From the sequence record OL657228.1: a stretch of 42,931 bases of DNA, one strand, 5' to 3'. Each line of letters begins with the position of its first letter. Within the stretch, counting starts at the first letter, position 1. The stretch is from Escherichia phage 21. The translations under genes and the position numbers were made by a program. Below are positions 1 through 42,931 of this stretch, one piece after another. The notes below the pieces were generated by a model. The model did no database searches and had not been told where the DNA came from. It saw only the letters and a list, made by a program, of their open reading frames with translations.

Positions 1-188
1 GGGCGGCGACCTCGCGGTTTTTCACTATTTATGAAAATTTTTCAGGGAAAATCGTGTCGGTACTTCTCGAATATAACTTTTTGTTTTTTTTAATATTGCA
101 TCCGTAAAGGTCCGACATGAAAGTGTCCGAAAATGCCTTTTTCTGGCGTTTTCATGTCGGGCCTTGTATTTGATAATGGGTTGTTTTC
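1..188. promoter_or_regulatory. cos: cos packaging site, left end (cosN cohesive end at 1-12, cosB region upstream of Nu1)
   Basis: Window starts with GGGCGGCGACCT, the lambda left cohesive end as I recall it, directly upstream of the terminase small subunit gene; window ends with ...CAGGTTACG like the lambda right end. Confidence 0.8.
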
Positions 189-737
189 ATGAAGGTTAAT
201 AAAAAGAGGCTTGCCGAAATTTTCAACGTGGACCCGCGGACGATTGAACGCTGGCAGTCTCAGGGACTCCCTTGCGCCTCCAAAGGTAGTAAGGGCATTG
301 AATCTGTATTTGATACTGCCATGGCAATTCAGTGGTATGCGCAGAGGGAAACTGATATCGAAAACGAAAAGCTCCGCAAAGAACTGGACGATTTGCGTGC
401 GGCAGCGGAGTCAGATTTACAACCCGGCACCATTGACTATGAACGCTACCGGCTCACAAAAGCGCAGGCAGATGCGCAGGAACTGAAAAATGCCCGTGAA
501 GACGGAGTAGTGCTGGAAACTGAACTGTTTACCTTCATTCTGCAACGTGTGGCACAGGAGATTTCGGGGATACTTGTGCGTGTGCCGTTGACATTACAGC
601 GTAAATATCCGGACATTTCACCATCACACCTTGATGTGGTGAAAACTGAAATCGCGAAAGCCTCCAATGTTGCAGCTAAGGCCGGTGAAAACGTGGGCGG
701 GTGGATCGATGATTTCAGACGCGCAGAAGGCAGCTAA
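189..737 (+). CDS. nu1: terminase small subunit (Nu1-like, phage-21 gp1-like)
   Basis: 182 aa; N-terminal [12 protein letters not shown]...RTIERWQ HTH and ENEKLRKE...[27 protein letters not shown] align with recalled lambda Nu1 but are clearly diverged; first gene after cos. Confidence 0.9.
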
Positions 738-2637
738 TGCAGCCGGTGCGATAGCTACAGGGCTTTTATCTCTCATTATTCCTGTTCCACTGACGACAGT
801 TCAGTGGGCCAATAAACATTATTACCTTCCTAAAGAGTCGTCTTATACCCCGGGGCGATGGGAAACACTGCCGTTTCAGGTTGGCATCATGAACTGTATG
901 GGCAACGATCTGATTCGCACGGTTAACCTGATTAAATCTGCCCGTGTTGGTTATACAAAGATGTTGCTGGGAGTGGAGGCTTATTTTATTGAGCATAAAT
1001 CACGCAACAGCCTTCTTTTTCAGCCCACGGACTCAGCTGCTGAAGATTTTATGAAATCTCATGTTGAGCCAACGATAAGGGATGTTCCTGCATTGCTGGA
1101 GCTGGCTCCATGGTTCGGAAGAAAACACCGCGATAATACGCTCACCCTGAAGCGTTTTTCCTCCGGTGTGGGGTTCTGGTGTCTGGGTGGTGCGGCAGCA
1201 AAAAACTACCGTGAAAAATCCGTGGATGTGGTCTGTTATGACGAGCTTTCCTCGTTCGAACCGGATGTTGAAAAAGAGGGTTCGCCAACCCTGCTGGGGG
1301 ATAAACGTATTGAGGGCTCTGTATGGCCAAAATCCATTCGCGGCTCGACGCCTAAAATCAAAGGCTCCTGCCAGATCGAAAAAGCCGCTAACGAGTCGGC
1401 ACACTTCATGCGTTTTTATGTGCCCTGTCCGCACTGTGGGGAGGAGCAGTATCTGAAATTTGGCGATGATGCCTCGCCTTTCGGTCTTAAGTGGGAGAAG
1501 AATAAGCCAGAAAGTGTTTTCTACCTTTGTGAGCATCATGGCTGTGTGATCCATCAGTCTGAGCTTGACCAGAGTAACGGGCGGTGGATCTGTGAAAACA
1601 CGGGCATGTGGACCCGTGACGGCCTGATGTTTTTCAGCGCCCGGGGTGATGAAATTCCGCCGCCGCGCTCCATCACTTTCCATATCTGGACGGCGTACAG
1701 TCCGTTCACCACCTGGGTACAGATTGTCTATGACTGGCTGGATGCACTGAAAGATCCCAACGGCCTGAAAACCTTTGTGAACACCACGCTGGGCGAGACC
1801 TGGGAAGAGGCTGTGGGCGAAAAACTCGATCACCAGGTGCTGATGGATAAGGTTGTGCGTTACACGGCGGCGGTGCCTGCCCGGGTGGTTTATCTGACGG
1901 CGGGCATTGACTCGCAGCGAAACCGTTTTGAGATGTATGTCTGGGGATGGGCTCCGGGAGAGGAAGCCTTTCTGGTGGATAAAATCATCATTATGGGGCG
2001 TCCCGATGAGGAAGAGACGCTGTTACGTGTGGATGCGGCGATCAACAAAAAATACCGCCATGCAGACGGAACCGAAATGACCATTTCCCGTGTCTGCTGG
2101 GACATCGGGGGGATCGATGGCGAAATCGTTTATCAGAGGTCAAAAAAACACGGTGTTTTCCGGGTGCTGCCGGTAAAAGGCGCATCTGTCTATGGCAAGC
2201 CGGTGATCACCATGCCAAAAACCCGCAATCAGCGGGGCGTGTATCTGTGTGAAGTGGGGACGGACACCGCAAAAGAAATTCTCTATGCCCGTATGAAAGC
2301 CGATCCCACGCCTGTGGATGAAGCCACGTCGTATGCTATCCGTTTTCCTGATGATCCGGAGATTTTTTCGCAGACAGAGGCGCAGCAACTGGTCGCGGAA
2401 GAGCTTGTGGAGAAGTGGGAAAAAGGAAAGATGCGTCTGCTGTGGGATAACAAAAAGCGGCGTAACGAAGCGCTGGACTGCCTGGTGTATGCCTACGCGG
2501 CATTACGTGTGTCCGTGCAACGCTGGCAGCTTGATCTGGCTGTACTGGCAAAATCCCGGGAAGAAGAGACGACCCGGCCAACCCTTAAAGAACTGGCAGC
2601 GAAGCTGTCCGGAGGAGTGAATGGTTACAGTCGCTGA
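709..2637 (+). CDS. A: terminase large subunit (gpA)
   Basis: Long ORF with strong similarity to lambda gpA throughout ([51 protein letters not shown]). Start set at the ATG at 709 (MISDAQK), overlapping the Nu1 3' end as in lambda; the ORF-track start at 667 is probably too early. Confidence 0.92.
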
Positions 2638-2827
2638 ACTGCAGGCGCTGCGTCAGGCGCGCCTTGATTTATTAACCGGTAAACGGGTGGTGTCTGTCCA
2701 GAAAGATGGTCGCAGAATTGAATATACGGCGGCTTCTCTGGATGAGCTTAACCGGGCGATCAATGATGCGGAGTCGGTACTGGGGACAACCCGGTGTCGC
2801 CGTCGTCCGCTGGGAGTGAGGTTATGA
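2621..2827 (+). CDS. W: head-tail joining protein W
   Basis: 68 aa; LTGKRVVSVQKDGRRIEYTAASLDELNRAI matches recalled lambda gpW; overlaps A stop. Confidence 0.88.
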   Translation: MVTVAELQALRQARLDLLTGKRVVSVQKDGRRIEYTAASLDELNRAINDAESVLGTTRCRRRPLGVRL

Positions 2828-4416
2828 AACGAACGCCTGTCCTGATTGATGTGAACGGCGTTCCGCTTCGTGAGAGTCTCAGCTACAACGGGGGCGGTGC
2901 AGGATTTGGCGGGCAAATGGCTGAGTGGTTGCCACCGGCGCAGAGTGCCGATGCGGCCCTGCTGCCCGCGTTGCGTCTGGGGAATGCCCGGGCAGATGAT
3001 CTGGTGCGCAATAACGGAATAGCGGCTAATGCGGTGGCTCTGCATAAGGATCACATTGTCGGGCATATGTTTCTGATCAGCTACCGTCCGAACTGGCGCT
3101 GGCTGGGGATGCGGGAGACCGCAGCAAAAAGCTTTGTCGATGAGGTGGAGGCGGCCTGGTCGGAATACGCCGAAGGGATGTTTGGCGAGATCGACGTGGA
3201 AGGAAAACGCACGTTCACGGAATTTATCCGTGAAGGTGTGGGCGTTCATGCGTTTAACGGCGAAATCTTTGTGCAGCCGGTCTGGGATACGGAAACCACG
3301 CAGTTATTCCGTACGCGTTTTAAAGCCGTGAGTCCGAAACGGGTGGACACGCCTGGACACGGTATGGGGAACCGTTTTCTGCGGGCCGGTGTGGAGGTCG
3401 ATCGATATGGCCGTGCCGTCGCGTACCATATCTGTGAGGATGATTTTCCGTTCTCTGGTAGTGGACGATGGGAACGGATCCCGCGTGAACTTCCCACCGG
3501 GCGTCCGGCCATGCTGCATATTTTCGAGCCGGTGGAGGACGGGCAGACCCGTGGGGCTAATCAGTTTTACAGCGTCATGGAACGGCTGAAGATGCTCGAT
3601 TCCCTGCAGGCAACACAGCTTCAGTCGGCCATAGTGAAGGCGATGTATGCAGCGACGATTGAAAGTGAACTTGATACCGAAAAGGCCTTTGAATATATCG
3701 CCGGCGCGCCACAGGAGCAGAAGGATAATCCGCTTATTAATATTCTGGAGAAGTTTTCCAGCTGGTATGACACGAATAACGTGACACTGGGCGGTGTCAA
3801 AATTCCGCACCTTTTCCCTGGTGATGATCTGAAACTACAGACTGCGCAGGATTCAGACAATGGATTTTCTGCGCTTGAACAGGCGCTGCTGCGGTATATC
3901 GCCGCCGGTCTTGGCGTTTCCTACGAACAGTTGTCCCGTGATTACTCGAAGGTCAGTTACTCAAGTGCCCGCGCCTCCGCCAATGAGTCGTGGCGCTATT
4001 TTATGGGGCGGCGAAAATTTATTGCGGCCCGGCTGGCCACGCAGATGTTTTCCTGCTGGCTGGAAGAGGCACTTCTTCGGGGGATTATTCGTCCGCCACG
4101 GGCACGTTTTGATTTTTATCAGGCGCGATCAGCCTGGTCACGGGCAGAGTGGATTGGTGCCGGAAGAATGGCCATTGACGGGCTCAAGGAAGTCCAGGAA
4201 TCAGTGATGCGCATTGAGGCCGGACTGAGCACGTATGAGAAAGAGCTGGCGCTGATGGGCGAGGATTATCAGGACATTTTCCGCCAGCAGGTCAGGGAAT
4301 CTGCTGAGCGGCAAAAAGCCGGACTCTCACGTCCGGTGTGGATAGAGCAGGCGTATCAGCAGCAGATAGCGGAGAGTCGTAGGCCGGAAGAGGAGACAAC
4401 ACCACGTGAGACGTAA
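2824..4416 (+). CDS. B: portal protein (gpB)
   Basis: Start at MKRTPVLID (ORF-track start +30 nt); high similarity to lambda gpB (FEPVEDGQTRGAN.FYSVME, QTAQDSDNGFSALEQALLRYIAAGLGVSYEQLSR). Confidence 0.92.
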   Translation: MKRTPVLIDVNGVPLRESLSYNGGGAGFGGQMAEWLPPAQSADAALLPALRLGNARADDLVRNNGIAANAVALHKDHIVGHMFLISYRPNWRWLGMRETAAKSFVDEVEAAWSEYAEGMFGEIDVEGKRTFTEFIREGVGVHAFNGEIFVQPVWDTETTQLFRTRFKAVSPKRVDTPGHGMGNRFLRAGVEVDRYGRAVAYHICEDDFPFSGSGRWERIPRELPTGRPAMLHIFEPVEDGQTRGANQFYSVMERLKMLDSLQATQLQSAIVKAMYAATIESELDTEKAFEYIAGAPQEQKDNPLINILEKFSSWYDTNNVTLGGVKIPHLFPGDDLKLQTAQDSDNGFSALEQALLRYIAAGLGVSYEQLSRDYSKVSYSSARASANESWRYFMGRRKFIAARLATQMFSCWLEEALLRGIIRPPRARFDFYQARSAWSRAEWIGAGRMAIDGLKEVQESVMRIEAGLSTYEKELALMGEDYQDIFRQQVRESAERQKAGLSRPVWIEQAYQQQIAESRRPEEETTPRET

Positions 4417-5911
4417 TCTTTCACACATTATTGCCGCAGCATTCAATGAACCGCTGCTTCTGGAGCCCGCCTATGCGCGGGTTTTCTTTTGCGCGCTCGG
4501 GCGCGAGATGGGGGCAGCAAGTCTTTCGGTACCACAACAGCAGGTACAGTTTGATGCTCCCGGAATGCTGGCTGAAACGGACGAGTACATGGCCGGAGGT
4601 AAACGACCGGCCCGTGTTTACCGGGTGGTGAACGGTATTGCTGTACTGCCGGTGACCGGCACGCTGGTGCACCGGCTGGGTGGTATGCGGCCATTTTCCG
4701 GAATGACAGGCTATGACGGCATTGTCGCCTGTCTTCAGCAGGCAATGGCGGATAGCCAGGTGCGGGGCGTACTGCTGGACATTGACAGTCCGGGCGGGCA
4801 GGCCGCCGGCGCGTTTGACTGCGCTGACATGATTTACCGCCTCCGTCAGCAGAAGCCGGTCTGGGCACTGTGCAATGACACGGCCTGTTCTGCAGCCATG
4901 CTGCTGGCGTCGGCCTGCTCCCGACGGCTGGTTACCCAGACATCCCGTATCGGCTCCATTGGCGTGATGATGAGCCATGTCAGCTATGCCGGTCATCTGG
5001 CGCAGGCCGGTGTGGATATCACGCTGATTTACTCAGGGGCGCACAAGGTGGATGGCAATCAGTTTGAAGCGTTGCCGGCAGAGGTTCGCCAGGACATGCA
5101 GCAGCGGATTGATGCGGCGCGCCGGATGTTTGCCGAAAAAGTGGCGATGTATACCGGTCTGTCTGTTGATGCCGTCACGGGAACAGAGGCTGCCGTTTTT
5201 GAAGGTCAGTCCGGCATTGAGGCCGGGCTGGCGGATGAATTAATCAATGCGTCGGATGCCATCAGTGTGATGGCCACGGCGCTGAACAGTAATGTCAGAG
5301 GAGGCACTATGCCGCAATTAACTGCAACGGAAGCCGCCGCGCAGGAGAACCAGCGAGTGATGGGGATCCTGACATGCCAGGAAGCGAAAGGACGTGAACA
5401 GCTTGCCACGATGCTGGCAGGACAACAGGGCATGAGCGTTGAACAGGCCCGGGCGATTCTGGCCGCGGCGGCACCGCAGCAGCCGGTGGCATCCACGCAG
5501 AGTGAAGCCGATCGCATTATGGTGTGTGAAGAAGCGAACGGTCGTGAACAACTGGCGGCAACGCTGGCGGCGATGCCGGAGATGACGGTGGAAAAAGCCC
5601 GCCCGATCCTGGCTGCTTCACCGCAGGCGGATGCCGGACCATCACTCCGTGATCAGATCATGGCACTGGATGAGGCAAAAGGGGCTGAGGCGCAGGCTGA
5701 ACAGCTGGCTGCCTGCCCGGGAATGACAGTGGAGAGCGCCCGGGCTGTGCTGGCTGCGGGATCAGGTAAGGCAGAACCGGTCTCTGCATCCACAACCGCC
5801 ATGTTTGAACATTTCATGGCGAACCATTCACCGGCAGCGGTACAGGGTGGCGTGGCACAGACGTCAGCAGACGGTGATGCGGACGTGAAAATGCTCATGG
5901 CCATGCCATGA
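4406..5911 (+). CDS. C: head maturation protease C with nested in-frame scaffold (Nu3-like) C-terminal region
   Basis: 501 aa; N-terminal two-thirds align to lambda gpC (AFNEPLLLEPAYARVFF, SIGVMMSHVSYAG, ITLIYSGAHKVDGN). The C-terminal part carries three tandem copies of the motif present once in lambda (ILNCEEAHGREEQARVLAETPGMTV...). Nu3 internal start not placed. Confidence 0.88.
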   Translation: MRRNLSHIIAAAFNEPLLLEPAYARVFFCALGREMGAASLSVPQQQVQFDAPGMLAETDEYMAGGKRPARVYRVVNGIAVLPVTGTLVHRLGGMRPFSGMTGYDGIVACLQQAMADSQVRGVLLDIDSPGGQAAGAFDCADMIYRLRQQKPVWALCNDTACSAAMLLASACSRRLVTQTSRIGSIGVMMSHVSYAGHLAQAGVDITLIYSGAHKVDGNQFEALPAEVRQDMQQRIDAARRMFAEKVAMYTGLSVDAVTGTEAAVFEGQSGIEAGLADELINASDAISVMATALNSNVRGGTMPQLTATEAAAQENQRVMGILTCQEAKGREQLATMLAGQQGMSVEQARAILAAAAPQQPVASTQSEADRIMVCEEANGREQLAATLAAMPEMTVEKARPILAASPQADAGPSLRDQIMALDEAKGAEAQAEQLAACPGMTVESARAVLAAGSGKAEPVSASTTAMFEHFMANHSPAAVQGGVAQTSADGDADVKMLMAMP

Positions 5912-5947
5912 AGTCAGTGCTGACCATCAATAGGAGGTTTTTACAAT

Positions 5948-6295
5948 ATGGTGACGAAAACCATCACTGAACAGCGTGCGGAAGTACGTATTTTTGCCGG
6001 TAATGATCCGGCTCATACCGCCACAGGCAGCAGCGGGATTTCCTCGCCAACACCGGCACTGACGCCCCTGATGCTGGATGAAGCCACCGGGAAACTGGTG
6101 GTCTGGGACGGACAGAAAGCCGGTAGTGCGGTTGGCATACTGGTACTGCCGCTTGAAGGCACAGAGACGGCGCTGACGTATTACAAGTCGGGAACCTTTG
6201 CGACGGAGGCAATCCACTGGCCTGAAAGTGTGGATGAACACAAAAAGGCCAACGCCTTTGCTGGCAGTGCCCTGAGTCACGCGGCGCTGCCGTAA
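5948..6295 (+). CDS. D: capsid decoration protein D
   Basis: 115 aa; NDPAHTAT...TPLMLDE...GKLVVWDG...GILVLP...YKSGTF resembles lambda gpD. Confidence 0.88.
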   Translation: MVTKTITEQRAEVRIFAGNDPAHTATGSSGISSPTPALTPLMLDEATGKLVVWDGQKAGSAVGILVLPLEGTETALTYYKSGTFATEAIHWPESVDEHKKANAFAGSALSHAALP

Positions 6296-6352
6296 CACGT
6301 TATCAGGCCACCGCGGTGGCCTGACTGATTTCTGAATGAAAGGAACTGATTT

Positions 6353-7381
6353 ATGGGATTGTTTACGACCCGCCAGTTACTCGGTTATACCGAACAAAAA
6401 GTTAAATTTCGTGCGCTGTTTCTGGAGCTGTTTTTCCGCCGTACGGTGAATTTCCATACCGAAGAGGTGATGCTGGACAAAATTACCGGAAAAACGCCGG
6501 TGGCGGCCTATGTCTCCCCGGTTGTTGAAGGAAAAGTGCTGCGTCATCGTGGTGGTGAAACCCGCGTGTTGCGTCCGGGCTACGTCAAGCCGAAACACGA
6601 ATTTAATTACCAGCAGGCGGTTGAGCGCCTTCCTGGTGAAGATCCATCTCAACTGAATGATCCGGCTTACCGCCGTCTGCGTATCATTACCGATAACCTC
6701 AAACAGGAAGAGCACGCGATTGTCCAGGTGGAAGAAATGCAGGCGGTAAATGCTGTGTTGTATGGCAAATACACCATGGAAGGAGACCAGTTCGAGAAAA
6801 TTGAGGTCGATTTTGGCAGGTCGACGAAGAATAACATCACTCAGGGTAGTGGTAAGGAGTGGTCAAAACAGGATCGTGACACGTTCGATCCTACACATGA
6901 TATTGACCTCTACTGCGACCTGGCCAGCGGTCTTGTGAATATTGCCATTATGGACGGTACCGTCTGGCGTCTTCTGAATGGTTTTAAGCTGTTCCGCGAA
7001 AAACTGGATACCCGTCGCGGTTCAAATTCTCAACTCGAAACGGCAGTGAAAGATCTGGGCGCAGTGGTGTCCTTCAAGGGGTATTACGGCGATCTGGCCA
7101 TTGTGGTGGCGAAAACGTCTTATATAGCAGAAGACGGTATCGAAAAACGTTATCTTCCAGATGGCATGCTGGTTCTGGGGAATACTGCTGCAGATGGGAT
7201 CCGTTGTTACGGTGCCATTCAGGATGCTCAGGCGTTGTCCGAAGGTGTGGTGGCCTCTTCCCGTTATCCGAAACACTGGCTGACGGTAGGGGATCCCGCC
7301 CGTGAATTTACCATGACGCAGTCCGCGCCGCTGATGGTGTTGCCGGACCCGGATGAGTTTGTGGTGGTACAGGTGAAATAA
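6353..7381 (+). CDS. E: major capsid protein E
   Basis: 342 aa; strong similarity to lambda gpE (DTRRGSNS.LETAVKDLG, GDPAREFTMTQSAPLMVLPDPDEFVVVQ). Confidence 0.93.
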   Translation: MGLFTTRQLLGYTEQKVKFRALFLELFFRRTVNFHTEEVMLDKITGKTPVAAYVSPVVEGKVLRHRGGETRVLRPGYVKPKHEFNYQQAVERLPGEDPSQLNDPAYRRLRIITDNLKQEEHAIVQVEEMQAVNAVLYGKYTMEGDQFEKIEVDFGRSTKNNITQGSGKEWSKQDRDTFDPTHDIDLYCDLASGLVNIAIMDGTVWRLLNGFKLFREKLDTRRGSNSQLETAVKDLGAVVSFKGYYGDLAIVVAKTSYIAEDGIEKRYLPDGMLVLGNTAADGIRCYGAIQDAQALSEGVVASSRYPKHWLTVGDPAREFTMTQSAPLMVLPDPDEFVVVQVK

Positions 7382-7432
7382 TCCGTGAGCGGGGGCGAAA
7401 TGCCCCCGTGTCTTTTTTCACAGGGGGCTGAT

Positions 7433-7807
7433 ATGGCAACGAAAGAGCAAAATCTGAAACGGCTTGATGAACTGGCCCTGATTCTGGGGCGTGAGCCGGA
7501 TATATCCGGGAGTGCCGCAGAGATAGCGCAGCGGGTGGCAGAATGGGAAGAGGAAATGCAGTCATCCGGCGATGATGTACAGGTTATGAATATGGATATC
7601 CGGGAGCGGGAAACCGCGGCTCATGATGTTCGTGAGGAAACATCCGGCGCGTTAACGCGCATCAGAGTTCTGACCTGCCTCCATCTCTGTGGCGTTGATG
7701 GTGAAACGGGGGAATCCGTTGAGCTTGCGGATGTTGGTCGGGTGATTCTGATTATGTCCTCAGATGCAAAAACACACGTTGATGGTGGAATGGCTGTTTA
7801 TGCGTGA
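7433..7807 (+). CDS. FI: DNA-packaging protein FI
   Basis: Position between E and FII; start at MATKEQNLKRL with SD-like GGGGG upstream; acidic FI-like composition, weakly similar to lambda FI. Confidence 0.7.
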   Translation: MATKEQNLKRLDELALILGREPDISGSAAEIAQRVAEWEEEMQSSGDDVQVMNMDIRERETAAHDVREETSGALTRIRVLTCLHLCGVDGETGESVELADVGRVILIMSSDAKTHVDGGMAVYA

Positions 7808-8153
7808 TTTTCAGAATGCCTTTGATGCCGCCCTTGCCGGGGTGGACAGTACGATTGTTGAAGTGATGGGCATCAGTGCGCAGTTCACCTCCGGTGCACA
7901 GCGTGGCGGCGAGGTTCATGGCGTTTTTGACGATCCGGAGTCGCTGGGTTTTGCCAGTAGTGGGATCCGTATTGAAGGAAGTAACCCGTCATTATTTGTG
8001 CTTACGGATACGGTTTGTGCTGTACGGCGTGGTGACACGCTGACCATTAACGGCGAGATGTTCTGGGTGGACCGTGTTTCTCCGGATGACGGAGGGAGTT
8101 GTTATCTCTGGCTCAACCGGGGGCAACCACCTGCCGCCAGCCGTCGCCGCTGA
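7800..8153 (+). CDS. FII: head-tail joining protein FII
   Basis: Start MRDFQNAFDAA; GVFDDPES...RIEGSNPSLFV..RRGDTLTI....FWVDRVSPDDGGSCYLWL matches lambda gpFII closely. Confidence 0.9.
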   Translation: MRDFQNAFDAALAGVDSTIVEVMGISAQFTSGAQRGGEVHGVFDDPESLGFASSGIRIEGSNPSLFVLTDTVCAVRRGDTLTINGEMFWVDRVSPDDGGSCYLWLNRGQPPAASRRR

Positions 8154-8164
8154 AAGGGGGATGT

Positions 8165-8743
8165 ATGGCCATAAAAGGTCTTGAGCAGGCCGTTGAAAAC
8201 CTCAGCCGTATCAGCAAAACGGCAGTGCCTGGTGCCGCCGCAATGGCCATTAACCGCGTTGCTTCATCCGCGATATCGCAGTCGGCGTCACTGGTTGCCC
8301 GTGAGACAAAGGTACGCCGGAAACTGGTAAAGGAAAGGGCCAGGCTGAAAAGGGCCACGGTCAAAAATCCGCAGGCCAGAATCAAAGTTAACCGGGGGGA
8401 TTTGCCCGTAATCAGGCTGGGTAACGCGCGGGTTGTCCTGTCCCGACGCCGGCGTCGTAAAAAGGGGCAGCGTTCATCCCTGAAAGGTGGCGGCAGCGTG
8501 CTTGTGGTGGGAAACCGTCGTATTCCCGGCGCGTTTATTCAGCAACTGAAAAATGGCCGGTGGCATGTCATGCAGCGTGTGGCCGGGAAAAACCGTTACC
8601 CCATTGATGTGGTGAAAATCCCGATGGCGGTGCCGCTGACCACGGCGTTTAAACAGAATATTGAGCGGATACGGCGTGAGCGTCTTCCGAAAGAGCTGGG
8701 CTATGCGCTGCAGCATCAACTGAGAATGGTAATAAAGCGATGA
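8165..8743 (+). CDS. Z: tail completion protein Z
   Basis: Start MAIKGLEQAVENLSRISK; essentially identical to lambda gpZ as recalled. Confidence 0.93.
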   Translation: MAIKGLEQAVENLSRISKTAVPGAAAMAINRVASSAISQSASLVARETKVRRKLVKERARLKRATVKNPQARIKVNRGDLPVIRLGNARVVLSRRRRRKKGQRSSLKGGGSVLVVGNRRIPGAFIQQLKNGRWHVMQRVAGKNRYPIDVVKIPMAVPLTTAFKQNIERIRRERLPKELGYALQHQLRMVIKR

Positions 8744-9135
8744 AACATACTGAACTCCGTGCAGCCGTACTGGATGCACTGGAGAAGCATGACACCGGGG
8801 CGACGCTTTTTGATGGTCGCCCTGCTGTTTTTGATGAGGAAGATTTTCCGGCAATTGCCGTTTATCTCACCGGCGCTGAATACACGGGCGAAGAGCTGGA
8901 CAGCGATACCTGGCAGGCGGAGCTGCATATTGAAGTTTTCCTGCCTGCTCAGGTGCCGGATTCAGAGCTGGATTCGTGGATGGAGTCCCGGATTTATCCG
9001 GTGATGAGCGATATCCCGGCACTGTCAGATTTGATCACCAGTATGGTGGCCAGTGGCTATGACTACCGGCGCGACGATGATGCGGGCCTGTGGAGTTCAG
9101 CCGATCTGACTTATGTCATTACCTATGAAATGTGA
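8740..9135 (+). CDS. U: tail terminator protein U
   Basis: 131 aa, [22 protein letters not shown]..., near-identical to lambda gpU. Confidence 0.94.
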
Positions 9136-9142
9136 GGACGAT

Positions 9143-9883
9143 ATGCCAACACCAAATCCTCTGGCACCGGTGAAAGGGGCCGGGACCACACTGTGGGTTT
9201 ATAACGGGAGCGGCGACCCTTATGCAAACCCGCTTTCAGACAATGACTGGTCGCGTCTGGCAAAAATTAAAGACCTGACGCCCGGCGAACTGACCGCTGA
9301 GTCCTATGACGACAGTTATCTCGATGATGAAGATGCGGACTGGACCGCGACCGGGCAGGGGCAGAAATCCGCCGGAGATACCAGCTTCACGCTGGCGTGG
9401 ATGCCCGGAGAGCAGGGGCAGCAGGCGCTGCTGGCGTGGTTTAATGAAGGTGATACCCGTGCCTATAAAATCCGCTTCCCGAACGGCACGGTCGATGTGT
9501 TCCGTGGCTGGGTCAGCAGTATCGGTAAGGCGGTGACGGCGAAGGAAGTGATCACCCGTACGGTGAAGGTCACCAATGTGGGCCGTCCGTCAATGGCAGA
9601 AGATCGCAGTACGGTGACGGCGGCAACCGGTATGACCGTGACGCCTGCCAGCTCCTCGGTGGTGAAAGGGCAGAGCACCACGCTGACCGTGGCCTTCCAG
9701 CCGGAGGGCGCAACTGACAAGAGCTTCCGTGCGGTGTCAGCGGATAAAACAAAAGCCACCGTGTCGGTCAGTGGTATGACCATCACCGTGAACGGCGTTG
9801 CTGCAGGCAAGGTCAACATTCCGGTTGTATCCGGTAATGGTGAACTTGCTGCGGTTGCAGAAATCACTGTCACCGACAGTTAA
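9143..9883 (+). CDS. V: major tail tube protein V
   Basis: Start [20 protein letters not shown]; near-identical to lambda gpV including the C-terminal Ig-like domain. Confidence 0.94.
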
Positions 9884-9898
9884 TCCGGAGAGTCAGCG

Positions 9899-10321
9899 AT
9901 GTTCCTGAAAACCGAATCATTTGAACATAACGGCGTGACCGTCACGCTTTCTGAACTGTCAGCCCTGCAGCGTATTGAGCATCTCGCCCTGATGAAACAG
10001 CAGGCAGAACAGGCGGAGTCAGACAGCAACCGGCAGGTTACTGTGGAAGACGCCATCAGAACCGGTGCTTTTGTGGTGGCGATGTCCCTGTGGCATAACC
10101 ATCCGCAGAAGACAAAGCAGCCTTCCATGAATGAAGCCGTTAAACAGATTGAGCAGGAAGTGCTTACCACCTGGCCCGCGGAGGCAATTTCTCATGCTGA
10201 AAACGTGGTGTACCGGCTGTCCGGTATGTATGGGTTTGTGGTGAATGATGCCCCTGACCAGGCAGAGGACTCCGGGCCTGCAGAGCCTGTTTCTGCGGGA
10301 AAGTGTTCGACGGTGAGCTGA
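9899..10321 (+). CDS. G: tail assembly chaperone G
   Basis: 140 aa, MFLKTESFEHNGVTVTLSELSALQRIEHLALMK..., near-identical to lambda gpG. Confidence 0.93.
   Translation: MFLKTESFEHNGVTVTLSELSALQRIEHLALMKQQAEQAESDSNRQVTVEDAIRTGAFVVAMSLWHNHPQKTKQPSMNEAVKQIEQEVLTTWPAEAISHAENVVYRLSGMYGFVVNDAPDQAEDSGPAEPVSAGKCSTVS
10297..10303 (+). promoter_or_regulatory. programmed -1 ribosomal frameshift slippery heptamer GGGAAAG (G to G-T)
   Basis: GGGAAAG sits at the end of G where the overlapping T frame (ORF 10303..10737) begins; this is the established lambda G/G-T frameshift site. Confidence 0.85.
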
Positions 10322-10737
10322 GTTTTGCCCTGAAACTGGCGCGAGAGATGGGGCGACCTGACTGGCGCGCCATGCTTGCCGGGATGTCATCCACGGAGTA
10401 TGCCGACTGGCACCGCTTTTACAGTACCCATTATTTTCATGATGTTCTGCTGGATATGCACTTTTCCGGGCTGACGTACACTGTGCTCAGCCTGTTTTTC
10501 AGCGATCCGGATATGCATCCGCTGGATTTCAGTTTGCTGAACCGGCGTGAGGATGACGAAGAGCCTGAAGATGATGTGCTGATGCAGAAAGCGGCAGGGC
10601 TTACCGGAGGCGTCCGCTTTGACCCGGACGGAAATGAAGTTATCCCCGCTTCCCCGGATATGGCGGGCATGACGGAGGATGACGTAATGCTGATGACAGT
10701 ATCAGAAGGGATCGCAGGAGGAGTCCGGTATGGCTGA
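10303..10737 (+). CDS. T: T-frame portion of the G-T tail assembly chaperone fusion (made by -1 frameshift from G)
   Basis: ORF in the -1 frame relative to G, lacking an independent start context; sequence resembles lambda gpT; located just upstream of the tape-measure gene. Confidence 0.85.
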   Translation: MFDGELSFALKLAREMGRPDWRAMLAGMSSTEYADWHRFYSTHYFHDVLLDMHFSGLTYTVLSLFFSDPDMHPLDFSLLNRREDDEEPEDDVLMQKAAGLTGGVRFDPDGNEVIPASPDMAGMTEDDVMLMTVSEGIAGGVRYG

Positions 10738-13291
10738 ACCGGTAGGCGATCTGGTCGTTGATTTAAGTCTGGATGCGGCCAGATTTGACGAGCAGATGGC
10801 CAGAGTCAGGCGTCATTTTTCCGGTACGGAAAGTGATGCGAAAAAAACAGCGGCAGTCGTTGAACAGTCGCTGAGCCGACAGGCGCTGGCTGCACAGAAA
10901 GCGGGGATTTCCGTCGGGCAGTATAAAGCCGCCATGCGTATGCTGCCTGCACAGTTCACCGACGTGGCCACGCAGCTTGCAGGCGGGCAAAGCCCGTGGC
11001 TGATCCTGCTGCAACAGGGTGGTCAGGTTAAGGACTCCTTCGGCGGGATGATCCCCATGTTCCGGGGGCTTGCCGGTGCGATCACCCTGCCGATGGTCGG
11101 GGCCACCTCGCTGGCGGTGGCGACCGGTGCGCTGGCGTATGCCTGGTATCAGGGTAACTCAACCCTGTCCGATTTCAACAAAACGCTGGTCCTTTCCGGC
11201 AATCAGTCGGGTCTGACGGCAGATCGTATGCTGGTCCTGTCCAGAGCCGGGCAGGCGGCAGGGCTGACGTTTAACCAGACCAGCGAGTCACTCAGCGCAC
11301 TGGTTAAGGCGGGAGTAAGCGGTGAGGCTCAGATTGCATCCATCAGCCAGAGTGTGGCGCGTTTCTCCTCTGCATCCGGCGTGGAGGTGGACAAGGTCGC
11401 TGAAGCCTTCGGGAAGCTGACCACTGACCCGACGTCGGGGCTGACGGCGATGGCGCGCCAGTTCCATAACGTAACGGCGGAGCAGATTGCGTATGTTGCT
11501 CAGTTGCAGCGTTCCGGCGATGAATCCGGGGCATTGCAGGCGGCGAACGAGGCCGCAACGAAAGGGTTTGATGACCAGACCCGACGCCTGAAAGAGAACA
11601 TGGGCACGCTGGAAACCTGGGCAGACAGGACAGCACGGGCATTCAAATCCATGTGGGATGCGGTGCTGGATATTGGTCGTCCTGATACCGCTCAGGAGAT
11701 GCTGATTAAGGCAGAGGCTGCGTTTAAGAAAGCGGACGACATCTGGAATCTGCGCAAGGATGATTATTTTGTTAACGATGAAGCGCGGGCGCGTTACTGG
11801 GATGATCGTGAAAAGGCCCGTCTTGCGCTTGAAGCCGCCCGAAAGAAGGCTGAACAGCAGAGTCAACAGGACAAAAATGCGCAGCAGCAGAGCGATACCG
11901 AAGCATCACGGCTGAAATATACCGAAGAGGCGCAGAAGGCTTACGAACGGCTGCAGACACCGCTGGAGAAATATACCGCCCGTCAGGAAGAACTGAACAA
12001 GGCACTGAAAGACGGGAAAATCCTGCAGGCAGATTACAACACGCTGATGGCGGCGGCGAAAAAGGATTATGAAGCGACGCTGAAAAAGCCGAAACAGTCC
12101 GGCGTGAAGGTGTCTGCGGGCGATCGTCAGGAAGACAGTGCTCATGCTGCCCTGCTGACGCTTCAGGCTGAACTCCGGACGCTGGAGAAGCATGCCGGAG
12201 CAAATGAGAAAATCAGCCAGCAGCGCCGGGATTTGTGGAAGGCGGAGAGTCAGTTCGCGGTACTGGAGGAGGCGGCGCAACGTCGCCAGCTGTCCGCACA
12301 GGAGAAATCCCTGCTGGCGCATAAAGATGAGACGCTGGAGTACAAACGCCAGCTGGCTGCACTTGGCGACAAGGTTACGTATCAGGAGCGCCTGAACGCG
12401 CTGGCGCAGCAGGCGGATAAATTCGCACAGCAGCAACGGGCAAAACGGGCCGCCATTGATGCGAAAAGCCGGGGGCTGACTGACCGGCAGGCAGAACGGG
12501 AAGCCACGGAACAGCGCCTGAAGGAACAGTATGGCGATAATCCGCTGGCGCTGAATAACGTCATGTCAGAGCAGAAAAAGACCTGGGCGGCTGAAGACCA
12601 GCTTCGCGGGAACTGGATGGCAGGCCTGAAGTCCGGCTGGAGTGAGTGGGAAGAGAGCGCCACGGACAGTATGTCGCAGGTAAAAAGTGCAGCCACGCAG
12701 ACCTTTGATGGTATTGCACAGAATATGGCGGCGATGCTGACCGGCAGTGAGCAGAACTGGCGCAGCTTCACCCGTTCCGTGCTGTCCATGATGACAGAAA
12801 TTCTGCTTAAGCAGGCAATGGTGGGGATTGTCGGGAGTATCGGCAGCGCCATTGGCGGGGCTGTTGGTGGCGGCGCATCCGCGTCAGGCGGTACAGCCAT
12901 TCAGGCCGCTGCGGCGAAATTCCATTTTGCAACCGGAGGATTTACGGGAACCGGCGGCAAATATGAGCCAGCGGGGATTGTTCACCGTGGTGAATTTGTC
13001 TTCACGAAGGAGGCAACCAGCCGGATTGGCGTGGGAAATCTCTACCGGCTGATGCGCGGCTATGCCACCGGCGGTTATGTCGGTGGCACCGGAAGTCCGG
13101 CGCAAATGCGGCGTTCAGAGGGTATCAGGTTTGAGCAGAACAACAACGTGGTGATTCAGAACGACGGTACGAATGGTCTGCCAGGTCCACAGATGATGAA
13201 GGCGGTGTATGACATGGCCCGCAAGGGTGCCCGTGATGAAATCCAGGCACAGATGCGCGATGGTGGTCTGTTCTCCGGAGGTGGACGATGA
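10730..13291 (+). CDS. H: tail tape measure protein H
   Basis: 853 aa (same length as lambda gpH); coiled-coil-rich centre and glycine-rich C-terminus; position after G-T. Confidence 0.93.
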   Translation: MAEPVGDLVVDLSLDAARFDEQMARVRRHFSGTESDAKKTAAVVEQSLSRQALAAQKAGISVGQYKAAMRMLPAQFTDVATQLAGGQSPWLILLQQGGQVKDSFGGMIPMFRGLAGAITLPMVGATSLAVATGALAYAWYQGNSTLSDFNKTLVLSGNQSGLTADRMLVLSRAGQAAGLTFNQTSESLSALVKAGVSGEAQIASISQSVARFSSASGVEVDKVAEAFGKLTTDPTSGLTAMARQFHNVTAEQIAYVAQLQRSGDESGALQAANEAATKGFDDQTRRLKENMGTLETWADRTARAFKSMWDAVLDIGRPDTAQEMLIKAEAAFKKADDIWNLRKDDYFVNDEARARYWDDREKARLALEAARKKAEQQSQQDKNAQQQSDTEASRLKYTEEAQKAYERLQTPLEKYTARQEELNKALKDGKILQADYNTLMAAAKKDYEATLKKPKQSGVKVSAGDRQEDSAHAALLTLQAELRTLEKHAGANEKISQQRRDLWKAESQFAVLEEAAQRRQLSAQEKSLLAHKDETLEYKRQLAALGDKVTYQERLNALAQQADKFAQQQRAKRAAIDAKSRGLTDRQAEREATEQRLKEQYGDNPLALNNVMSEQKKTWAAEDQLRGNWMAGLKSGWSEWEESATDSMSQVKSAATQTFDGIAQNMAAMLTGSEQNWRSFTRSVLSMMTEILLKQAMVGIVGSIGSAIGGAVGGGASASGGTAIQAAAAKFHFATGGFTGTGGKYEPAGIVHRGEFVFTKEATSRIGVGNLYRLMRGYATGGYVGGTGSPAQMRRSEGIRFEQNNNVVIQNDGTNGLPGPQMMKAVYDMARKGARDEIQAQMRDGGLFSGGGR

Positions 13292-13617
13292 AAACCTTCC
13301 GCTGGAAAGTGAAACCCGGGATGGATGTGACATCGGCTCCTTCCGTCAGGGAGGTGCGCTTTGGTGATGGCTATTCCCAGCGTGCGCCTGCCGGGCTGAA
13401 CGCTGACCTGAAAACGTACAGCGTGACGCTGTCTGTCTCCCGTGAGGAGGCCACGGCGCTGGAGTCGTTTCTGGCTGAGCACGGGGGCTGGAAGGCCTTT
13501 CTGTGGACGCCGCCTTATGGTTACAGGCAGATAAAGGTGACCTGCGCAAAATGGTCGTCGCGGGTCAGTATGCTGCGTGTTGAGTTCAGCGCAGAGTTTG
13601 AACAGGTGGTGAACTGA
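13288..13617 (+). CDS. M: tail tip protein M
   Basis: 109 aa; same length and position as lambda gpM. Confidence 0.9.
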   Translation: MKTFRWKVKPGMDVTSAPSVREVRFGDGYSQRAPAGLNADLKTYSVTLSVSREEATALESFLAEHGGWKAFLWTPPYGYRQIKVTCAKWSSRVSMLRVEFSAEFEQVVN

Positions 13618-14315
13618 TGCAGGATATCCGGCAGGAAACATTGAATGAATGCACCCGTGCGGAGCAGTCGGCCAGCGTGGTGCTCTGGGAAATCGATCTG
13701 ACAGAGGTCGGTGGAGAACGTTATTTTTTCTGTAATGAGCAGAACGAAAAAGGTGAGCCGGTCACCTGGCAGGGGCGGCAGTATCAGGCGTATCCCATTC
13801 AGGGGAGTGGTTTTGAACTGAATGGCAAAGGCACCAGTACGCGCCCCACGCTGACGGTTTCTAACCTGTACGGCATGGTCACCGGGATGGCGGAAGATCT
13901 GCAGAGTCTGGTCGGCGGAACGGTGGTCAGGCGTAAGGTTTACGCCCGTTTTCTGGATGCGGTGAACTTCGTCAACGGAAACAGAGACGCCGATCCGGAG
14001 CAGGAGGTGATCAGCCGCTGGCGCATTGAGCAGTGCAGCGAACTGAGTGCGGTCAGTGCCTCCTTTGTACTGTCCACGCCGACGGAAACGGACGGCGCTG
14101 TTTTTCCGGGACGTATCATGCTGGCCAACACCTGCACCTGGACCTATCGCGGCGATGAGTGCGGTTATCACGGTCCGGCGGTCGCGGATGAATATGACCA
14201 GCCAACGTCCGATATCACGAAGGATAAATGCAGCAAATGCCTGAGCGGTTGTAAGTTCCGCAATAACGTCGGCAACTTTGGCGGCTTCCTTTCCATTAAC
14301 AAACTTTCGCAGTAA
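13617..14315 (+). CDS. L: tail tip protein L
   Basis: 232 aa; same length and position as lambda gpL; cysteine cluster near C-terminus (CSKCLSGC). Confidence 0.9.
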   Translation: MQDIRQETLNECTRAEQSASVVLWEIDLTEVGGERYFFCNEQNEKGEPVTWQGRQYQAYPIQGSGFELNGKGTSTRPTLTVSNLYGMVTGMAEDLQSLVGGTVVRRKVYARFLDAVNFVNGNRDADPEQEVISRWRIEQCSELSAVSASFVLSTPTETDGAVFPGRIMLANTCTWTYRGDECGYHGPAVADEYDQPTSDITKDKCSKCLSGCKFRNNVGNFGGFLSINKLSQ

Positions 14316-14319
14316 TCCC

Positions 14320-15063
14320 ATGACAGAGACAGAATCAGCGATTCTGGCGCACGCCCGGCGATGTGCGCCAGCGGAGTCGTGCGGCTTCGTGGTGAGAGCG
14401 CCGGAGGGGGAAAGATATTTTCCCTGCGTGAATATCTCCGGTGAGCCGGAGGCGTATTTCCGGATGGCTCCGGAGGACTGGCTGCAGGCAGAAATGCAGG
14501 GTGAGATTGTGGCGCTGGTCCACAGCCACCCCGGTGGTCTGCCCTGGCTGAGTGAGGCTGACCGGCGGCTGCAGGTGCAGAGTGATTTGCCGTGGTTGCT
14601 GGTCTGCCGGGGGGCGATTCATAAGTTCCGCTGTGTGCCGCATCTCACCGGGCGGCGCTTTGAGCACGGGGTGACGGACTGTTACACGCTGTTCCGGGAT
14701 GCTTATCATCTGGCGGGGATTGAGATGCCGGATTTTCATCGCGGGGATGACTGGTGGCGTCACGATCAGAATCTCTATCTGGATAATCTGGAGGCCACAG
14801 GGCTGTATCAGGTGCCGTTGTCATCAGCACAACCGGGCGATGTGCTGCTGTGCTGTTTTGGTTCATCGGTGCCGAATCATGCCGCCATTTACTGTGGTGA
14901 TGGCGAGCTGCTGCACCATATTCCTGAACAACTGAGCAAACGAGAGAGGTATACCGACAAATGGCAGCGACGCACACACTCCCTCTGGCGTCACCGGGCA
15001 TGGCGCGCATCTGCCTTTACGGGGATTTACAACGATTTGGTCGCCGCATCGACCTTCGTGTGA
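14320..15063 (+). CDS. K: tail tip assembly protein K (JAMM/MPN plus NlpC/P60-like)
   Basis: C-terminal 199 aa (from the Met at 14464) match recalled lambda gpK. The reading frame is open upstream to the ATG at 14320, adding a segment with the Glu (PAESCGF) that completes the JAMM motif E...HSHPGG...SEAD. Start is therefore uncertain (14320 or 14464). Confidence 0.85.
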   Translation: MTETESAILAHARRCAPAESCGFVVRAPEGERYFPCVNISGEPEAYFRMAPEDWLQAEMQGEIVALVHSHPGGLPWLSEADRRLQVQSDLPWLLVCRGAIHKFRCVPHLTGRRFEHGVTDCYTLFRDAYHLAGIEMPDFHRGDDWWRHDQNLYLDNLEATGLYQVPLSSAQPGDVLLCCFGSSVPNHAAIYCGDGELLHHIPEQLSKRERYTDKWQRRTHSLWRHRAWRASAFTGIYNDLVAASTFV

Positions 15064-15632
15064 AAACGGGGGCTGAAGCCATCCGGGCGCTGGCCACACA
15101 GCTCCCGGCGTTTCGTCAGAAACTGAGCGACGGCTGGTATCAGGTACGGATTGCCGGGCGGGACGTCAGCACGTCCGGGTTAACGGCGCAGTTACATGAG
15201 ACTCTGCCTGATGGCGCTGTGATTCATATTGTTCCCAGAGTCGCCGGGGCCAAGTCAGGTGGCGTATTCCAGATTGTCCTGGGGGCTGCCGCCATTGCCG
15301 GATCATTCTTTACCGCCGGAGCCACCCTTGCAGCATGGGGGGCAGCCATTGGGGCCGGTGGTATGACCGGCATCCTGTTTTCTCTCGGTGCCAGTATGGT
15401 GCTCGGTGGTGTGGCGCAGATGCTGGCACCGAAAGCCAGAACTCCCCGTACACAGACAACGGATAACGGCAAACAGAACACCTATTTCTCCTCACTGGAT
15501 AACATGGTTGCCCAGGGCAATGTTCTGCCGGTTCTGTACGGTGAAATGCGCGTGGGGTCACGCGTGGTTTCTCAGGAGATCAGCACGGCAGACGAAGGGG
15601 ATGGTGGTCAGGTTGTGGTGATTGGTCGCTGA
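14961..15632 (+). CDS. I: tail tip assembly protein I
   Basis: 223 aa, ubiquitin-like N-terminus and glycine/alanine-rich C-terminus as in lambda gpI; overlaps K 3' end. Confidence 0.9.
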   Translation: MAATHTLPLASPGMARICLYGDLQRFGRRIDLRVKTGAEAIRALATQLPAFRQKLSDGWYQVRIAGRDVSTSGLTAQLHETLPDGAVIHIVPRVAGAKSGGVFQIVLGAAAIAGSFFTAGATLAAWGAAIGAGGMTGILFSLGASMVLGGVAQMLAPKARTPRTQTTDNGKQNTYFSSLDNMVAQGNVLPVLYGEMRVGSRVVSQEISTADEGDGGQVVVIGR

Positions 15633-15692
15633 TGCAAAATGTTTTATGTGAAACCGCCTCCGGGCGGTTTTATCGTTTATGGAGCATGAGGA

Positions 15693-18600
15693 ATGGGTAA
15701 AGGCAGCAGTAAGGGGCATACCCCGCGCGAAGCGAAGGACAACCTGAAATCATCCCAGATGCTGAGCGTGATAGACGCCATCAGCGAAGGGCCGGTTGAA
15801 GGTCCGGTGGATGGATTAAAAAGCGTGCTGCTGAACAGTACGCCGGTGCTGGACAGTGAGGGGAATACCAATATATTCGGCGTCACGGTGGTGTTCCGGG
15901 CCGGTGAGCAGGAGCAGACACCGCCGGAGGGATTTGAATCCTCCGGCTCCGAGACGGTGCTCGGTACAGAAGTGAAATATGACACGCCGATCACCCGGAC
16001 CATCACGTCGGCAAACATTGACCGTCTGCGTTTTACTTTCGGCGTGCAGGCACTGGTGGAAACCACCTCAAAGGGGGACAGGAATCCATCGGAAGTCCGC
16101 CTGCTGGTTCAGATTCAACGTAACGGTGGCTGGGTGACGGAAAAAGACATCACCATTAAGGGCAAAACCACGTCGCAGTATCTGGCCTCGGTGGTGGTGG
16201 ATAACCTGCCGCCGCGCCCGTTTAATATCCGGATGCGCAGGATGACGCCGGACAGCACCACAGACCAGTTGCAGAACAAAACGCTCTGGTCGTCATACAC
16301 CGAAATCATCGATGTGAAACAGTGCTACCCGAACACGGCACTGGTCGGCGTACAGGTGGACTCGGAGCAGTTCGGCAGCCAGCAGGTGAGCCGTAATTAT
16401 CATCTTCGCGGGCGCATTCTGCAGGTGCCGTCGAACTATAACCCGCAGACGCGGCAATACAGCGGTATCTGGGACGGAACGTTTAAGCCAGCATACAGCA
16501 ACAACATGGCCTGGTGTCTGTGGGATATGCTGACCCATCCGCGCTACGGCATGGGGAAACGTCTTGGTGCGGCAGATGTGGATAAATGGGCGCTGTATGT
16601 CATCGGCCAGAATTGCGACCAGTCAGTGCCGGACGGCTTTGGCGGCACGGAGCCGCGCATCACCTGTAATGCGTACCTGACCACACAGCGCAAGGCGTGG
16701 GATGTGCTCAGTGATTTTTGCTCGGCGATGCGCTGTATGCCGGTATGGAACGGGCAGACGCTGACATTCGTGCAGGACCGACCGTCGGATAAGGTGTGGA
16801 CCTATAACCGCAGTAATGTGGTGATGCCGGATGATGGCGCGCCGTTCCGCTACAGCTTCAGCGCCCTGAAAGACCGCCATAATGCCGTTGAGGTGAACTG
16901 GATTGACCCGGATAACGGCTGGGAGACGGCGACAGAGCTTGTGGAGGACACGCAGGCCATTGCCCGTTACGGTCGTAACGTCACGAAGATGGATGCCTTT
17001 GGCTGTACCAGCCGGGGGCAGGCACACCGCGCCGGGCTGTGGCTGATTAAAACGGAGCTGCTGGAAACGCAGACCGTGGACTTCAGCGTGGGTGCAGAAG
17101 GGCTTCGCCATGTACCGGGCGATGTCATTGAAATCTGTGATGATGACTATGCGGGGATCAGCATCGGCGGGCGCGTGCTGGCGGTGAACAACCAGACGCG
17201 GACACTGACGCTCGACCGTGAAATCACGCTGCCATCCTCCGGCACCACGCTGATAAGCCTGGCTGACGGACAGGGGAATCCGGTCAGCGTGGAGGTCCAG
17301 TCCGTCACCGACGGCGTGAAGGTAAAAGTGAGCCGTGTTCCTGACGGCGTTGCAGAATACAGCGTGTGGGGGCTGAAGTTGCCAACGTTGCGCCAGCGCC
17401 TGTTCCGCTGTGTGAGTATCCGTGAGAACGATGACGGCACGTATGCCATCACTGCCGTGCAGCATGTACCGGAAAAAGAGGCCATCGTGGATAACGGGGC
17501 GCACTTTGACGGCGACCAGAGCGGCACGGTGAATGGTGTCACGCCGCCAGCGGTGCAGCACCTGACTGCCGAAGTCACCGCAGACAGCGGGGAATATCAG
17601 GTGCTGGCGCGCTGGGACACGCCGAAGGTGGTGAAGGGGGTGAGCTTTATGCTTCGCCTGACCGTGGCAGCGGATGACGGCAGTGAGCGGCTGGTCAGCA
17701 CGGCCCGGACGACGGAAACCACATACCGCTTCAGGCAACTGGCGCCAGGGAACTACAGGCTGACAGTCCGGGCGGTAAATGCGTGGGGGCAGCAGGGCGA
17801 TCCGGCATCGGTATCGTTCCGGATTGCCGCACCGGCAGCGCCGTCGCAGATTGAGCTGACACCGGGGTATTTTCAGATAACCGCCACGCCGCATCTTGCG
17901 GTTTATGATCCGACGGTACAGTTTGAGTTCTGGTTCTCGGAAAAGCGGATTGCGGATATCAGGCAGGTTGAAACCACAGCACGCTATCTTGGCACGGCGC
18001 TGTACTGGATAGCCGCCAGTATCAATATCAAACCGGGCCATGATTATTATTTTTACATCCGCAGTGTGAACACCGTTGGCAAATCGGCATTTGTGGAGGC
18101 TGTTGGCCAGCCGAGTGATGATGCATCCGGCTATCTGAATTTTTTCAAAGGAGAGATAGGGAAAACCCATCTGGCTCAGGAGTTGTGGACGCAGATTGAT
18201 AACGGTCAGCTTGCGCCTGACCTGGCTGAAATCAGGACGTCCATTACGGGTGTCAGCAATGAAATCACGCAGACCGTCAATAAGAAACTGGAAGACCAGA
18301 GTGCAGCGATCCAGCAGATACAGAAGGTTCAGGTTGATACAAATAATAACCTGAACAGCATGTGGGCTGTGAAGCTGCAGCAGATGCAGGACGGACGCCT
18401 TTATATCGCGGGTATTGGTGCCGGTGTTGAGAATACTCCTGACGGTATGCAGAGTCAGGTGCTGCTGGCGGCGGACAGGATTGCGATGATTAATCCTGCG
18501 AATGGCAACACAAAGCCGATGTTTGTTGGGCAGGGCGATCAGATATTCATGAACGAAGTGTTCCTGAAATATCTGACGGCTCCCACCATTACCAGCGGTG

Positions 18601-19175
18601 GCAATCCCCCAACGTTTTCACTGACACCTGATGGTCGACTTTCTGCGAAAAATGCGGATATCAGCGGTAACGTGAACGCGAACTCCGGGACGCTCAACAA
18701 CGTCACGATTAATCAGAACTGTCGGATTCTGGGAAAACTGTCAGCTAACCAGATTGAAGGTGATATTGTCAAAACGGTGGGAAAAGCCTTTCCGAGAAAT
18801 GGCAGTTATGCCAGCGGTACAATAACGGTCACTGTGTACGATGACCAGGCTTTTGACCGTCAGATAGTAGTCCCCCCCGTTCTGTTTCGTGGGGGTAAGC
18901 ATGAAAACTTCAACAGCAACAACCAACAGTCATACTGGTATTCAACCTGTAAGCTGCAGGTACTGAAGAACGGACAGGAAATCTTTCAGCAACCCGCGAC
19001 GGATGTCAGCAGGGTATTTTCATCAGTCATTGATATGCCTGCCGGACACGGCCATGTCACCCTGACTTTCAATGTTTCTTCATATGGTGCTAATAACTGG
19101 ACGCCAACGACCAGTATCAGCGACCTTCTTGTTGTTGTGATGAAGAAATCTACAGCCGGTATCAGTATCAGTTGA
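15693..19175 (+). CDS. J: central tail fibre / host specificity protein J
   Basis: 1160 aa; N-terminal about 950 aa nearly identical to recalled lambda gpJ ([20 protein letters not shown]...); C-terminal about 200 aa recognisably J-like but diverged. Confidence 0.93.
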
Positions 19176-19193
19176 ATTTTATAACCCAGATAC

Positions 19194-19220
19194 GGGCGCC
19201 AGAAATGGCGCCTTTTTTAT
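19194..19220 (+). terminator. rho-independent terminator after J
   Basis: GGCGCC-AGAAAT-GGCGCC hairpin followed by TTTTTTATTT immediately after the J stop codon (approximate coordinates). Confidence 0.7.
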
Positions 19221-19227
19221 TTGTGGA

Positions 19228-21294
19228 GTGAATATGGCAGTACAGATTTCAGGCGTGCTGAAAGACGGTGCAGGAAAACCGATACAGAACTGCACCATTC
19301 AGCTCAAAGCAAAACGTAACAGCACCACGGTTGTGGTGAACACGGTGGCCTCAGAAAATCCGGATGAAGCCGGACGTTACAGCATGGATGTCGAGTATGG
19401 CCAGTACAGCGTTATCCTGCTGGTTGAAGGTTTTCCGCCTTCACATGCCGGGGCCATCACCGTGTATGAGGATTCTAAGCCGGGGACATTGAATGATTTT
19501 CTGGGCGCTGCAACAGAAGATGATGTTCGTCCGGAGGCACTGTATCGTTTTGAAAAGATGGTGGAAGAGGTGGCACGCAACGCTGAAGCCGCCTCTCAGA
19601 GCGCAGCGGCAGCAAAGAAATCAGAAACAGCAGCGGCATCGTCCAGGAATGCGGCGAAAACATCAGAGACGAATGCAGGTAACAGCGCGAAAGCGGCAGC
19701 TTCTTCAAAAACAGCCGCACAAAACGCAGCAACAGCGGCAGAACGTTCAGAGACAAATGCCCGTGCGTCAGAAGAAGCCTCCGCAGACAGTGAAGAGGCT
19801 TCCCGCCGTAATGCAGAGTCAGCCGCTGAAAATGCCGGAGTCGCCACCACAAAAGCGCGGGAGGCCGCAGCAGACGCAACAAAGGCCGGGCAGAAAAAGG
19901 ATGAGGCTCTGTCGGCAGCGACACGGGCTGAAAAGGCGGCAGACCGCGCAGAAGTCGCAGCGGAAGTGACTGCAGAGCCCTATGCGAATATAGTGCCGCC
20001 GCTGCCTGATGTGTGGATACCGTTTAACGATTCACTGGATATGATTGCGGGTTTTTCTCCGGGCTATAAAAAAATAGCTATTGGTGACGATGTGGTTCAG
20101 GTCGCCAGTGATAAACAGGTTAATTTCAGTCGCGCATCAACGGCAACATATATCAACAAATCTGGCGAACTGAAAACGGCGGAAATTAATGAGCCGCGAT
20201 TTGAGTGTGATGGCCTGCTTATTGAGGGACAAAGAACGAACTACATGCTCAATTCGGAAAGTCCAGCCAGCTGGGGGAAGTCATCAAACATGGATGTGCC
20301 CGAAACCGGGACAGATAGTTTTGGTTTTACTTATGGAAAGTTTGTCTGCAACGATTCTCTGGTTGGGCAAACTTCGGCTATTAATATGGCATCAATTGCT
20401 GCAACAAAGTCAGTTGATGTCTCAGGCGATAACAAGTACGTGACAACCTCATGCCGTTTTAAAACAGAACGACAGGTAAGGTTACGTATACGGTTTGATA
20501 AGTATGATGGTAGTGCAACAACTTTTCTTGGCGATGCGTACATTGATACGCAAACGCTTGAAATTAATATGACAGGTGGGGCTGCCGGCAGAATTACGGC
20601 ACGAGTCAGGAAGGATAAGACCACAGGCTGGATTTTTGCAGAGGCAACGATTCAGGCAATTGATGGTGAGTTAAAAATAGGCTCTCAGATACAGTATTCT
20701 CCTGAGCGGGGTGGGGCAACAGTATCTGGTGACTATATTTATCTTGCCACCCCACAAGTAGAGAATGGGCCGTGTGTATCATCATTTATTATTTCAGGAG
20801 GCAGCGCAACGACAAGAGCCAGTGATTTGGTTAGTATCCCCACCAGAAATAATCTTTATAAGTTACCATTTACTTTTTTACTTGAGATTCATAAAAACTG
20901 GGATATTGCACCAAACGCCGCACCCCGCGTGTGGGATATAGCAGCAGCCAATACCGGGCAATCAGCAATTGCAGCAATCAACAGAGGTAGTGGTAAGTTA
21001 TATATGAGTCTGTCAAACCCTTCAGGCTTGTATGTTAATAGCGCAGCGACAGATGTATTTGCAGAGAAAACCACATTTGGATGTATTGCAAAAGCTGATG
21101 GTCACTTTCATGTGGTGACAAATGGTAAAGCGGTTAATGAAGTTTATTGTGAATATAATGGTGTGACCGCTGATAAAAATATCCGATTTGGAGGGCAGAC
21201 GAATACTGGAGAACGACATCTGTTTGGCCATATTCGCAATTTCCGCATATGGCATAAAGAATTAAATGACAGGCAATTAAAAGAGGTCGTATGA
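19228..21294 (+). CDS. stf: side tail fibre protein (Stf-like N-terminus, unrelated C-terminal domain)
   Basis: 688 aa; first about 90 aa near-identical to lambda Stf (MAVQISGVLKDGAGKPIQNCTIQLKA...), then an Ala/Ser/Glu-rich repetitive shaft, then a C-terminal half from about aa 250 with no Stf similarity and visibly lower GC. Confidence 0.8.
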   Translation: MNMAVQISGVLKDGAGKPIQNCTIQLKAKRNSTTVVVNTVASENPDEAGRYSMDVEYGQYSVILLVEGFPPSHAGAITVYEDSKPGTLNDFLGAATEDDVRPEALYRFEKMVEEVARNAEAASQSAAAAKKSETAAASSRNAAKTSETNAGNSAKAAASSKTAAQNAATAAERSETNARASEEASADSEEASRRNAESAAENAGVATTKAREAAADATKAGQKKDEALSAATRAEKAADRAEVAAEVTAEPYANIVPPLPDVWIPFNDSLDMIAGFSPGYKKIAIGDDVVQVASDKQVNFSRASTATYINKSGELKTAEINEPRFECDGLLIEGQRTNYMLNSESPASWGKSSNMDVPETGTDSFGFTYGKFVCNDSLVGQTSAINMASIAATKSVDVSGDNKYVTTSCRFKTERQVRLRIRFDKYDGSATTFLGDAYIDTQTLEINMTGGAAGRITARVRKDKTTGWIFAEATIQAIDGELKIGSQIQYSPERGGATVSGDYIYLATPQVENGPCVSSFIISGGSATTRASDLVSIPTRNNLYKLPFTFLLEIHKNWDIAPNAAPRVWDIAAANTGQSAIAAINRGSGKLYMSLSNPSGLYVNSAATDVFAEKTTFGCIAKADGHFHVVTNGKAVNEVYCEYNGVTADKNIRFGGQTNTGERHLFGHIRNFRIWHKELNDRQLKEVV

Positions 21295-21569
21295 AAGATT
21301 TAACTTTGAAGTTTCATGACAAACTGCAGTTTAAGGCCTTCCTGTCATCTCTTGACTGGGAGGAGGATGAAGACCTCCAGAATAAACTGTTAGTCGATGA
21401 AATTGGTTTCACCTACACAGAAACAGGGGTAACAGAAGAGGGAGAACCTGTCTGTGTCCGGAATGACGGTTATTTTGTCAACATTCGCATTCTTGATGAC
21501 TTGTTTGATGTTTCTGTATTCTCTGATTATGTCGTGGAGCTGGAAACACCGCTTCGGGAATGGAGCTGA
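21291..21569 (+). CDS. hypothetical small acidic protein, start overlapping the tail fibre stop (ATGA)
   Basis: 92 aa, about 25% Asp+Glu; start overlaps the stf stop, suggesting coupled translation; no family recognised. Could be a fibre chaperone or something else. Confidence 0.45.
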   Translation: MKDLTLKFHDKLQFKAFLSSLDWEEDEDLQNKLLVDEIGFTYTETGVTEEGEPVCVRNDGYFVNIRILDDLFDVSVFSDYVVELETPLREWS

Positions 21570-21581
21570 AAGGAGGAAATA

Positions 21582-21875
21582 ATGGATATAAGCCCCTTAC
21601 TTCATGCGCTTTGTGCTGTGGCTGCGCAGATACTGGTTGGTCTTTTTACCGGAAACTGGGCTTACGGAGCGATAGCCGGTTGTACGTTCTTCATTGCGCG
21701 TGAACATACCCAGGCAGAATATCGCTGGATTGAAATGTTCGGGCATGGCAAGCGAATGAATATGCCGTGGTGGGGCGGTTTTGATCCGCGAGCTTGGGAT
21801 GTGGCAAGCCTGATGGATTTTGCTGTGCCGGTGGTGGCGTGTCTGCTGGTCTGGCTGTTGGTTAATCGTGGGTGA
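21582..21875 (+). CDS. hypothetical small membrane protein
   Basis: 97 aa with two hydrophobic segments (LLHALCAVAAQILVGLF and FAVPVVACLLVWLLV); SD-like GGAGG upstream; no family recognised. Confidence 0.45.
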   Translation: MDISPLLHALCAVAAQILVGLFTGNWAYGAIAGCTFFIAREHTQAEYRWIEMFGHGKRMNMPWWGGFDPRAWDVASLMDFAVPVVACLLVWLLVNRG

Positions 21876-21966
21876 AAAAAGGTGAGCTGTATATGCAACG
21901 GAGGAAGAAACCCCGTTGCTGGAAGCCAGGAAAAAGTATCGGGTGTTGCTGTCCTCGGATGTTGTG

Positions 21967-22824
21967 CTAATTGGGTGATAACAGATCCTGTGTATGGGAG
22001 TTTCCCTTTTTGCGTGCGTTGATGCTGGTAACGGCAAACGTCATGATGAACAAAACCGCGAATAAGACGACAATCGTCGGAGCTGGTGCGCTGTCGATAA
22101 AAAAGGACAACCAGACACCAGTCATTGACACTATTACCGATATGCCAGTCGCCAGTAGGAGCGCAATATGAAAGCGTTGTGTCAGGAGTACCGCAATGGC
22201 GCCAGGCGCAATGAGCAGAGAAATGGAGAGAATGATACCTACCGCTTTCAGCGTCGCCACAATGGTCAGAGAGACCATGCACAGCAGCCCATAATGCAGC
22301 CATCTCGTATGCAAACCGCTTACCTGCGCCTGTTGATAATCAAAGCTGAACAGCAAAAAATCCCGCCATTTTACGCTAATAACAAGTGTAACCAGCCCGG
22401 CAATAATCATCGTCTGGATTATATCGCCGATGGTTATCCCGAGCATGTCGCCGAAAAGAATATGGTCAAGATGTACGTCTGGTTTGACTGCAATATACAA
22501 GATCAGACCTGCGGCAAACATGCCAGAAAAAACAATCCCCATCACTGTATCTTGCTTGATTCGGCTGTTGTCTTTCAGGTATCCCGTCGCCACCGCGCAG
22601 AATACTCCGGCGACGAATGCCCCTGTAGCCAAAGGTAACCCCAGAATCCAGGCAAGCACGATTCCAGGAAAAACCGCATGACTCATCGCGTCACCCATCA
22701 GTGCCCAACCTTTCAGGACCAGAAAGACCGACAGCAGCGCACAGGGTATGGAAACTACCAGTGAAATCAGCAGTGCGTGACTCATAAAGGTGAACTGCAG
22801 TGGCTCCAGTAATAATGCCATCAT
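21967..22824 (-). CDS. sitD: Mn/Fe ABC transporter permease SitD
   Basis: 285 aa polytopic membrane protein, paralogous to the adjacent SitC and last gene of the four-gene minus-strand operon. Confidence 0.85.
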   Translation of the reverse strand: MMALLLEPLQFTFMSHALLISLVVSIPCALLSVFLVLKGWALMGDAMSHAVFPGIVLAWILGLPLATGAFVAGVFCAVATGYLKDNSRIKQDTVMGIVFSGMFAAGLILYIAVKPDVHLDHILFGDMLGITIGDIIQTMIIAGLVTLVISVKWRDFLLFSFDYQQAQVSGLHTRWLHYGLLCMVSLTIVATLKAVGIILSISLLIAPGAIAVLLTQRFHIALLLATGISVIVSMTGVWLSFFIDSAPAPTIVVLFAVLFIMTFAVTSINARKKGNSHTQDLLSPN

Positions 22825-23678
22825 GAGCGATCCTCCAGCGCCTTATGCGCACGCCGACGATTTGCCAAAAGCCCATGGGTGGGCGCAAAGACAAATGCTA
22901 AAAGAAACAGCAGTGTCTGCGCCACCACGATGATTCCACCTGTCGCGCCGTCCAGAAAGTAACTGACCCACGCGCCGAGGAAACTGGTCACACTGCCAAT
23001 AGTTACAGCAATCATGAGCAGGCGGGGAAAACGATCGGTTAACAACCATGCTGTTGCACCGGGAGTCACCACCAGACAGATCACCAGAAAGGCACCAACC
23101 GTTTGCAGCGCCGCAACGGTCGAAACCGACAGCAGGGTGAAGAAGATGAGTTTTAATCTGCCCGGATGCAATCCAATAGCACGGGCGTGATTCTCGTCGA
23201 AAAAGGTCACCATAAGATCTTTCCATTTGAAAAAAAGCACGATGATCGAGAGAATGCCAATGATAGTGAGTTGCAGGATATCCGCCGGATCGATTGCCAG
23301 AATATTGCCCAGGACGATGGTCTGAATGTTCACAGATGTCGGGTTCAATGACACCATAAACAGCCCCAGGCCAAAAAAGGACGAGAAGATCAGACCGATG
23401 ATGGCATCTTCTTTTAAGCGGGTGCGTTGGTTAAGAAACAGCATGCTGCCCGCAGCCAGTCCGCCGGAAAAGAAGGCTCCCAGAGAAAACGGAAGCCCCA
23501 GCATATATGCCCCCGCAACACCCGGGACAATAGAGTGCGACAACGCATCGCCAATCAGCGACCAGCCTTTTAGCATCAGATAGCATGACAGGAAAGCGCA
23601 GAGACCGCCGACCATCGCCGAGACCCACATCGCATTGAGCATATATTCATAGCTGAAGGGTTCCAGTAGCACGTTCAT
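22821..23678 (-). CDS. sitC: Mn/Fe ABC transporter permease SitC
   Basis: 285 aa polytopic membrane protein with ABC-3 permease character; overlaps sitB and sitD by 4 nt. Confidence 0.85.
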
Positions 23679-24502
23679 CTTTCTTCCCTCTGCACCGCTG
23701 ACGGTCGATGAGCCACAAAAGGGCGTTCATCGTCAGTAATAATGCTTTCTTCCGAGCCGTTAAGTGTGACATGGCGCAGTACGCCGCTAAAAGCCAGCTC
23801 TAGGTTCTCGGCTGTAAAAGTGGTGTCTGTCGGCCCGCTTGCCAGGACGGTGCCTTTGACCATGACCGTATAATCGCAAAATGTCGTGACGGATCCGAGA
23901 TTGTGTGTTGAGACAAGCATCGTTTTGCCTTCCGCGCGTAACTCCCTCAACAGGCTGATGATTTTGGCTTCGGTTTTCACATCAACGCCAGTAAAAGGTT
24001 CATCCAGCAGGATCACATCACCCTGCTGTGCAATCGCTCTCGCCAGAAAGACGCGTTTCTTTTGTCCACCGGAAAGCTCGCCGATTTGTCGATGGCGAAA
24101 ATTCACCATATCGACACGTTCCAGCGCATCGGTGACAATTTGACGATCCCTCTTTTTGGCGATACGCAACATACCCATATGCCCATAGCGGCCCATCATC
24201 ACCACATCTTCCACCAGTACAGGAAATGACCAGTCAACATCTTCTGACTGAGGGACGTAGGCAACCAGGTTTTTCTGTAACGCCTGTCGCGTGGGAATAC
24301 CCAGAACAGATATCTTTCCGCTGGTCAGACGCACAAATCCCATAATCGCTTTAAACAACGTCGATTTTCCGGAACCGTTTACCCCAACCAGAGCGGCAAT
24401 AGATCCACTTGGTACTGTGAAGGATGCATCGCGCAGTGCTGTGTGCCCGTTACGCCAGGTGACAGTAACATCATTAACGACAATGCCTGCAGATTGCATC
24501 AT
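23675..24502 (-). CDS. sitB: Mn/Fe ABC transporter ATP-binding protein SitB
   Basis: Walker [13 protein letters not shown] signature LSGGQKKRV, Walker B ILLDEP. Confidence 0.9.
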
Positions 24503-25416
24503 TATTTCTCCCTTTTCCCAGCTTTAATTCCCTGTACCAGCGTACTGGTAGTAACCTTAAGAAGGTCGATATACGTCGGTACCGGGCCGTTTTCTGTGCT
24601 CAGGGAATCGACATAGAGCACACCGCCGTAGTGTGCGCCGGTTTCACGCGCAACCTGACGCGCTGGTTTATCGGAAATCGTACTCTCGCTAAAGACTGCC
24701 GGGATATGATTTTTCTTAACTATATCAACAACCTTACGTACCTGCTGCGGTGTTCCTTGTTGATCGGCATTAATCGGCCACAGATAAAGCTCTTTTAGCC
24801 CCAAATCGCGTGCGAGATAAGAAAAAGCCCCTTCACTGGTGACCATCCATCGCTGATTCTCAGGGAGTTCCGTAATCTGCTTACGCAGGGGGGCAAGGGT
24901 TTGGGTAATCTTGGCTTTATAAGTATCGGCATTGCGTTGGTAGGTTTGTGCATTTGCCGGATCGTATTTTATCAACGCATCACGAATATTATCGACGTAA
25001 ATCAGAGCATTATCTGGCGACATCCATGCATGGGGGTTAGGTTTGCCCTCATAGGGTCCTTCGGTGATCCCTACAGGCGTCACACCCGAAGAGACAATTA
25101 CTTCTGGAACCCCATTGAGATGCTGGTAAAAGCGTTGGAACCACAATTCCAGATTCATACCATTGGCGAGAATCAGTTGTGCCCCCTGCGCACGTTTAAT
25201 ATCGCCAGGGGTAGGCTGATACTCATGAATTTCTGCACCAGGCCTGGTTATGGATGAGACTTCTGCAGCATCTCCCGCCACGTTTTTGGCCATATCCGCG
25301 ATGATGGTAAATGTTGTAATGACCTTGAATTTTTCAGTTGCACTTGCCTGAAATGCGATCGAGCAGGTGAGTGCGAGGCCCCCCAAGAGCATGGTTACTT
25401 TTTTTATTGAGTGCAT
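24502..25416 (-). CDS. sitA: periplasmic Mn/Fe-binding protein SitA
   Basis: 304 aa with N-terminal signal peptide ([26 protein letters not shown]); first gene of the operon; resembles cluster A-I metal-binding proteins. Confidence 0.88.
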
Positions 25417-25448
25417 AATTTAGTACCTATAGTGAGCAAAATTAGAAC

Positions 25449-25470
25449 AAACATAGCAACGGCTATGTTT
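25449..25470. promoter_or_regulatory. candidate MntR box upstream of sitA
   Basis: Perfect inverted repeat AAACATAGC-aacg-GCTATGTTT about 35 bp upstream of the sitA start, matching the MntR operator as I recall it (approximate coordinates). Confidence 0.7.
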
Positions 25471-25492
25471 TATAGCACAACCTATACAAAAT

Positions 25493-25511
25493 GAAAATGA
25501 TTATCATTAGC
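25493..25511. promoter_or_regulatory. candidate Fur box upstream of sitA
   Basis: GAAAATGATTATCATTAGC resembles the Fur consensus GATAATGATAATCATTATC; adjacent to the MntR box (approximate coordinates). Confidence 0.65.
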
Positions 25512-25699
25512 AACTTTGAGGCCCAAAACAGGGATTAGGTTGTTTCCTGCTGGCGACGTGTTATTGAGGAAAAAAGTAAGGCAGCTAGTAGGCTTTGAAA
25601 TAACGTTCTGCGGTTGGCTGATGCAATTTCGAGAGTGCATGTATTGAATGATTTCTAGCCGTTACTGATTTTCGTATTTTTTGCATGAGATGATTTGCA

Positions 25700-25990
25700 C
25701 CTCCCCCCACCGAGCCTCCATGACTTTACTCCACTGTCTCTAGGGCTGCTGTGTGCCAGGAGCGGAAGCAGGGGGGCCAGAGACTCCTTAAAAGTTGATA
25801 GCTCGTTTTGCAGGGAGACTTACACGGTAAGCGTTATTCCGAAGAGCTTAAAATTGAAGCAGTCAAACGGGTTGTTGAGCGTGTTTATGCGCTGCCATCT
25901 GATTAATCGACGGAAGCAGTTCCGTTTGGTCTATGATGCAGTTGTCCGGCAGGCGCTCTGTGACGCAAAAGAACGATAGGAGTAGCATTG
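25700..25990 (+). mobile_element. probable IS3-family insertion sequence remnant (orfA N-terminal fragment, disrupted)
   Basis: A short frame translating to ...GKRYSEELKIEAVKRVVER resembles IS3-family OrfA HTH N-termini but has no start and is bounded by stop codons; no intact transposase follows. Confidence 0.4.
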
Positions 25991-26114
25991 AAGTGAACGA
26001 GGTTATGCTTGTCTTATATTATCCTCTATTTTAAAAACATCAGCTGGTTGTGTAAGAGTTTTTATTGTTTTATCTTGTTGACTTTGCTTTTATGAAAACA
26101 GAGTGATTGATACA

Positions 26115-26873
26115 ATGAAAACCTTAAGTGGGAAAGAGTTTAGGAAATTATTTAATCGTTATGAGACAGGATTCTATCTAAGTGAGTTTGAATACTTAAA
26201 GGACTTTGATCCTTTGTTTCCTGAATGCGTAGGGAAAGAATTAAAGTTGGGTTATAAACGAAAAGTTGATGTATGGTGCGAAGAGGATGCTGCGCTATAT
26301 GCAGAATTTATAGCTACAAAAGAAAGGCTGAAAAGAGGCCGGTTAATCCTAAAAATAAACCAAGTGTGGTCGCGTGTATATCCTGCTTATATTTATGCAA
26401 TTGAAGAAAGAATAAATGTCAGGGCAAAGGGGAGAGAGTCATTTAAGTATGAAACTGTGCAAGAAAAACAATGTAAACTTTCCATAATGTTAGATGGTCT
26501 GAAAGACCTTGAATGTGAAATAGCTATGATTTCAAGTGAGTTTGAAATTGAAAAACACTCTATGCACTATTTTTATATGATTTTTGATATTGAACGCTAT
26601 ATAAATGACTGCAGTTACTTTGTTTTTTCTGCTGCTAAAGTTGTTAAAGGCGTGATTCAATGCATTGGTTACATTGACAAAAATAACAAAGCAAGTTGCG
26701 ATGAATTTTATTCAGGCAGCTATGAATGCTTGGATGATGATCAGGAAACACTGAACTATTTAAATGAATCATGCGCAGAGGGTATAGACGCTGATAAAGA
26801 TCTCATCAGGAAGAATGAGTTATTAGCCTTATCCCTGAAGGAATTGTATCAACTTCTCGTTTCAAAAAAATAA
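26115..26873 (+). CDS. hypothetical protein, AT-rich orphan cargo gene (no recognisable family)
   Basis: ORF track 26103..26873; probable ATG at 26115 (MKTLSGKEF). Visibly AT-rich, Lys/Glu-rich with 9 Cys; TTGACT -35-like hexamer about 30 bp upstream; lies between the IS remnant and attP. Confidence 0.6.
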   Translation: MKTLSGKEFRKLFNRYETGFYLSEFEYLKDFDPLFPECVGKELKLGYKRKVDVWCEEDAALYAEFIATKERLKRGRLILKINQVWSRVYPAYIYAIEERINVRAKGRESFKYETVQEKQCKLSIMLDGLKDLECEIAMISSEFEIEKHSMHYFYMIFDIERYINDCSYFVFSAAKVVKGVIQCIGYIDKNNKASCDEFYSGSYECLDDDQETLNYLNESCAEGIDADKDLIRKNELLALSLKELYQLLVSKK

Positions 26874-27203
26874 CAAGTAATACGGCGAGCGATATGACGT
26901 GCCATGGGATATCCGCACCCAGCAGCATGTTGTCTCCACGATGTCCGCAGTTCGCTCATAATAGACATTCACTACAGTTATAGTAGAAGGTATGCATGCT
27001 GCTGAGTGGGGAAAGTGTGAAAGAAAAGAAGACAGCTGCTTTGTTTGTCGTCACGTTTATCTTCATTGGCTATGCAAGTCGTAATACAAGGCGGGACAAA
27101 ACTGAGACACATAAGGCCTCGCAATGGCTTGCAAGGCCACACATGTATTGAGATGTTAATAAAATGTAGACTTGTAATTTTGATATAAATGGTAGAGAAA
27201 ATC

Positions 27204-27214
27204 TTTCCCCAAAA
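27204..27214 (+). repeat. arm-type integrase binding site (P arm), TTTCCCCAAAA
   Basis: Same motif as the three tandem copies at 27565..27600 (approximate coordinates). Confidence 0.6.
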
Positions 27215-27332
27215 TAAAAACGAACGTCAATGAAATCAAACGGTTGAATAAAGTTGATTTTGGCTAATACAAAGACAAGAAAATAATATTTATGATTAAA
27301 TATCAGCGAGTTGAATACATAATTTTTATATA

Positions 27333-27497
27333 CTGCTGCGCCATATGGGCTGGACTGAAGCCGCAGACCTGATTGTTAAAGGTATGGAAGGCGCAATCAA
27401 CGCCAAGACCGTAACCTATGACTTCGAACGTCTGATGGAAGGCGCTAAACTGCTGAAATGCAGCGAGTTTGGTGACGCGATCATCAAAAATATGTAA
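27333..27497 (+). other. icd': phage-borne icd 3' end (replacement C-terminus of isocitrate dehydrogenase)
   Basis: In-frame translation ...[54 protein letters not shown] is the Icd C-terminus with a few substitutions, followed by a hairpin terminator (ACGGGCGT...ACGCCCGT, about 27520..27545). Confidence 0.85.
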
Positions 27498-27564
27498 TTA
27501 CCACATGTGTTAAATATTATAACGGGCGTATAACACGCCCGTTGTTTTATGATGATGTAAAATC

Positions 27565-27600
27565 TTCCCCAAAACTTTCCCCAAAACCCTTCCCCAAAAC
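27565..27600 (+). repeat. three tandem arm-type integrase binding sites (P' arm), consensus YTTCCCCAAAAC
   Basis: cttccccaaaac / tttccccaaaac / cttccccaaaac in direct tandem just inside the int 3' end (approximate coordinates). Confidence 0.7.
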
Positions 27601-27610
27601 TGGCTATTTT

Positions 27611-28753
27611 CTATGCTGTTTTGATATCTACGATAATCCAGTCTTTACCACGATCATCATTGTATCGGTCGGTCATTTTTCTGGATTTATGGCCTAACAA
27701 CTTTTGCGTATCCAGACCCTGTTCCCGATATAATCGTTCTGACAGAGATCGCTGTTCATGAAATGTGGGCGCAGTTCCTTGCTCCCATTTTATGCCACAT
27801 TTTTCCTTGGCCTTTTTAAAAGCCGTTGTCAGAGTATTTGCAGAAACCTGGTCTCCTCTGTTTGCTTGAGAGGTAGTGTGACGGTAATGGACCAGATATT
27901 TACTAACAACAGCATCCCTGCACTGAGATATAACTTCACGAAGGGTAATATTCAGAGCATCGCATTTCAGGTTAAGCGGAATAGCAAGTTTTGAACCGGT
28001 TTTTTCCTGAGTAATGTGCAACATGTCGTCCCATATATCAGAGAATTTCAAATTGCAGATATCGCCTAAACGTTGTCCAGTAACAAGAGCAAGTAGCATG
28101 CCGCATTTTAAATAGGGCTGCCGTCTGCTTACGCTTTCAAATATTGCCTGCCATTCGAGCAGTGACAATCTTTGGCGGTTTACTCGATTTCGCGGTTGTT
28201 TTGTTGCCTGCGCTGGGTTAAATCCTGGCGGAACATGTCCTGCGTGTTGTGCTTCTTTGAAGACGTCGATCAACACCATTCTCACGACTTGCGCCATCCT
28301 GTTATGACCTTCAGCCTTTACAGCATCAATTATTTCGGCAATATCAAGTGCGGTAATATCCTTGAGGTGTTGCATTCCACAATGCTCACGGAAAAGACGA
28401 ATGGGTTTGCCTTTTTGCCGATAGGAGTTGGGTCTTAGTTCATTATGTTGCAGCCTGTCCTCCTGGATAGAAATATATTTATCAAGCCATTCTGTCACCG
28501 TAATGTCTGAGCGCCTGCCTTTCATTCTTTCCAGACGCTCATTGACGCTTAATATTTGTCTGGTACGTTGTTCAGCAATAATGGTATTTGCTTCAGTAGC
28601 AACTTGTTTTGCTTCATTCTCATCAGTTCCTAAGCTATGAAAACGACCGGATAGTGGATGTTTGTATTGCCAATATACCTTTCCGGTTCGCTTATCTAAT
28701 TTGCAATATAAATTGGGTATAGAGATTTTGTGAGATCGGGGTCTAGCAGCCAT
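27611..28753 (-). CDS. int: tyrosine integrase (lambda-type, icd-targeting)
   Basis: 380 aa; N-terminal arm-binding-like domain, C-terminal catalytic region with ...HEQRSLSERLY...LLGHKSRKMTDRY (R..H..R..Y); adjacent to attP and xis. Confidence 0.92.
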   Translation of the reverse strand: MAARPRSHKISIPNLYCKLDKRTGKVYWQYKHPLSGRFHSLGTDENEAKQVATEANTIIAEQRTRQILSVNERLERMKGRRSDITVTEWLDKYISIQEDRLQHNELRPNSYRQKGKPIRLFREHCGMQHLKDITALDIAEIIDAVKAEGHNRMAQVVRMVLIDVFKEAQHAGHVPPGFNPAQATKQPRNRVNRQRLSLLEWQAIFESVSRRQPYLKCGMLLALVTGQRLGDICNLKFSDIWDDMLHITQEKTGSKLAIPLNLKCDALNITLREVISQCRDAVVSKYLVHYRHTTSQANRGDQVSANTLTTAFKKAKEKCGIKWEQGTAPTFHEQRSLSERLYREQGLDTQKLLGHKSRKMTDRYNDDRGKDWIIVDIKTA

Positions 28754-28979
28754 CAGCGATTATCCGTTGGAGTTTTGGGTTTGCGTTTATTGGGAGTTGC
28801 GGTTCTGCAAGCGTTCCTACAAAACGGGAATTTCGGTCAATCATCCAGTAGCGACCAACTTTTATAGCGGGTGGGGCCATCATTTTCCCTTGCGCGTATT
28901 TTTTCAGAACTCGCTCACTTGGTGCTAAGTCCCCAAATTCTTCTTTAGCCCAGTCCTGTAAAGTGATTAGTCGAGACAT
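28743..28979 (-). CDS. xis: excisionase
   Basis: 78 aa immediately upstream of and overlapping int; winged-helix-like (LITLQDWAKEEFG...IKVGRYWMI). Confidence 0.8.
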   Translation of the reverse strand: MSRLITLQDWAKEEFGDLAPSERVLKKYAQGKMMAPPAIKVGRYWMIDRNSRFVGTLAEPQLPINANPKLQRIIADGC

Positions 28980-29118
28980 TTGTCCTCCTCTTAGCTGCTG
29001 AGGGAGTTTGTGACCGATATATCTGACATGATATTAAGCTCATGGCAGGTACATCTCTTGACTGGTCATAGAGATAAATTTAATGCTGAAAAATGCAGTA
29101 TTGAATTTATCAATTTTT

Positions 29119-29358
29119 CTATTTCCTGCGTATGGCGCGTAACTTCTTAATGTGTTCTGCTGTATCGATCTCTTCGGCTATCCGCTCTGATTCCACTTTA
29201 CTAACAGGTTCAAAGTCATGATTAAAGCGGAACATGCTGGCGATACATGTTCTGCCTTTTCGGATGTAGTGAACTTTGTTGTGGGTAGAACGCAGGATTT
29301 TGCAGGGAGTGCCGTGGTGGTCGACGTACCAGGTGTTAGGGTAAATCACTCTGAACAT
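29119..29358 (-). CDS. hypothetical protein (early-left accessory region)
   Basis: 79 aa ORF in the int-xis-proximal variable region, co-oriented with the pL operon; no family recognised. Confidence 0.4.
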   Translation of the reverse strand: MFRVIYPNTWYVDHHGTPCKILRSTHNKVHYIRKGRTCIASMFRFNHDFEPVSKVESERIAEEIDTAEHIKKLRAIRRK

Positions 29359-29671
29359 TCTTGACCTTGTGTTGTGCGGATTGATATTCAGTGCTGATAT
29401 TCACCTTTATAGCGAACACCTTTACCGGTTTATCGCCAAAGTGCGGATGTGTGATTGTCTTCACTTCATATCCGTCATACGGAACATCAATTCTGCGACT
29501 GGAATCGTCGCGCTTCGGATATCCCTTTGTGATAATCAGGCGGTCATATTCCCGGAACATAATTCGCTTATTCCAGTAGTCATTACACAAGCGATACTCT
29601 TCTGTTTTCTCTCCGCGAATCATGGCATCGAAGTATTCACTTTTAACAGCAAGTTGCAGGTTAGCCATCAC
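29336..29671 (-). CDS. hypothetical protein, possible ASCH/PUA-like domain
   Basis: 111 aa; SEYFDAMIRGEKTEEYR resembles the ASCH-domain N-terminal motif; weak assignment from memory. Confidence 0.4.
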   Translation of the reverse strand: MMANLQLAVKSEYFDAMIRGEKTEEYRLCNDYWNKRIMFREYDRLIITKGYPKRDDSSRRIDVPYDGYEVKTITHPHFGDKPVKVFAIKVNISTEYQSAQHKVKNVQSDLP

Positions 29672-29889
29672 TTAATCCCCCTTTGTTTGCGGATAAGCTC
29701 CAGATCTTGCTGGCAACTGGCGCAAGTACGACAACCCTGAACGGCCAGTCGTCTTCGTTCATCTATCGGATCGCCACACTCACAACAATGAGTGGCAGAT
29801 ACAGCCAGGTAGTTCAGGCGGCGCATTTTTATTGCTGTGTTGCGCTGTAATTCTTCTATTTCTGATGCTGAATCAATGATGTCTGCCAT
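29668..29889 (-). CDS. TraR/DksA-family C4 zinc-finger protein
   Basis: 73 aa with CxxC-x17-CxxC (CCECGDPIDERRRLAVQGCRTCASC), typical of phage TraR-like proteins. Confidence 0.65.
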   Translation of the reverse strand: MADIIDSASEIEELQRNTAIKMRRLNYLAVSATHCCECGDPIDERRRLAVQGCRTCASCQQDLELIRKQRGIK

Positions 29890-29987
29890 CTTTCATTAAT
29901 CCCTGAACTGTTGGTTAATACGCTTGAGGGCGAATGCGAATAATAAAAAAGGAGCCTGTAGCTCCATGATGATTTTGTTTTTCATGT

Positions 29988-30269
29988 TCACCGTTCCTTA
30001 AAGACGCCGTTTAACATGCCGATCGCCAGGCTTAAATGAGTCGGTGTGAATCCCATCAGCGTTACCGTTTCGCGGTGCTTCTTCAGTACGCTACGGCAAA
30101 TGTCATCGACGTTTTTATCCGGAAACTGCTGTCTGGCTTTTTTGATTTCATAATTAGCCTGACGGGCAATACTGCGAAGGGCGTTTTCTTGCTGAGGTGT
30201 CATTGAACAAGTCCCATGTCGGCAAGCATAAGCACACAGAATATGAAGCCCGCTGCCAGAAAAATGCAT
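29988..30269 (-). CDS. hypothetical protein
   Basis: 93 aa ORF; ATG directly follows the upstream gene's stop codon (possible coupling); start may instead be the internal Met (MTPQQ...). Confidence 0.4.
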   Translation of the reverse strand: MHFSGSGLHILCAYACRHGTCSMTPQQENALRSIARQANYEIKKARQQFPDKNVDDICRSVLKKHRETVTLMGFTPTHLSLAIGMLNGVFKER

Positions 30270-30279
30270 TCAGTGGTTG

Positions 30280-30471
30280 TCATACTTGGTCTCTCTCATC
30301 TGCTTCTGCTTTCGCCACCATCATTTCCAGCTTTTGTGAAAGGGATGTGGCTAACGTATGAAACTCTTCGTCTGTTTCTGCTGGTATTGGCACAAACCTG
30401 GCTCCAATTTGAGCAAGGCTATGTGCCATCTCAATGCTCGTTTTTAACTCAACAGGAGATGCTTTGTGCAT
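30280..30471 (-). CDS. hypothetical small protein
   Basis: 63 aa ORF in the operon between exo and xis; no family recognised. Confidence 0.4.
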   Translation of the reverse strand: MHKASPVELKTSIEMAHSLAQIGARFVPIPAETDEEFHTLATSLSQKLEMMVAKAEADERDQV

Positions 30472-30632
30472 ACAGCCCCTCGTTTATTATTTATCTCCTC
30501 AGCCAGCCGCTGGGCTTTCAGTGGATTTTGGATAACAGAAAGGCCGGGAAATACCCAGCCTCGCTTTGTAACGGAGTAGACGAAAGTGATCGCACCTACC
30601 CGGATATTATCGTGAGGATGCTTCATCGCCAT
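30444..30632 (-). CDS. hypothetical small protein
   Basis: 62 aa ORF immediately downstream of exo, overlapping the exo stop. Confidence 0.4.
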
Positions 30633-31303
30633 TGCTCCCCAAATACAAAACCAATTTCAGCCAGTGCCTCGTCCATTTTTTCGATGAACTCCGGCACCAT
30701 CTCGTCAAAACTAGCCATGTACTTTTCATCCCGCTCAACCACGACATAATGCAGTCCTTCACGCTTCATACGCGGGTCATAGTTGGCAAAGTACCAGGCA
30801 TCTTTTCGCGTCACCCACATGCTGTACTGCACCTGGGCCATGTAAGCTGACTTTATGGCCTCGAAACCACCGAGCCGGAACTTCATGAAATTCCGGGAGG
30901 TAAACGGGCATTTCAGTTCAAGGCCGTTGCCGTCACTGCATAAACCATCCGGAGAGCAGGCGGTACGCATACTTTCGTCGCGATAGATGATCGGTGATTC
31001 AGTAACATTCACGCCGGAAGTGAACTCAAACAGGGCTCTGGCGTCGTTCTCGTACTGTTTTCCCCAGGCCAGCGCTTTAGCGTTAACTTCCGGAGCCACA
31101 CCGGTGCAAACCTCAGCAAGCAGGGTGTGGAAGTAGGACATTTTCATGTCAGGCCACTTTTTTCCGGAGCGGGGTTTTGCTATTACGTTATGAACTTCTG
31201 AAGCTGTGATGACGCCGAGCCGTAATTTGTGCCACGCATCATCCCCCTGTTCGACAGCTCTCACGTCGATCCCGGTACGCTGCAGGATAATGTCCGGTGT
31301 CAT
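30623..31303 (-). CDS. exo: exonuclease (Red-alpha)
   Basis: 226 aa, essentially identical to lambda Exo as recalled ([40 protein letters not shown]...). Confidence 0.96.
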
Positions 31304-32085
31304 GCTGCCACCTTCTGCTCTGCGGCTTTCTGTTTCAGGAATCCAAGAGCTTTTACTGCTTCGGCCTGTGTCAGTTCTGACGATGCGCGAATGTCGCGGC
31401 GAAATATCTGGGAACAGAGCGGCAATAAGTCGTCATCCCATGTTTTATCCAGGGCGATCAGCAGAGTGTTAATCTCCTGCATGCTTTCATCGTTAACCGG
31501 AGTGATGTCGCGTTCCGGCTGGCGTTCTGCAGTGTATGCGGTATTTTCGACAATGCGCTCGGCTTCATCCTTGTCATAGATACCAGCAAATCCGAAGGCC
31601 AGGCGGGCACACTGAATCATGGCTTTATGCCGTAACATCCGTTTAGGATGCGACTGCCACGGCCCCGTGATTTCTCTGCCTTCGCGGGTTTTGAATGGTT
31701 CGCGGCGGCATTCATCCATCCACTCGGTAACGCAGATCGGATGATTACGGTCCTTGCGGTAAATCCGGCATGTACAGGATTCGTTGTCCTGCTCAAAGTC
31801 CATGCCATCAAACTGCTGGTTTTCATTGATGATGCGGGACCAGCCATCAACGCCCACCACCGGAACGATGCCGTTCTGCTTATCAGGAAAGGCGTAAATT
31901 TCTTTCGTCCACGGATTAAGGCCGTACTGGTTGGCGACGATCAGCAATGCGATGAACTGCGCATCGCTGGCATCACCTTTAAATGCCGTCTGGCGAAGAG
32001 TGGTGATCAGTTCCTGTGGGTCGACAGAATCCATGCCGACACGTTCAGCCAGCTTCCCAGCCAGCGTTGCGAGTGCTGTACTCAT
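31300..32085 (-). CDS. bet: recombinase Bet (Red-beta)
   Basis: 261 aa, essentially identical to lambda Beta ([37 protein letters not shown]...). Confidence 0.96.
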
Positions 32086-32090
32086 CCGTT

Positions 32091-32507
32091 TTATACCTCT
32101 GAATCAATATCAACCTGATGGTGAGCAATGGTTTCAACCATGTACCGGATGTGTTCTGCCATGCGCTCCTGAAACTCAACATCGTCATCAAATGCACGGG
32201 TAATGGCTTTTTTGCTGGCCCCGCAGCGTTGTAAATGATCGATGCAGAGCGATTCAAACAAATGCTGGGGCAGGCCTTTTTCCATGTCGTCTGCCAGTTC
32301 TGCCTCTTTCTCTTCACGGGCGAGCTGCTGGTAGTGACGCGCCCAGCTCTGAGCCTCAAGACGATCCTGAATGTAATAAGCGTTCATGGCTGAACTCCTG
32401 AAATAGCTGTGAAAATATCGCCCGCGAAATGCCAGGCTGATTAGGAAAACAGGAAAGGGGGTTAGTGAATGCTTTTGCTTGATCTCAGTTTCAGCATTAA
32501 TATCCAT
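32091..32507 (-). CDS. gam: RecBCD inhibitor Gam
   Basis: 138 aa, near-identical to lambda Gam ([24 protein letters not shown]...). Confidence 0.95.
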
Positions 32508-32605
32508 TTTTTATAAGCGTCGACGGCTTCACGAAACATCTTTTCATCGCCAATAAAAGTGGCGATAGTGAATTTAGTCTGGATAGCCATACGTGTTTGA
32601 TCCAT
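32462..32605 (-). CDS. kil: Kil (host division inhibitor)
   Basis: 47-aa frame starting [36 protein letters not shown]..., matches lambda Kil; nested in a longer spurious ORF in the track. Confidence 0.85.
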
Positions 32606-32738
32606 TCTTTGGGACTCCTGGCTGATTAAGTATGTCGATAAGGCGTTTCCATCCGTCACGTAATTTACGGGTGATTCGTTCAAGTAAAGATTCGGAAGGG
32701 CAGCCAGCAACAGGCCACCCTGCAATGGCATATTGCAT
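32574..32738 (-). CDS. cIII: CIII (FtsH/HflB inhibitor)
   Basis: 54-aa frame [54 protein letters not shown], identical to lambda CIII as recalled. Confidence 0.92.
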   Translation of the reverse strand: MQYAIAGWPVAGCPSESLLERITRKLRDGWKRLIDILNQPGVPKNGSNTYGYPD

Positions 32739-32810
32739 GGTGTGCTCCTTATTTATACATAACGAAAAACGCCTCGAGTGAAGCGTTATTGGTATGCGGT
32801 AAAACCGCAC

Positions 32811-33179
32811 TCAGGCGGCCTTGATAGTCATATCATCTGAATCAAATATTCCTGATGTATCGATATCGGTAATTCTTATTCCTTCACTACCATCCATTGG
32901 AGGCCATCCTTCCTGACCATTTCCATCATCCCAGTCGAACTCACAAACAACACCATATGCATTTAAGTCTTTCGAAATTGCTATAAGCAGAGCATGTTGC
33001 GCCAGCATGATTAATACAGCATTTAATAAAGAGCCGTGTTTATTGAGTCGGTATTCAGAGTCTGACCAGAAATTATTAATCTGGTGAAGTTTTTCCTCTG
33101 TCATTACGTCATGGTCGATTTCAATTTCTATTGATGCTTTCCAGTCGTAATCAATGATGTATTTTTTGATGTTTGACAT
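32811..33179 (-). CDS. ea10: Ea10 (SSB-like early protein)
   Basis: 122 aa, MSNIKKYIIDYDWKASIEIEIDHDVMTEEKLHQINNFWSD..., near-identical to lambda Ea10. Confidence 0.9.
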   Translation of the reverse strand: MSNIKKYIIDYDWKASIEIEIDHDVMTEEKLHQINNFWSDSEYRLNKHGSLLNAVLIMLAQHALLIAISKDLNAYGVVCEFDWDDGNGQEGWPPMDGSEGIRITDIDTSGIFDSDDMTIKAA

Positions 33180-33198
33180 CTGTTCATATCCTCACAGA

Positions 33199-33232
33199 TA
33201 AAAAATCGCCCTCACACTGGAGGGCAAAGAAG
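33199..33232 (-). terminator. candidate tL2-like terminator between ral and ea10
   Basis: On the minus strand a GCCCTCCAGTGTGAGGGC hairpin is followed by a T-run (approximate coordinates). Confidence 0.5.
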
Positions 33233-33361
33233 ATTTCCAATAATCAGAACAAGTCGACTCCTGTTTAGTTACGAGCGACATTGCTCCGTGTATTCACTCA
33301 TTGGAATGAATACACAGTGCAGTGTTTATTCTGTTATTTATGCCAAAAATAAAGGCCACTA

Positions 33362-33562
33362 TCAGGCAGCTTTGTTGTTCTGTTTACCAAGTTCTCTGGC
33401 AATCATTGCCGTCGTTCGTATTGCCCATTTATCGACATATTTCCCATCTTCCATTACAGGAAACATTTCTTCAGGCTTAACCATGCATTCCGATTGCAGC
33501 TTGCATCCATTGCATCGCTTGAATTGTCCACACCATTGATTTTTATCAATAGTCGTAGTCAT
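33362..33562 (-). CDS. ral: Ral (restriction alleviation protein)
   Basis: 66 aa, MTTTIDKNQWCGQFKRCNGCKLQSECMVKPEEMFPVMEDGKYVDKW..., matches lambda Ral. Confidence 0.92.
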   Translation of the reverse strand: MTTTIDKNQWCGQFKRCNGCKLQSECMVKPEEMFPVMEDGKYVDKWAIRTTAMIARELGKQNNKAA

Positions 33563-33640
33563 ACGGATAGTCCTGGTATTGTTCCATCACATCCTGAGGA
33601 TGCTCTTCGAACTCTTCAAATTCTTCTTCCATATATCACC

Positions 33641-33970
33641 TCAAATAAGTGGTTTGCTGCCTAATTTAATTTTCTGGCGACCAACACAAGTCACACCCAT
33701 TTCACTGCGTGGCTTGCTGTAGTAAATACGGTTCTGTTTACGCTCGACTTCTTCTGCCTTCTTGCAGCGAAGGCTTCCGAGTGATGCTGCTTTATCTGCT
33801 CTGACGCAACCAGAGAGCTTTAGCGCAATTTTTCGCGCCAGTGCTTCATTACTGCGTCGCTCGGCAATAAGTTCTGCTCTGCGAGCTTTGTAGCGGCTTT
33901 TTGCCGTACCTTTGGATTCTTTCCAGACAATGGTTACCATGATGGTCTCCTTTAAGTGGCTTTGGCGCAT
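33641..33970 (-). CDS. N: antitermination protein N (phage-21 type)
   Basis: Arginine-rich motif GTAKSRYKARRAELIAERR matches the phi21 N ARM peptide as I recall it; C-terminus (YYSKP...GVTCVGRQKIKLGSKPLI) is lambda-N-like. Start may be the internal Met (MVTIVWK...). Confidence 0.8.
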   Translation of the reverse strand: MRQSHLKETIMVTIVWKESKGTAKSRYKARRAELIAERRSNEALARKIALKLSGCVRADKAASLGSLRCKKAEEVERKQNRIYYSKPRSEMGVTCVGRQKIKLGSKPLI

Positions 33971-34051
33971 GACGCGTCGAGGTGCTTATCTTCTCGATCG
34001 CTGTCTTGTAGCTGCAATTCGCGCCATCCCCAAAACCACTCAAGTTCTGGT

Positions 34052-34071
34052 CTCAACGGTTAGGTTGAGAG
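34052..34071 (-). promoter_or_regulatory. nutL: nutL boxB-like hairpin
   Basis: Transcript-sense sequence UCUCAAC-CUAACC-GUUGAGA between pL and N; shares the UAACCG loop motif with the nutR hairpin (approximate coordinates). Confidence 0.6.
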
Positions 34072-34136
34072 TCCGTCGATGTTAAAGAGCCTGCCAATCT
34101 GTTCCGTTTGGCTTCCAGCGTCCTGCTGATGGCTTA

Positions 34137-34200
34137 AATTTAAGACTTCTTAATTTATTGGTCAAGTGCATTTTTGAAGAAAACTTAATTTTATGGGCGT
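34137..34200 (-). promoter_or_regulatory. pL: pL promoter and OL operators
   Basis: Minus-strand -35 TTGACC and -10 TAAATT with 17-bp spacing, overlapping a TTAAGACTTCTTAA palindrome that resembles the operator-like palindrome at OR (approximate coordinates). Confidence 0.6.
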
Positions 34201-34227
34201 GAATTTAGTTTGTCTTTGATTTTTAAC

Positions 34228-34254
34228 GGGAAATAAAAAAGGGGCGAAAGCCCC
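34228..34254 (-). terminator. rho-independent terminator just downstream of cI
   Basis: AAGGGGC-GAAA-GCCCCTT hairpin with a flanking T-run on the minus strand, at or just past the cI stop (approximate coordinates). No rexA/rexB follow cI. Confidence 0.65.
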
Positions 34255-34905
34255 TTAAGGAAGGTTTGCTAGCTTGGCATCAACGACAACGCCAATGATT
34301 TTACAGTTCCCATTGATTTCAATCATTGGGTATTGTGGATTGAGTGGTTTCAGGAATTTTCTACCGGCATCAATAACTAACTTTTTGAATGTCGCCTCGT
34401 TTTCTCCTTCAAGTTTGGCGACTACCAGCTTTCCATTACGTGGTTCGACTTCTGGGTCGACGAGAATAATCATCCCCTCAGGAATACTCAGTCCTGCCGG
34501 GGCAGTCATTGAATCGCCTTTAACGTCGAGCCAAAAAGAGTCTTCAGAACAATCTACCGTTGTGTCGTACCAGTTATCTATTGCACGCCTATGATATGGC
34601 TCTACAGCTTCCATCCAACATCCTGCGCTTACCCAACTAATTAGAGGATACGAACCTCTTGGATCATGCCTGCTGTGATAGGCAATGTTTGAAAGACTAT
34701 CCTCTCCTTTCAACAGGTAATCAGGGGAGCACTGCAAAGCCTTGGCTAAGGCCAATAGGTTTTCGCCATTGGGCTCAGTTTCAGATCGCTCCCATTGGGA
34801 AATAGCAACATTAGACACGCCAACCATCTTGCCAAGGGCAGCCTGCCTAATCTTGAGTTCTTTTCTGCGAGCGCGAATACGCTCACCCATCAGTTGTGTA
34901 TTCAT
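34255..34905 (-). CDS. cI: CI-type prophage repressor (HTH plus S24 autopeptidase domain)
   Basis: 216 aa; N-terminal HTH (IRQAALGKMVGVSNVAISQWE), C-terminal LexA-like domain with GDSM serine and downstream lysine; divergent from cro. Confidence 0.9.
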   Translation of the reverse strand: MNTQLMGERIRARRKELKIRQAALGKMVGVSNVAISQWERSETEPNGENLLALAKALQCSPDYLLKGEDSLSNIAYHSRHDPRGSYPLISWVSAGCWMEAVEPYHRRAIDNWYDTTVDCSEDSFWLDVKGDSMTAPAGLSIPEGMIILVDPEVEPRNGKLVVAKLEGENEATFKKLVIDAGRKFLKPLNPQYPMIEINGNCKIIGVVVDAKLANLP

Positions 34906-34985
34906 AGTTAAGACATCTTAAATAAACTTGACTTAAGATTCCTTTGGTGGATAATTTAAGTGTTCTTTAATTTCGGAGCGAGTCT
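34906..34985. promoter_or_regulatory. OR: OR operators with pR (and divergent pRM)
   Basis: Rightward -35 TTGACT and -10 GATAAT (about 34928..34955); palindrome TTAAGACATCTTAA and related half-sites; SD GGAG before cro. Confidence 0.7.
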
Positions 34986-35171
34986 ATGTACAAAAAAGAT
35001 GTTATTGACCACTTCGGAACCCAGCGTGCTGTTGCTAAAGCACTAGGCATTAGCGATGCAGCAGTCTCTCAGTGGAAAGAAGTTATCCCAGAGAAAGACG
35101 CCTATCGATTGGAAATCGTTACAGCTGGCGCCCTGAAGTATCAAGAAAGTGCTTACCGCCAAGCGGCATAA
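34986..35171 (+). CDS. cro: Cro repressor
   Basis: 61 aa with HTH (GTQRAVAKALGISDAAVSQW), divergent from cI across the operator region. Confidence 0.9.
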   Translation: MYKKDVIDHFGTQRAVAKALGISDAAVSQWKEVIPEKDAYRLEIVTAGALKYQESAYRQAA

Positions 35172-35195
35172 GCAAATTGCTCTTTAACAGTTCTG

Positions 35196-35218
35196 GCCTT
35201 TCACCTCTAACCGGGTGA
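35196..35218 (+). promoter_or_regulatory. nutR: nutR boxB hairpin (phage-21 type)
   Basis: UUCACC-UCUAACCG-GGUGAG hairpin between cro and cII, consistent with the phi21 boxB as I recall it (approximate coordinates). Confidence 0.65.
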
Positions 35219-35286
35219 GCAAACATCAGCGGCAAATCCATTGGGTGTGCCGCTATAACTCAATATCAATATAGGTAAATTAACAA

Positions 35287-35586
35287 ATGGCACAAGCAAG
35301 CTACAGCAAGCCAACACAGCGAGAAATTGATCGCGCTGAAACTGATTTACTCATCAACCTGTCAACGCTTACCCAGCGCGGTCTGGCAAAGATGATTGGC
35401 TGTCATGAATCGAAGATAAGCAGAACGGACTGGAGATTTATTGCTTCGGTCTTGTGTGCTTTCGGAATGGCATCAGACATCAGTCCGATTAGCAGGGCTT
35501 TTAAGTATGCGCTTGATGGACTCACAAAGAAAAAACGCCCGGTGTGCAAGACCGAGCGTTCTGAACAAATCCAGATGGAGTTCTGA
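35287..35586 (+). CDS. cII: CII transcriptional activator
   Basis: 99 aa; C-terminus KKKRPVCKTERSEQIQMEF parallels lambda CII; HTH in the centre. Confidence 0.85.
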   Translation: MAQASYSKPTQREIDRAETDLLINLSTLTQRGLAKMIGCHESKISRTDWRFIASVLCAFGMASDISPISRAFKYALDGLTKKKRPVCKTERSEQIQMEF

Positions 35587-35608
35587 GGTCATTACTGGAT
35601 CTATCAAC
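35530..35608 (-). ncRNA. oop: OOP antisense RNA
   Basis: Minus-strand sequence GUUGAUAGAUCCAGUAAUGACCUCAGAACUCCAUCUGGAUUUGUUCAGAACGCUCGG...CCGGGCGUUUUUU matches lambda oop RNA as recalled; antisense to the cII 3' end, ending in a hairpin plus U-run (approximate coordinates). Confidence 0.75.
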
Positions 35609-35618
35609 AGGAGTCATT

Positions 35619-36518
35619 ATGACAAATACAGCAAAAATACTCAACTTCGGCAGAGGTAACTTTGCCGGACAGGAGCGTAATGTGGCAGATCTCGATGATG
35701 GTTACGCCAGACTATCAAATATGCTGCTTGAGGCTTATTCGGGCGCAGATCTGACCAAGCGACAGTTTAAAGTGCTGCTTGCCATTCTGCGTAAAACCTA
35801 TGGGTGGAATAAACCAATGGACAGAATCACCGATTCTCAACTTAGCGAGATTACAAAGTTACCTGTCAAACGGTGCAATGAAGCCAAGTTAGAACTCGTC
35901 AGAATGAATATTATCAAGCAGCAAGGCGGCATGTTTGGACCAAATAAAAACATCTCAGAATGGTGTATCCCTCAAAACGAGGGAAAATCCCCTAAAACGA
36001 GGGATAAAACATCCCTCAAATTGGGGGATTGCTATCCCTCAAAACAGGGGGACACAAAAGACACTATTACAAAAGAAAAAAGAAAAGATTATTCGTCCGA
36101 GAATTCTGGCGAATCCTCTGACCAGCCAGAAAACGATCTTTCTGTGGTTAAACCGGATGCTGCAATTCAGAGCGGCAGCAAGTGGGGAACAGCAGAAGAC
36201 CTGACCGCCGCAGAGTGGATGTTTGACATGGTGAAGACCATCGCGCCATCAGCCAGAAAACCGAATTTTGCTGGGTGGGCTAACGATATCCGCCTGATGC
36301 GTGAACGTGACGGACGTAACCACCGCGATATGTGTGTGCTTTTCCGCTGGGCCTGCCAGGACAACTTCTGGTCCGGTAACGTGCTGAGTCCGGCCAAACT
36401 CCGCGACAAGTGGACCCAGCTCGAAATCAACCGTAACAAGCAACAGGCAGGCGTGACAGCCAGCAAACCAAAACTCGACCTGACAAACACTGACTGGATT
36501 TACGGGGTGGATTTATGA
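35619..36518 (+). CDS. O: replication initiator O
   Basis: 299 aa, essentially identical to lambda O as recalled (MTNTAKILNFGRGNFAGQERNVADLDDGYARLSNMLLEAY...). Confidence 0.96.
   Translation: MTNTAKILNFGRGNFAGQERNVADLDDGYARLSNMLLEAYSGADLTKRQFKVLLAILRKTYGWNKPMDRITDSQLSEITKLPVKRCNEAKLELVRMNIIKQQGGMFGPNKNISEWCIPQNEGKSPKTRDKTSLKLGDCYPSKQGDTKDTITKEKRKDYSSENSGESSDQPENDLSVVKPDAAIQSGSKWGTAEDLTAAEWMFDMVKTIAPSARKPNFAGWANDIRLMRERDGRNHRDMCVLFRWACQDNFWSGNVLSPAKLRDKWTQLEINRNKQQAGVTASKPKLDLTNTDWIYGVDL
35965..36110 (+). repeat. ori: ori-lambda: four O-binding iterons plus adjacent AT-rich region inside the O gene
   Basis: Four tandem 18-20 bp iterons of the form TCCCTCAAAACGAGGGA (atccctcaaaacgaggga / aatcccctaaaacgaggga / atccctcaaattggggga / tccctcaaaacaggggga) followed by an A-rich tract (approximate coordinates). 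Confidence 0.85.
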
Positions 36519-37216
36519 AAAACATCGCCGCACAGATGGTTAACTTTGACCGTGAGCAGATGCGTCGGATCGCCAACAACATGCCGGAACAGTACGACGA
36601 AAAGCCGCAGGTACAACAGGTAGCGCAGATCATCAATGGTGTGTTCAGCCAGTTACTGGCAACTTTCCCGGCGAGTCTGGCTAACCGGGACCAGAACGAA
36701 CTGAACGAAATCCGCCGCCAGTGGGTGCTGGCTTTCCGGGAAAACGGGATCACCACAATGGAACAGGTTAACGCAGGAATGCGCGTAGCCCGTCGGCAGA
36801 ATCGACCATTTCTGCCATCACCCGGGCAGTTTGTTGCATGGTGCCGGGAAGAAGCATCCGTTATCGCCGGACTGCCAAACGTCAGCGAGCTGGTTGATAT
36901 GGTTTACGAGTATTGCCGGAAGCGAGGCCTGTATCCGGATGCGGAGTCTTATCCGTGGAAATCAAACGCGCACTACTGGCTGGTTACCAACCTGTATCAG
37001 AACATGCGGGCCAATGCGCTTACTGATGCGGAATTACGCCGTAAGGCCGCAGATGAGCTTGTCCATATGACTGCGAGAATTAACCGTGGTGAGGCGATCC
37101 CTGAACCAGTAAAACAACTTCCTGTCATGGGCGGTAGACCTCTAAATCGTGCACAGGCTCTGGCGAAGATCGCAGAAATCAAAGCTAAGTTCGGACTGAA
37201 AGGAGCAAGTGTATGA
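36515..37216 (+). CDS. P: replication protein P (DnaB helicase loader)
   Basis: 233 aa, near-identical to lambda P; overlaps O stop. Confidence 0.95.
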   Translation: MKNIAAQMVNFDREQMRRIANNMPEQYDEKPQVQQVAQIINGVFSQLLATFPASLANRDQNELNEIRRQWVLAFRENGITTMEQVNAGMRVARRQNRPFLPSPGQFVAWCREEASVIAGLPNVSELVDMVYEYCRKRGLYPDAESYPWKSNAHYWLVTNLYQNMRANALTDAELRRKAADELVHMTARINRGEAIPEPVKQLPVMGGRPLNRAQALAKIAEIKAKFGLKGASV

Positions 37217-37503
37217 CGGGCAAAGAGGCAATTATTCATTACCTGGGGACGCATAATAGCTTCTGTGCGCCGGACGTTGCCGCGCTAACAGGCGCAACAG
37301 TAACCAGCATAAATCAGGCCGCGGCTAAAATGGCACGGGCAGGTCTTCTGGTTATCGAAGGTAAGGTCTGGCGAACGGTGTATTACCGGTTTGCTACCAG
37401 GGAAGAACGGGAAGGAAAGATGAGCACGAACCTGATTTTTAAGGAGTGTCGCCAGAGTGCCGCGATGAAACGGGTATTGGCGGTATATGGAGTTAAAAGA
37501 TGA
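37213..37503 (+). CDS. ren: Ren
   Basis: 96 aa, MTGKEAIIHYLGTHNSFCAPDVAALTGATVTSINQAAAKMARAG..., matches lambda Ren. Confidence 0.9.
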   Translation: MTGKEAIIHYLGTHNSFCAPDVAALTGATVTSINQAAAKMARAGLLVIEGKVWRTVYYRFATREEREGKMSTNLIFKECRQSAAMKRVLAVYGVKR

Positions 37504-37526
37504 CCATCTACATCACTGAGCTAATA

Positions 37527-37556
37527 ACAGGCCTGCTGGTAATCGCAGGCCTTTTT
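37527..37556 (+). terminator. tR2-like rho-independent terminator
   Basis: AGGCCTGC-tggtaatc-GCAGGCCT hairpin followed by TTTTTATTT between ren and ninB (approximate coordinates). Confidence 0.65.
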
Positions 37557-37576
37557 ATTTGGGGGAGAGGGAAGTC

Positions 37577-38017
37577 ATGAAAAAACTAACCTTTGAAATT
37601 CGATCTCCAGCACATCAGCAAAACGCTATTCACGCGGTACAGCAAATTCTTCCAGACCCAACCAAACCAATCGTAGTAACCATTCAGGAACGCAACCGCA
37701 GCTTAGACCAGAATCGAAAGCTTTGGGCTTGCCTTGGTGACGTCTCTCGTCAGGTTGAATGGCATGGTCGCTGGCTGGATGCAGAAAGCTGGAAGTGTGT
37801 GTTTACCGCAGCATTAAAGCAGCAGGATGTTGTTCCTAACCTTGCCGGGAATGGCTTTGTGGTAATAGGCCAGTCAACCAGCAGGATGCGTGTAAGCGAA
37901 TTTGCGGAGCTATTAGAGCTTATACAGGCATTCGGTACAGAGCGTGGCGTTAAGTGGTCGGACGAAGCGCGACTGGCTCTCGAATGGAAAGCGCGATGGG
38001 GAGACAGGGCGGCATGA
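37577..38017 (+). CDS. ninB: NinB recombination protein
   Basis: Start [21 protein letters not shown] with SD GGGAGAGGGAAG upstream; matches lambda NinB. Confidence 0.9.
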
Positions 38018-38196
38018 GACGACAGCGACGAAGTATCACCGACATCATCTGCGAAAACTGCAAATACCTTCCAACGAAACGCTCCAGAAATAAACGCAAG
38101 CCAATCCCAAAAGAATCTGACGTAAAAACCTTCAACTACACGGCTCACCTGTGGGATATCCGGTGGCTAAGACATCGTGCGAGGAATACAAGGTGA
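38014..38196 (+). CDS. small Nin-region zinc-finger-like protein (NinD/NinE-like)
   Basis: 60 aa, [24 protein letters not shown]...; start overlaps the ninB stop (ATGA); which lambda nin ORF it corresponds to is uncertain. Confidence 0.6.
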
Positions 38197-38363
38197 TTGA
38201 CCCAAATCGAAGTTACGAACAAGAAAGCGTCGAGCGGGCTTTAACGTGCGCTAATTGCGGTCAGAAGCTGCATGTGCTGGAAGTTCACGTGTGTGAGTAC
38301 TGCTGTGCAGAGCTGATGAGCGATTCGAATAGCTCGATGCACGAGGAAGAAGATGATGGCTAA
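38193..38363 (+). CDS. ninF: NinF-like small protein
   Basis: GTG start ([37 protein letters not shown]...) with SD GAGGA 8 nt upstream; Cys-rich; resembles lambda NinF from memory. Confidence 0.6.
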
Positions 38364-38967
38364 ACCAGCGCGAAGACGATGTAAAAACGATGAATGTCGG
38401 GAATGGTTTCACCCTGCATTCGCTAATCAGTGGTGGTGCTCTCCAGAGTGTGGAACCAAGATAGCACTCGAACGACGAAGTAAAGAACGCGAAAAAGCGG
38501 AAAAAGCAGCAGAGAAGAAACGACGACGAGAGGAGCAGAAACAGAAAGATAAACTTAAGATTAGAAAACTCGCCTTAAAGCCCCGCAGTTACTGGATTAA
38601 ACAAGCCCAACAAGCCGTAAACGCCTTCATCAGAGAAAGAGACCGCGACTTACCATGTATCTCTTGCGGAACGCTCACGTCTGCTCAGTGGGATGCCGGA
38701 CATTACCGGACAACTGCTGCGGCACCTCAACTCCGATTTGATGAACGCAATATTCACAAGCAATGCGTGGTGTGCAACCAGCACAAAAGCGGAAATCTCG
38801 TTCCGTATCGCGTCGAACTGATTAGCCGCATCGGGCAGGAAGCAGTAGACGAAATCGAATCAAACCATAACCGCCATCGCTGGACTGTCGAAGAGTGCAG
38901 GGCCATCAAGGCGGAGTATCAGCAGAAACTCAAAGACCTGCGAAACAGCAGAAGTGAGGCCGCATGA
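38353..38967 (+). CDS. ninG: NinG (Rap) recombination endonuclease
   Basis: 204 aa, [34 protein letters not shown]..., matches lambda NinG. Confidence 0.92.
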
Positions 38968-39010
38968 CGTTCTCAGTAAAAACCATTCCAGATCACAAGG
39001 GAGAAGGCGC

Positions 39011-39499
39011 ATGGGCATAAGAGAACTAAACCTCACCAAAGAACAGCACGAGTGGCTGAATGGCTGGCTTGAACTGTGGGGCGCATGGGTTTATTCAGGT
39101 CGTCTGGAAAAGCGCATGAGCAGCGTAATAGCTAAGTTCATGGAGAGCGTAGAGCCGGGAAGAGTTATGACAAGGCCAATGTGTAATGATGATGATGGAA
39201 TGTTGATTTCTCAGGTCGTCGATTCCGTCATGTACATTGACAAGAAAGCCTTTGGCATCCTCCTCAGCTACTACGCCCACGGCTCTTCCAAGCACGCCAT
39301 TGCATCTTACTATCATCGCGTCGCAAGACCTCGCAAGATGTTATGCCGGGGCGGCGGGCGCATTCAAAAACCATCGCTCGCAACCTGTCGACGGGAAGTT
39401 GACGAAATCCTCAATGCCTCGTTGTTTATGATTTACCCGGTTCTGGATAGTGCGTTTAAAAACCGGAAACGTGTAGAGAAAATTAAACATGTAGCATAG
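39011..39499 (+). CDS. Q: late-gene antiterminator Q (non-lambda, phage-21-like type)
   Basis: 162-aa frame from MGIRELNLTKEQHEWL with SD GGAGAAGG upstream; sits between the nin genes and the pR'/tR' region; no similarity to lambda Q, so identity rests on position and size. Confidence 0.6.
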   Translation: MGIRELNLTKEQHEWLNGWLELWGAWVYSGRLEKRMSSVIAKFMESVEPGRVMTRPMCNDDDGMLISQVVDSVMYIDKKAFGILLSYYAHGSSKHAIASYYHRVARPRKMLCRGGGRIQKPSLATCRREVDEILNASLFMIYPVLDSAFKNRKRVEKIKHVA

Positions 39500-39544
39500 A
39501 ACGTGTTGACATCATTGAGCAAATGAGCAACACTATTCGCATAA

Positions 39545-39590
39545 GCTGCCGTTAGTGACTCTTAAGTTGCAACGGTGGCTTTTTTTATTT
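39545..39590 (+). terminator. tR'-like terminator downstream of Q (with pR' candidate about 39505..39540)
   Basis: GCCGTT...AACGGTGGC hairpin followed by TTTTTTTATTT; TTGACA -35-like hexamer just after the Q stop (approximate coordinates). Confidence 0.6.
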
Positions 39591-39665
39591 GGGTCAGTCG
39601 TATAAAGGTCATTACGGAAGGCTGTTAACCTTCTTATCGTGGTTCGAGTCCACGCTGTCCCGCCA
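39591..39665 (+). tRNA. tRNA-like gene, anticodon GUU (Asn) by hand folding, atypical D-arm
   Basis: 75 nt by hand fold: acceptor GGGTCAG/CTGTCCC (one mismatch), anticodon stem GGAAG/CCTTC with loop CUGUUAA, T-arm CGTGG-TTCGAGT-CCACG, 3' CCA encoded (approximate coordinates). Confidence 0.55.
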
Positions 39666-39670
39666 AACAT

Positions 39671-39746
39671 GCTGGTTTAGCTCCAATGGTAGAGCAGTCG
39701 CCTTGTAAGCGAATGGGTAGCGGTTCAAGTCCGTTAACCAGCACCA
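39671..39746 (+). tRNA. tRNA-like gene, anticodon UGU (Thr) by hand folding
   Basis: About 76 nt: acceptor GCTGGTT/AACCAGC, D-arm TAGCTCCAATGGTAGAGCA, anticodon loop CUUGUAA, T-loop TTCAAGT, 3' ACCA (approximate coordinates; anticodon assignment tentative). Confidence 0.55.
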
Positions 39747-39865
39747 TAACTGAGCCGTAGCCACTGGCTATCATGAATTCATCAGTGATAGTTACGCTGC
39801 GGCCTTCTTTTTTTCCCCTTCCCAATATAAGAACTACGCAATCCGTTACTGGCGGAGGCGTTGCT

Positions 39866-40081
39866 ATGAAATCAATGGACAAAATCTCAACTGGCATTGC
39901 CTACGGAACATCTGCTGGTAGTGCGGGATACTGGTTTTTGCAGTGGTTGGATCAGGTCAGTCCGTCACAGTGGGCTGCGATTGGAGTGCTTGGAAGCCTT
40001 GTGTTGGGTTTTCTCACTTATCTGACAAATCTGTATTTCAAAATCAGAGAAGACAGACGAAAGGCTGCGAGAGGTGAATAA
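39866..40081 (+). CDS. S: pinholin S21 (dual-start holin/antiholin)
   Basis: 71-aa frame [71 protein letters not shown]; dual-start MKSM motif; matches phage-21 S21 as I recall it. Confidence 0.9.
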
Positions 40082-40578
40082 TGCCTCCATCATTACGAAA
40101 AGCCGTTGCTGCTGCTATTGGTGGCGGGGCTATTGCCATAGCATCTGTGTTAATCACTGGCCCAAGTGGTAACGATGGTCTGGAAGGTGTCAGCTACATA
40201 CCATACAAAGATATTGTTGGTGTATGGACTGTATGTCACGGGCATACAGGAAAAGACATCATGCTCGGTAAAACGTATACCAAAGCAGAATGCAAAGCCC
40301 TCCTGAATAAAGACCTTGCCACGGTCGCCAGACAAATTAACCCGTACATCAAAGTCGATATACCGGAAACAATGCGCGGCGCTCTTTACTCATTCGTTTA
40401 CAACGTGGGTGCTGGCAATTTCAGAACATCGACGCTTCTTCGCAAAATAAACCAGGGCGATATCAAAGGCGCATGTGATCAGCTACGTCGCTGGACATAT
40501 GCTGGCGGTAAGCAATGGAAAGGTCTCATGACTCGTCGTGAGATTGAGCGTGAAATCTGTTTGTGGGGTCAGCAATGA
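40081..40578 (+). CDS. R: SAR endolysin (R21-like lysozyme)
   Basis: 165 aa; N-terminal signal-anchor-release segment ([20 protein letters not shown]) followed by a lysozyme-like domain; pairs with the pinholin. Confidence 0.88.
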
Positions 40579-41036
40579 ACAGAGTAACCGCGATTATCTC
40601 CGCTCTGGTTATCTGCATCATCGTCTGCCTGTCATGGGCTGTTAATCATTACCGTGATAACGCCATTACCTACAAAGCCCAGCGCGACAAAAATGCCAGA
40701 GAACTGACGCTGGCGAACGCGGTAATTACTGACATACAGATGCGTCAGCGTGATGTTGCTGCGCTCGATGCAAAATACACGAAGGAGTTAGCTGATGCGA
40801 AAGCTGAAAATGATGCTCTGCGTGATGATGTTGCCGCTGGTCGTCGTCGGTTGCACATCAAAGCAGTCTGTCAGTCAGTGCGTGAAGCCACCACCGCCTC
40901 CGGCGTGGATAATGCAGCCTCCCCCCGACTGGCAGACACCGCTGAACGGGATTATTTCACCCTCAGAGAGAGGCTGATCACTATGCAAAAACAACTGGAA
41001 GGAACCCAGAAGTATATTAATGAGCAGTGCAGATAG
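40575..41036 (+). CDS. Rz: spanin inner-membrane subunit Rz
   Basis: Start [21 protein letters not shown]; near-identical to lambda Rz. Confidence 0.9.
40795..40977 (+). CDS. Rz1: spanin outer-membrane lipoprotein Rz1 (embedded in Rz, +1 frame)
   Basis: 60 aa with lipobox (LVVVGC) and proline-rich tract, fully nested within Rz in another frame. Confidence 0.88.
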
Positions 41037-41067
41037 AGCTGCCCATATCGATGGGCAACTCATGCAA

Positions 41068-41361
41068 TTATTGTGAGCAATACACACGCGCTTCCAGCGG
41101 AGTATAAATGCCTAAAGTAATAAAACCGAGCAATCCATTTACGAATGTTTGCTGGGTTTCTGTTTTAACAACATTTTCTGCACCACCACAAATTTTTGCT
41201 GCATCGACAGTTTTCTTCTGCCCAATTCCCGAAACGAAGAAATGATGGGTGATGGTTTCCTTTGGTGTTACTGCTGTAGGTTTGTTTCCAACAGTAAACG
41301 TCTGTTGAGCACATCCTGTAATAAGCATTGCCAGAGCGGCAGAAAACAACATTTTTTTCAT
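41068..41361 (-). CDS. bor: Bor serum-resistance lipoprotein
   Basis: 97-aa frame MKKMLFSAALAMLITGCAQQTFTV...EARVYCSQ, near-identical to lambda Bor. Confidence 0.92.
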   Translation of the reverse strand: MKKMLFSAALAMLITGCAQQTFTVGNKPTAVTPKETITHHFFVSGIGQKKTVDAAKICGGAENVVKTETQQTFVNGLLGFITLGIYTPLEARVYCSQ

Positions 41362-41841
41362 CTTATTATCCTGCATTGTTAAAAACGGCAGAATCCTATG
41401 TGACAACAATTAAACGATAGTTAAATGGATTGATGAAAATTAAAACTACACAGGTGGGCTCAGACTATTGGAGGAAGTTGGGGACACTCAGAATCCTGTG
41501 GAATGAAATAAACCGGTCTATCCGTCCATTACCCTTTTAGCTGCGCTGTATCGTCGCCGTATTCCCGCATTAACCATGACCGTAGCCCGACGGGGAATTC
41601 CTTCTGCGTGAGTGTGCGGGAATAATTAAAAACGATGCACACCGGGTTTTTACCGCGTTAATGATTCGCGGGTTTATCCCGGTGCGATGGTGGAAGAAAC
41701 AGGAAGCTGTATTACAGAAAGTGCTACTACTGTATCCCGATGCGATGTATGTAATGTGAGTCAGATAATGGCACAGGATGTGGTGATGTGGCAGTCTGGA
41801 ACACAGGATATATTGTCAGAATAAGACCCGTAGGAATAAAA

Positions 41842-42168
41842 ATGAAAAGACGCCTTTTACTACTTTTTCTGTTATCTGTCCTGGCAGTGGGATGCTCGCA
41901 GCAAAAAGCTGATGAGCCCCGGCAATTAGTGACGGTGTATCCACGATATCCGGAATATGCTGCAGCAAATTATATCAAGGGGCTGGTTGAGGTTAAGTTC
42001 GATATTGGTGCTGATGGGACTGTGACACGGATCGTTTTTCTCCGCTCAGAGCCTCATAATTTGTTTCGTGATGAAGTGGTGAAGGCCATGGCGAAATGGC
42101 GATTTGAAAAGAATCGCCCCTGTCAGGGAGTGAAGAGACAATTTATCTTTACGCCGTCACGTCCTTGA
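41842..42168 (+). CDS. putative envelope lipoprotein (TonB C-terminal-like)
   Basis: Start MKRRLLLLFLLSVLAVGCSQQ (lipobox LAVGC) with SD AGGA upstream; C-terminal part (YPRYPEYAAANYIKGLVEVKFDIGADGTV...AMAKWRF) resembles a TonB C-terminal domain. Confidence 0.6.
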   Translation: MKRRLLLLFLLSVLAVGCSQQKADEPRQLVTVYPRYPEYAAANYIKGLVEVKFDIGADGTVTRIVFLRSEPHNLFRDEVVKAMAKWRFEKNRPCQGVKRQFIFTPSRP

Positions 42169-42290
42169 TGCTTCCAGGTAGAGAGGGGCTGGAAGCAGGA
42201 GAAAAATGAAAGAGCCAGCGGTTATATTTTTGTCATGGCTGACGAGGAATGATGGAAGAAGGCGTTGTATGCCACACAACGCCTCACTGT

Positions 42291-42470
42291 TCATTTCTTC
42301 TTTTTCTCTGGTGGAACCCGATGAATAAGAGTTGCACTGGTTTCCGATGAGATGGCGATATACTCGGGCAAAGTATGCTGGCAGTTTTCCAACTGGTCAA
42401 AAATACCTGCTCTCGTCTGTTGCAATGCCTGCAGCATGCGGCGGCAATGCGCCTTGCTTTTACTAACCAT
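42291..42470 (-). CDS. hypothetical small protein (59 aa)
   Basis: ATG preceded by SD GGAAGGAAAG; MVSKSKAHCRRMLQALQQTRAGIFDQLENCQHTLPEYIAISSETSATLIHRVPPEKKKK; no family recognised. Confidence 0.45.
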   Translation of the reverse strand: MVSKSKAHCRRMLQALQQTRAGIFDQLENCQHTLPEYIAISSETSATLIHRVPPEKKKK

Positions 42471-42531
42471 CTTTCCTTCCTCTATCAGTCGCTGCGTGAA
42501 CTCATCATGGAATACCAGGTAAATGCGGATG

Positions 42532-42783
42532 TTATCGGTTTTGGCTACGCAGCATAGTACAAAACGGACAGGTGCATCCCGGGACGGGGGAGGCGTCACA
42601 TGTCCCTGTGATGGTTGTTCCGGGTAATGTACTGTGTGGGGCATAAAAATGTCCGATAATTTTACTTTCTACCGCAGTTAGTTGATTCGTTGGTCCTGGT
42701 AGCACATTGGGCGAGGATTTAAATGCCAGGCAACTGAAGGATGATGTCGCAAGGGAGATAGCGAGAATATTTCTGATTTTCAT
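42532..42783 (-). CDS. hypothetical small secreted cysteine-containing protein (83 aa)
   Basis: ATG preceded by SD-like GAGG; N-terminal signal-peptide-like segment MKIRNILAISLATSSFSCLA; C-terminal Cys cluster GTCDASPVPGCTCPFC; immediately upstream of the 59-aa ORF on the same strand. Confidence 0.45.
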   Translation of the reverse strand: MKIRNILAISLATSSFSCLAFKSSPNVLPGPTNQLTAVESKIIGHFYAPHSTLPGTTITGTCDASPVPGCTCPFCTMLRSQNR

Positions 42784-42852
42784 TTGATGATGCCTCTGTG
42801 TGAAATGACGGTAAACGACGCACTTGTGCCGGCACATAATAGCAAGCACCAT

Positions 42853-42931
42853 AATAGATCAGATTCGATTCTTGCTGTAAGTGATAATTATTCTCGTTTT
42901 CGGGTCCTTTCCGTCGATCCAACAGGTTACG
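42853..42931. promoter_or_regulatory. cos: cos right end
   Basis: Terminal ...CCGTCGATCCAACAGGTTACG resembles the lambda right end (...CGACAGGTTACG); together with the left end defines a linear cos-to-cos genome. Confidence 0.7.

What the first reader, a model, noticed from the sequence alone, without database searches (positions are those of the whole stretch)
33641..35218. Phage-21-type N with matching boxB hairpins, embedded among lambda-identical recombination and replication genes
The N ARM (GTAKSRYKARRAELIAERR) and both boxB hairpins (nutL UCUCAACCUAACCGUUGAGA; nutR UCACCUCUAACCGGGUGA) share a UAACCG loop motif and differ from lambda's. The flanking exo/bet/gam/kil/cIII/ral and O/P are near-identical to lambda. 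The immunity region also lacks rexA/rexB, with cI followed directly by a terminator. This localises the mosaic junctions to the N-cI-cro segment.
Basis: partly seen in the sequence, partly recalled or inferred. Interest (0 to 1): 0.4.

Follow-up and report, generated by a model that had tools for sequence, protein, structure and literature searches.

The report
Coliphage 21 N antiterminator and nut sites

Summary
N is a 99-aa gene at 33641-33940(-). Its residues 8-29 match the phage 21 N peptide of PDB 1NYB at 22 of 22 positions. Each nut site has the boxA GCTCTTTAACA followed by a boxB hairpin with a CUAACC hexaloop (nutL 34051-34090(-), nutR 35179-35218(+)). This composite occurs exactly twice in the window and never in 100 shuffles. 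The two stems differ on both sides at 5 of 7 pairs yet still pair.

The interpretation needs correcting. This is not a lambda carrying a phage 21 insert; it is phage 21 itself. The window length of 42,931 bp, the two tRNAs, the exact Int and holin proteins and the Q-binding element all match the published genome. The immunity region is 100% identical to the lab hybrid lambda imm21 over 4213 bp. The flanks are 97.6-98% identical to lambda, not identical, and the head genes only about 66%.

Homology to lambda breaks at 33657|33658 and 35520|35521, so the divergent block also includes the N-terminal part of cII. Inside it, the stretch from boxA to boxA (pL, cI, pR, cro) is P22 immC-like: cI is 93.5% and cro 60/61 identical. 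Across 81 loci the N arginine-rich motif (ARM) type and the boxB type co-vary without exception. All of this is already known, so interest is low.

The parts
33641..33940 (-). N gene of phage 21 (99 aa): processive transcription antiterminator and first gene of the pL operon
   Evidence: ORF. AAGGAG lies 7 nt upstream of the ATG at 33940. The exact protein is named 'Probable regulatory protein N' in UniRef. The same CDS is annotated 'antiterminator' in lambda imm21.
33854..33919 (-). Codons 8-29 of N: the arginine-rich motif (ESKGTAKSRYKARRAELIAERR) that binds boxB RNA
   Evidence: 22/22 identical to PDB 1NYB chain A, the phage 21 N peptide solved in complex with boxB RNA.
33644..33754 (-). 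Codons 63-99 of N: C-terminal region homologous to the lambda N C-terminus
   Evidence: 59% identity over 37 aa to lambda N residues 72-107; phmmer hit to 6GOV chain N. That this part of lambda N binds RNA polymerase is from my own knowledge.
34051..34070 (-). nutL boxB hairpin (UCUCAAC-CUAACC-GUUGAGA)
   Evidence: Folds at -7.3 kcal/mol, z -5.8. Conserved in all 65 loci carrying the phage 21-type ARM.
34080..34090 (-). nutL boxA (GCUCUUUAACA)
   Evidence: One of only two exact matches in the window. It marks the left edge of homology to P22.
34137..34165 (-). pL promoter (TTGACC-17-TAAATT), overlapped by oL operator sites at 34140-34153 and 34175-34188
   Evidence: Promoter scan. Matches to the P22-type operator core TTAAGNNNNCTTAA.
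34239..34256 (-). Intrinsic terminator hairpin overlapping the cI stop codon, followed by a T tract; no rexA/rexB
   Evidence: AAGGGGCUUUCGCCCCUU followed by UUUUAUUU.
34255..34905 (-). cI repressor of phage 21 (216 aa, HTH_3 plus Peptidase_S24), P22 c2-like
   Evidence: Pfam hits. 93.5% aa identity to P22 c2 and 34% to lambda cI.
34908..34969 (+). oR operators (34908-34921, 34933-34946, 34956-34969) with pR (TTGACT-16-GATAAT, 34928-34955)
34986..35171 (+). cro (61 aa), P22_Cro family
   Evidence: Pfam PF14549, 96.9 bits. 60/61 identical to P22 Cro.
35179..35189 (+). nutR boxA (GCUCUUUAACA)
   Evidence: It marks the right edge of homology to P22.
35201..35218 (+). nutR boxB hairpin (UCACCU-CUAACC-GGGUGA)
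   Evidence: Folds at -6.3 kcal/mol, z -2.05. The phage 21-type boxB was found at nutR in 64 of 65 phage 21-type loci. Its stem covaries with the nutL stem.
35287..35586 (+). cII (99 aa). Codons 1-78 are phage 21-specific; from 35521 onward the sequence is lambda-like (98%)
   Evidence: Pfam Phage_CII. Lambda homology resumes at 35521.
33658..35520 (.). The phage 21 immunity block with no lambda homology (1863 bp). It replaces lambda 34382-38590 (4209 bp: sieB, N, nutL, pL, rexB, rexA, cI, pR, cro, nutR, 5' part of cII)
   Evidence: blastn of the window against NC_001416.

Best explanation
The window is the complete cos-to-cos genome of coliphage 21. The flagged segment is its native immunity and early-regulation region.

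Proposed mechanism. When cI repression is lifted, RNA polymerase starts at pL and pR. It transcribes nutL and nutR, each made of a boxA (GCUCUUUAACA) followed by a boxB hairpin with a CUAACC hexaloop. N is the first gene of the pL transcript. Its N-terminal arginine-rich helix (residues 8-29) binds the boxB hairpin on the nascent RNA. Host NusB/NusE bind boxA, and NusA and NusG join. The lambda-like C-terminus of N (residues 63-99) engages RNA polymerase. The polymerase then reads through downstream terminators into the recombination genes on the left and the cII-O-P-Q genes on the right.

Specificity. It resides in the pairing of ARM and boxB. It differs from the lambda, P22 and HK620 types and travels with them through mosaic exchange.

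Shown here: the identity of the window, the anatomy, the identity of the ARM to the solved phage 21 N peptide (the CUAACC hexaloop is confirmed from the literature), stem covariation, and ARM/boxB co-inheritance.

Inferred from established lambda N biology: Nus factor recruitment and terminator read-through.
For: Identity of the window:
- The integrase is an exact match to VINT_BPP21 / 'tyrosine integrase [Escherichia phage 21]', seen on a 42,931-bp contig. The holin is an exact match to HOLIN_BPP21.
- The published phage 21 genome is 42,931 bp with 2 tRNA genes (PMC9119081). The window is 42,931 bp with tRNA-Asn and tRNA-Thr.
- The phage 21 Q-binding element ATTGAGCA/AATGAGCA (quoted in PMC8022706) is present once, at 39514-39529.
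- Window 33301-37513 is 100% identical to lambda imm21. This includes the 26 positions in O/P/ren where the window differs from lambda. Outside that stretch the hybrid equals lambda.

The system:
- N residues 8-29 equal PDB 1NYB chain A at 22/22 positions. The C-terminus matches lambda N in 6GOV.
- The CUAACC hexaloop of phage 21 boxB in 1NYB is described in PMC12550061.
- The boxA+boxB composite occurs exactly twice, with 0 occurrences in shuffles.
- Both hairpins fold as expected.
- Between nutL and nutR, 5 of 7 stem pairs are changed on both sides and 98% of cells are paired, against 20-52% when the partners are slid.
- All 65 loci with the phage 21 ARM (window included) have the CUAAYC-type boxB at nutL, and 64 of them also have the phage 21-type boxB (CUAAYN loop) at nutR. 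All 16 with the HK620-type ARM have the CCCGC-CGAAAU-GCGGG boxB. There are no mixed cases, even across at least 4 different intervening immunity modules.
- pL, pR, the operators and the cI terminator are in the expected places.
Against: - No functional assay can be run here.
- The Pfam N_peptide hit is below the gathering threshold (22.4 vs 27.9 bits).
- No sequence similarity to the NusA-binding region of lambda N was detected.
- The 81 loci are related prophages, not independent samples.
- The GenBank record OL657228 is not held in the collections, so base-for-base identity to it was not checked directly.
Confidence: 0.95

Rival explanations
1. The window is a recombinant: a lambda backbone that acquired a phage 21 N-cI-cro cassette. 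It would be either the laboratory hybrid lambda imm21 / DE3 or a natural equivalent. This is essentially the first reader's framing.
For: The immunity region is 100% identical to lambda imm21 and DE3. The recombination and replication genes are 97.6-98% identical to lambda.
Against: - The head genes (1-7371) are only about 66-69% identical to lambda and to lambda imm21.
- The b region, int and lysis genes have no lambda homology.
- Outside 33301-37513 the hybrid carries the lambda alleles and the window does not: 93 differences on the left and 17 on the right within that alignment.
- Int, holin, Q-binding element, tRNAs and genome length are those of phage 21.
Confidence: 0.02
2. The two hairpins are not N-binding sites. 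They would be ordinary transcription terminators or chance palindromes, and the similarity of their loops would be coincidental.
For: The 71-nt contexts do not fold better than shuffles (z -0.45 and -0.04). Short hairpins are common.
Against: - Neither hairpin is followed by a U tract, and neither is called by the terminator scan.
- Each lies 9-11 nt downstream of an exact 11-nt boxA. The composite is found only twice, at the canonical positions (after pL before N, and after cro before cII), and never in shuffles.
- The loops are identical while the stems are different but complementary.
- The loop type switches together with the N ARM type in relatives.
- A solved N peptide-boxB complex exists.
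Confidence: 0.01
3. A close natural relative of phage 21, such as an E. coli prophage sharing imm21, int and the lysis genes, rather than the laboratory phage 21 isolate itself.
For: Related prophages are common. The N protein was seen on 700 contigs and the Int cluster has 1614 members. PhiR63_2 is 99.9% identical over the left 21.5 kb. OL657228 could not be aligned directly.
Against: The exact length of 42,931 bp and the cos-to-cos ends match the publication. The exact Int sequence sits on a 42,931-bp contig named Escherichia phage 21. The 4213-bp stretch with zero differences from the phage 21-derived part of lambda imm21 also argues for the isolate.
Confidence: 0.03

Closest known systems
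Coliphage 21 N / nut21 system (PDB 1NYB; genome OL657228, Feiss et al. 2022)
   Same: Everything tested. The ARM is 22/22 identical and the boxB loop is CUAACC. Both nut sites, the imm21 region (100% to lambda imm21 and DE3), Int, holin, Q-binding element, tRNAs and genome length all match.
   Different: Nothing detected. Base-for-base comparison with OL657228 was not possible because the record is not held.
Phage lambda N / nutL-nutR system
   Same: Same layout: pL-nutL-N on the left, pR-cro-nutR-cII on the right, with boxA followed by boxB. The N C-terminus is homologous (59% over 37 aa). The flanking ral..exo and cII C-terminus..O-P are 97.6-98% identical.
   Different: The ARM is unrelated in sequence. 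Lambda boxB is a 5-bp stem with a GAAAA/GAAGA pentaloop; phage 21 has a 6-7-bp stem with a CUAACC hexaloop. Lambda boxA is CGCUCUUA; here it is GCUCUUUAACA. Lambda has sieB, rexA and rexB; phage 21 has none. cI is only 34% identical and cro is unrelated.
Salmonella phage P22 immC region (c2, cro, gene 24)
   Same: The stretch from nutL boxA to nutR boxA is 83.6% identical in DNA. c2/cI is 93.5% and Cro 60/61 identical. The operator cores are the same (TTAAGNNNNCTTAA). There are no rex genes.
   Different: P22 gp24 shows no detectable similarity to N21. The P22 boxB hairpins (GCGCU-GACAA-AGCGC) differ. P22 c1 shows no BLAST hit to cII of phage 21.
HK620 / CUS-3 / IME10-type N proteins
   Same: The central and C-terminal part of N (residues 34-99) is 97-98% identical. 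boxA and the spacer are the same. Some carry the imm21/P22-like cI-cro.
   Different: The ARM is NARNRRRARRQAQREQ, and both boxBs are CCCGC-CGAAAU-GCGGG. The ARM and both boxBs are exchanged together.

Membership tests
Lambdoid N/nut processive antitermination system | Small basic protein with an N-terminal arginine-rich motif that binds boxB RNA | tested here: met
   Residues 8-29 are identical to the phage 21 N peptide solved in complex with boxB (1NYB). The Pfam N_peptide hit is only sub-threshold (22.4 vs 27.9 bits).
Lambdoid N/nut processive antitermination system | Two nut sites (boxA followed by a boxB hairpin), one in the pL transcript upstream of N and one in the pR transcript downstream of cro | tested here: met
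   There are exactly two composites, at 34051-34090(-) and 35179-35218(+), each downstream of a predicted promoter.
Lambdoid N/nut processive antitermination system | boxB structure maintained by compensatory changes, with specificity co-varying with the ARM | tested here: met
   5 of 7 pairs are changed on both sides between nutL and nutR. ARM type and boxB type are perfectly associated across 81 loci.
Lambdoid N/nut processive antitermination system | C-terminal RNA polymerase-binding region homologous to lambda N | tested here: met
   59% identity over 37 aa to lambda N residues 72-107; hit to 6GOV chain N.
Lambdoid N/nut processive antitermination system | NusA-binding segment and Nus-dependent terminator read-through | not testable with these tools
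   No sequence similarity to lambda N residues 34-47. Function requires in vivo or in vitro assays.
Coliphage 21 (the phage itself) | Genome of 42,931 bp with 2 tRNA genes; phage 21 Int, S21 holin and Q21 Q-binding element; imm21 | tested here: met
Laboratory hybrid lambda imm21 / DE3 | Lambda sequence everywhere outside the imm21 substitution | tested here: not met
   Heads are about 66% identical. int, the b region and the lysis genes are non-homologous. There are 110 SNPs/indels against the hybrid outside 33301-37513 within the aligned 29678-38017.
P22 immC-type immunity module | c2-like repressor, P22_Cro and P22-type operators | tested here: met
   cI is 93.5% and cro 98.4% identical to P22. 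PF14549 hit. Operator cores found. Whether the immunity specificity is actually shared was not tested.

The most novel reading that the evidence does not exclude
The only mildly new angle is evolutionary. N specificity is a split cassette made of the ARM codons, the nutL boxB and the nutR boxB, the last lying more than 1.2 kb away. Across 81 loci this cassette is always inherited together, even though the cI-cro module between its parts is exchanged for at least 4 different types.

The junctions recur at a few points:
- the pL start (about 34132) or the nutL boxA (34076);
- the end of cro (about 35160) or the nutR boxA (35189);
- cII codon 79 (35521).

One relative (L023) carries the same G-to-A change at the 3' loop-closing base in both nut sites. 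This hints at concerted change of the two sites.

If boxA acts as a recombination linker and the two nut sites co-evolve by selection on one N, that would be a tidy case study. It extends ideas already in the lambdoid mosaicism literature.
Probability: 0.25. Interest if true: 0.2.

Novelty: already known. Interest (0 to 1): 0.06.

Why it matters
It matters little as a discovery. Phage 21 N, its nut sites and the imm21 region have been standard material of molecular genetics since the 1960s-80s. The peptide-RNA complex is solved (1NYB), the genome is published (OL657228), and the same region sits in every BL21(DE3) expression strain.

The value of this check is to show three things:
- The 'mosaic' is simply the natural architecture of phage 21 relative to lambda and P22.
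- The ARM/boxB pairing rule holds without exception in 81 related loci.

Tried and rejected
- Folding the nut sites in 71-nt contexts gave non-significant z-scores. Only the minimal hairpins stand out, so thermodynamics alone is weak evidence. I relied on the composite motif, covariation and ARM association instead.
- The Rfam E-value search of 29000-42931 found no nut/boxB family. It found only Lambda_thermo, two tRNAs and a chance snoRNA hit.
- GenBank OL657228 is not in the collections, so the identity rests on indirect but convergent evidence.
- The Cilley & Williamson 2003 paper (PMC1370434) is not held. The hexaloop description was taken from PMC12550061 and PMC6061696.
- PMC2800207 contained no boxA sequence strings. 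The statement that the phage 21 boxA equals the rrn boxA core is therefore from my own knowledge.
- The literature search for '21 and P22 share immunity specificity' found nothing usable, so I claim only sequence identity, not shared specificity.
- The lambda imm21 / DE3 hypothesis was considered first, because of the 100% hits. It was rejected.
Full report
**1. What is in the sequence**

Reading 32800-36600 and listing ORFs shows the canonical lambdoid early region.
- A leftward ORF at 33641-33970(-) contains MVTIVWKESKGTAKSRYKARRAELIAERR....
- A 216-aa leftward repressor lies at 34255-34905(-).
- A 61-aa rightward cro lies at 34986-35171(+).
- A 99-aa cII lies at 35287-35586(+), followed by O and P.

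The N start is best placed at the ATG at 33940, giving 99 aa. It has AAGGAG 7 nt upstream. The further-upstream ATG is replaced by Ile in relatives that keep the rest. Lambda imm21 and DE3 annotate the same 300-nt CDS.

Pfam assigns:
- HTH_3 plus Peptidase_S24 to the repressor;
- P22_Cro to cro;
- Phage_CII to cII;
- Ral to the ORF left of N;
- only a sub-threshold N_peptide hit to N.

**2. The nut sites are real and non-random**

The 11-mer GCTCTTTAACA occurs exactly twice, at 34080-34090(-) and 35179-35189(+). The composite GCTCTTTAACA-N(5-20)-CTAACCG also occurs exactly twice and never in 100 dinucleotide-preserving shuffles.

The boxB hairpins:

| Site | Sequence | Coordinates | Energy | z |
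|---|---|---|---|---|
| nutL | UCUCAAC-CUAACC-GUUGAGA | 34051-34070(-) | -7.3 kcal/mol | -5.8 |
| nutR | UCACCU-CUAACC-GGGUGA | 35201-35218(+) | -6.3 kcal/mol | -2.05 |

Both hairpins also appear in the MFE of the 71-nt contexts, although those contexts as a whole are not unusually stable.

I aligned the two sites and their natural variants and counted pairs. 98.2% of cells are paired, against 20-52% when the 3' partners are slid. Five of 7 stem pairs are changed on both sides between nutL and nutR, while the first four loop positions (CUAA) are invariant.

The positions are canonical. nutL lies between a pL-like promoter (34165-34137, TTGACC-17-TAAATT) and N. nutR lies just after cro, downstream of pR (34928-34955, TTGACT-16-GATAAT).

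An intrinsic-terminator hairpin (34256-34239, then a T run) overlaps the cI stop codon. There is no room for rex genes.

P22-type operator cores (TTAAGNNNNCTTAA) cluster at oL (34140, 34175) and oR (34908, 34933, 34956).

**3. What the window is**

The immunity region gave 100% hits to phage DE3 and to lambda imm21. The two halves of the window, however, matched natural lambda relatives better than those hybrids.

Direct blastn against lambda (NC_001416) and lambda imm21 (OM418625) shows:

| Window region | Content | Identity to lambda |
|---|---|---|
| 1-7371 | heads | about 66-69% |
| 8025-18189 | tails | 95.5% |
| 19.6-29.7 kb | b region and int | essentially no homology |
| 29678-33657 | ea22 to ral | 97.6% |
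| 33658-35520 | immunity block | none |
| 35521-38017 | cII C-terminus to ninB | 98.0% |
| 38021-38992 | ninE to ninG | 97.6% |
| 40575-41415 | Rz and bor | 94.6% |

The window is 100.0% identical to lambda imm21 from 33301 to 37513. This includes the 26 positions in O, P and ren where the window differs from lambda. Outside that stretch the hybrid carries lambda alleles. This is the signature of the donor of imm21.

Exact-sequence look-ups confirm it:
- The integrase is VINT_BPP21 / 'tyrosine integrase [Escherichia phage 21]' on a 42,931-bp contig.
- The holin is HOLIN_BPP21.
- N is UniProt's 'Probable regulatory protein N'.

The genome announcement (Feiss et al. 2022, PMC9119081) gives phage 21 as 42,931 bp with 2 tRNA genes. 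It lists EU078592 (DE3) among earlier fragments. It also notes that lambda imm21 carries extra phage 21 DNA outside the immunity region, exactly as one search shows.

The window has two tRNAs, Asn-GTT and Thr-TGT, at 39591-39746. It also has the phage 21 Q-binding element ATTGAGCAAATGAGCA at 39514-39529. OL657228 itself is not held in the collections.

**4. Mosaic anatomy**

Relative to lambda, the junctions are 33657|33658 (17 nt inside the 3' end of N) and 35520|35521 (cII codon 79). The 1863-bp block replaces 4209 bp of lambda: sieB, N, nutL, pL, rexB, rexA, cI, pR, cro, nutR and the 5' part of cII.

Relative to P22, homology (83.6%) runs from 34076 to 35189. That is from the nutL boxA to the nutR boxA, and it stops before each boxB.

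At the protein level:
- cI is 93.5% identical to P22 c2.
- cro is 60/61 identical to P22 Cro.
- N21 has no detectable similarity to P22 gp24.
- N21 matches lambda N only over its last 37 residues (59%).

**5. Cognate pairing tested in relatives**

A scan of viral contigs with N21 returned 80 loci.
- Sixty-four of them carry the phage 21 ARM joined to three different C-termini.
- Sixteen carry a different ARM (NARNRRRARRQAQREQ) joined to the phage 21-type central and C-terminal part.
- This second ARM is the N type of HK620, CUS-3, IME10 and mEp213.

Including the window, every locus with the phage 21 ARM (65/65) has the UCUCAAC-CUAAYC boxB at nutL. Sixty-four of 65 have the CACCU-CUAAYN boxB at nutR. 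Every HK620-type locus has CCCGC-CGAAAU-GCGGG at nutL (16/16) and at nutR (15/16). The two loci without a nutR call had none found within the 3 kb held. There are no mixed cases.

The association holds although the distance from N to nutR varies (1.24, 1.76, 2.57 and 2.89 kb for the phage 21 type). This variation arises because the cI-cro module between about 34132 and about 35160 has been replaced.

These loci are related prophages, not independent samples. The result is consistent with the known specificity rule rather than an independent proof.

**6. Mechanism**

Shown here:
- the anatomy;
- identity of the ARM (22/22) to the peptide of the solved phage 21 N-boxB complex, 1NYB;
- the CUAACC hexaloop of that complex, described in PMC12550061 and PMC6061696;
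- homology of the C-terminus to the part of lambda N present in the antitermination complex 6GOV.

Inferred from established lambda N biology (my own knowledge): N binds boxB on the nascent RNA. NusB/NusE bind boxA, which in phage 21 equals the core of the rrn boxA. NusA and NusG join. The modified polymerase reads through the terminators beyond N and cro.

**7. Verdict**

However, the window is phage 21 itself, so this is the type specimen of an already known system. The statement about lambda-identical flanks is loosely right: 97.6-98% for the early genes, but the heads are about 66% identical and the int, b-region and lysis genes are unrelated. Novelty: already known. Interest: very low.

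Noticed in passing
window 21967-25416 (-): A four-gene Mn/Fe ABC transporter operon of the sitABCD type sits in the b region of the phage: a ZnuA-like binding protein, an ABC_tran ATPase and two ABC-3 permeases. It is a bacterial virulence-type moron. The genome announcement mentions such loci.
   Followed up: partly
window 39591-39746 (+): Two tRNA genes, Asn-GTT and Thr-TGT, lie between Q21 and the lysis cassette. This matches the '2 tRNA genes' stated for phage 21.
   Followed up: yes
window 39011-39529 (+): The Q21 late antiterminator (Phage_antitermQ) is followed by the phage 21 Q-binding element ATTGAGCA/AATGAGCA at 39514-39529. The pinholin S21 (39866-40081) and the endolysin R21 (40081-40578; SAR type from my own knowledge) follow.
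   Followed up: partly
window 33301-37513 vs L001 (lambda imm21): The phage 21-derived DNA in the lab hybrid lambda imm21 is far larger than the non-homologous imm block. The crossovers lie between 33300 and 33642 (near ral) and between 37435 and 37514 (in ren). The hybrid's O, P and part of ren are therefore phage 21 alleles.
   Followed up: yes
window 38017-38021 vs lambda 41084-42097: Relative to lambda, phage 21 naturally lacks about 1 kb of the nin region (ninC and ninD). ninB is joined almost directly to ninE.
   Followed up: no
L023 (IMGVR_UViG_2909262264_000002), nutL and nutR: One relative has the same G-to-A change at the base 3' of the CUAACC loop in both nut sites. In nutL this turns C-G into a C-A mismatch; in nutR it turns U-G into U-A. 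The N ARM is unchanged. This may be a concerted change of the two sites.
   Followed up: no
L058-L082 (16 loci); phages HK620, CUS-3, IME10, mEp213: N proteins here have an HK620-type ARM (NARNRRRARRQAQREQ) fused at about residue 34 to a phage 21-type remainder (97-98% identical). Both nut sites have a matching CCCGC-CGAAAU-GCGGG boxB. This is an intragenic mosaic junction between the RNA-binding part and the rest of N.
   Followed up: partly
window 32693-32751 (-): Rfam Lambda_thermo, the cIII mRNA thermoregulator, scores 88.5 bits in the lambda-like left arm.
   Followed up: no
window 34029-34049 (-): A second 8-bp hairpin (CCAGAACU-UGAGU-GGUUUUGG) lies immediately 3' of the nutL boxB in the N leader. 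Its role is unknown; it could relate to N leader processing or translation control.
   Followed up: no
window 35532-35644 (-): An oop-like unit lies antisense to the 3' end of cII: a promoter TTGAGT-17-CATAAT (35644-35616) and a strong terminator (35562-35532). The recurrent mosaic junction at 35521 lies next to it.
   Followed up: no
window 41788-42168 (+): A 126-aa ORF with a TonB_C domain and a lipoprotein-like signal sequence lies near the right end. It has no lambda counterpart.
   Followed up: no

What the first reader, a model, noticed from the sequence alone, without database searches (positions are those of the whole stretch)
39591..39746. Two tRNA-like genes immediately after the tR' terminator, one with a non-canonical D-arm
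Hand folding gives two adjacent cloverleaf candidates between Q and the lysis genes (anticodons GUU and UGU by my fold). Both have good T-arms and the first encodes CCA. The first has a mismatched acceptor pair and a weak D-stem, so it may be a degenerate or specialised tRNA, or another structured RNA. The position matches where some lambdoid phages carry tRNA genes. A minus-strand ORF in the track overlaps this region and is probably spurious.
Basis: seen in the sequence. Interest (0 to 1): 0.5.

Follow-up and report, generated by a model that had tools for sequence, protein, structure and literature searches.

The report
Phage 21 tRNA-Asn and tRNA-Thr genes
These are two real, already known phage 21 tRNA genes in the late-operon leader; the threonine one has been shown by others to replace a host tRNA destroyed by the P2 Old defence nuclease, and the role of the asparagine one is untested.

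Summary
ARAGORN and Rfam both call tRNA-Asn(GUU) at 39591-39665 and tRNA-Thr(UGU) at 39671-39746. They start one base after the tR' terminator and lie upstream of the S21 holin.

The window matches phage 21 at 99.7% over the deposited 4.9 kb. The same pair is annotated in Sf6 ("similar to phage 21"), BTP1 and SfI, and in 361 of 5426 complete E. coli genomes.

The Thr gene is the published tRNA-Thr21. It resists cleavage by the P2 OLD Toprim tRNase and rescues OLD toxicity (PMC12445682). The identical HK446 allele restores plating of OLD-sensitive phages (bioRxiv 2026.07.10.737580).

The "odd" tRNA-Asn is not degenerate. Twelve of 21 stem pairs covary, while U4·U69 and U13·U22 persist. It lacks both the OLD (CNG) and PARIS AriB (UAAUC, U16) cleavage determinants present in host asnT. 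Asn codons are not enriched in the phage.

I infer that it is a second nuclease-resistant spare tRNA; nobody has tested this. The minus-strand ORFs have no support.

The only open question is what the Asn tRNA does.

The parts
39011..39499 (+). Q21 late antiterminator gene (upstream context)
   Evidence: 162-aa ORF; Pfam Phage_antitermQ, 87.4 bits. Corresponds to the Q CDS of phage 21 record AJ237660.
39505..39530 (+). pR' late promoter, the only promoter upstream of the tRNAs
   Evidence: Coordinates transferred from the 'pQ promoter' feature of AJ237660 (window offset). TTGACA at 39506-39511 is visible. The consensus scan found no other +-strand promoter-like site between here and the holin.
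39541..39590 (+). Short pR' leader RNA with the tR' intrinsic terminator (hairpin 39543-39581, then a U-run)
   Evidence: Fold dG -20.2 kcal/mol, z -6.14, 0 of 200 shuffles as good. Annotated 'aRNA' in AJ237660 and 't R'' in Sf6.
39591..39665 (+). tRNA-Asn(GUU), CCA encoded, G73, U4·U69 and U13·U22 mismatches
   Evidence: ARAGORN; Rfam 55.3 bits. Identical in Sf6, ST64T, JLK-2012 and HK446. 12 of 21 stem pairs covary in the lineage. Lacks the CNG and UAAUC nuclease motifs of host asnT.
39666..39670 (+). 5-nt spacer AACAT between the two tRNAs
   Evidence: It holds the only difference from HK446 across the 165-nt cassette core (AATAT).
39671..39746 (+). tRNA-Thr(UGU), the published tRNA-Thr21; CCA encoded, A73, G1-C72 and C2-G71, G27·A43 mismatch
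   Evidence: ARAGORN; Rfam 61.5 bits. U28/A42 and the shortened anticodon stem match the paper's description of tRNA-Thr21. Identical to the HK446 Thr.
39754..39814 (+). Long hairpin (39754-39803) followed by a U-rich run: terminator-like element closing the tRNA cassette
   Evidence: Fold dG -25.5 kcal/mol, z -5.14, 0 of 200 shuffles as good. The hairpin is conserved in Sf6 and HK446, where the U-run is replaced. Terminator-like hairpins also follow most unrelated arrays.
39866..40081 (+). S21 holin, first lysis gene (downstream context)
   Evidence: Pfam 'Bacteriophage P21 holin S', 122 bits.

Best explanation
[quoted passage not shown] They form a small mobile cassette in the leader of the late operon, between the tR' terminator and the lysis genes.

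Expression (inferred). There is no room for a separate promoter. They would be transcribed from pR' only when Q-modified RNA polymerase reads through tR', and then cut out of the late transcript by the host tRNA-processing enzymes.

tRNA-Thr (shown by others). It is a nuclease-resistant stand-in for the host's only ACA-reading tRNA, thrU. P2 OLD, and also PARIS AriB, destroy thrU when a lambdoid phage infects. The phage copy carries C28U/G42A and a G27·A43 mismatch, resists cutting and keeps ACA decoding going.

tRNA-Asn (inferred). It plays the same role for host tRNA-Asn(GUU), a slower substrate of both Toprim nucleases. It has lost every cleavage determinant mapped so far.

Codon supply for the ACA-rich phage genome is a compatible secondary benefit for the Thr gene only.
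For: Gene calls.

Identity with phage 21: the 165-nt core is 100% identical, and the window is 99.71% identical over all 4890 nt of AJ237660.

Prior annotation: Sf6, BTP1 and SfI carry the same pair, and PGAP annotates it in 361 of 5426 E. coli genomes.

Literature on the Thr gene:
- PMC12445682: phage 21 tRNA-Thr21 'also protected against P2-OLD'. It is not cut by purified OLD without ATP, and Site 1 is nearly fully resistant. Resistance comes from CNG alteration plus a shorter anticodon stem.
- bioRxiv 10.64898/2026.07.10.737580: the HK446 Thr(UGU) gives strong counter-defence. That sequence is identical to the window's.
- PMC12409363: AriB cuts host Lys(UUU), Thr(UGU) and Asn(GUU) at 40|41 in U36AAUC. 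U39, position 41 and U16 are determinants.

My motif table:
- Host thrU has C28UG/C40AG and UAAUC; the window Thr has U28CG/C40GA and UAAGC.
- Host asnT has C28GG/C40CG and UAAUC; the window Asn has A28AG/C40UU and UAACC.
- Neither phage tRNA has U16.

Other support:
- The phage tRNAs are only 62% (Asn) and 70% (Thr) identical to the host genes.
- The window encodes Gam, the OLD trigger.
- Asn codons are not enriched (37.3 vs 35.6 per 1000, p=0.49), whereas ACA is (22% vs 10% of Thr codons, p=1e-10).
- The Asn(GUU)+Thr(UGU) pairing recurs in a second, about 66% identical lineage, in P1 and in phage-plasmids.
- Some arrays add Gly(UCC), another OLD target.
Against: - The Asn tRNA has not been tested in any paper I could read.
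- The phage has no tRNA-Lys(UUU), the prime AriB target, so the pair cannot neutralise the B185 PARIS system on its own (PMC12409363).
- Thr(UGU) alone did not rescue lambda from OLD.
- tRNA-Asn is not among the five most depleted OLD targets in the preprint.
- The Klebsiella-phage Asn variant has regained both CNG motifs through its 28:42 change, and the group-2 and P1 Thr genes keep CNG.
- A non-U39 is not rare among tRNAs, so motif loss could be partly chance.
- The Asn anticodon stem is not shortened (5 of 5 pairs).
- Expression, processing and charging in phage 21 infection were not examined here.
Confidence: 0.8

Rival explanations
1. Classical codon supplementation. The tRNAs exist only to boost decoding of codons that the phage uses more than its host does, with no link to defence.
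For: ACA is 22.2% of Thr codons in the window against 9.9% in a 50-kb K-12 sample (Fisher p=1e-10). The SfI paper reports the same ACA bias (PMC3636060). The phage L paper proposes pool supplementation for Asn (PMC8022706).
Against: There is no Asn enrichment and no AAC preference (p=0.49 and 0.12). The major-capsid-sized ORF 6353-7381 has 1 ACA among 22 Thr codons and 2 AAC against 9 AAT. Host thrU overexpression does not protect against OLD, whereas the phage Thr does (PMC12445682). The SfI authors themselves found the Asn gene unexplained.
Confidence: 0.3
2. The first feature is a decaying pseudo-tRNA or a different structured RNA, for example merely an RNase P processing signal that trims the tR' hairpin off the late mRNA, and does not take part in translation.
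For: - It has two non-standard pairs (U4·U69, U13·U22), and its single-sequence fold is no better than shuffles (z -1.7).
- It is always the first gene and abuts a terminator in most lineages, as a processing signal would.
- The neighbouring slot does decay in some phages: the ST64T tRNA-like element and the JLK-2012 chimera.
Against: - Rfam scores it 55.3 bits, well above the gathering score of 29.
- 12 of 21 stem pairs show compensatory changes across 10 distinct sequences.
- The anticodon loop CUGUUAA is identical to the host's. G73 is invariant, being G in 99 of 100 viral copies and in all 10 lineage sequences. Together with G34, U35 and U36 this gives all known E. coli AsnRS identity elements.
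- G18G19, the T loop and the encoded CCA are intact.
- The sequence is identical across phages of Escherichia, Shigella and Salmonella.
Confidence: 0.08
3. The tRNAs compensate for a host tRNA gene disrupted by prophage integration. The 2026 preprint suggests this for the HK446 Thr gene.
For: Proposed in bioRxiv 10.64898/2026.07.10.737580. Many temperate phages do integrate into tRNA genes; SfI and P22 use thrW.
Against: - The genes lie in the late leader, 11 kb from the integrase (27611-28753).
- They are only 62-70% identical to the host genes, so they cannot rebuild a split host gene.
- They lie behind tR', so they would be poorly expressed in a lysogen.
- The same cassette occurs in phages with different integration modules.
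Confidence: 0.03
4. One of the overlapping minus-strand ORFs (39634-39897, 87 aa; 39612-39764, 50 aa; 39533-39670, 45 aa) is the real product.
For: The ORFs exist. A few deposited phage records annotate a hypothetical protein here (H8 and H21).
Against: No Pfam family reaches its cut-off. Conservation follows the tRNA structure, with compensatory pair changes rather than a reading frame. The region is interrupted by an 87-nt tRNA-Phe in the Klebsiella phage and replaced in ST64T and JLK-2012.
Confidence: 0.02

Closest known systems
tRNA-Thr21 of phage 21 and the identical HK446 Thr(UGU), OLD-resistant 'rescue' tRNAs (Govande et al. 2025, PMC12445682; bioRxiv 10.64898/2026.07.10.737580)
   Same: Window 39671-39746 is this molecule. 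It has the same anticodon, U28/A42 and a shortened anticodon stem, and is sequence-identical to the HK446 allele.
   Different: Nothing in sequence. The papers tested the tRNA from plasmids, not in its native late-leader context. They did not consider the adjacent tRNA-Asn.
The tRNA-Asn/tRNA-Thr pair annotated in Shigella phage Sf6, Salmonella phage BTP1 and Shigella phage SfI
   Same: 98-100% identical DNA in the same position between the Q gene and the holin. The Sf6 record notes 'similar to phage 21'.
   Different: The capsid, tail and integration modules differ (podovirus, myovirus or siphovirus). In Sf6 and HK446 the U-run after the downstream hairpin is replaced by other sequence.
Phage T5 tRNA-Lys(UUU), Thr(UGU) and Asn(GUU), which together neutralise PARIS (Burman 2024, PMC11464382; Belukhina 2025, PMC12409363)
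   Same: Same anticodons for two of the three. Both sets carry substitutions at the AriB site: position 39 is not U in any of the T5 and window tRNAs.
   Different: The sequences are unrelated. T5 carries about 25 tRNAs, including the essential resistant Lys(UUU), which phage 21 lacks. T5 Asn has a normal 4:69 pair.
Stx-phage ileZ-argN-argO and other tRNA arrays between Q/pR' and the late genes of lambdoid phages
   Same: Same genomic niche and presumably the same Q-dependent transcription (from my own knowledge of phage 933W; not examined here).
   Different: Different isoacceptors (rare Ile and Arg codons), usually explained by codon usage.
Phage P1 trnA (Asn) and trnT (Thr)
   Same: Adjacent Asn(GUU)-Thr(UGU) pair in a temperate coliphage. 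The Thr has G39.
   Different: It lies in the C1-controlled ban operon, not a late leader. It is about 77-80% identical or less. P1 Asn keeps UAAUC and P1 Thr keeps both CNG motifs.

Membership tests
Canonical elongator tRNA (Rfam RF00005) | Cloverleaf with a 7-bp acceptor stem, D arm with G18G19, 5-bp anticodon stem with a 7-nt loop (U33, purine 37), and T arm with a GTTCRA loop | tested here: met
   Both match the full model (1-71/71) at 55.3 and 61.5 bits against a gathering score of 29, and ARAGORN calls both. Asn has two non-standard pairs and Thr has one.
Canonical elongator tRNA (Rfam RF00005) | Stem pairs maintained by compensatory change in relatives | tested here: met
   In the Asn lineage, 12 of 21 pairs show double changes among 10 distinct sequences. 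The Klebsiella Thr copy changes 3:70, 5:68 and 6:67 on both sides.
tRNA-Asn accepted by E. coli AsnRS | G34, U35, U36 and discriminator G73 (identity set from the literature, recalled from my own knowledge) | tested here: met
   The loop is CUGUUAA and G73 is followed by an encoded CCA. G73 is present in all 10 lineage sequences. Actual charging cannot be tested here.
tRNA-Thr accepted by E. coli ThrRS | G1-C72, C2-G71, G35 and U36 (identity set recalled from my own knowledge) | tested here: met
   The acceptor stem is GCUGGUU/AACCAGC and the anticodon is UGU. Function in ACA decoding is implied by the rescue experiments in PMC12445682.
Nuclease-resistant phage 'rescue' tRNA against Toprim tRNases (P2 OLD, PARIS AriB) | Same anticodon as a host tRNA that the nuclease cleaves | tested here: met
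   Thr(UGU) is the prime OLD target and a prime AriB target. Asn(GUU) is a secondary substrate of both.
Nuclease-resistant phage 'rescue' tRNA against Toprim tRNases (P2 OLD, PARIS AriB) | Cleavage determinants altered: paired CNG at 28-30 and 40-42 (OLD); U36AAUC with U39, position 41 and U16 (AriB) | tested here: met
   The window Thr has UCG/CGA and UAAGC. The window Asn has AAG/CUU and UAACC. Neither D loop has U16. Host thrU and asnT carry all the motifs.
Nuclease-resistant phage 'rescue' tRNA against Toprim tRNases (P2 OLD, PARIS AriB) | Shortened anticodon stem, required together with CNG alteration for OLD resistance in tRNA-Thr6 and tRNA-Thr21 | tested here: inconclusive
   Met for Thr (G27·A43, 4 of 5 pairs). 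Not met for Asn (5 of 5 pairs).
Nuclease-resistant phage 'rescue' tRNA against Toprim tRNases (P2 OLD, PARIS AriB) | Experimental resistance to cleavage and rescue of toxicity or plating | not testable with these tools
   For Thr this is shown in the literature. For the phage 21 Asn I found no test in any paper read.
Lambdoid late-leader tRNA cassette | Located between the Q/pR'/tR' region and the holin, on the late strand, with no promoter of its own | tested here: met
   The same layout occurs in Sf6, HK446, ST64T, JLK-2012, the Klebsiella phage and the group-2 loci.

The most novel reading that the evidence does not exclude
The always-first tRNA-Asn is a dedicated counter-defence molecule: a nuclease-proof spare for host tRNA-Asn(GUU). 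Together with tRNA-Thr21 it would form a minimal two-tRNA kit against OLD/PARIS-type Toprim tRNases. Its conserved oddities (U4·U69, U13·U22, a D loop without U16) would be part of how it escapes nucleases that also read the D loop and distal parts of the tRNA. This would explain a gene whose purpose the SfI authors called unclear, and which a 2026 preprint overlooked in HK446.
Probability: 0.4. Interest if true: 0.45.

Novelty: already known. Interest (0 to 1): 0.22.

Why it matters
As a sequence feature it is ordinary. The genes are annotated in close relatives, and the Thr gene has been characterised experimentally.

It is still a tidy example of a temperate phage carrying both the trigger of a defence system (Gam, which activates P2 OLD) and a partial antidote (a resistant tRNA-Thr) placed so that it is made with the late genes.

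The one loose end is the tRNA-Asn. It is more conserved than its partner, is always first in the array, is not explained by codon usage, and has lost every mapped cleavage determinant of two Toprim tRNases. It has never been tested, it is unannotated in some records (HK446, ST64T), and it was missed in a recent study.

Tried and rejected
1. Pseudo-tRNA or other RNA for the first feature. Rejected on the Rfam score, covariation and intact identity elements.

2. Minus-strand ORFs. No family match, and the frame is not conserved.

3. Recent capture from the host. Rejected: only 62% and 70% identity to asnT and thrU, and host genes do not appear among the BLAST hits.

4. Integration-site compensation. 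Rejected on position and divergence.

5. Own promoter. None was found, and there is no space between tR' and the tRNA.

6. Genome-wide scan for repaired 4:69 variants. The pattern was too unspecific (mostly tRNA-Asp and tRNA-Arg of unrelated phyla) and was cut at 120 rows. It only showed that U69 is normally paired with A or G (95 of 104) and that all four tRNA-Asn hits keep U4.

7. My simple downstream-terminator script missed the window's own hairpin, because four bases separate the stem from the T-run. The fold is the evidence for it.

8. RemAIN targets could not be checked, because PMC11840918 is not held.

9. BTP1 transcriptome papers gave nothing on expression of these tRNAs.

10. HepS (Gifsy-1) also cuts Thr(UGU) and is triggered by lambda-type J proteins. 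I considered it as a further target system but have no sequence determinants to test against.

Full report
**Observation**

ARAGORN finds exactly two tRNA genes in the 42.9-kb window. They are tRNA-Asn(GTT) at 39591-39665 and tRNA-Thr(TGT) at 39671-39746, both on the + strand. Rfam's tRNA model matches both over its full length, at 55.3 and 61.5 bits against a gathering score of 29.

Some details need correcting or adding:
- The acceptor mismatch in Asn is U4·U69.
- The Asn D stem has three standard pairs plus U13·U22.
- Both genes encode CCA, not only the first.
- The Thr gene has a G27·A43 mismatch at the top of its anticodon stem.

**Context**

The window is phage 21 or a near-identical phage. 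The deposited 4890-bp phage 21 fragment AJ237660 aligns end to end at 99.71% to 34887-39780, and the tRNA core is 100% identical.

The order of features on the + strand is:
- Q21 at 39011-39499 (Pfam Phage_antitermQ).
- The pR' promoter at 39505-39530, transferred from AJ237660.
- A short leader ending in the tR' hairpin at 39543-39581 plus a U-run (dG -20.2 kcal/mol, z -6.1).
- tRNA-Asn, starting one base after that leader ends.
- A 5-nt spacer.
- tRNA-Thr.
- A second strong hairpin at 39754-39803 followed by a U-rich run (dG -25.5 kcal/mol, z -5.1).
- The S21 holin at 39866-40081 and the endolysin.

No promoter-like site lies between pR' and the holin. I therefore infer that the tRNAs are made only from transcripts that read through tR', which is the Q-dependent late transcript, and are then excised. 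This step was not tested.

**Prior knowledge of the genes**

PGAP annotates it in 361 of 5426 complete E. coli genomes. The SfI paper lists tRNAs at this position in Sf6, ST64T, PS3 and p21 (PMC3636060). The phage L paper discusses them and notes that their mode of expression is unknown (PMC8022706).

**Are they functional tRNAs?**

The two are only 62% (Asn) and 70% (Thr) identical to host asnT and thrU, so they are not recent captures from the host.

I collected viral tRNA-Asn copies with a pattern that left the acceptor and D arms free. I then parsed ten distinct sequences of this lineage by tRNA position.
- 12 of 21 stem pairs show changes on both sides.
- The Klebsiella-phage copy alone has 6:67 A-U to G-C, 7:66 G-C to A-U and 28:42 A-U to C-G.
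- U4·U69 persists in 8 of the 10 sequences. It is U·G or G·U only in the two most distant.
- U13·U22 persists throughout the phage 21-type group.
- Across 100 distinct viral tRNA-Asn sequences, only 9 have U·U at 4:69.
- In bacterial tRNAs with the same 3' strand, U69 is paired with A or G in 95 of 104 cases.

The mismatches are therefore retained features of a working tRNA and not signs of decay. The anticodon loop equals the host's, and G73, G18G19, the T loop and CCA are all intact.

**Function of the Thr gene (literature)**

Govande et al. 2025 (PMC12445682) showed how P2 OLD, the classic exclusion system against lambda, kills. It cuts host tRNA-Thr(UGU) on both strands of the anticodon stem, after the C of paired CNG motifs at 28-30 and 40-42. 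Phage Thr(UGU) tRNAs rescue the cells.

[quoted passage not shown] (tRNA-Thr21) ... also protected against P2-OLD". Purified OLD cannot cut it without ATP, and Site 1 is almost fully resistant. The authors attribute resistance to C28U/G42A plus a shorter anticodon stem. Those features are exactly what the window shows: stem GUCGC/GCGAA with G27·A43.

A July 2026 preprint (10.64898/2026.07.10.737580) found that the HK446 Thr(UGU) restores plating of OLD-sensitive HK97, HK542 and Bas34 to near wild-type levels. It did not rescue lambda when supplied alone. HK446's Asn and Thr genes are identical to the window's.

The window also encodes Gam, the OLD trigger, at 32091-32507 on the minus strand (Pfam 211 bits).

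**Function of the Asn gene (inference)**

Codon supply does not explain it. Asn codons run at 37.3 per 1000 in the phage against 35.6 in a K-12 sample (p=0.49), and AAC is not preferred. By contrast, ACA is 22% against 10% of Thr codons (p=1e-10). The SfI authors reached the same conclusion.

Belukhina et al. 2025 (PMC12409363) showed that PARIS AriB cleaves host Lys(UUU), Thr(UGU) and, more weakly but with biological effect, Asn(GUU). The cut falls between positions 40 and 41 in U36AAUC. U39 and position 41 are determinants, along with U16 in the D loop. Resistant T5 versions of all three tRNAs are needed to neutralise PARIS. OLD also cuts host Asn(GUU), more slowly than thrU.

My numbering reproduces the published motifs: host thrU reads UAAUC|A, host asnT UAAUC|C, and T5 Lys UAAACC. 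Against that background:
- Host asnT has both CNG motifs (CGG, CCG), UAAUC and U16.
- The window's Asn has AAG and CUU, UAACC, and a D loop AAAGGUCA without U16.

The Asn(GUU)+Thr(UGU) pairing also recurs:
- In a second lineage about 66% identical, as Asn-Thr and Asn-Gly(UCC)-Thr arrays behind a different Q gene. Asn-Arg(UCU) arrays also occur in that lineage.
- In P1.
- In phage-plasmids.

Every one of six phage Thr(UGU) lineages has G39. Gly(UCC), present in two arrays, is another OLD target.

I therefore think the Asn gene is most likely a second nuclease-resistant spare.

Points against this reading:
- It has never been tested.
- The phage has no Lys(UUU).
- Asn is not among the top OLD targets in the preprint.
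- The Asn anticodon stem is not shortened.
- The Klebsiella variant regains CNG.
- A non-U39 is common among tRNAs in general.

**Cassette structure**

In HK446 the identical cassette sits behind a lambda-type Q and pR'. Identity with the window begins inside the terminator's T-run and ends just after the 39754-39803 hairpin.

In most lineages tRNA-Asn lies within a few bases of a strong terminator hairpin, although the terminator sequences themselves are unrelated. A terminator-like hairpin also follows most arrays.

The slot after Asn is variable:
- Thr in phage 21.
- A shortened tRNA-like element in ST64T and L.
- A phage/host chimeric Thr followed by Gly in JLK-2012.
- Phe-Thr-Arg in a Klebsiella phage.

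**Rivals**

- Pure codon supplementation fits the ACA bias but not Asn, and host thrU does not rescue OLD toxicity.
- A pseudo-tRNA or pure processing signal is contradicted by the covariation and the intact identity elements.
- Compensation for an integration-disrupted host gene, suggested for HK446 in the preprint, does not fit the position or the divergence.
- The minus-strand ORFs have no support.

**Verdict**

The finding is real and correctly interpreted, but it is already known. The genes are annotated in relatives, and the Thr gene is an experimentally characterised anti-OLD tRNA. The only open point is the untested role of the conserved, mismatch-bearing tRNA-Asn.

Noticed in passing
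window 39754-39814: A long hairpin with a U-rich tail directly after tRNA-Thr (dG -25.5 kcal/mol, z -5.1). It travels with the tRNA cassette into Sf6 and HK446, where the U-run is replaced. Together with tR' it brackets the tRNAs between two terminator-like elements, and unrelated arrays show the same bracketing.
   Followed up: partly
L252 (HK446, JQ086372.1) 606-761: HK446 carries both tRNAs, identical to the window's, but its GenBank record annotates neither. A 2026 preprint describes HK446 as encoding a single Thr(UGU) tRNA, so the adjacent tRNA-Asn was overlooked.
   Followed up: yes
L003 (ST64T, AY052766.1) 786-857: In ST64T and phage L the second slot holds a shortened tRNA-like sequence with an aberrant anticodon arm (Rfam 42 bits; ARAGORN makes no call). 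The phage L paper reads it as anticodon UAA, 'Leu'. It shares its acceptor and T arms with the phage 21 Thr gene, so it looks like a remodelled or decaying derivative.
   Followed up: partly
L004 (JLK-2012, JQ347801.1) 786-861: The annotated tRNA-Thr is a chimera. Its 5' half is identical to the phage 21 Thr and its 3' half resembles host thrU. It regains the AriB motif UAAUC and one CNG motif and has a poorly paired anticodon stem. ARAGORN does not call it. A tRNA-Gly(UCC) and tciA/tciB follow, as in P1.
   Followed up: partly
L009 5218-5452, also L061, L038, L041, L079, L046: A second viral tRNA-Asn group, about 66% identical, has exactly the same acceptor stem GGGUCAG/CUGUCCC with U4·U69 but different D, anticodon and T stems. 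It also comes first in its array and directly follows a terminator, here behind a different Q-like gene.
   Followed up: partly
L251 (P1, NC_005856.1) 3349-3502; L130 1473-1625: P1 and a 110-kb E. coli phage-plasmid also carry adjacent Asn(GUU)-Thr(UGU) genes, 2 nt apart. In P1 they lie in the C1-controlled ban operon.
   Followed up: partly
window 32091-32507 (-): A lambda-type Gam gene (Pfam 211 bits), followed by Bet-like (RecT family) and Exo-like (YqaJ family) genes. Gam is the known trigger of P2 OLD, so the phage carries both a trigger and a partial antidote.
   Followed up: partly
window 21967-25416 (-): Four consecutive minus-strand ORFs (285, 285, 275 and 304 aa) between the tail-fibre and integrase regions. 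The closest relatives annotate a SitA-type iron/manganese ABC transporter here, which would be apparent cargo. I did not verify this in the window.
   Followed up: no
window 32693-32751 (-): Rfam match to the lambda cIII thermoregulator element (RF01804, 88.5 bits).
   Followed up: no

What the first reader, a model, noticed from the sequence alone, without database searches (positions are those of the whole stretch)
41410..41841. About 430 bp structured non-coding region between bor and the lipoprotein gene, with direct and inverted repeats
The interval has no convincing ORF but contains two direct copies of TATCCCGRTGCGATG (about 41675 and 41733), an inverted pair ATTCCCGCA / TGCGGGAAT (about 41561 and 41616), and further CCCG-containing half-sites. 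This could be a regulator-binding array or a structured 5' leader for the downstream lipoprotein moron.
Basis: seen in the sequence. Interest (0 to 1): 0.4.

Follow-up and report, generated by a model that had tools for sequence, protein, structure and literature searches.

The report
Conserved structured RNA in lambdoid phages

Summary
The bor / TonB_C-lipoprotein gap (41362-41841) has no credible ORF and contains the reported direct and inverted repeats. It is three things, not one array.

1. 41362-41430 is the bor promoter region, with a PhoP-box-like direct repeat and a -10 on the minus strand.
2. 41542-41705 (+) is one copy of a sharply bounded, widespread conserved module.
3. 41706-41841 is the leader of the TonB_C lipoprotein gene and holds the second copy of the 15-nt repeat, which remains unexplained.

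The module occurs in lambda (about 46,868-47,033), 434, 933W-type Stx phages, ES18 and K-12 DLP12. It matches 431 phage records and 4,635 of 5,426 complete E. coli genomes. It always lies downstream of Rz and upstream of the small terminase gene, on their strand, whatever the flanking genes are.

In 31 de-replicated copies, 37 proposed base pairs are 96% paired, against 57% or less in slid controls. Fourteen pairs carry compensatory double changes. G.U outnumbers A.C 85 to 14, which favours the + (late-transcript) strand. Coding, an Rfam family, a terminator and a consensus promoter were all tested and not supported.

My best reading is a cis-acting structured RNA module of the late pR' transcript, probably an intercistronic processing or stability element. 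The structure is shown; the function is inferred. The element is also a recombination joint: one crossover lies inside the window's copy.

The parts
41068..41361 (-). bor lipoprotein gene, the left neighbour (context only)
   Evidence: Pfam PF06291 Lambda_Bor, E=1e-30. Annotated as Bor in identical phages.
41393..41426 (-). Probable bor promoter. It has a PhoP-box-like direct repeat ATTTAACTATCGTTTA (41411-41426), a 12-nt spacer, and a -10-like TAGGAT (41393-41398).
   Evidence: This is the only match to RTTTA-N6-RTTTA in the window. Lambda has a perfect TGTTTAGGGTTTGTTTA at the homologous place. The consensus is taken from PMC5775216. The -10 was read from the sequence. PhoP control of borD is from memory and was not tested.
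41542..41705 (+). The conserved structured module (the window's only copy). It is a deletion variant lacking the 16-17 nt CC(C)TCATGCTCGCCAGT found in most copies.
   Evidence: Covariance model R1 scores it at 185.5 bits, E=1.5e-51, with no other hit in the window. Conservation ends sharply on both sides. The deletion is visible.
41548..41554 (+). P0 5' arm GTATCGT, pairing with ACGATGC at 41632-41638
   Evidence: Predicted by RNAalifold. Pair 41549/41637 is seen as U.G, U-A and C-G.
41560..41569 (+). P1 5' arm TATTCCCGCA, pairing with TGCGGGAATA at 41615-41624.
   Evidence: Five of 10 pairs show compensatory double changes, for example TATCTCCACA/TGTGGAGATA in Salmonella-type copies.
41581..41608 (+). 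P2 (CGTAG 41581-85 / CTGCG 41604-08) enclosing P3 (CCC 41586-88 / GGG 41593-95)
   Evidence: P2 becomes CGCT/AGCG and P3 becomes GGC/GCC in L165-type copies. P3 is deleted cleanly (10 nt) in L072/L080/L135.
41609..41638 (+). P1 and P0 3' arms, with the conserved single-stranded linker AATAATTAAAAAC between them
   Evidence: Near-invariant in the alignments. Part of this invariance was imposed by my search patterns.
41653..41671 (+). P5 variable hairpin, CCGCG / CGCGG with a 9-nt loop
   Evidence: The sequence is replaced by CTGTG/CGCAG, CAGC/GCTG, CGGCGA/TCGCTG or TCTC/GAGA in other types, with pairing kept.
41640..41684 (+). Window-type long hairpin CACCGGG (41640-46) / CCCGGTG (41678-84), made by the 16-nt deletion. 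It competes with P6.
   Evidence: Reported by the repeat finder as I1 and present in the MFE fold. This register has no covariation and is broken in 30 of 69 copies.
41678..41704 (+). P6 hairpin with the conserved loop GCGATGGTGGAAGAA. It is weakened in the window by a G.A mismatch at 41681/41701 and loss of the outer pairs. The first direct-repeat copy (41675-41689) is its 5' arm.
   Evidence: P6 has 5 covarying pairs (CCGG/CCGG, CCTG/CAGG, CTCGA/TCGAG) across relatives. Window pairs are listed.
41733..41747 (+). Second copy of the 15-nt direct repeat, outside the conserved module. Its role is unexplained.
   Evidence: The similarity does not extend beyond 15 nt. One relative (L129) carries TATCCTGATGCGATG.
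41842..42168 (+). TonB_C-domain lipoprotein moron, the right neighbour (context only)
   Evidence: Pfam PF03544 TonB_C, E=7e-13. Annotated 'TonB fragment / TonB family protein' in relatives.

Best explanation
Positions 41542-41705 (+) are one copy of a widespread, unannotated structured RNA module of about 165-185 nt that belongs to the late operon of lambdoid phages. It would be transcribed as part of the Q-antiterminated pR' late transcript, between the lysis cassette (S-R-Rz) and the packaging genes.

The fold has two domains. The 5' domain is a long irregular hairpin, P0-P1-P2-P3, of about 25 bp, with conserved unpaired AUUAAC, GAGUGU and AAUAAUCAAAAAC. The 3' domain has a variable hairpin (P5) and a hairpin (P6) that presents a conserved purine-rich loop, GGUGGAAGAA.

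I think it most likely acts in cis on that polycistronic RNA as an intercistronic processing or stability signal. Endonucleolytic cleavage in or beside the irregular helix would leave structured ends, and so uncouple the decay and expression of the lysis mRNA from the morphogenesis mRNA and from inserted morons.

Because it is conserved DNA shared by otherwise unrelated modules, it also serves as a homologous-recombination joint. The window's own copy is a hybrid, with a crossover near 41650.

Shown here: the conservation, boundaries, helices, strand, genomic position and recombination joints. Inferred: transcription from pR', and any cleavage or stabilising activity.

For: - **Conservation and boundaries.** The block is conserved with sharp edges, while both flanks differ among lambda, 434, ES18, Stx2 phage I, O157 prophages and KKo003.
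- **Prevalence.** It matches 431 phage records and 4,635 of 5,426 complete E. coli genomes at 12,212 places. PGAP annotates nothing under most listed hits (rows shown).
- **Structure.** RNAalifold finds P0, P1 and P6. On 69 copies, 35 pairs are 95.1% paired against 32-56% when slid. On 31 copies less than 96.5% identical, 37 pairs are 96.0% paired. Fourteen pairs carry double changes, against 3-6 when slid, and all five measures give 0/500 shuffles.
- **Hairpin swaps and deletions.** P5 is swapped for other sequences and P3 is cleanly deleted, with pairing kept.
- **Strand.** There are 85 G.U cells in 19 pairs against 14 A.C cells in 6 pairs. Pairing is 96.0% on the + strand and 89.6% on the - strand.
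- **Position.** In about 165 loci, wherever my query proteins detected them in the fetched stretch, Rz lies upstream and the small terminase gene downstream on the element's strand. Three terminase types are represented.
- **Not coding.** The ATG is ATA in a large class. ORF lengths run from 8 to 82 aa and GGAAGAAAC is read in all three frames. Synonymous/non-synonymous counts are 10/20, 12/18 and 4/26. Indels of 1, 10 and 16 nt occur.
- **Not in Rfam 15**.
- **Recombination joints.** Break points fall at window positions 41542, about 41648 and about 41675. Duplicated copies flank morons in L048, L176 and L059, and truncated 5' halves occur.
Against: - No expression, end-mapping or cleavage data were available, so the processing/stability role rests only on anatomy and position.
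- Diversity is narrow (E. coli, Shigella, Salmonella; 75% identity or more). Many covarying cells come from a few lineages, chiefly the Salmonella type. Recombination also blurs independence.
- My search patterns forced invariance at their anchor positions.
- Single-sequence folding is not decisive: z = -2.8 for the window copy but -0.5 for the commonest type.
- The module tolerates a 16-nt deletion that disrupts P6 in viable phages such as ev017 and Perceval. At least the 3' domain is therefore dispensable for plaque formation.
- Q-modified polymerase and the lambda late mRNA are not known to need such an element.
Confidence: 0.4

Rival explanations
1. The same structured RNA, but acting in trans. 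It would be made in large amounts late in infection, possibly excised from the late transcript. It would bind or sequester a host factor such as Hfq, CsrA, ProQ or an RNase, or a defence sensor, through its conserved single-stranded purine-rich loop and A-rich linker.
For: The element is independent of both neighbours and is kept across three terminase types and several lysis-cassette variants, which suits a self-contained function. The most conserved unpaired segments are GGUGGAAGAA, an ARN/GGA-type motif displayed in the 15-nt P6 loop, and AAUAAUCAAAAAC. Tree et al. report A-R-N repeats as Hfq-binding motifs (PMC4104026 abstract).
Against: There is no conserved promoter or terminator of its own. 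Only one GGA motif sits in a loop. The EcOnc Hfq-bound sRNA that I mapped (EcOnc08/21) lies beside tRNA genes downstream of pR', not at this kind of site; I did not locate the element's copies in the Sakai genome. The window-type deletion weakens the very hairpin that displays the loop.
Confidence: 0.2
2. A DNA-level module junction ('linker'). The block would be conserved mainly because it is repeatedly copied between phages by homologous recombination at module boundaries, and the apparent RNA fold would be incidental.
For: Break points of mosaic homology coincide with its edges and interior. Duplicated copies flank inserted morons, and half-copies occur next to cos, on ColV iss plasmids and beside IS elements. 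Sequence identity is high across otherwise unrelated flanks.
Against: Recombination alone does not explain 14 base pairs with compensatory double changes, or replacement of whole hairpins by different sequences that still pair. It also does not explain the clean loss of a terminal hairpin or the 85:14 excess of G.U over A.C. Nor does it explain the fixed orientation relative to late transcription.
Confidence: 0.12
3. One reading: a DNA array of regulator-binding sites controlling bor and/or the lipoprotein gene. The sites would be the 15-nt direct repeats and the CCCG half-sites.
For: The 15-nt repeat is non-random. Its second copy lies just upstream of a weak GATAAT -10-like hexamer before the lipoprotein gene, as read from the sequence. 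A genuine regulator-type site, the PhoP-box-like repeat, exists for bor at 41411-41426.
Against: The first copy and the inverted pair lie inside a module that also occurs without bor and without the lipoprotein gene. Their variation follows RNA pairing rules. The second copy is not part of the conserved module, and its match to the first does not extend beyond 15 nt. The bor promoter motifs lie outside the module, within about 65 nt of the bor start. No consensus sigma-70 promoter was found in 41362-41841 on either strand.
Confidence: 0.07
4. One reading: a structured 5' leader (riboregulator) dedicated to the downstream TonB_C lipoprotein moron.
For: The element is on the same strand as the lipoprotein gene and 137 nt upstream of it. 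The element plus TonB_C unit travels together in several phages and prophages.
Against: In most loci the element is followed by other things: lambdap78 on the opposite strand, cos and Nu1 about 250 nt away, DUF1441 or 933W-type terminase genes, or other morons. No expression platform (terminator or SD-sequestering helix) links it to the lipoprotein start.
Confidence: 0.05
5. Small protein-coding gene(s). Candidates are the MHTG... ORF that starts at the conserved ATG (41635), or the minus-strand ORF annotated 'hypothetical protein' in some records.
For: The ATG lies in a conserved context. In the commonest type the ORF runs 82 aa with a hydrophobic N-terminus. PGAP and several phage records annotate short hypothetical proteins over the block.
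Against: The start codon is ATA in a large class. The ORF is 8 aa in the window and 8-82 aa elsewhere, with frame changes, and conserved GGAAGAAAC is read in three frames. There is no excess of synonymous change. The minus-strand ORF is frame-shifted by 1- and 10-nt indels in the lambda, L048 and L072 types.
Confidence: 0.03

Closest known systems
Intercistronic RNase III processing hairpins of phage polycistronic mRNAs (T7 R1.1-type sites; lambda sib and N-leader sites). Recalled from memory, not tested.
   Same: An irregular helix of about 20-25 bp, interrupted by asymmetric internal loops, placed between cistron blocks of a long phage transcript. It is independent of the identity of the neighbouring genes.
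   Different: No cleavage data exist. The element is larger, with an extra 3' domain (P5, P6), and has long conserved single-stranded segments. No sequence similarity was examined or found.
HK022 put RNAs, cis-acting antitermination RNAs of a lambdoid phage (from memory)
   Same: A structured RNA encoded within a lambdoid operon that acts without a dedicated protein-coding partner. The 3' domain here, like put, is made of two adjacent stem-loops.
   Different: put sites lie just downstream of the early promoters pL and pR. This element lies about 2-4 kb into the late operon, where polymerase is already Q-modified. No similarity was tested, and no Rfam model matched.
REP/BIME-type intergenic stabiliser hairpins and ERIC repeats of enterobacteria (from memory)
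   Same: Multi-copy, unannotated, structured intergenic sequence (up to 11 places per E. coli genome) that could protect upstream mRNA from 3' exonucleases.
   Different: It is confined to one syntenic position in lambdoid prophages with a fixed orientation. It is not dispersed, and it has a complex multi-helix fold rather than a simple palindrome.
Large orphan structured RNAs associated with prophages (ROOL, GOLLD; Rfam families)
   Same: A covariation-supported, function-unknown RNA carried by phages and prophages.
   Different: It is much smaller (about 180 nt), occurs in Enterobacteriaceae lambdoids, and gives no hit to any Rfam 15 model.
Conserved 'boundary/linker' sequences of the modular theory of lambdoid phage evolution (Susskind-Botstein; from memory)
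   Same: A short conserved block at a module boundary where mosaic joints fall.
   Different: Here the block additionally shows RNA-type compensatory evolution and strand asymmetry.

Membership tests
Any curated Rfam family (release 15) | A match to a covariance model at or near its gathering score | tested here: not met
   There is no hit inside the element at E<=1 for the window copy. At E<=10, the L006 copy gives only a chance-level snoRNA hit at 9.7 bits against a cutoff of 45, and the L165 copy gives none.
Stand-alone sRNA gene | Its own conserved promoter upstream and an intrinsic terminator at the 3' end | tested here: not met
   Conservation starts abruptly at TGCGCTGTATCG and the upstream flanks are unrelated. 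No terminator-like or promoter-like site lies in 41362-41841. No U-tract follows P6.
Riboswitch or dedicated 5' leader | Constant association with one class of downstream gene, plus an expression platform | tested here: not met
   The downstream neighbours vary: TonB_C, lambdap78 (-), cos/Nu1, DUF1441 TerS, 933W-type TerS and other morons.
Protein-coding small ORF | A conserved start codon, a conserved reading frame and an excess of synonymous change | tested here: not met
   ATG becomes ATA in a large class. ORF lengths are 8-82 aa with frame switches. Synonymous/non-synonymous counts are 10/20, 12/18 and 4/26 in the three frames.
Structured RNA (generic) | Helices maintained by compensatory and wobble substitutions beyond controls | tested here: met
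   96.0% of cells are paired, 14 of 37 pairs carry double changes and 0/500 shuffles reach the observed values. Slid controls give 57% or less paired and 6 or fewer pairs.
Structured RNA (generic) | Strand asymmetry, with G.U tolerated and A.C avoided | tested here: met
   There are 85 G.U cells (19 pairs) against 14 A.C cells (6 pairs). Pairing is 96.0% on the + strand and 89.6% on the - strand.
RNase III-type intercistronic processing signal | An irregular helix of about two turns between cistrons of a polycistronic transcript | tested here: met
   P0 (7 bp), an internal loop, P1 (10 bp), an internal loop, then P2-P3 (8 bp), lying between Rz and the terminase genes on the late strand.
RNase III-type intercistronic processing signal | Site-specific cleavage by RNase III, or other endonuclease-dependent ends | not testable with these tools
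   This needs end-mapping of late RNA in wild type versus rnc or rne hosts.
PhoP-activated promoter (for bor, the left part of the interval) | A (T/G)GTTTA-N5-(T/G)GTTTA box about 12 nt upstream of a -10 hexamer | tested here: inconclusive
   The window has cATTTA-ACTAT-cGTTTA, then 12 nt, then TAGGAT, which is 3 departures from the consensus. Lambda has a perfect TGTTTA-GGGTT-TGTTTA. The consensus comes from PMC5775216. Binding was not tested.
Dispersed repeat or MITE (REP, ERIC) | Terminal inverted repeats or target duplications, and scattered genomic positions | tested here: not met
   The ends are not inverted repeats (read from the sequence). In every locus where neighbours could be identified it lies in the Rz-to-terminase interval with one orientation.

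The most novel reading that the evidence does not exclude
Phage lambda itself (about 46,868-47,033, between bor and lambdap78), most lambdoid and Stx phages, and about 85% of complete E. coli genomes carry a previously unrecognised structured RNA family in the late operon. It would have a dedicated RNA-level function, for example programmed processing of the 25-kb late transcript or capture of a host factor late in infection.
Probability: 0.45. Interest if true: 0.75.

Novelty: new member of a known kind. Interest (0 to 1): 0.6.

Why it matters
Lambda is the reference temperate phage, and its late operon is thought of as an uninterrupted Q-antiterminated message with no internal RNA signals.

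A conserved, covariation-supported RNA fold at the lysis/packaging boundary would be new in three ways:
- It would be a new regulatory layer, directly testable in lambda genetics.
- It would be a new RNA family for Rfam and for prophage annotation. It is present in lambda, 434, Stx phages, ES18 and K-12 DLP12, and PGAP annotates nothing under most of the E. coli hits I inspected.
- It would give a concrete sequence explanation for a recurrent mosaic joint and moron-insertion site. That site includes the bor/iss region that was transferred to ColV virulence plasmids.

If it turns out to be only a recombination linker, it is still a useful marker for prophage late regions.

Tried and rejected
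- **Rfam.** Scans of three divergent copies found nothing.
- **uORF MHTG...** Rejected. ATG is ATA in a large class, and lengths and frames vary.
- **Minus-strand ORF.** This is 37 aa in the window and is annotated 'hypothetical protein' elsewhere. It is broken by 1- and 10-nt indels.
- **HK629's annotated minus-strand promoter inside the block.** Its -10 TACAAT exists only in lambda-type copies; the window has TACGGC. The bor promoter motifs lie closer to bor.
- **Helix register CACCGG/CCGGTG.** This is the window's I1 repeat considered as the ancestral pairing. It shows no covariation and is broken in 30 of 69 copies. The 4-bp GCAC/GTGC alternative has a single covarying event, so a pseudoknot or switch with P6 stays open.
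- **Other pairings tried by eye.** A GCA/UGC plus GGG/CCC nesting seen in some MFE folds, a kissing interaction AUUAAC/GUUAAU, a k-turn-like internal loop, and GCUCGC/GCGAGU long-range pairing. None is conserved across types.
- **Second 15-nt repeat as a vestigial second copy of the element.** The similarity does not extend beyond 15 nt, and the CM finds only one copy.
- **Known EHEC prophage sRNAs (EcOnc, AgvB/AsxR).** Those described, and the EcOnc08/21 locus I mapped, lie just downstream of pR' beside tRNA genes. I did not map the element's own copies in Sakai.
- **Literature.** Searches by topic and by sequence string found no description. Barondess and Beckwith 1995 is not held.
- **Genome-contig scan.** It mostly returned lambda DNA contamination, judging from contig sizes.

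Full report
**Setting**

The window is a complete cos-ended lambdoid phage genome.
- Its right end matches the phage 21 cos/terminase record. Its last 1.3 kb is identical to phages ev017, PhiR47_2, PhiR57_1 and PhiR63_2, and 99.9% identical to Perceval.
- Around the finding lie Rz (40563-41036, +), bor (41068-41361, -; Pfam Lambda_Bor) and a TonB_C-domain lipoprotein gene (41842-42168, +; Pfam TonB_C).
- The non-coding gap is therefore 41362-41841, which is 480 nt.

**Check of the observation**

- The repeat finder returns the 15-nt direct pair (41675 and 41733, 14/15 identical) and the perfect 10-nt inverted pair (41560-69 / 41615-24). It also returns a second imperfect inverted pair, 41640-57 / 41667-84.
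- The 15-mer is expected 0.17 times in the whole window at up to 2 mismatches. Only 5 of 1000 shuffles of the downstream segment reach the same local score.
- Only ORFs of 25-45 aa occur in the gap.

**The gap is mosaic, and its centre is an autonomous conserved block**

- Megablast against phages shows that 41360-41650 is 95-96% identical to 434-like and other lambda-like phages. The rest is found only in the six relatives listed under Setting.
- Against 5,426 complete E. coli genomes, homology breaks recur at window positions 41542, about 41648 and about 41675.
- I aligned lambda, 434, ES18, Stx2 phage I, two O157-type prophages and strain KKo003. This reveals a block from TGCGCTGTATCGTCGC to GGTGGAAGAAAC(A/C)GGA that is conserved while both flanks are unrelated.
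- Pattern scans of IMG/VR gave more than 200 loci, and the conservation profile drops sharply at both edges.
- The block matches 431 phage records and 4,635 of 5,426 E. coli genomes, at 12,212 places with a median of 2 and a maximum of 11 per genome. PGAP annotates nothing under most of the listed hits.
- It is in lambda at about 46,868-47,033, between bor and lambdap78. It is in K-12 DLP12 at 579,009-579,175, between borD and ybcV. Neither the lambda record nor the MG1655 RefSeq record annotates any feature there.

**Position and orientation**

I used tblastn with Rz, R, bor and several terminase proteins over about 165 oriented loci.
- Wherever these proteins were detected in the fetched stretch, the block lies downstream of Rz (78-1,800 nt) and upstream of the small terminase gene. 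Both are on the block's strand.
- The terminase is Nu1-type, DUF1441-type or 933W-type. In ES18, the block lies within about 100 nt of the record's right end.
- Genes are inserted on either side of it. These include bor, Rha, a DUF4406-like gene, TonB_C, lambdap78 and others.
- In one lambda-like contig (L048) a copy ends about 45 nt before cosN.
- Three contigs carry two copies flanking an inserted gene (L048, L176, L059), and several carry only the 5' half.

**It is a fold, not a gene**

Compensatory changes are visible by eye, and RNAalifold recovers P0, P1 and P6. My model has these helices:

| Helix | Sequence in the window | Window coordinates |
|---|---|---|
| P0 | GTATCGT / ACGATGC | 41548-54 / 41632-38 |
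| P1 | TATTCCCGCA / TGCGGGAATA | 41560-69 / 41615-24 |
| P2 | CGTAG / CTGCG | 41581-85 / 41604-08 |
| P3 | CCC / GGG | 41586-88 / 41593-95 |
| P5 | variable hairpin | 41653-71 |
| P6 | 7 bp closing a 15-nt loop GCGnnGGUGGAAGAA | 41678-41704 |

The pairing statistics are as follows.

| Set | Pairs tested | Cells paired | Slid controls | Pairs with double changes | Shuffles |
|---|---|---|---|---|---|
| 69 distinct copies | 35 | 95.1% | 32-56% | 14 (slid: 4-8) | 0/500 for 3 of 5 measures |
| 31 copies <96.5% identical | 37 | 96.0% | 57% or less | 14 (slid: 3-6) | 0/500 on all five measures |

Salmonella-type copies are especially informative:
- P1 becomes TATCTCCACA / TGTGGAGATA.
- P2 becomes CGCT / AGCG.
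- P3 becomes GGC / GCC.
- P5 becomes CGGCGA / TCGCTG.
- P6 becomes CTCGA / TCGAG.

Another class deletes P3 cleanly, losing 10 nt. G.U cells outnumber A.C cells 85 to 14, and pairing is 96.0% on the + strand against 89.6% on the - strand. The folded strand is therefore the late-transcript strand.

**Coding is excluded**

- The conserved ATG is ATA in a large class, and this change turns a U.G in P0 into U-A.
- The ORF from the ATG ranges from 8 aa (the window) to 82 aa, with frame switches. GGAAGAAAC is read in all three frames.
- There is no synonymous excess.
- The minus-strand ORF is broken by 1- and 10-nt indels.
- No Rfam 15 model matches three divergent copies.
- No consensus sigma-70 promoter or intrinsic terminator lies in the gap.

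**The window's own copy**

- Covariance model R1 finds exactly one copy, at 41542-41705, scoring 185.5 bits.
- It is a hybrid. Its 5' domain is 434-like and its 3' part is KKo003-like, with the joint near 41650.
- It lacks 16-17 nt (CC(C)TCATGCTCGCCAGT) that most copies have.
- The deletion fuses neighbouring segments into a 7-bp helix, CACCGGG / CCCGGTG. This is the second inverted repeat and is present in the MFE fold.
- That helix uses the same nucleotides as the P6 5' arm. P6 also carries a G.A mismatch here.
The inverted pair is P1. The 'CCCG half-sites' are arms of P1, P3 and this helix.

**The flanks**

Left flank:
- The only RTTTA-N6-RTTTA match in the window lies 50-65 nt upstream of the bor start on the bor strand (ATTTAACTATCGTTTA, 41411-41426). 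It is followed after 12 nt by TAGGAT.
- Lambda has a perfect PhoP box, TGTTTAGGGTTTGTTTA, at the same place. The consensus is from PMC5775216.
- That borD is PhoP-activated is my recollection and was not checked.

Right flank:
- The segment 41706-41841 travels with the TonB_C gene.
- It holds an AGGA ribosome-binding site and the second 15-mer copy.
- That copy lies outside the conserved module, and its similarity to the first does not extend beyond 15 nt. It remains unexplained.

**What it does**

Nothing here measures function. The facts to be explained are:
- a fixed orientation in the late operon;
- a boundary position between the lysis and packaging genes;
- independence from both neighbours;
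- a 25-bp irregular helix with conserved internal loops;
- a displayed purine-rich loop;
- tolerance of loss of part of the 3' domain;
- frequent use as a recombination joint.

I rank the explanations as follows.
1. A cis-acting processing or stability signal in the polycistronic late RNA, by analogy with intercistronic RNase III hairpins of phage mRNAs. The analogy is from memory.
2. A trans-acting or decoy RNA that binds a host factor.
3. A pure recombination linker. This is hard to reconcile with the compensatory changes and the G.U asymmetry.

**Caveats**

- All copies come from E. coli, Shigella or Salmonella phages and are at least 75% identical.
- Covarying cells cluster in a few lineages.
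- My search patterns fixed their anchor bases.
- Literature coverage is limited to the held library, so prior description elsewhere cannot be excluded.

Noticed in passing
window 41393-41426 (-); L007 1806-1821 (lambda about 46,805-46,820): A PhoP-box-like direct repeat plus a -10 lies upstream of bor. It is imperfect in the window (cATTTA-N5-cGTTTA) and perfect in lambda (TGTTTA-GGGTT-TGTTTA). This suggests Mg2+/PhoPQ control of the serum-resistance moron.
   Followed up: partly
L048 5057-5235 and 6007-6185; L176 1782-1960 and 3566-3744; L059 12461-12639 and 10747-10854: Some lambda-like contigs carry two copies of the element flanking an inserted gene of about 200-370 aa. In L048 the distal copy ends about 45 nt before cosN. 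L059 and L218 have a 5'-half copy fused to cos-proximal sequence.
   Followed up: partly
L202, L214, L209, L219, L197 (about 10-30 nt after the element's 3' end): A strongly Fur-box-like palindrome (AAATGATAACAATTATCAT / AATGATAACCATTATCATT) directly follows the element in one class. This implies an iron-regulated moron at this insertion site.
   Followed up: no
L227 (plasmid pB1S11, NZ_CP117718.1 108,295-109,211): The iss (bor homologue) locus on this plasmid keeps Rz/Rz1 pseudogene fragments and a degraded copy of the element (83.9 bits; BLAST matches only its 5' half), cut off by an IS3-family element. It is a fossil of the phage late region; 696 plasmid places in total match the element.
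   Followed up: partly
L004 (NZ_CP042878.1), element split at GGGTTTTTAC: An IS66-family element (ISCro1) is inserted inside the element. GTTTTTAC is present on both sides, which looks like an 8-bp target duplication.
   Followed up: partly
L011-L044 (genome-contig hits): Most hits in unrelated taxa (Pseudomonas, Cohnella, Kitasatospora, Flavobacterium and others) are lambda-identical. They lie on contigs of about 48.4 kb or about 3.5 kb. I take these to be lambda control-DNA contamination of assemblies, an inference from contig sizes.
   Followed up: no
window 41389-41400 and 41489-41500; 41401-41414 and 41431-41444: Two further short direct repeats lie in the bor-proximal part of the gap: CAGAATCCTATG / CAGAATCCTGTG, and TGACAACAATTAAA / TGATGAAAATTAAA. 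The first copy of the former overlaps the putative bor -10. Their significance was not assessed.
   Followed up: no
window 42291-42644 (-) and 42532-42783 (-): Two overlapping minus-strand ORFs lie between the TonB_C gene and cos. One has a signal-peptide-like N-terminus. Neither has a Pfam match.
   Followed up: partly
L194 3010-3176 (E. coli K-12 MG1655 579,009-579,175): K-12's cryptic prophage DLP12 carries a lambda-type copy of the element in the borD-ybcV gap (140 bits), with nothing annotated there in RefSeq.
   Followed up: yes
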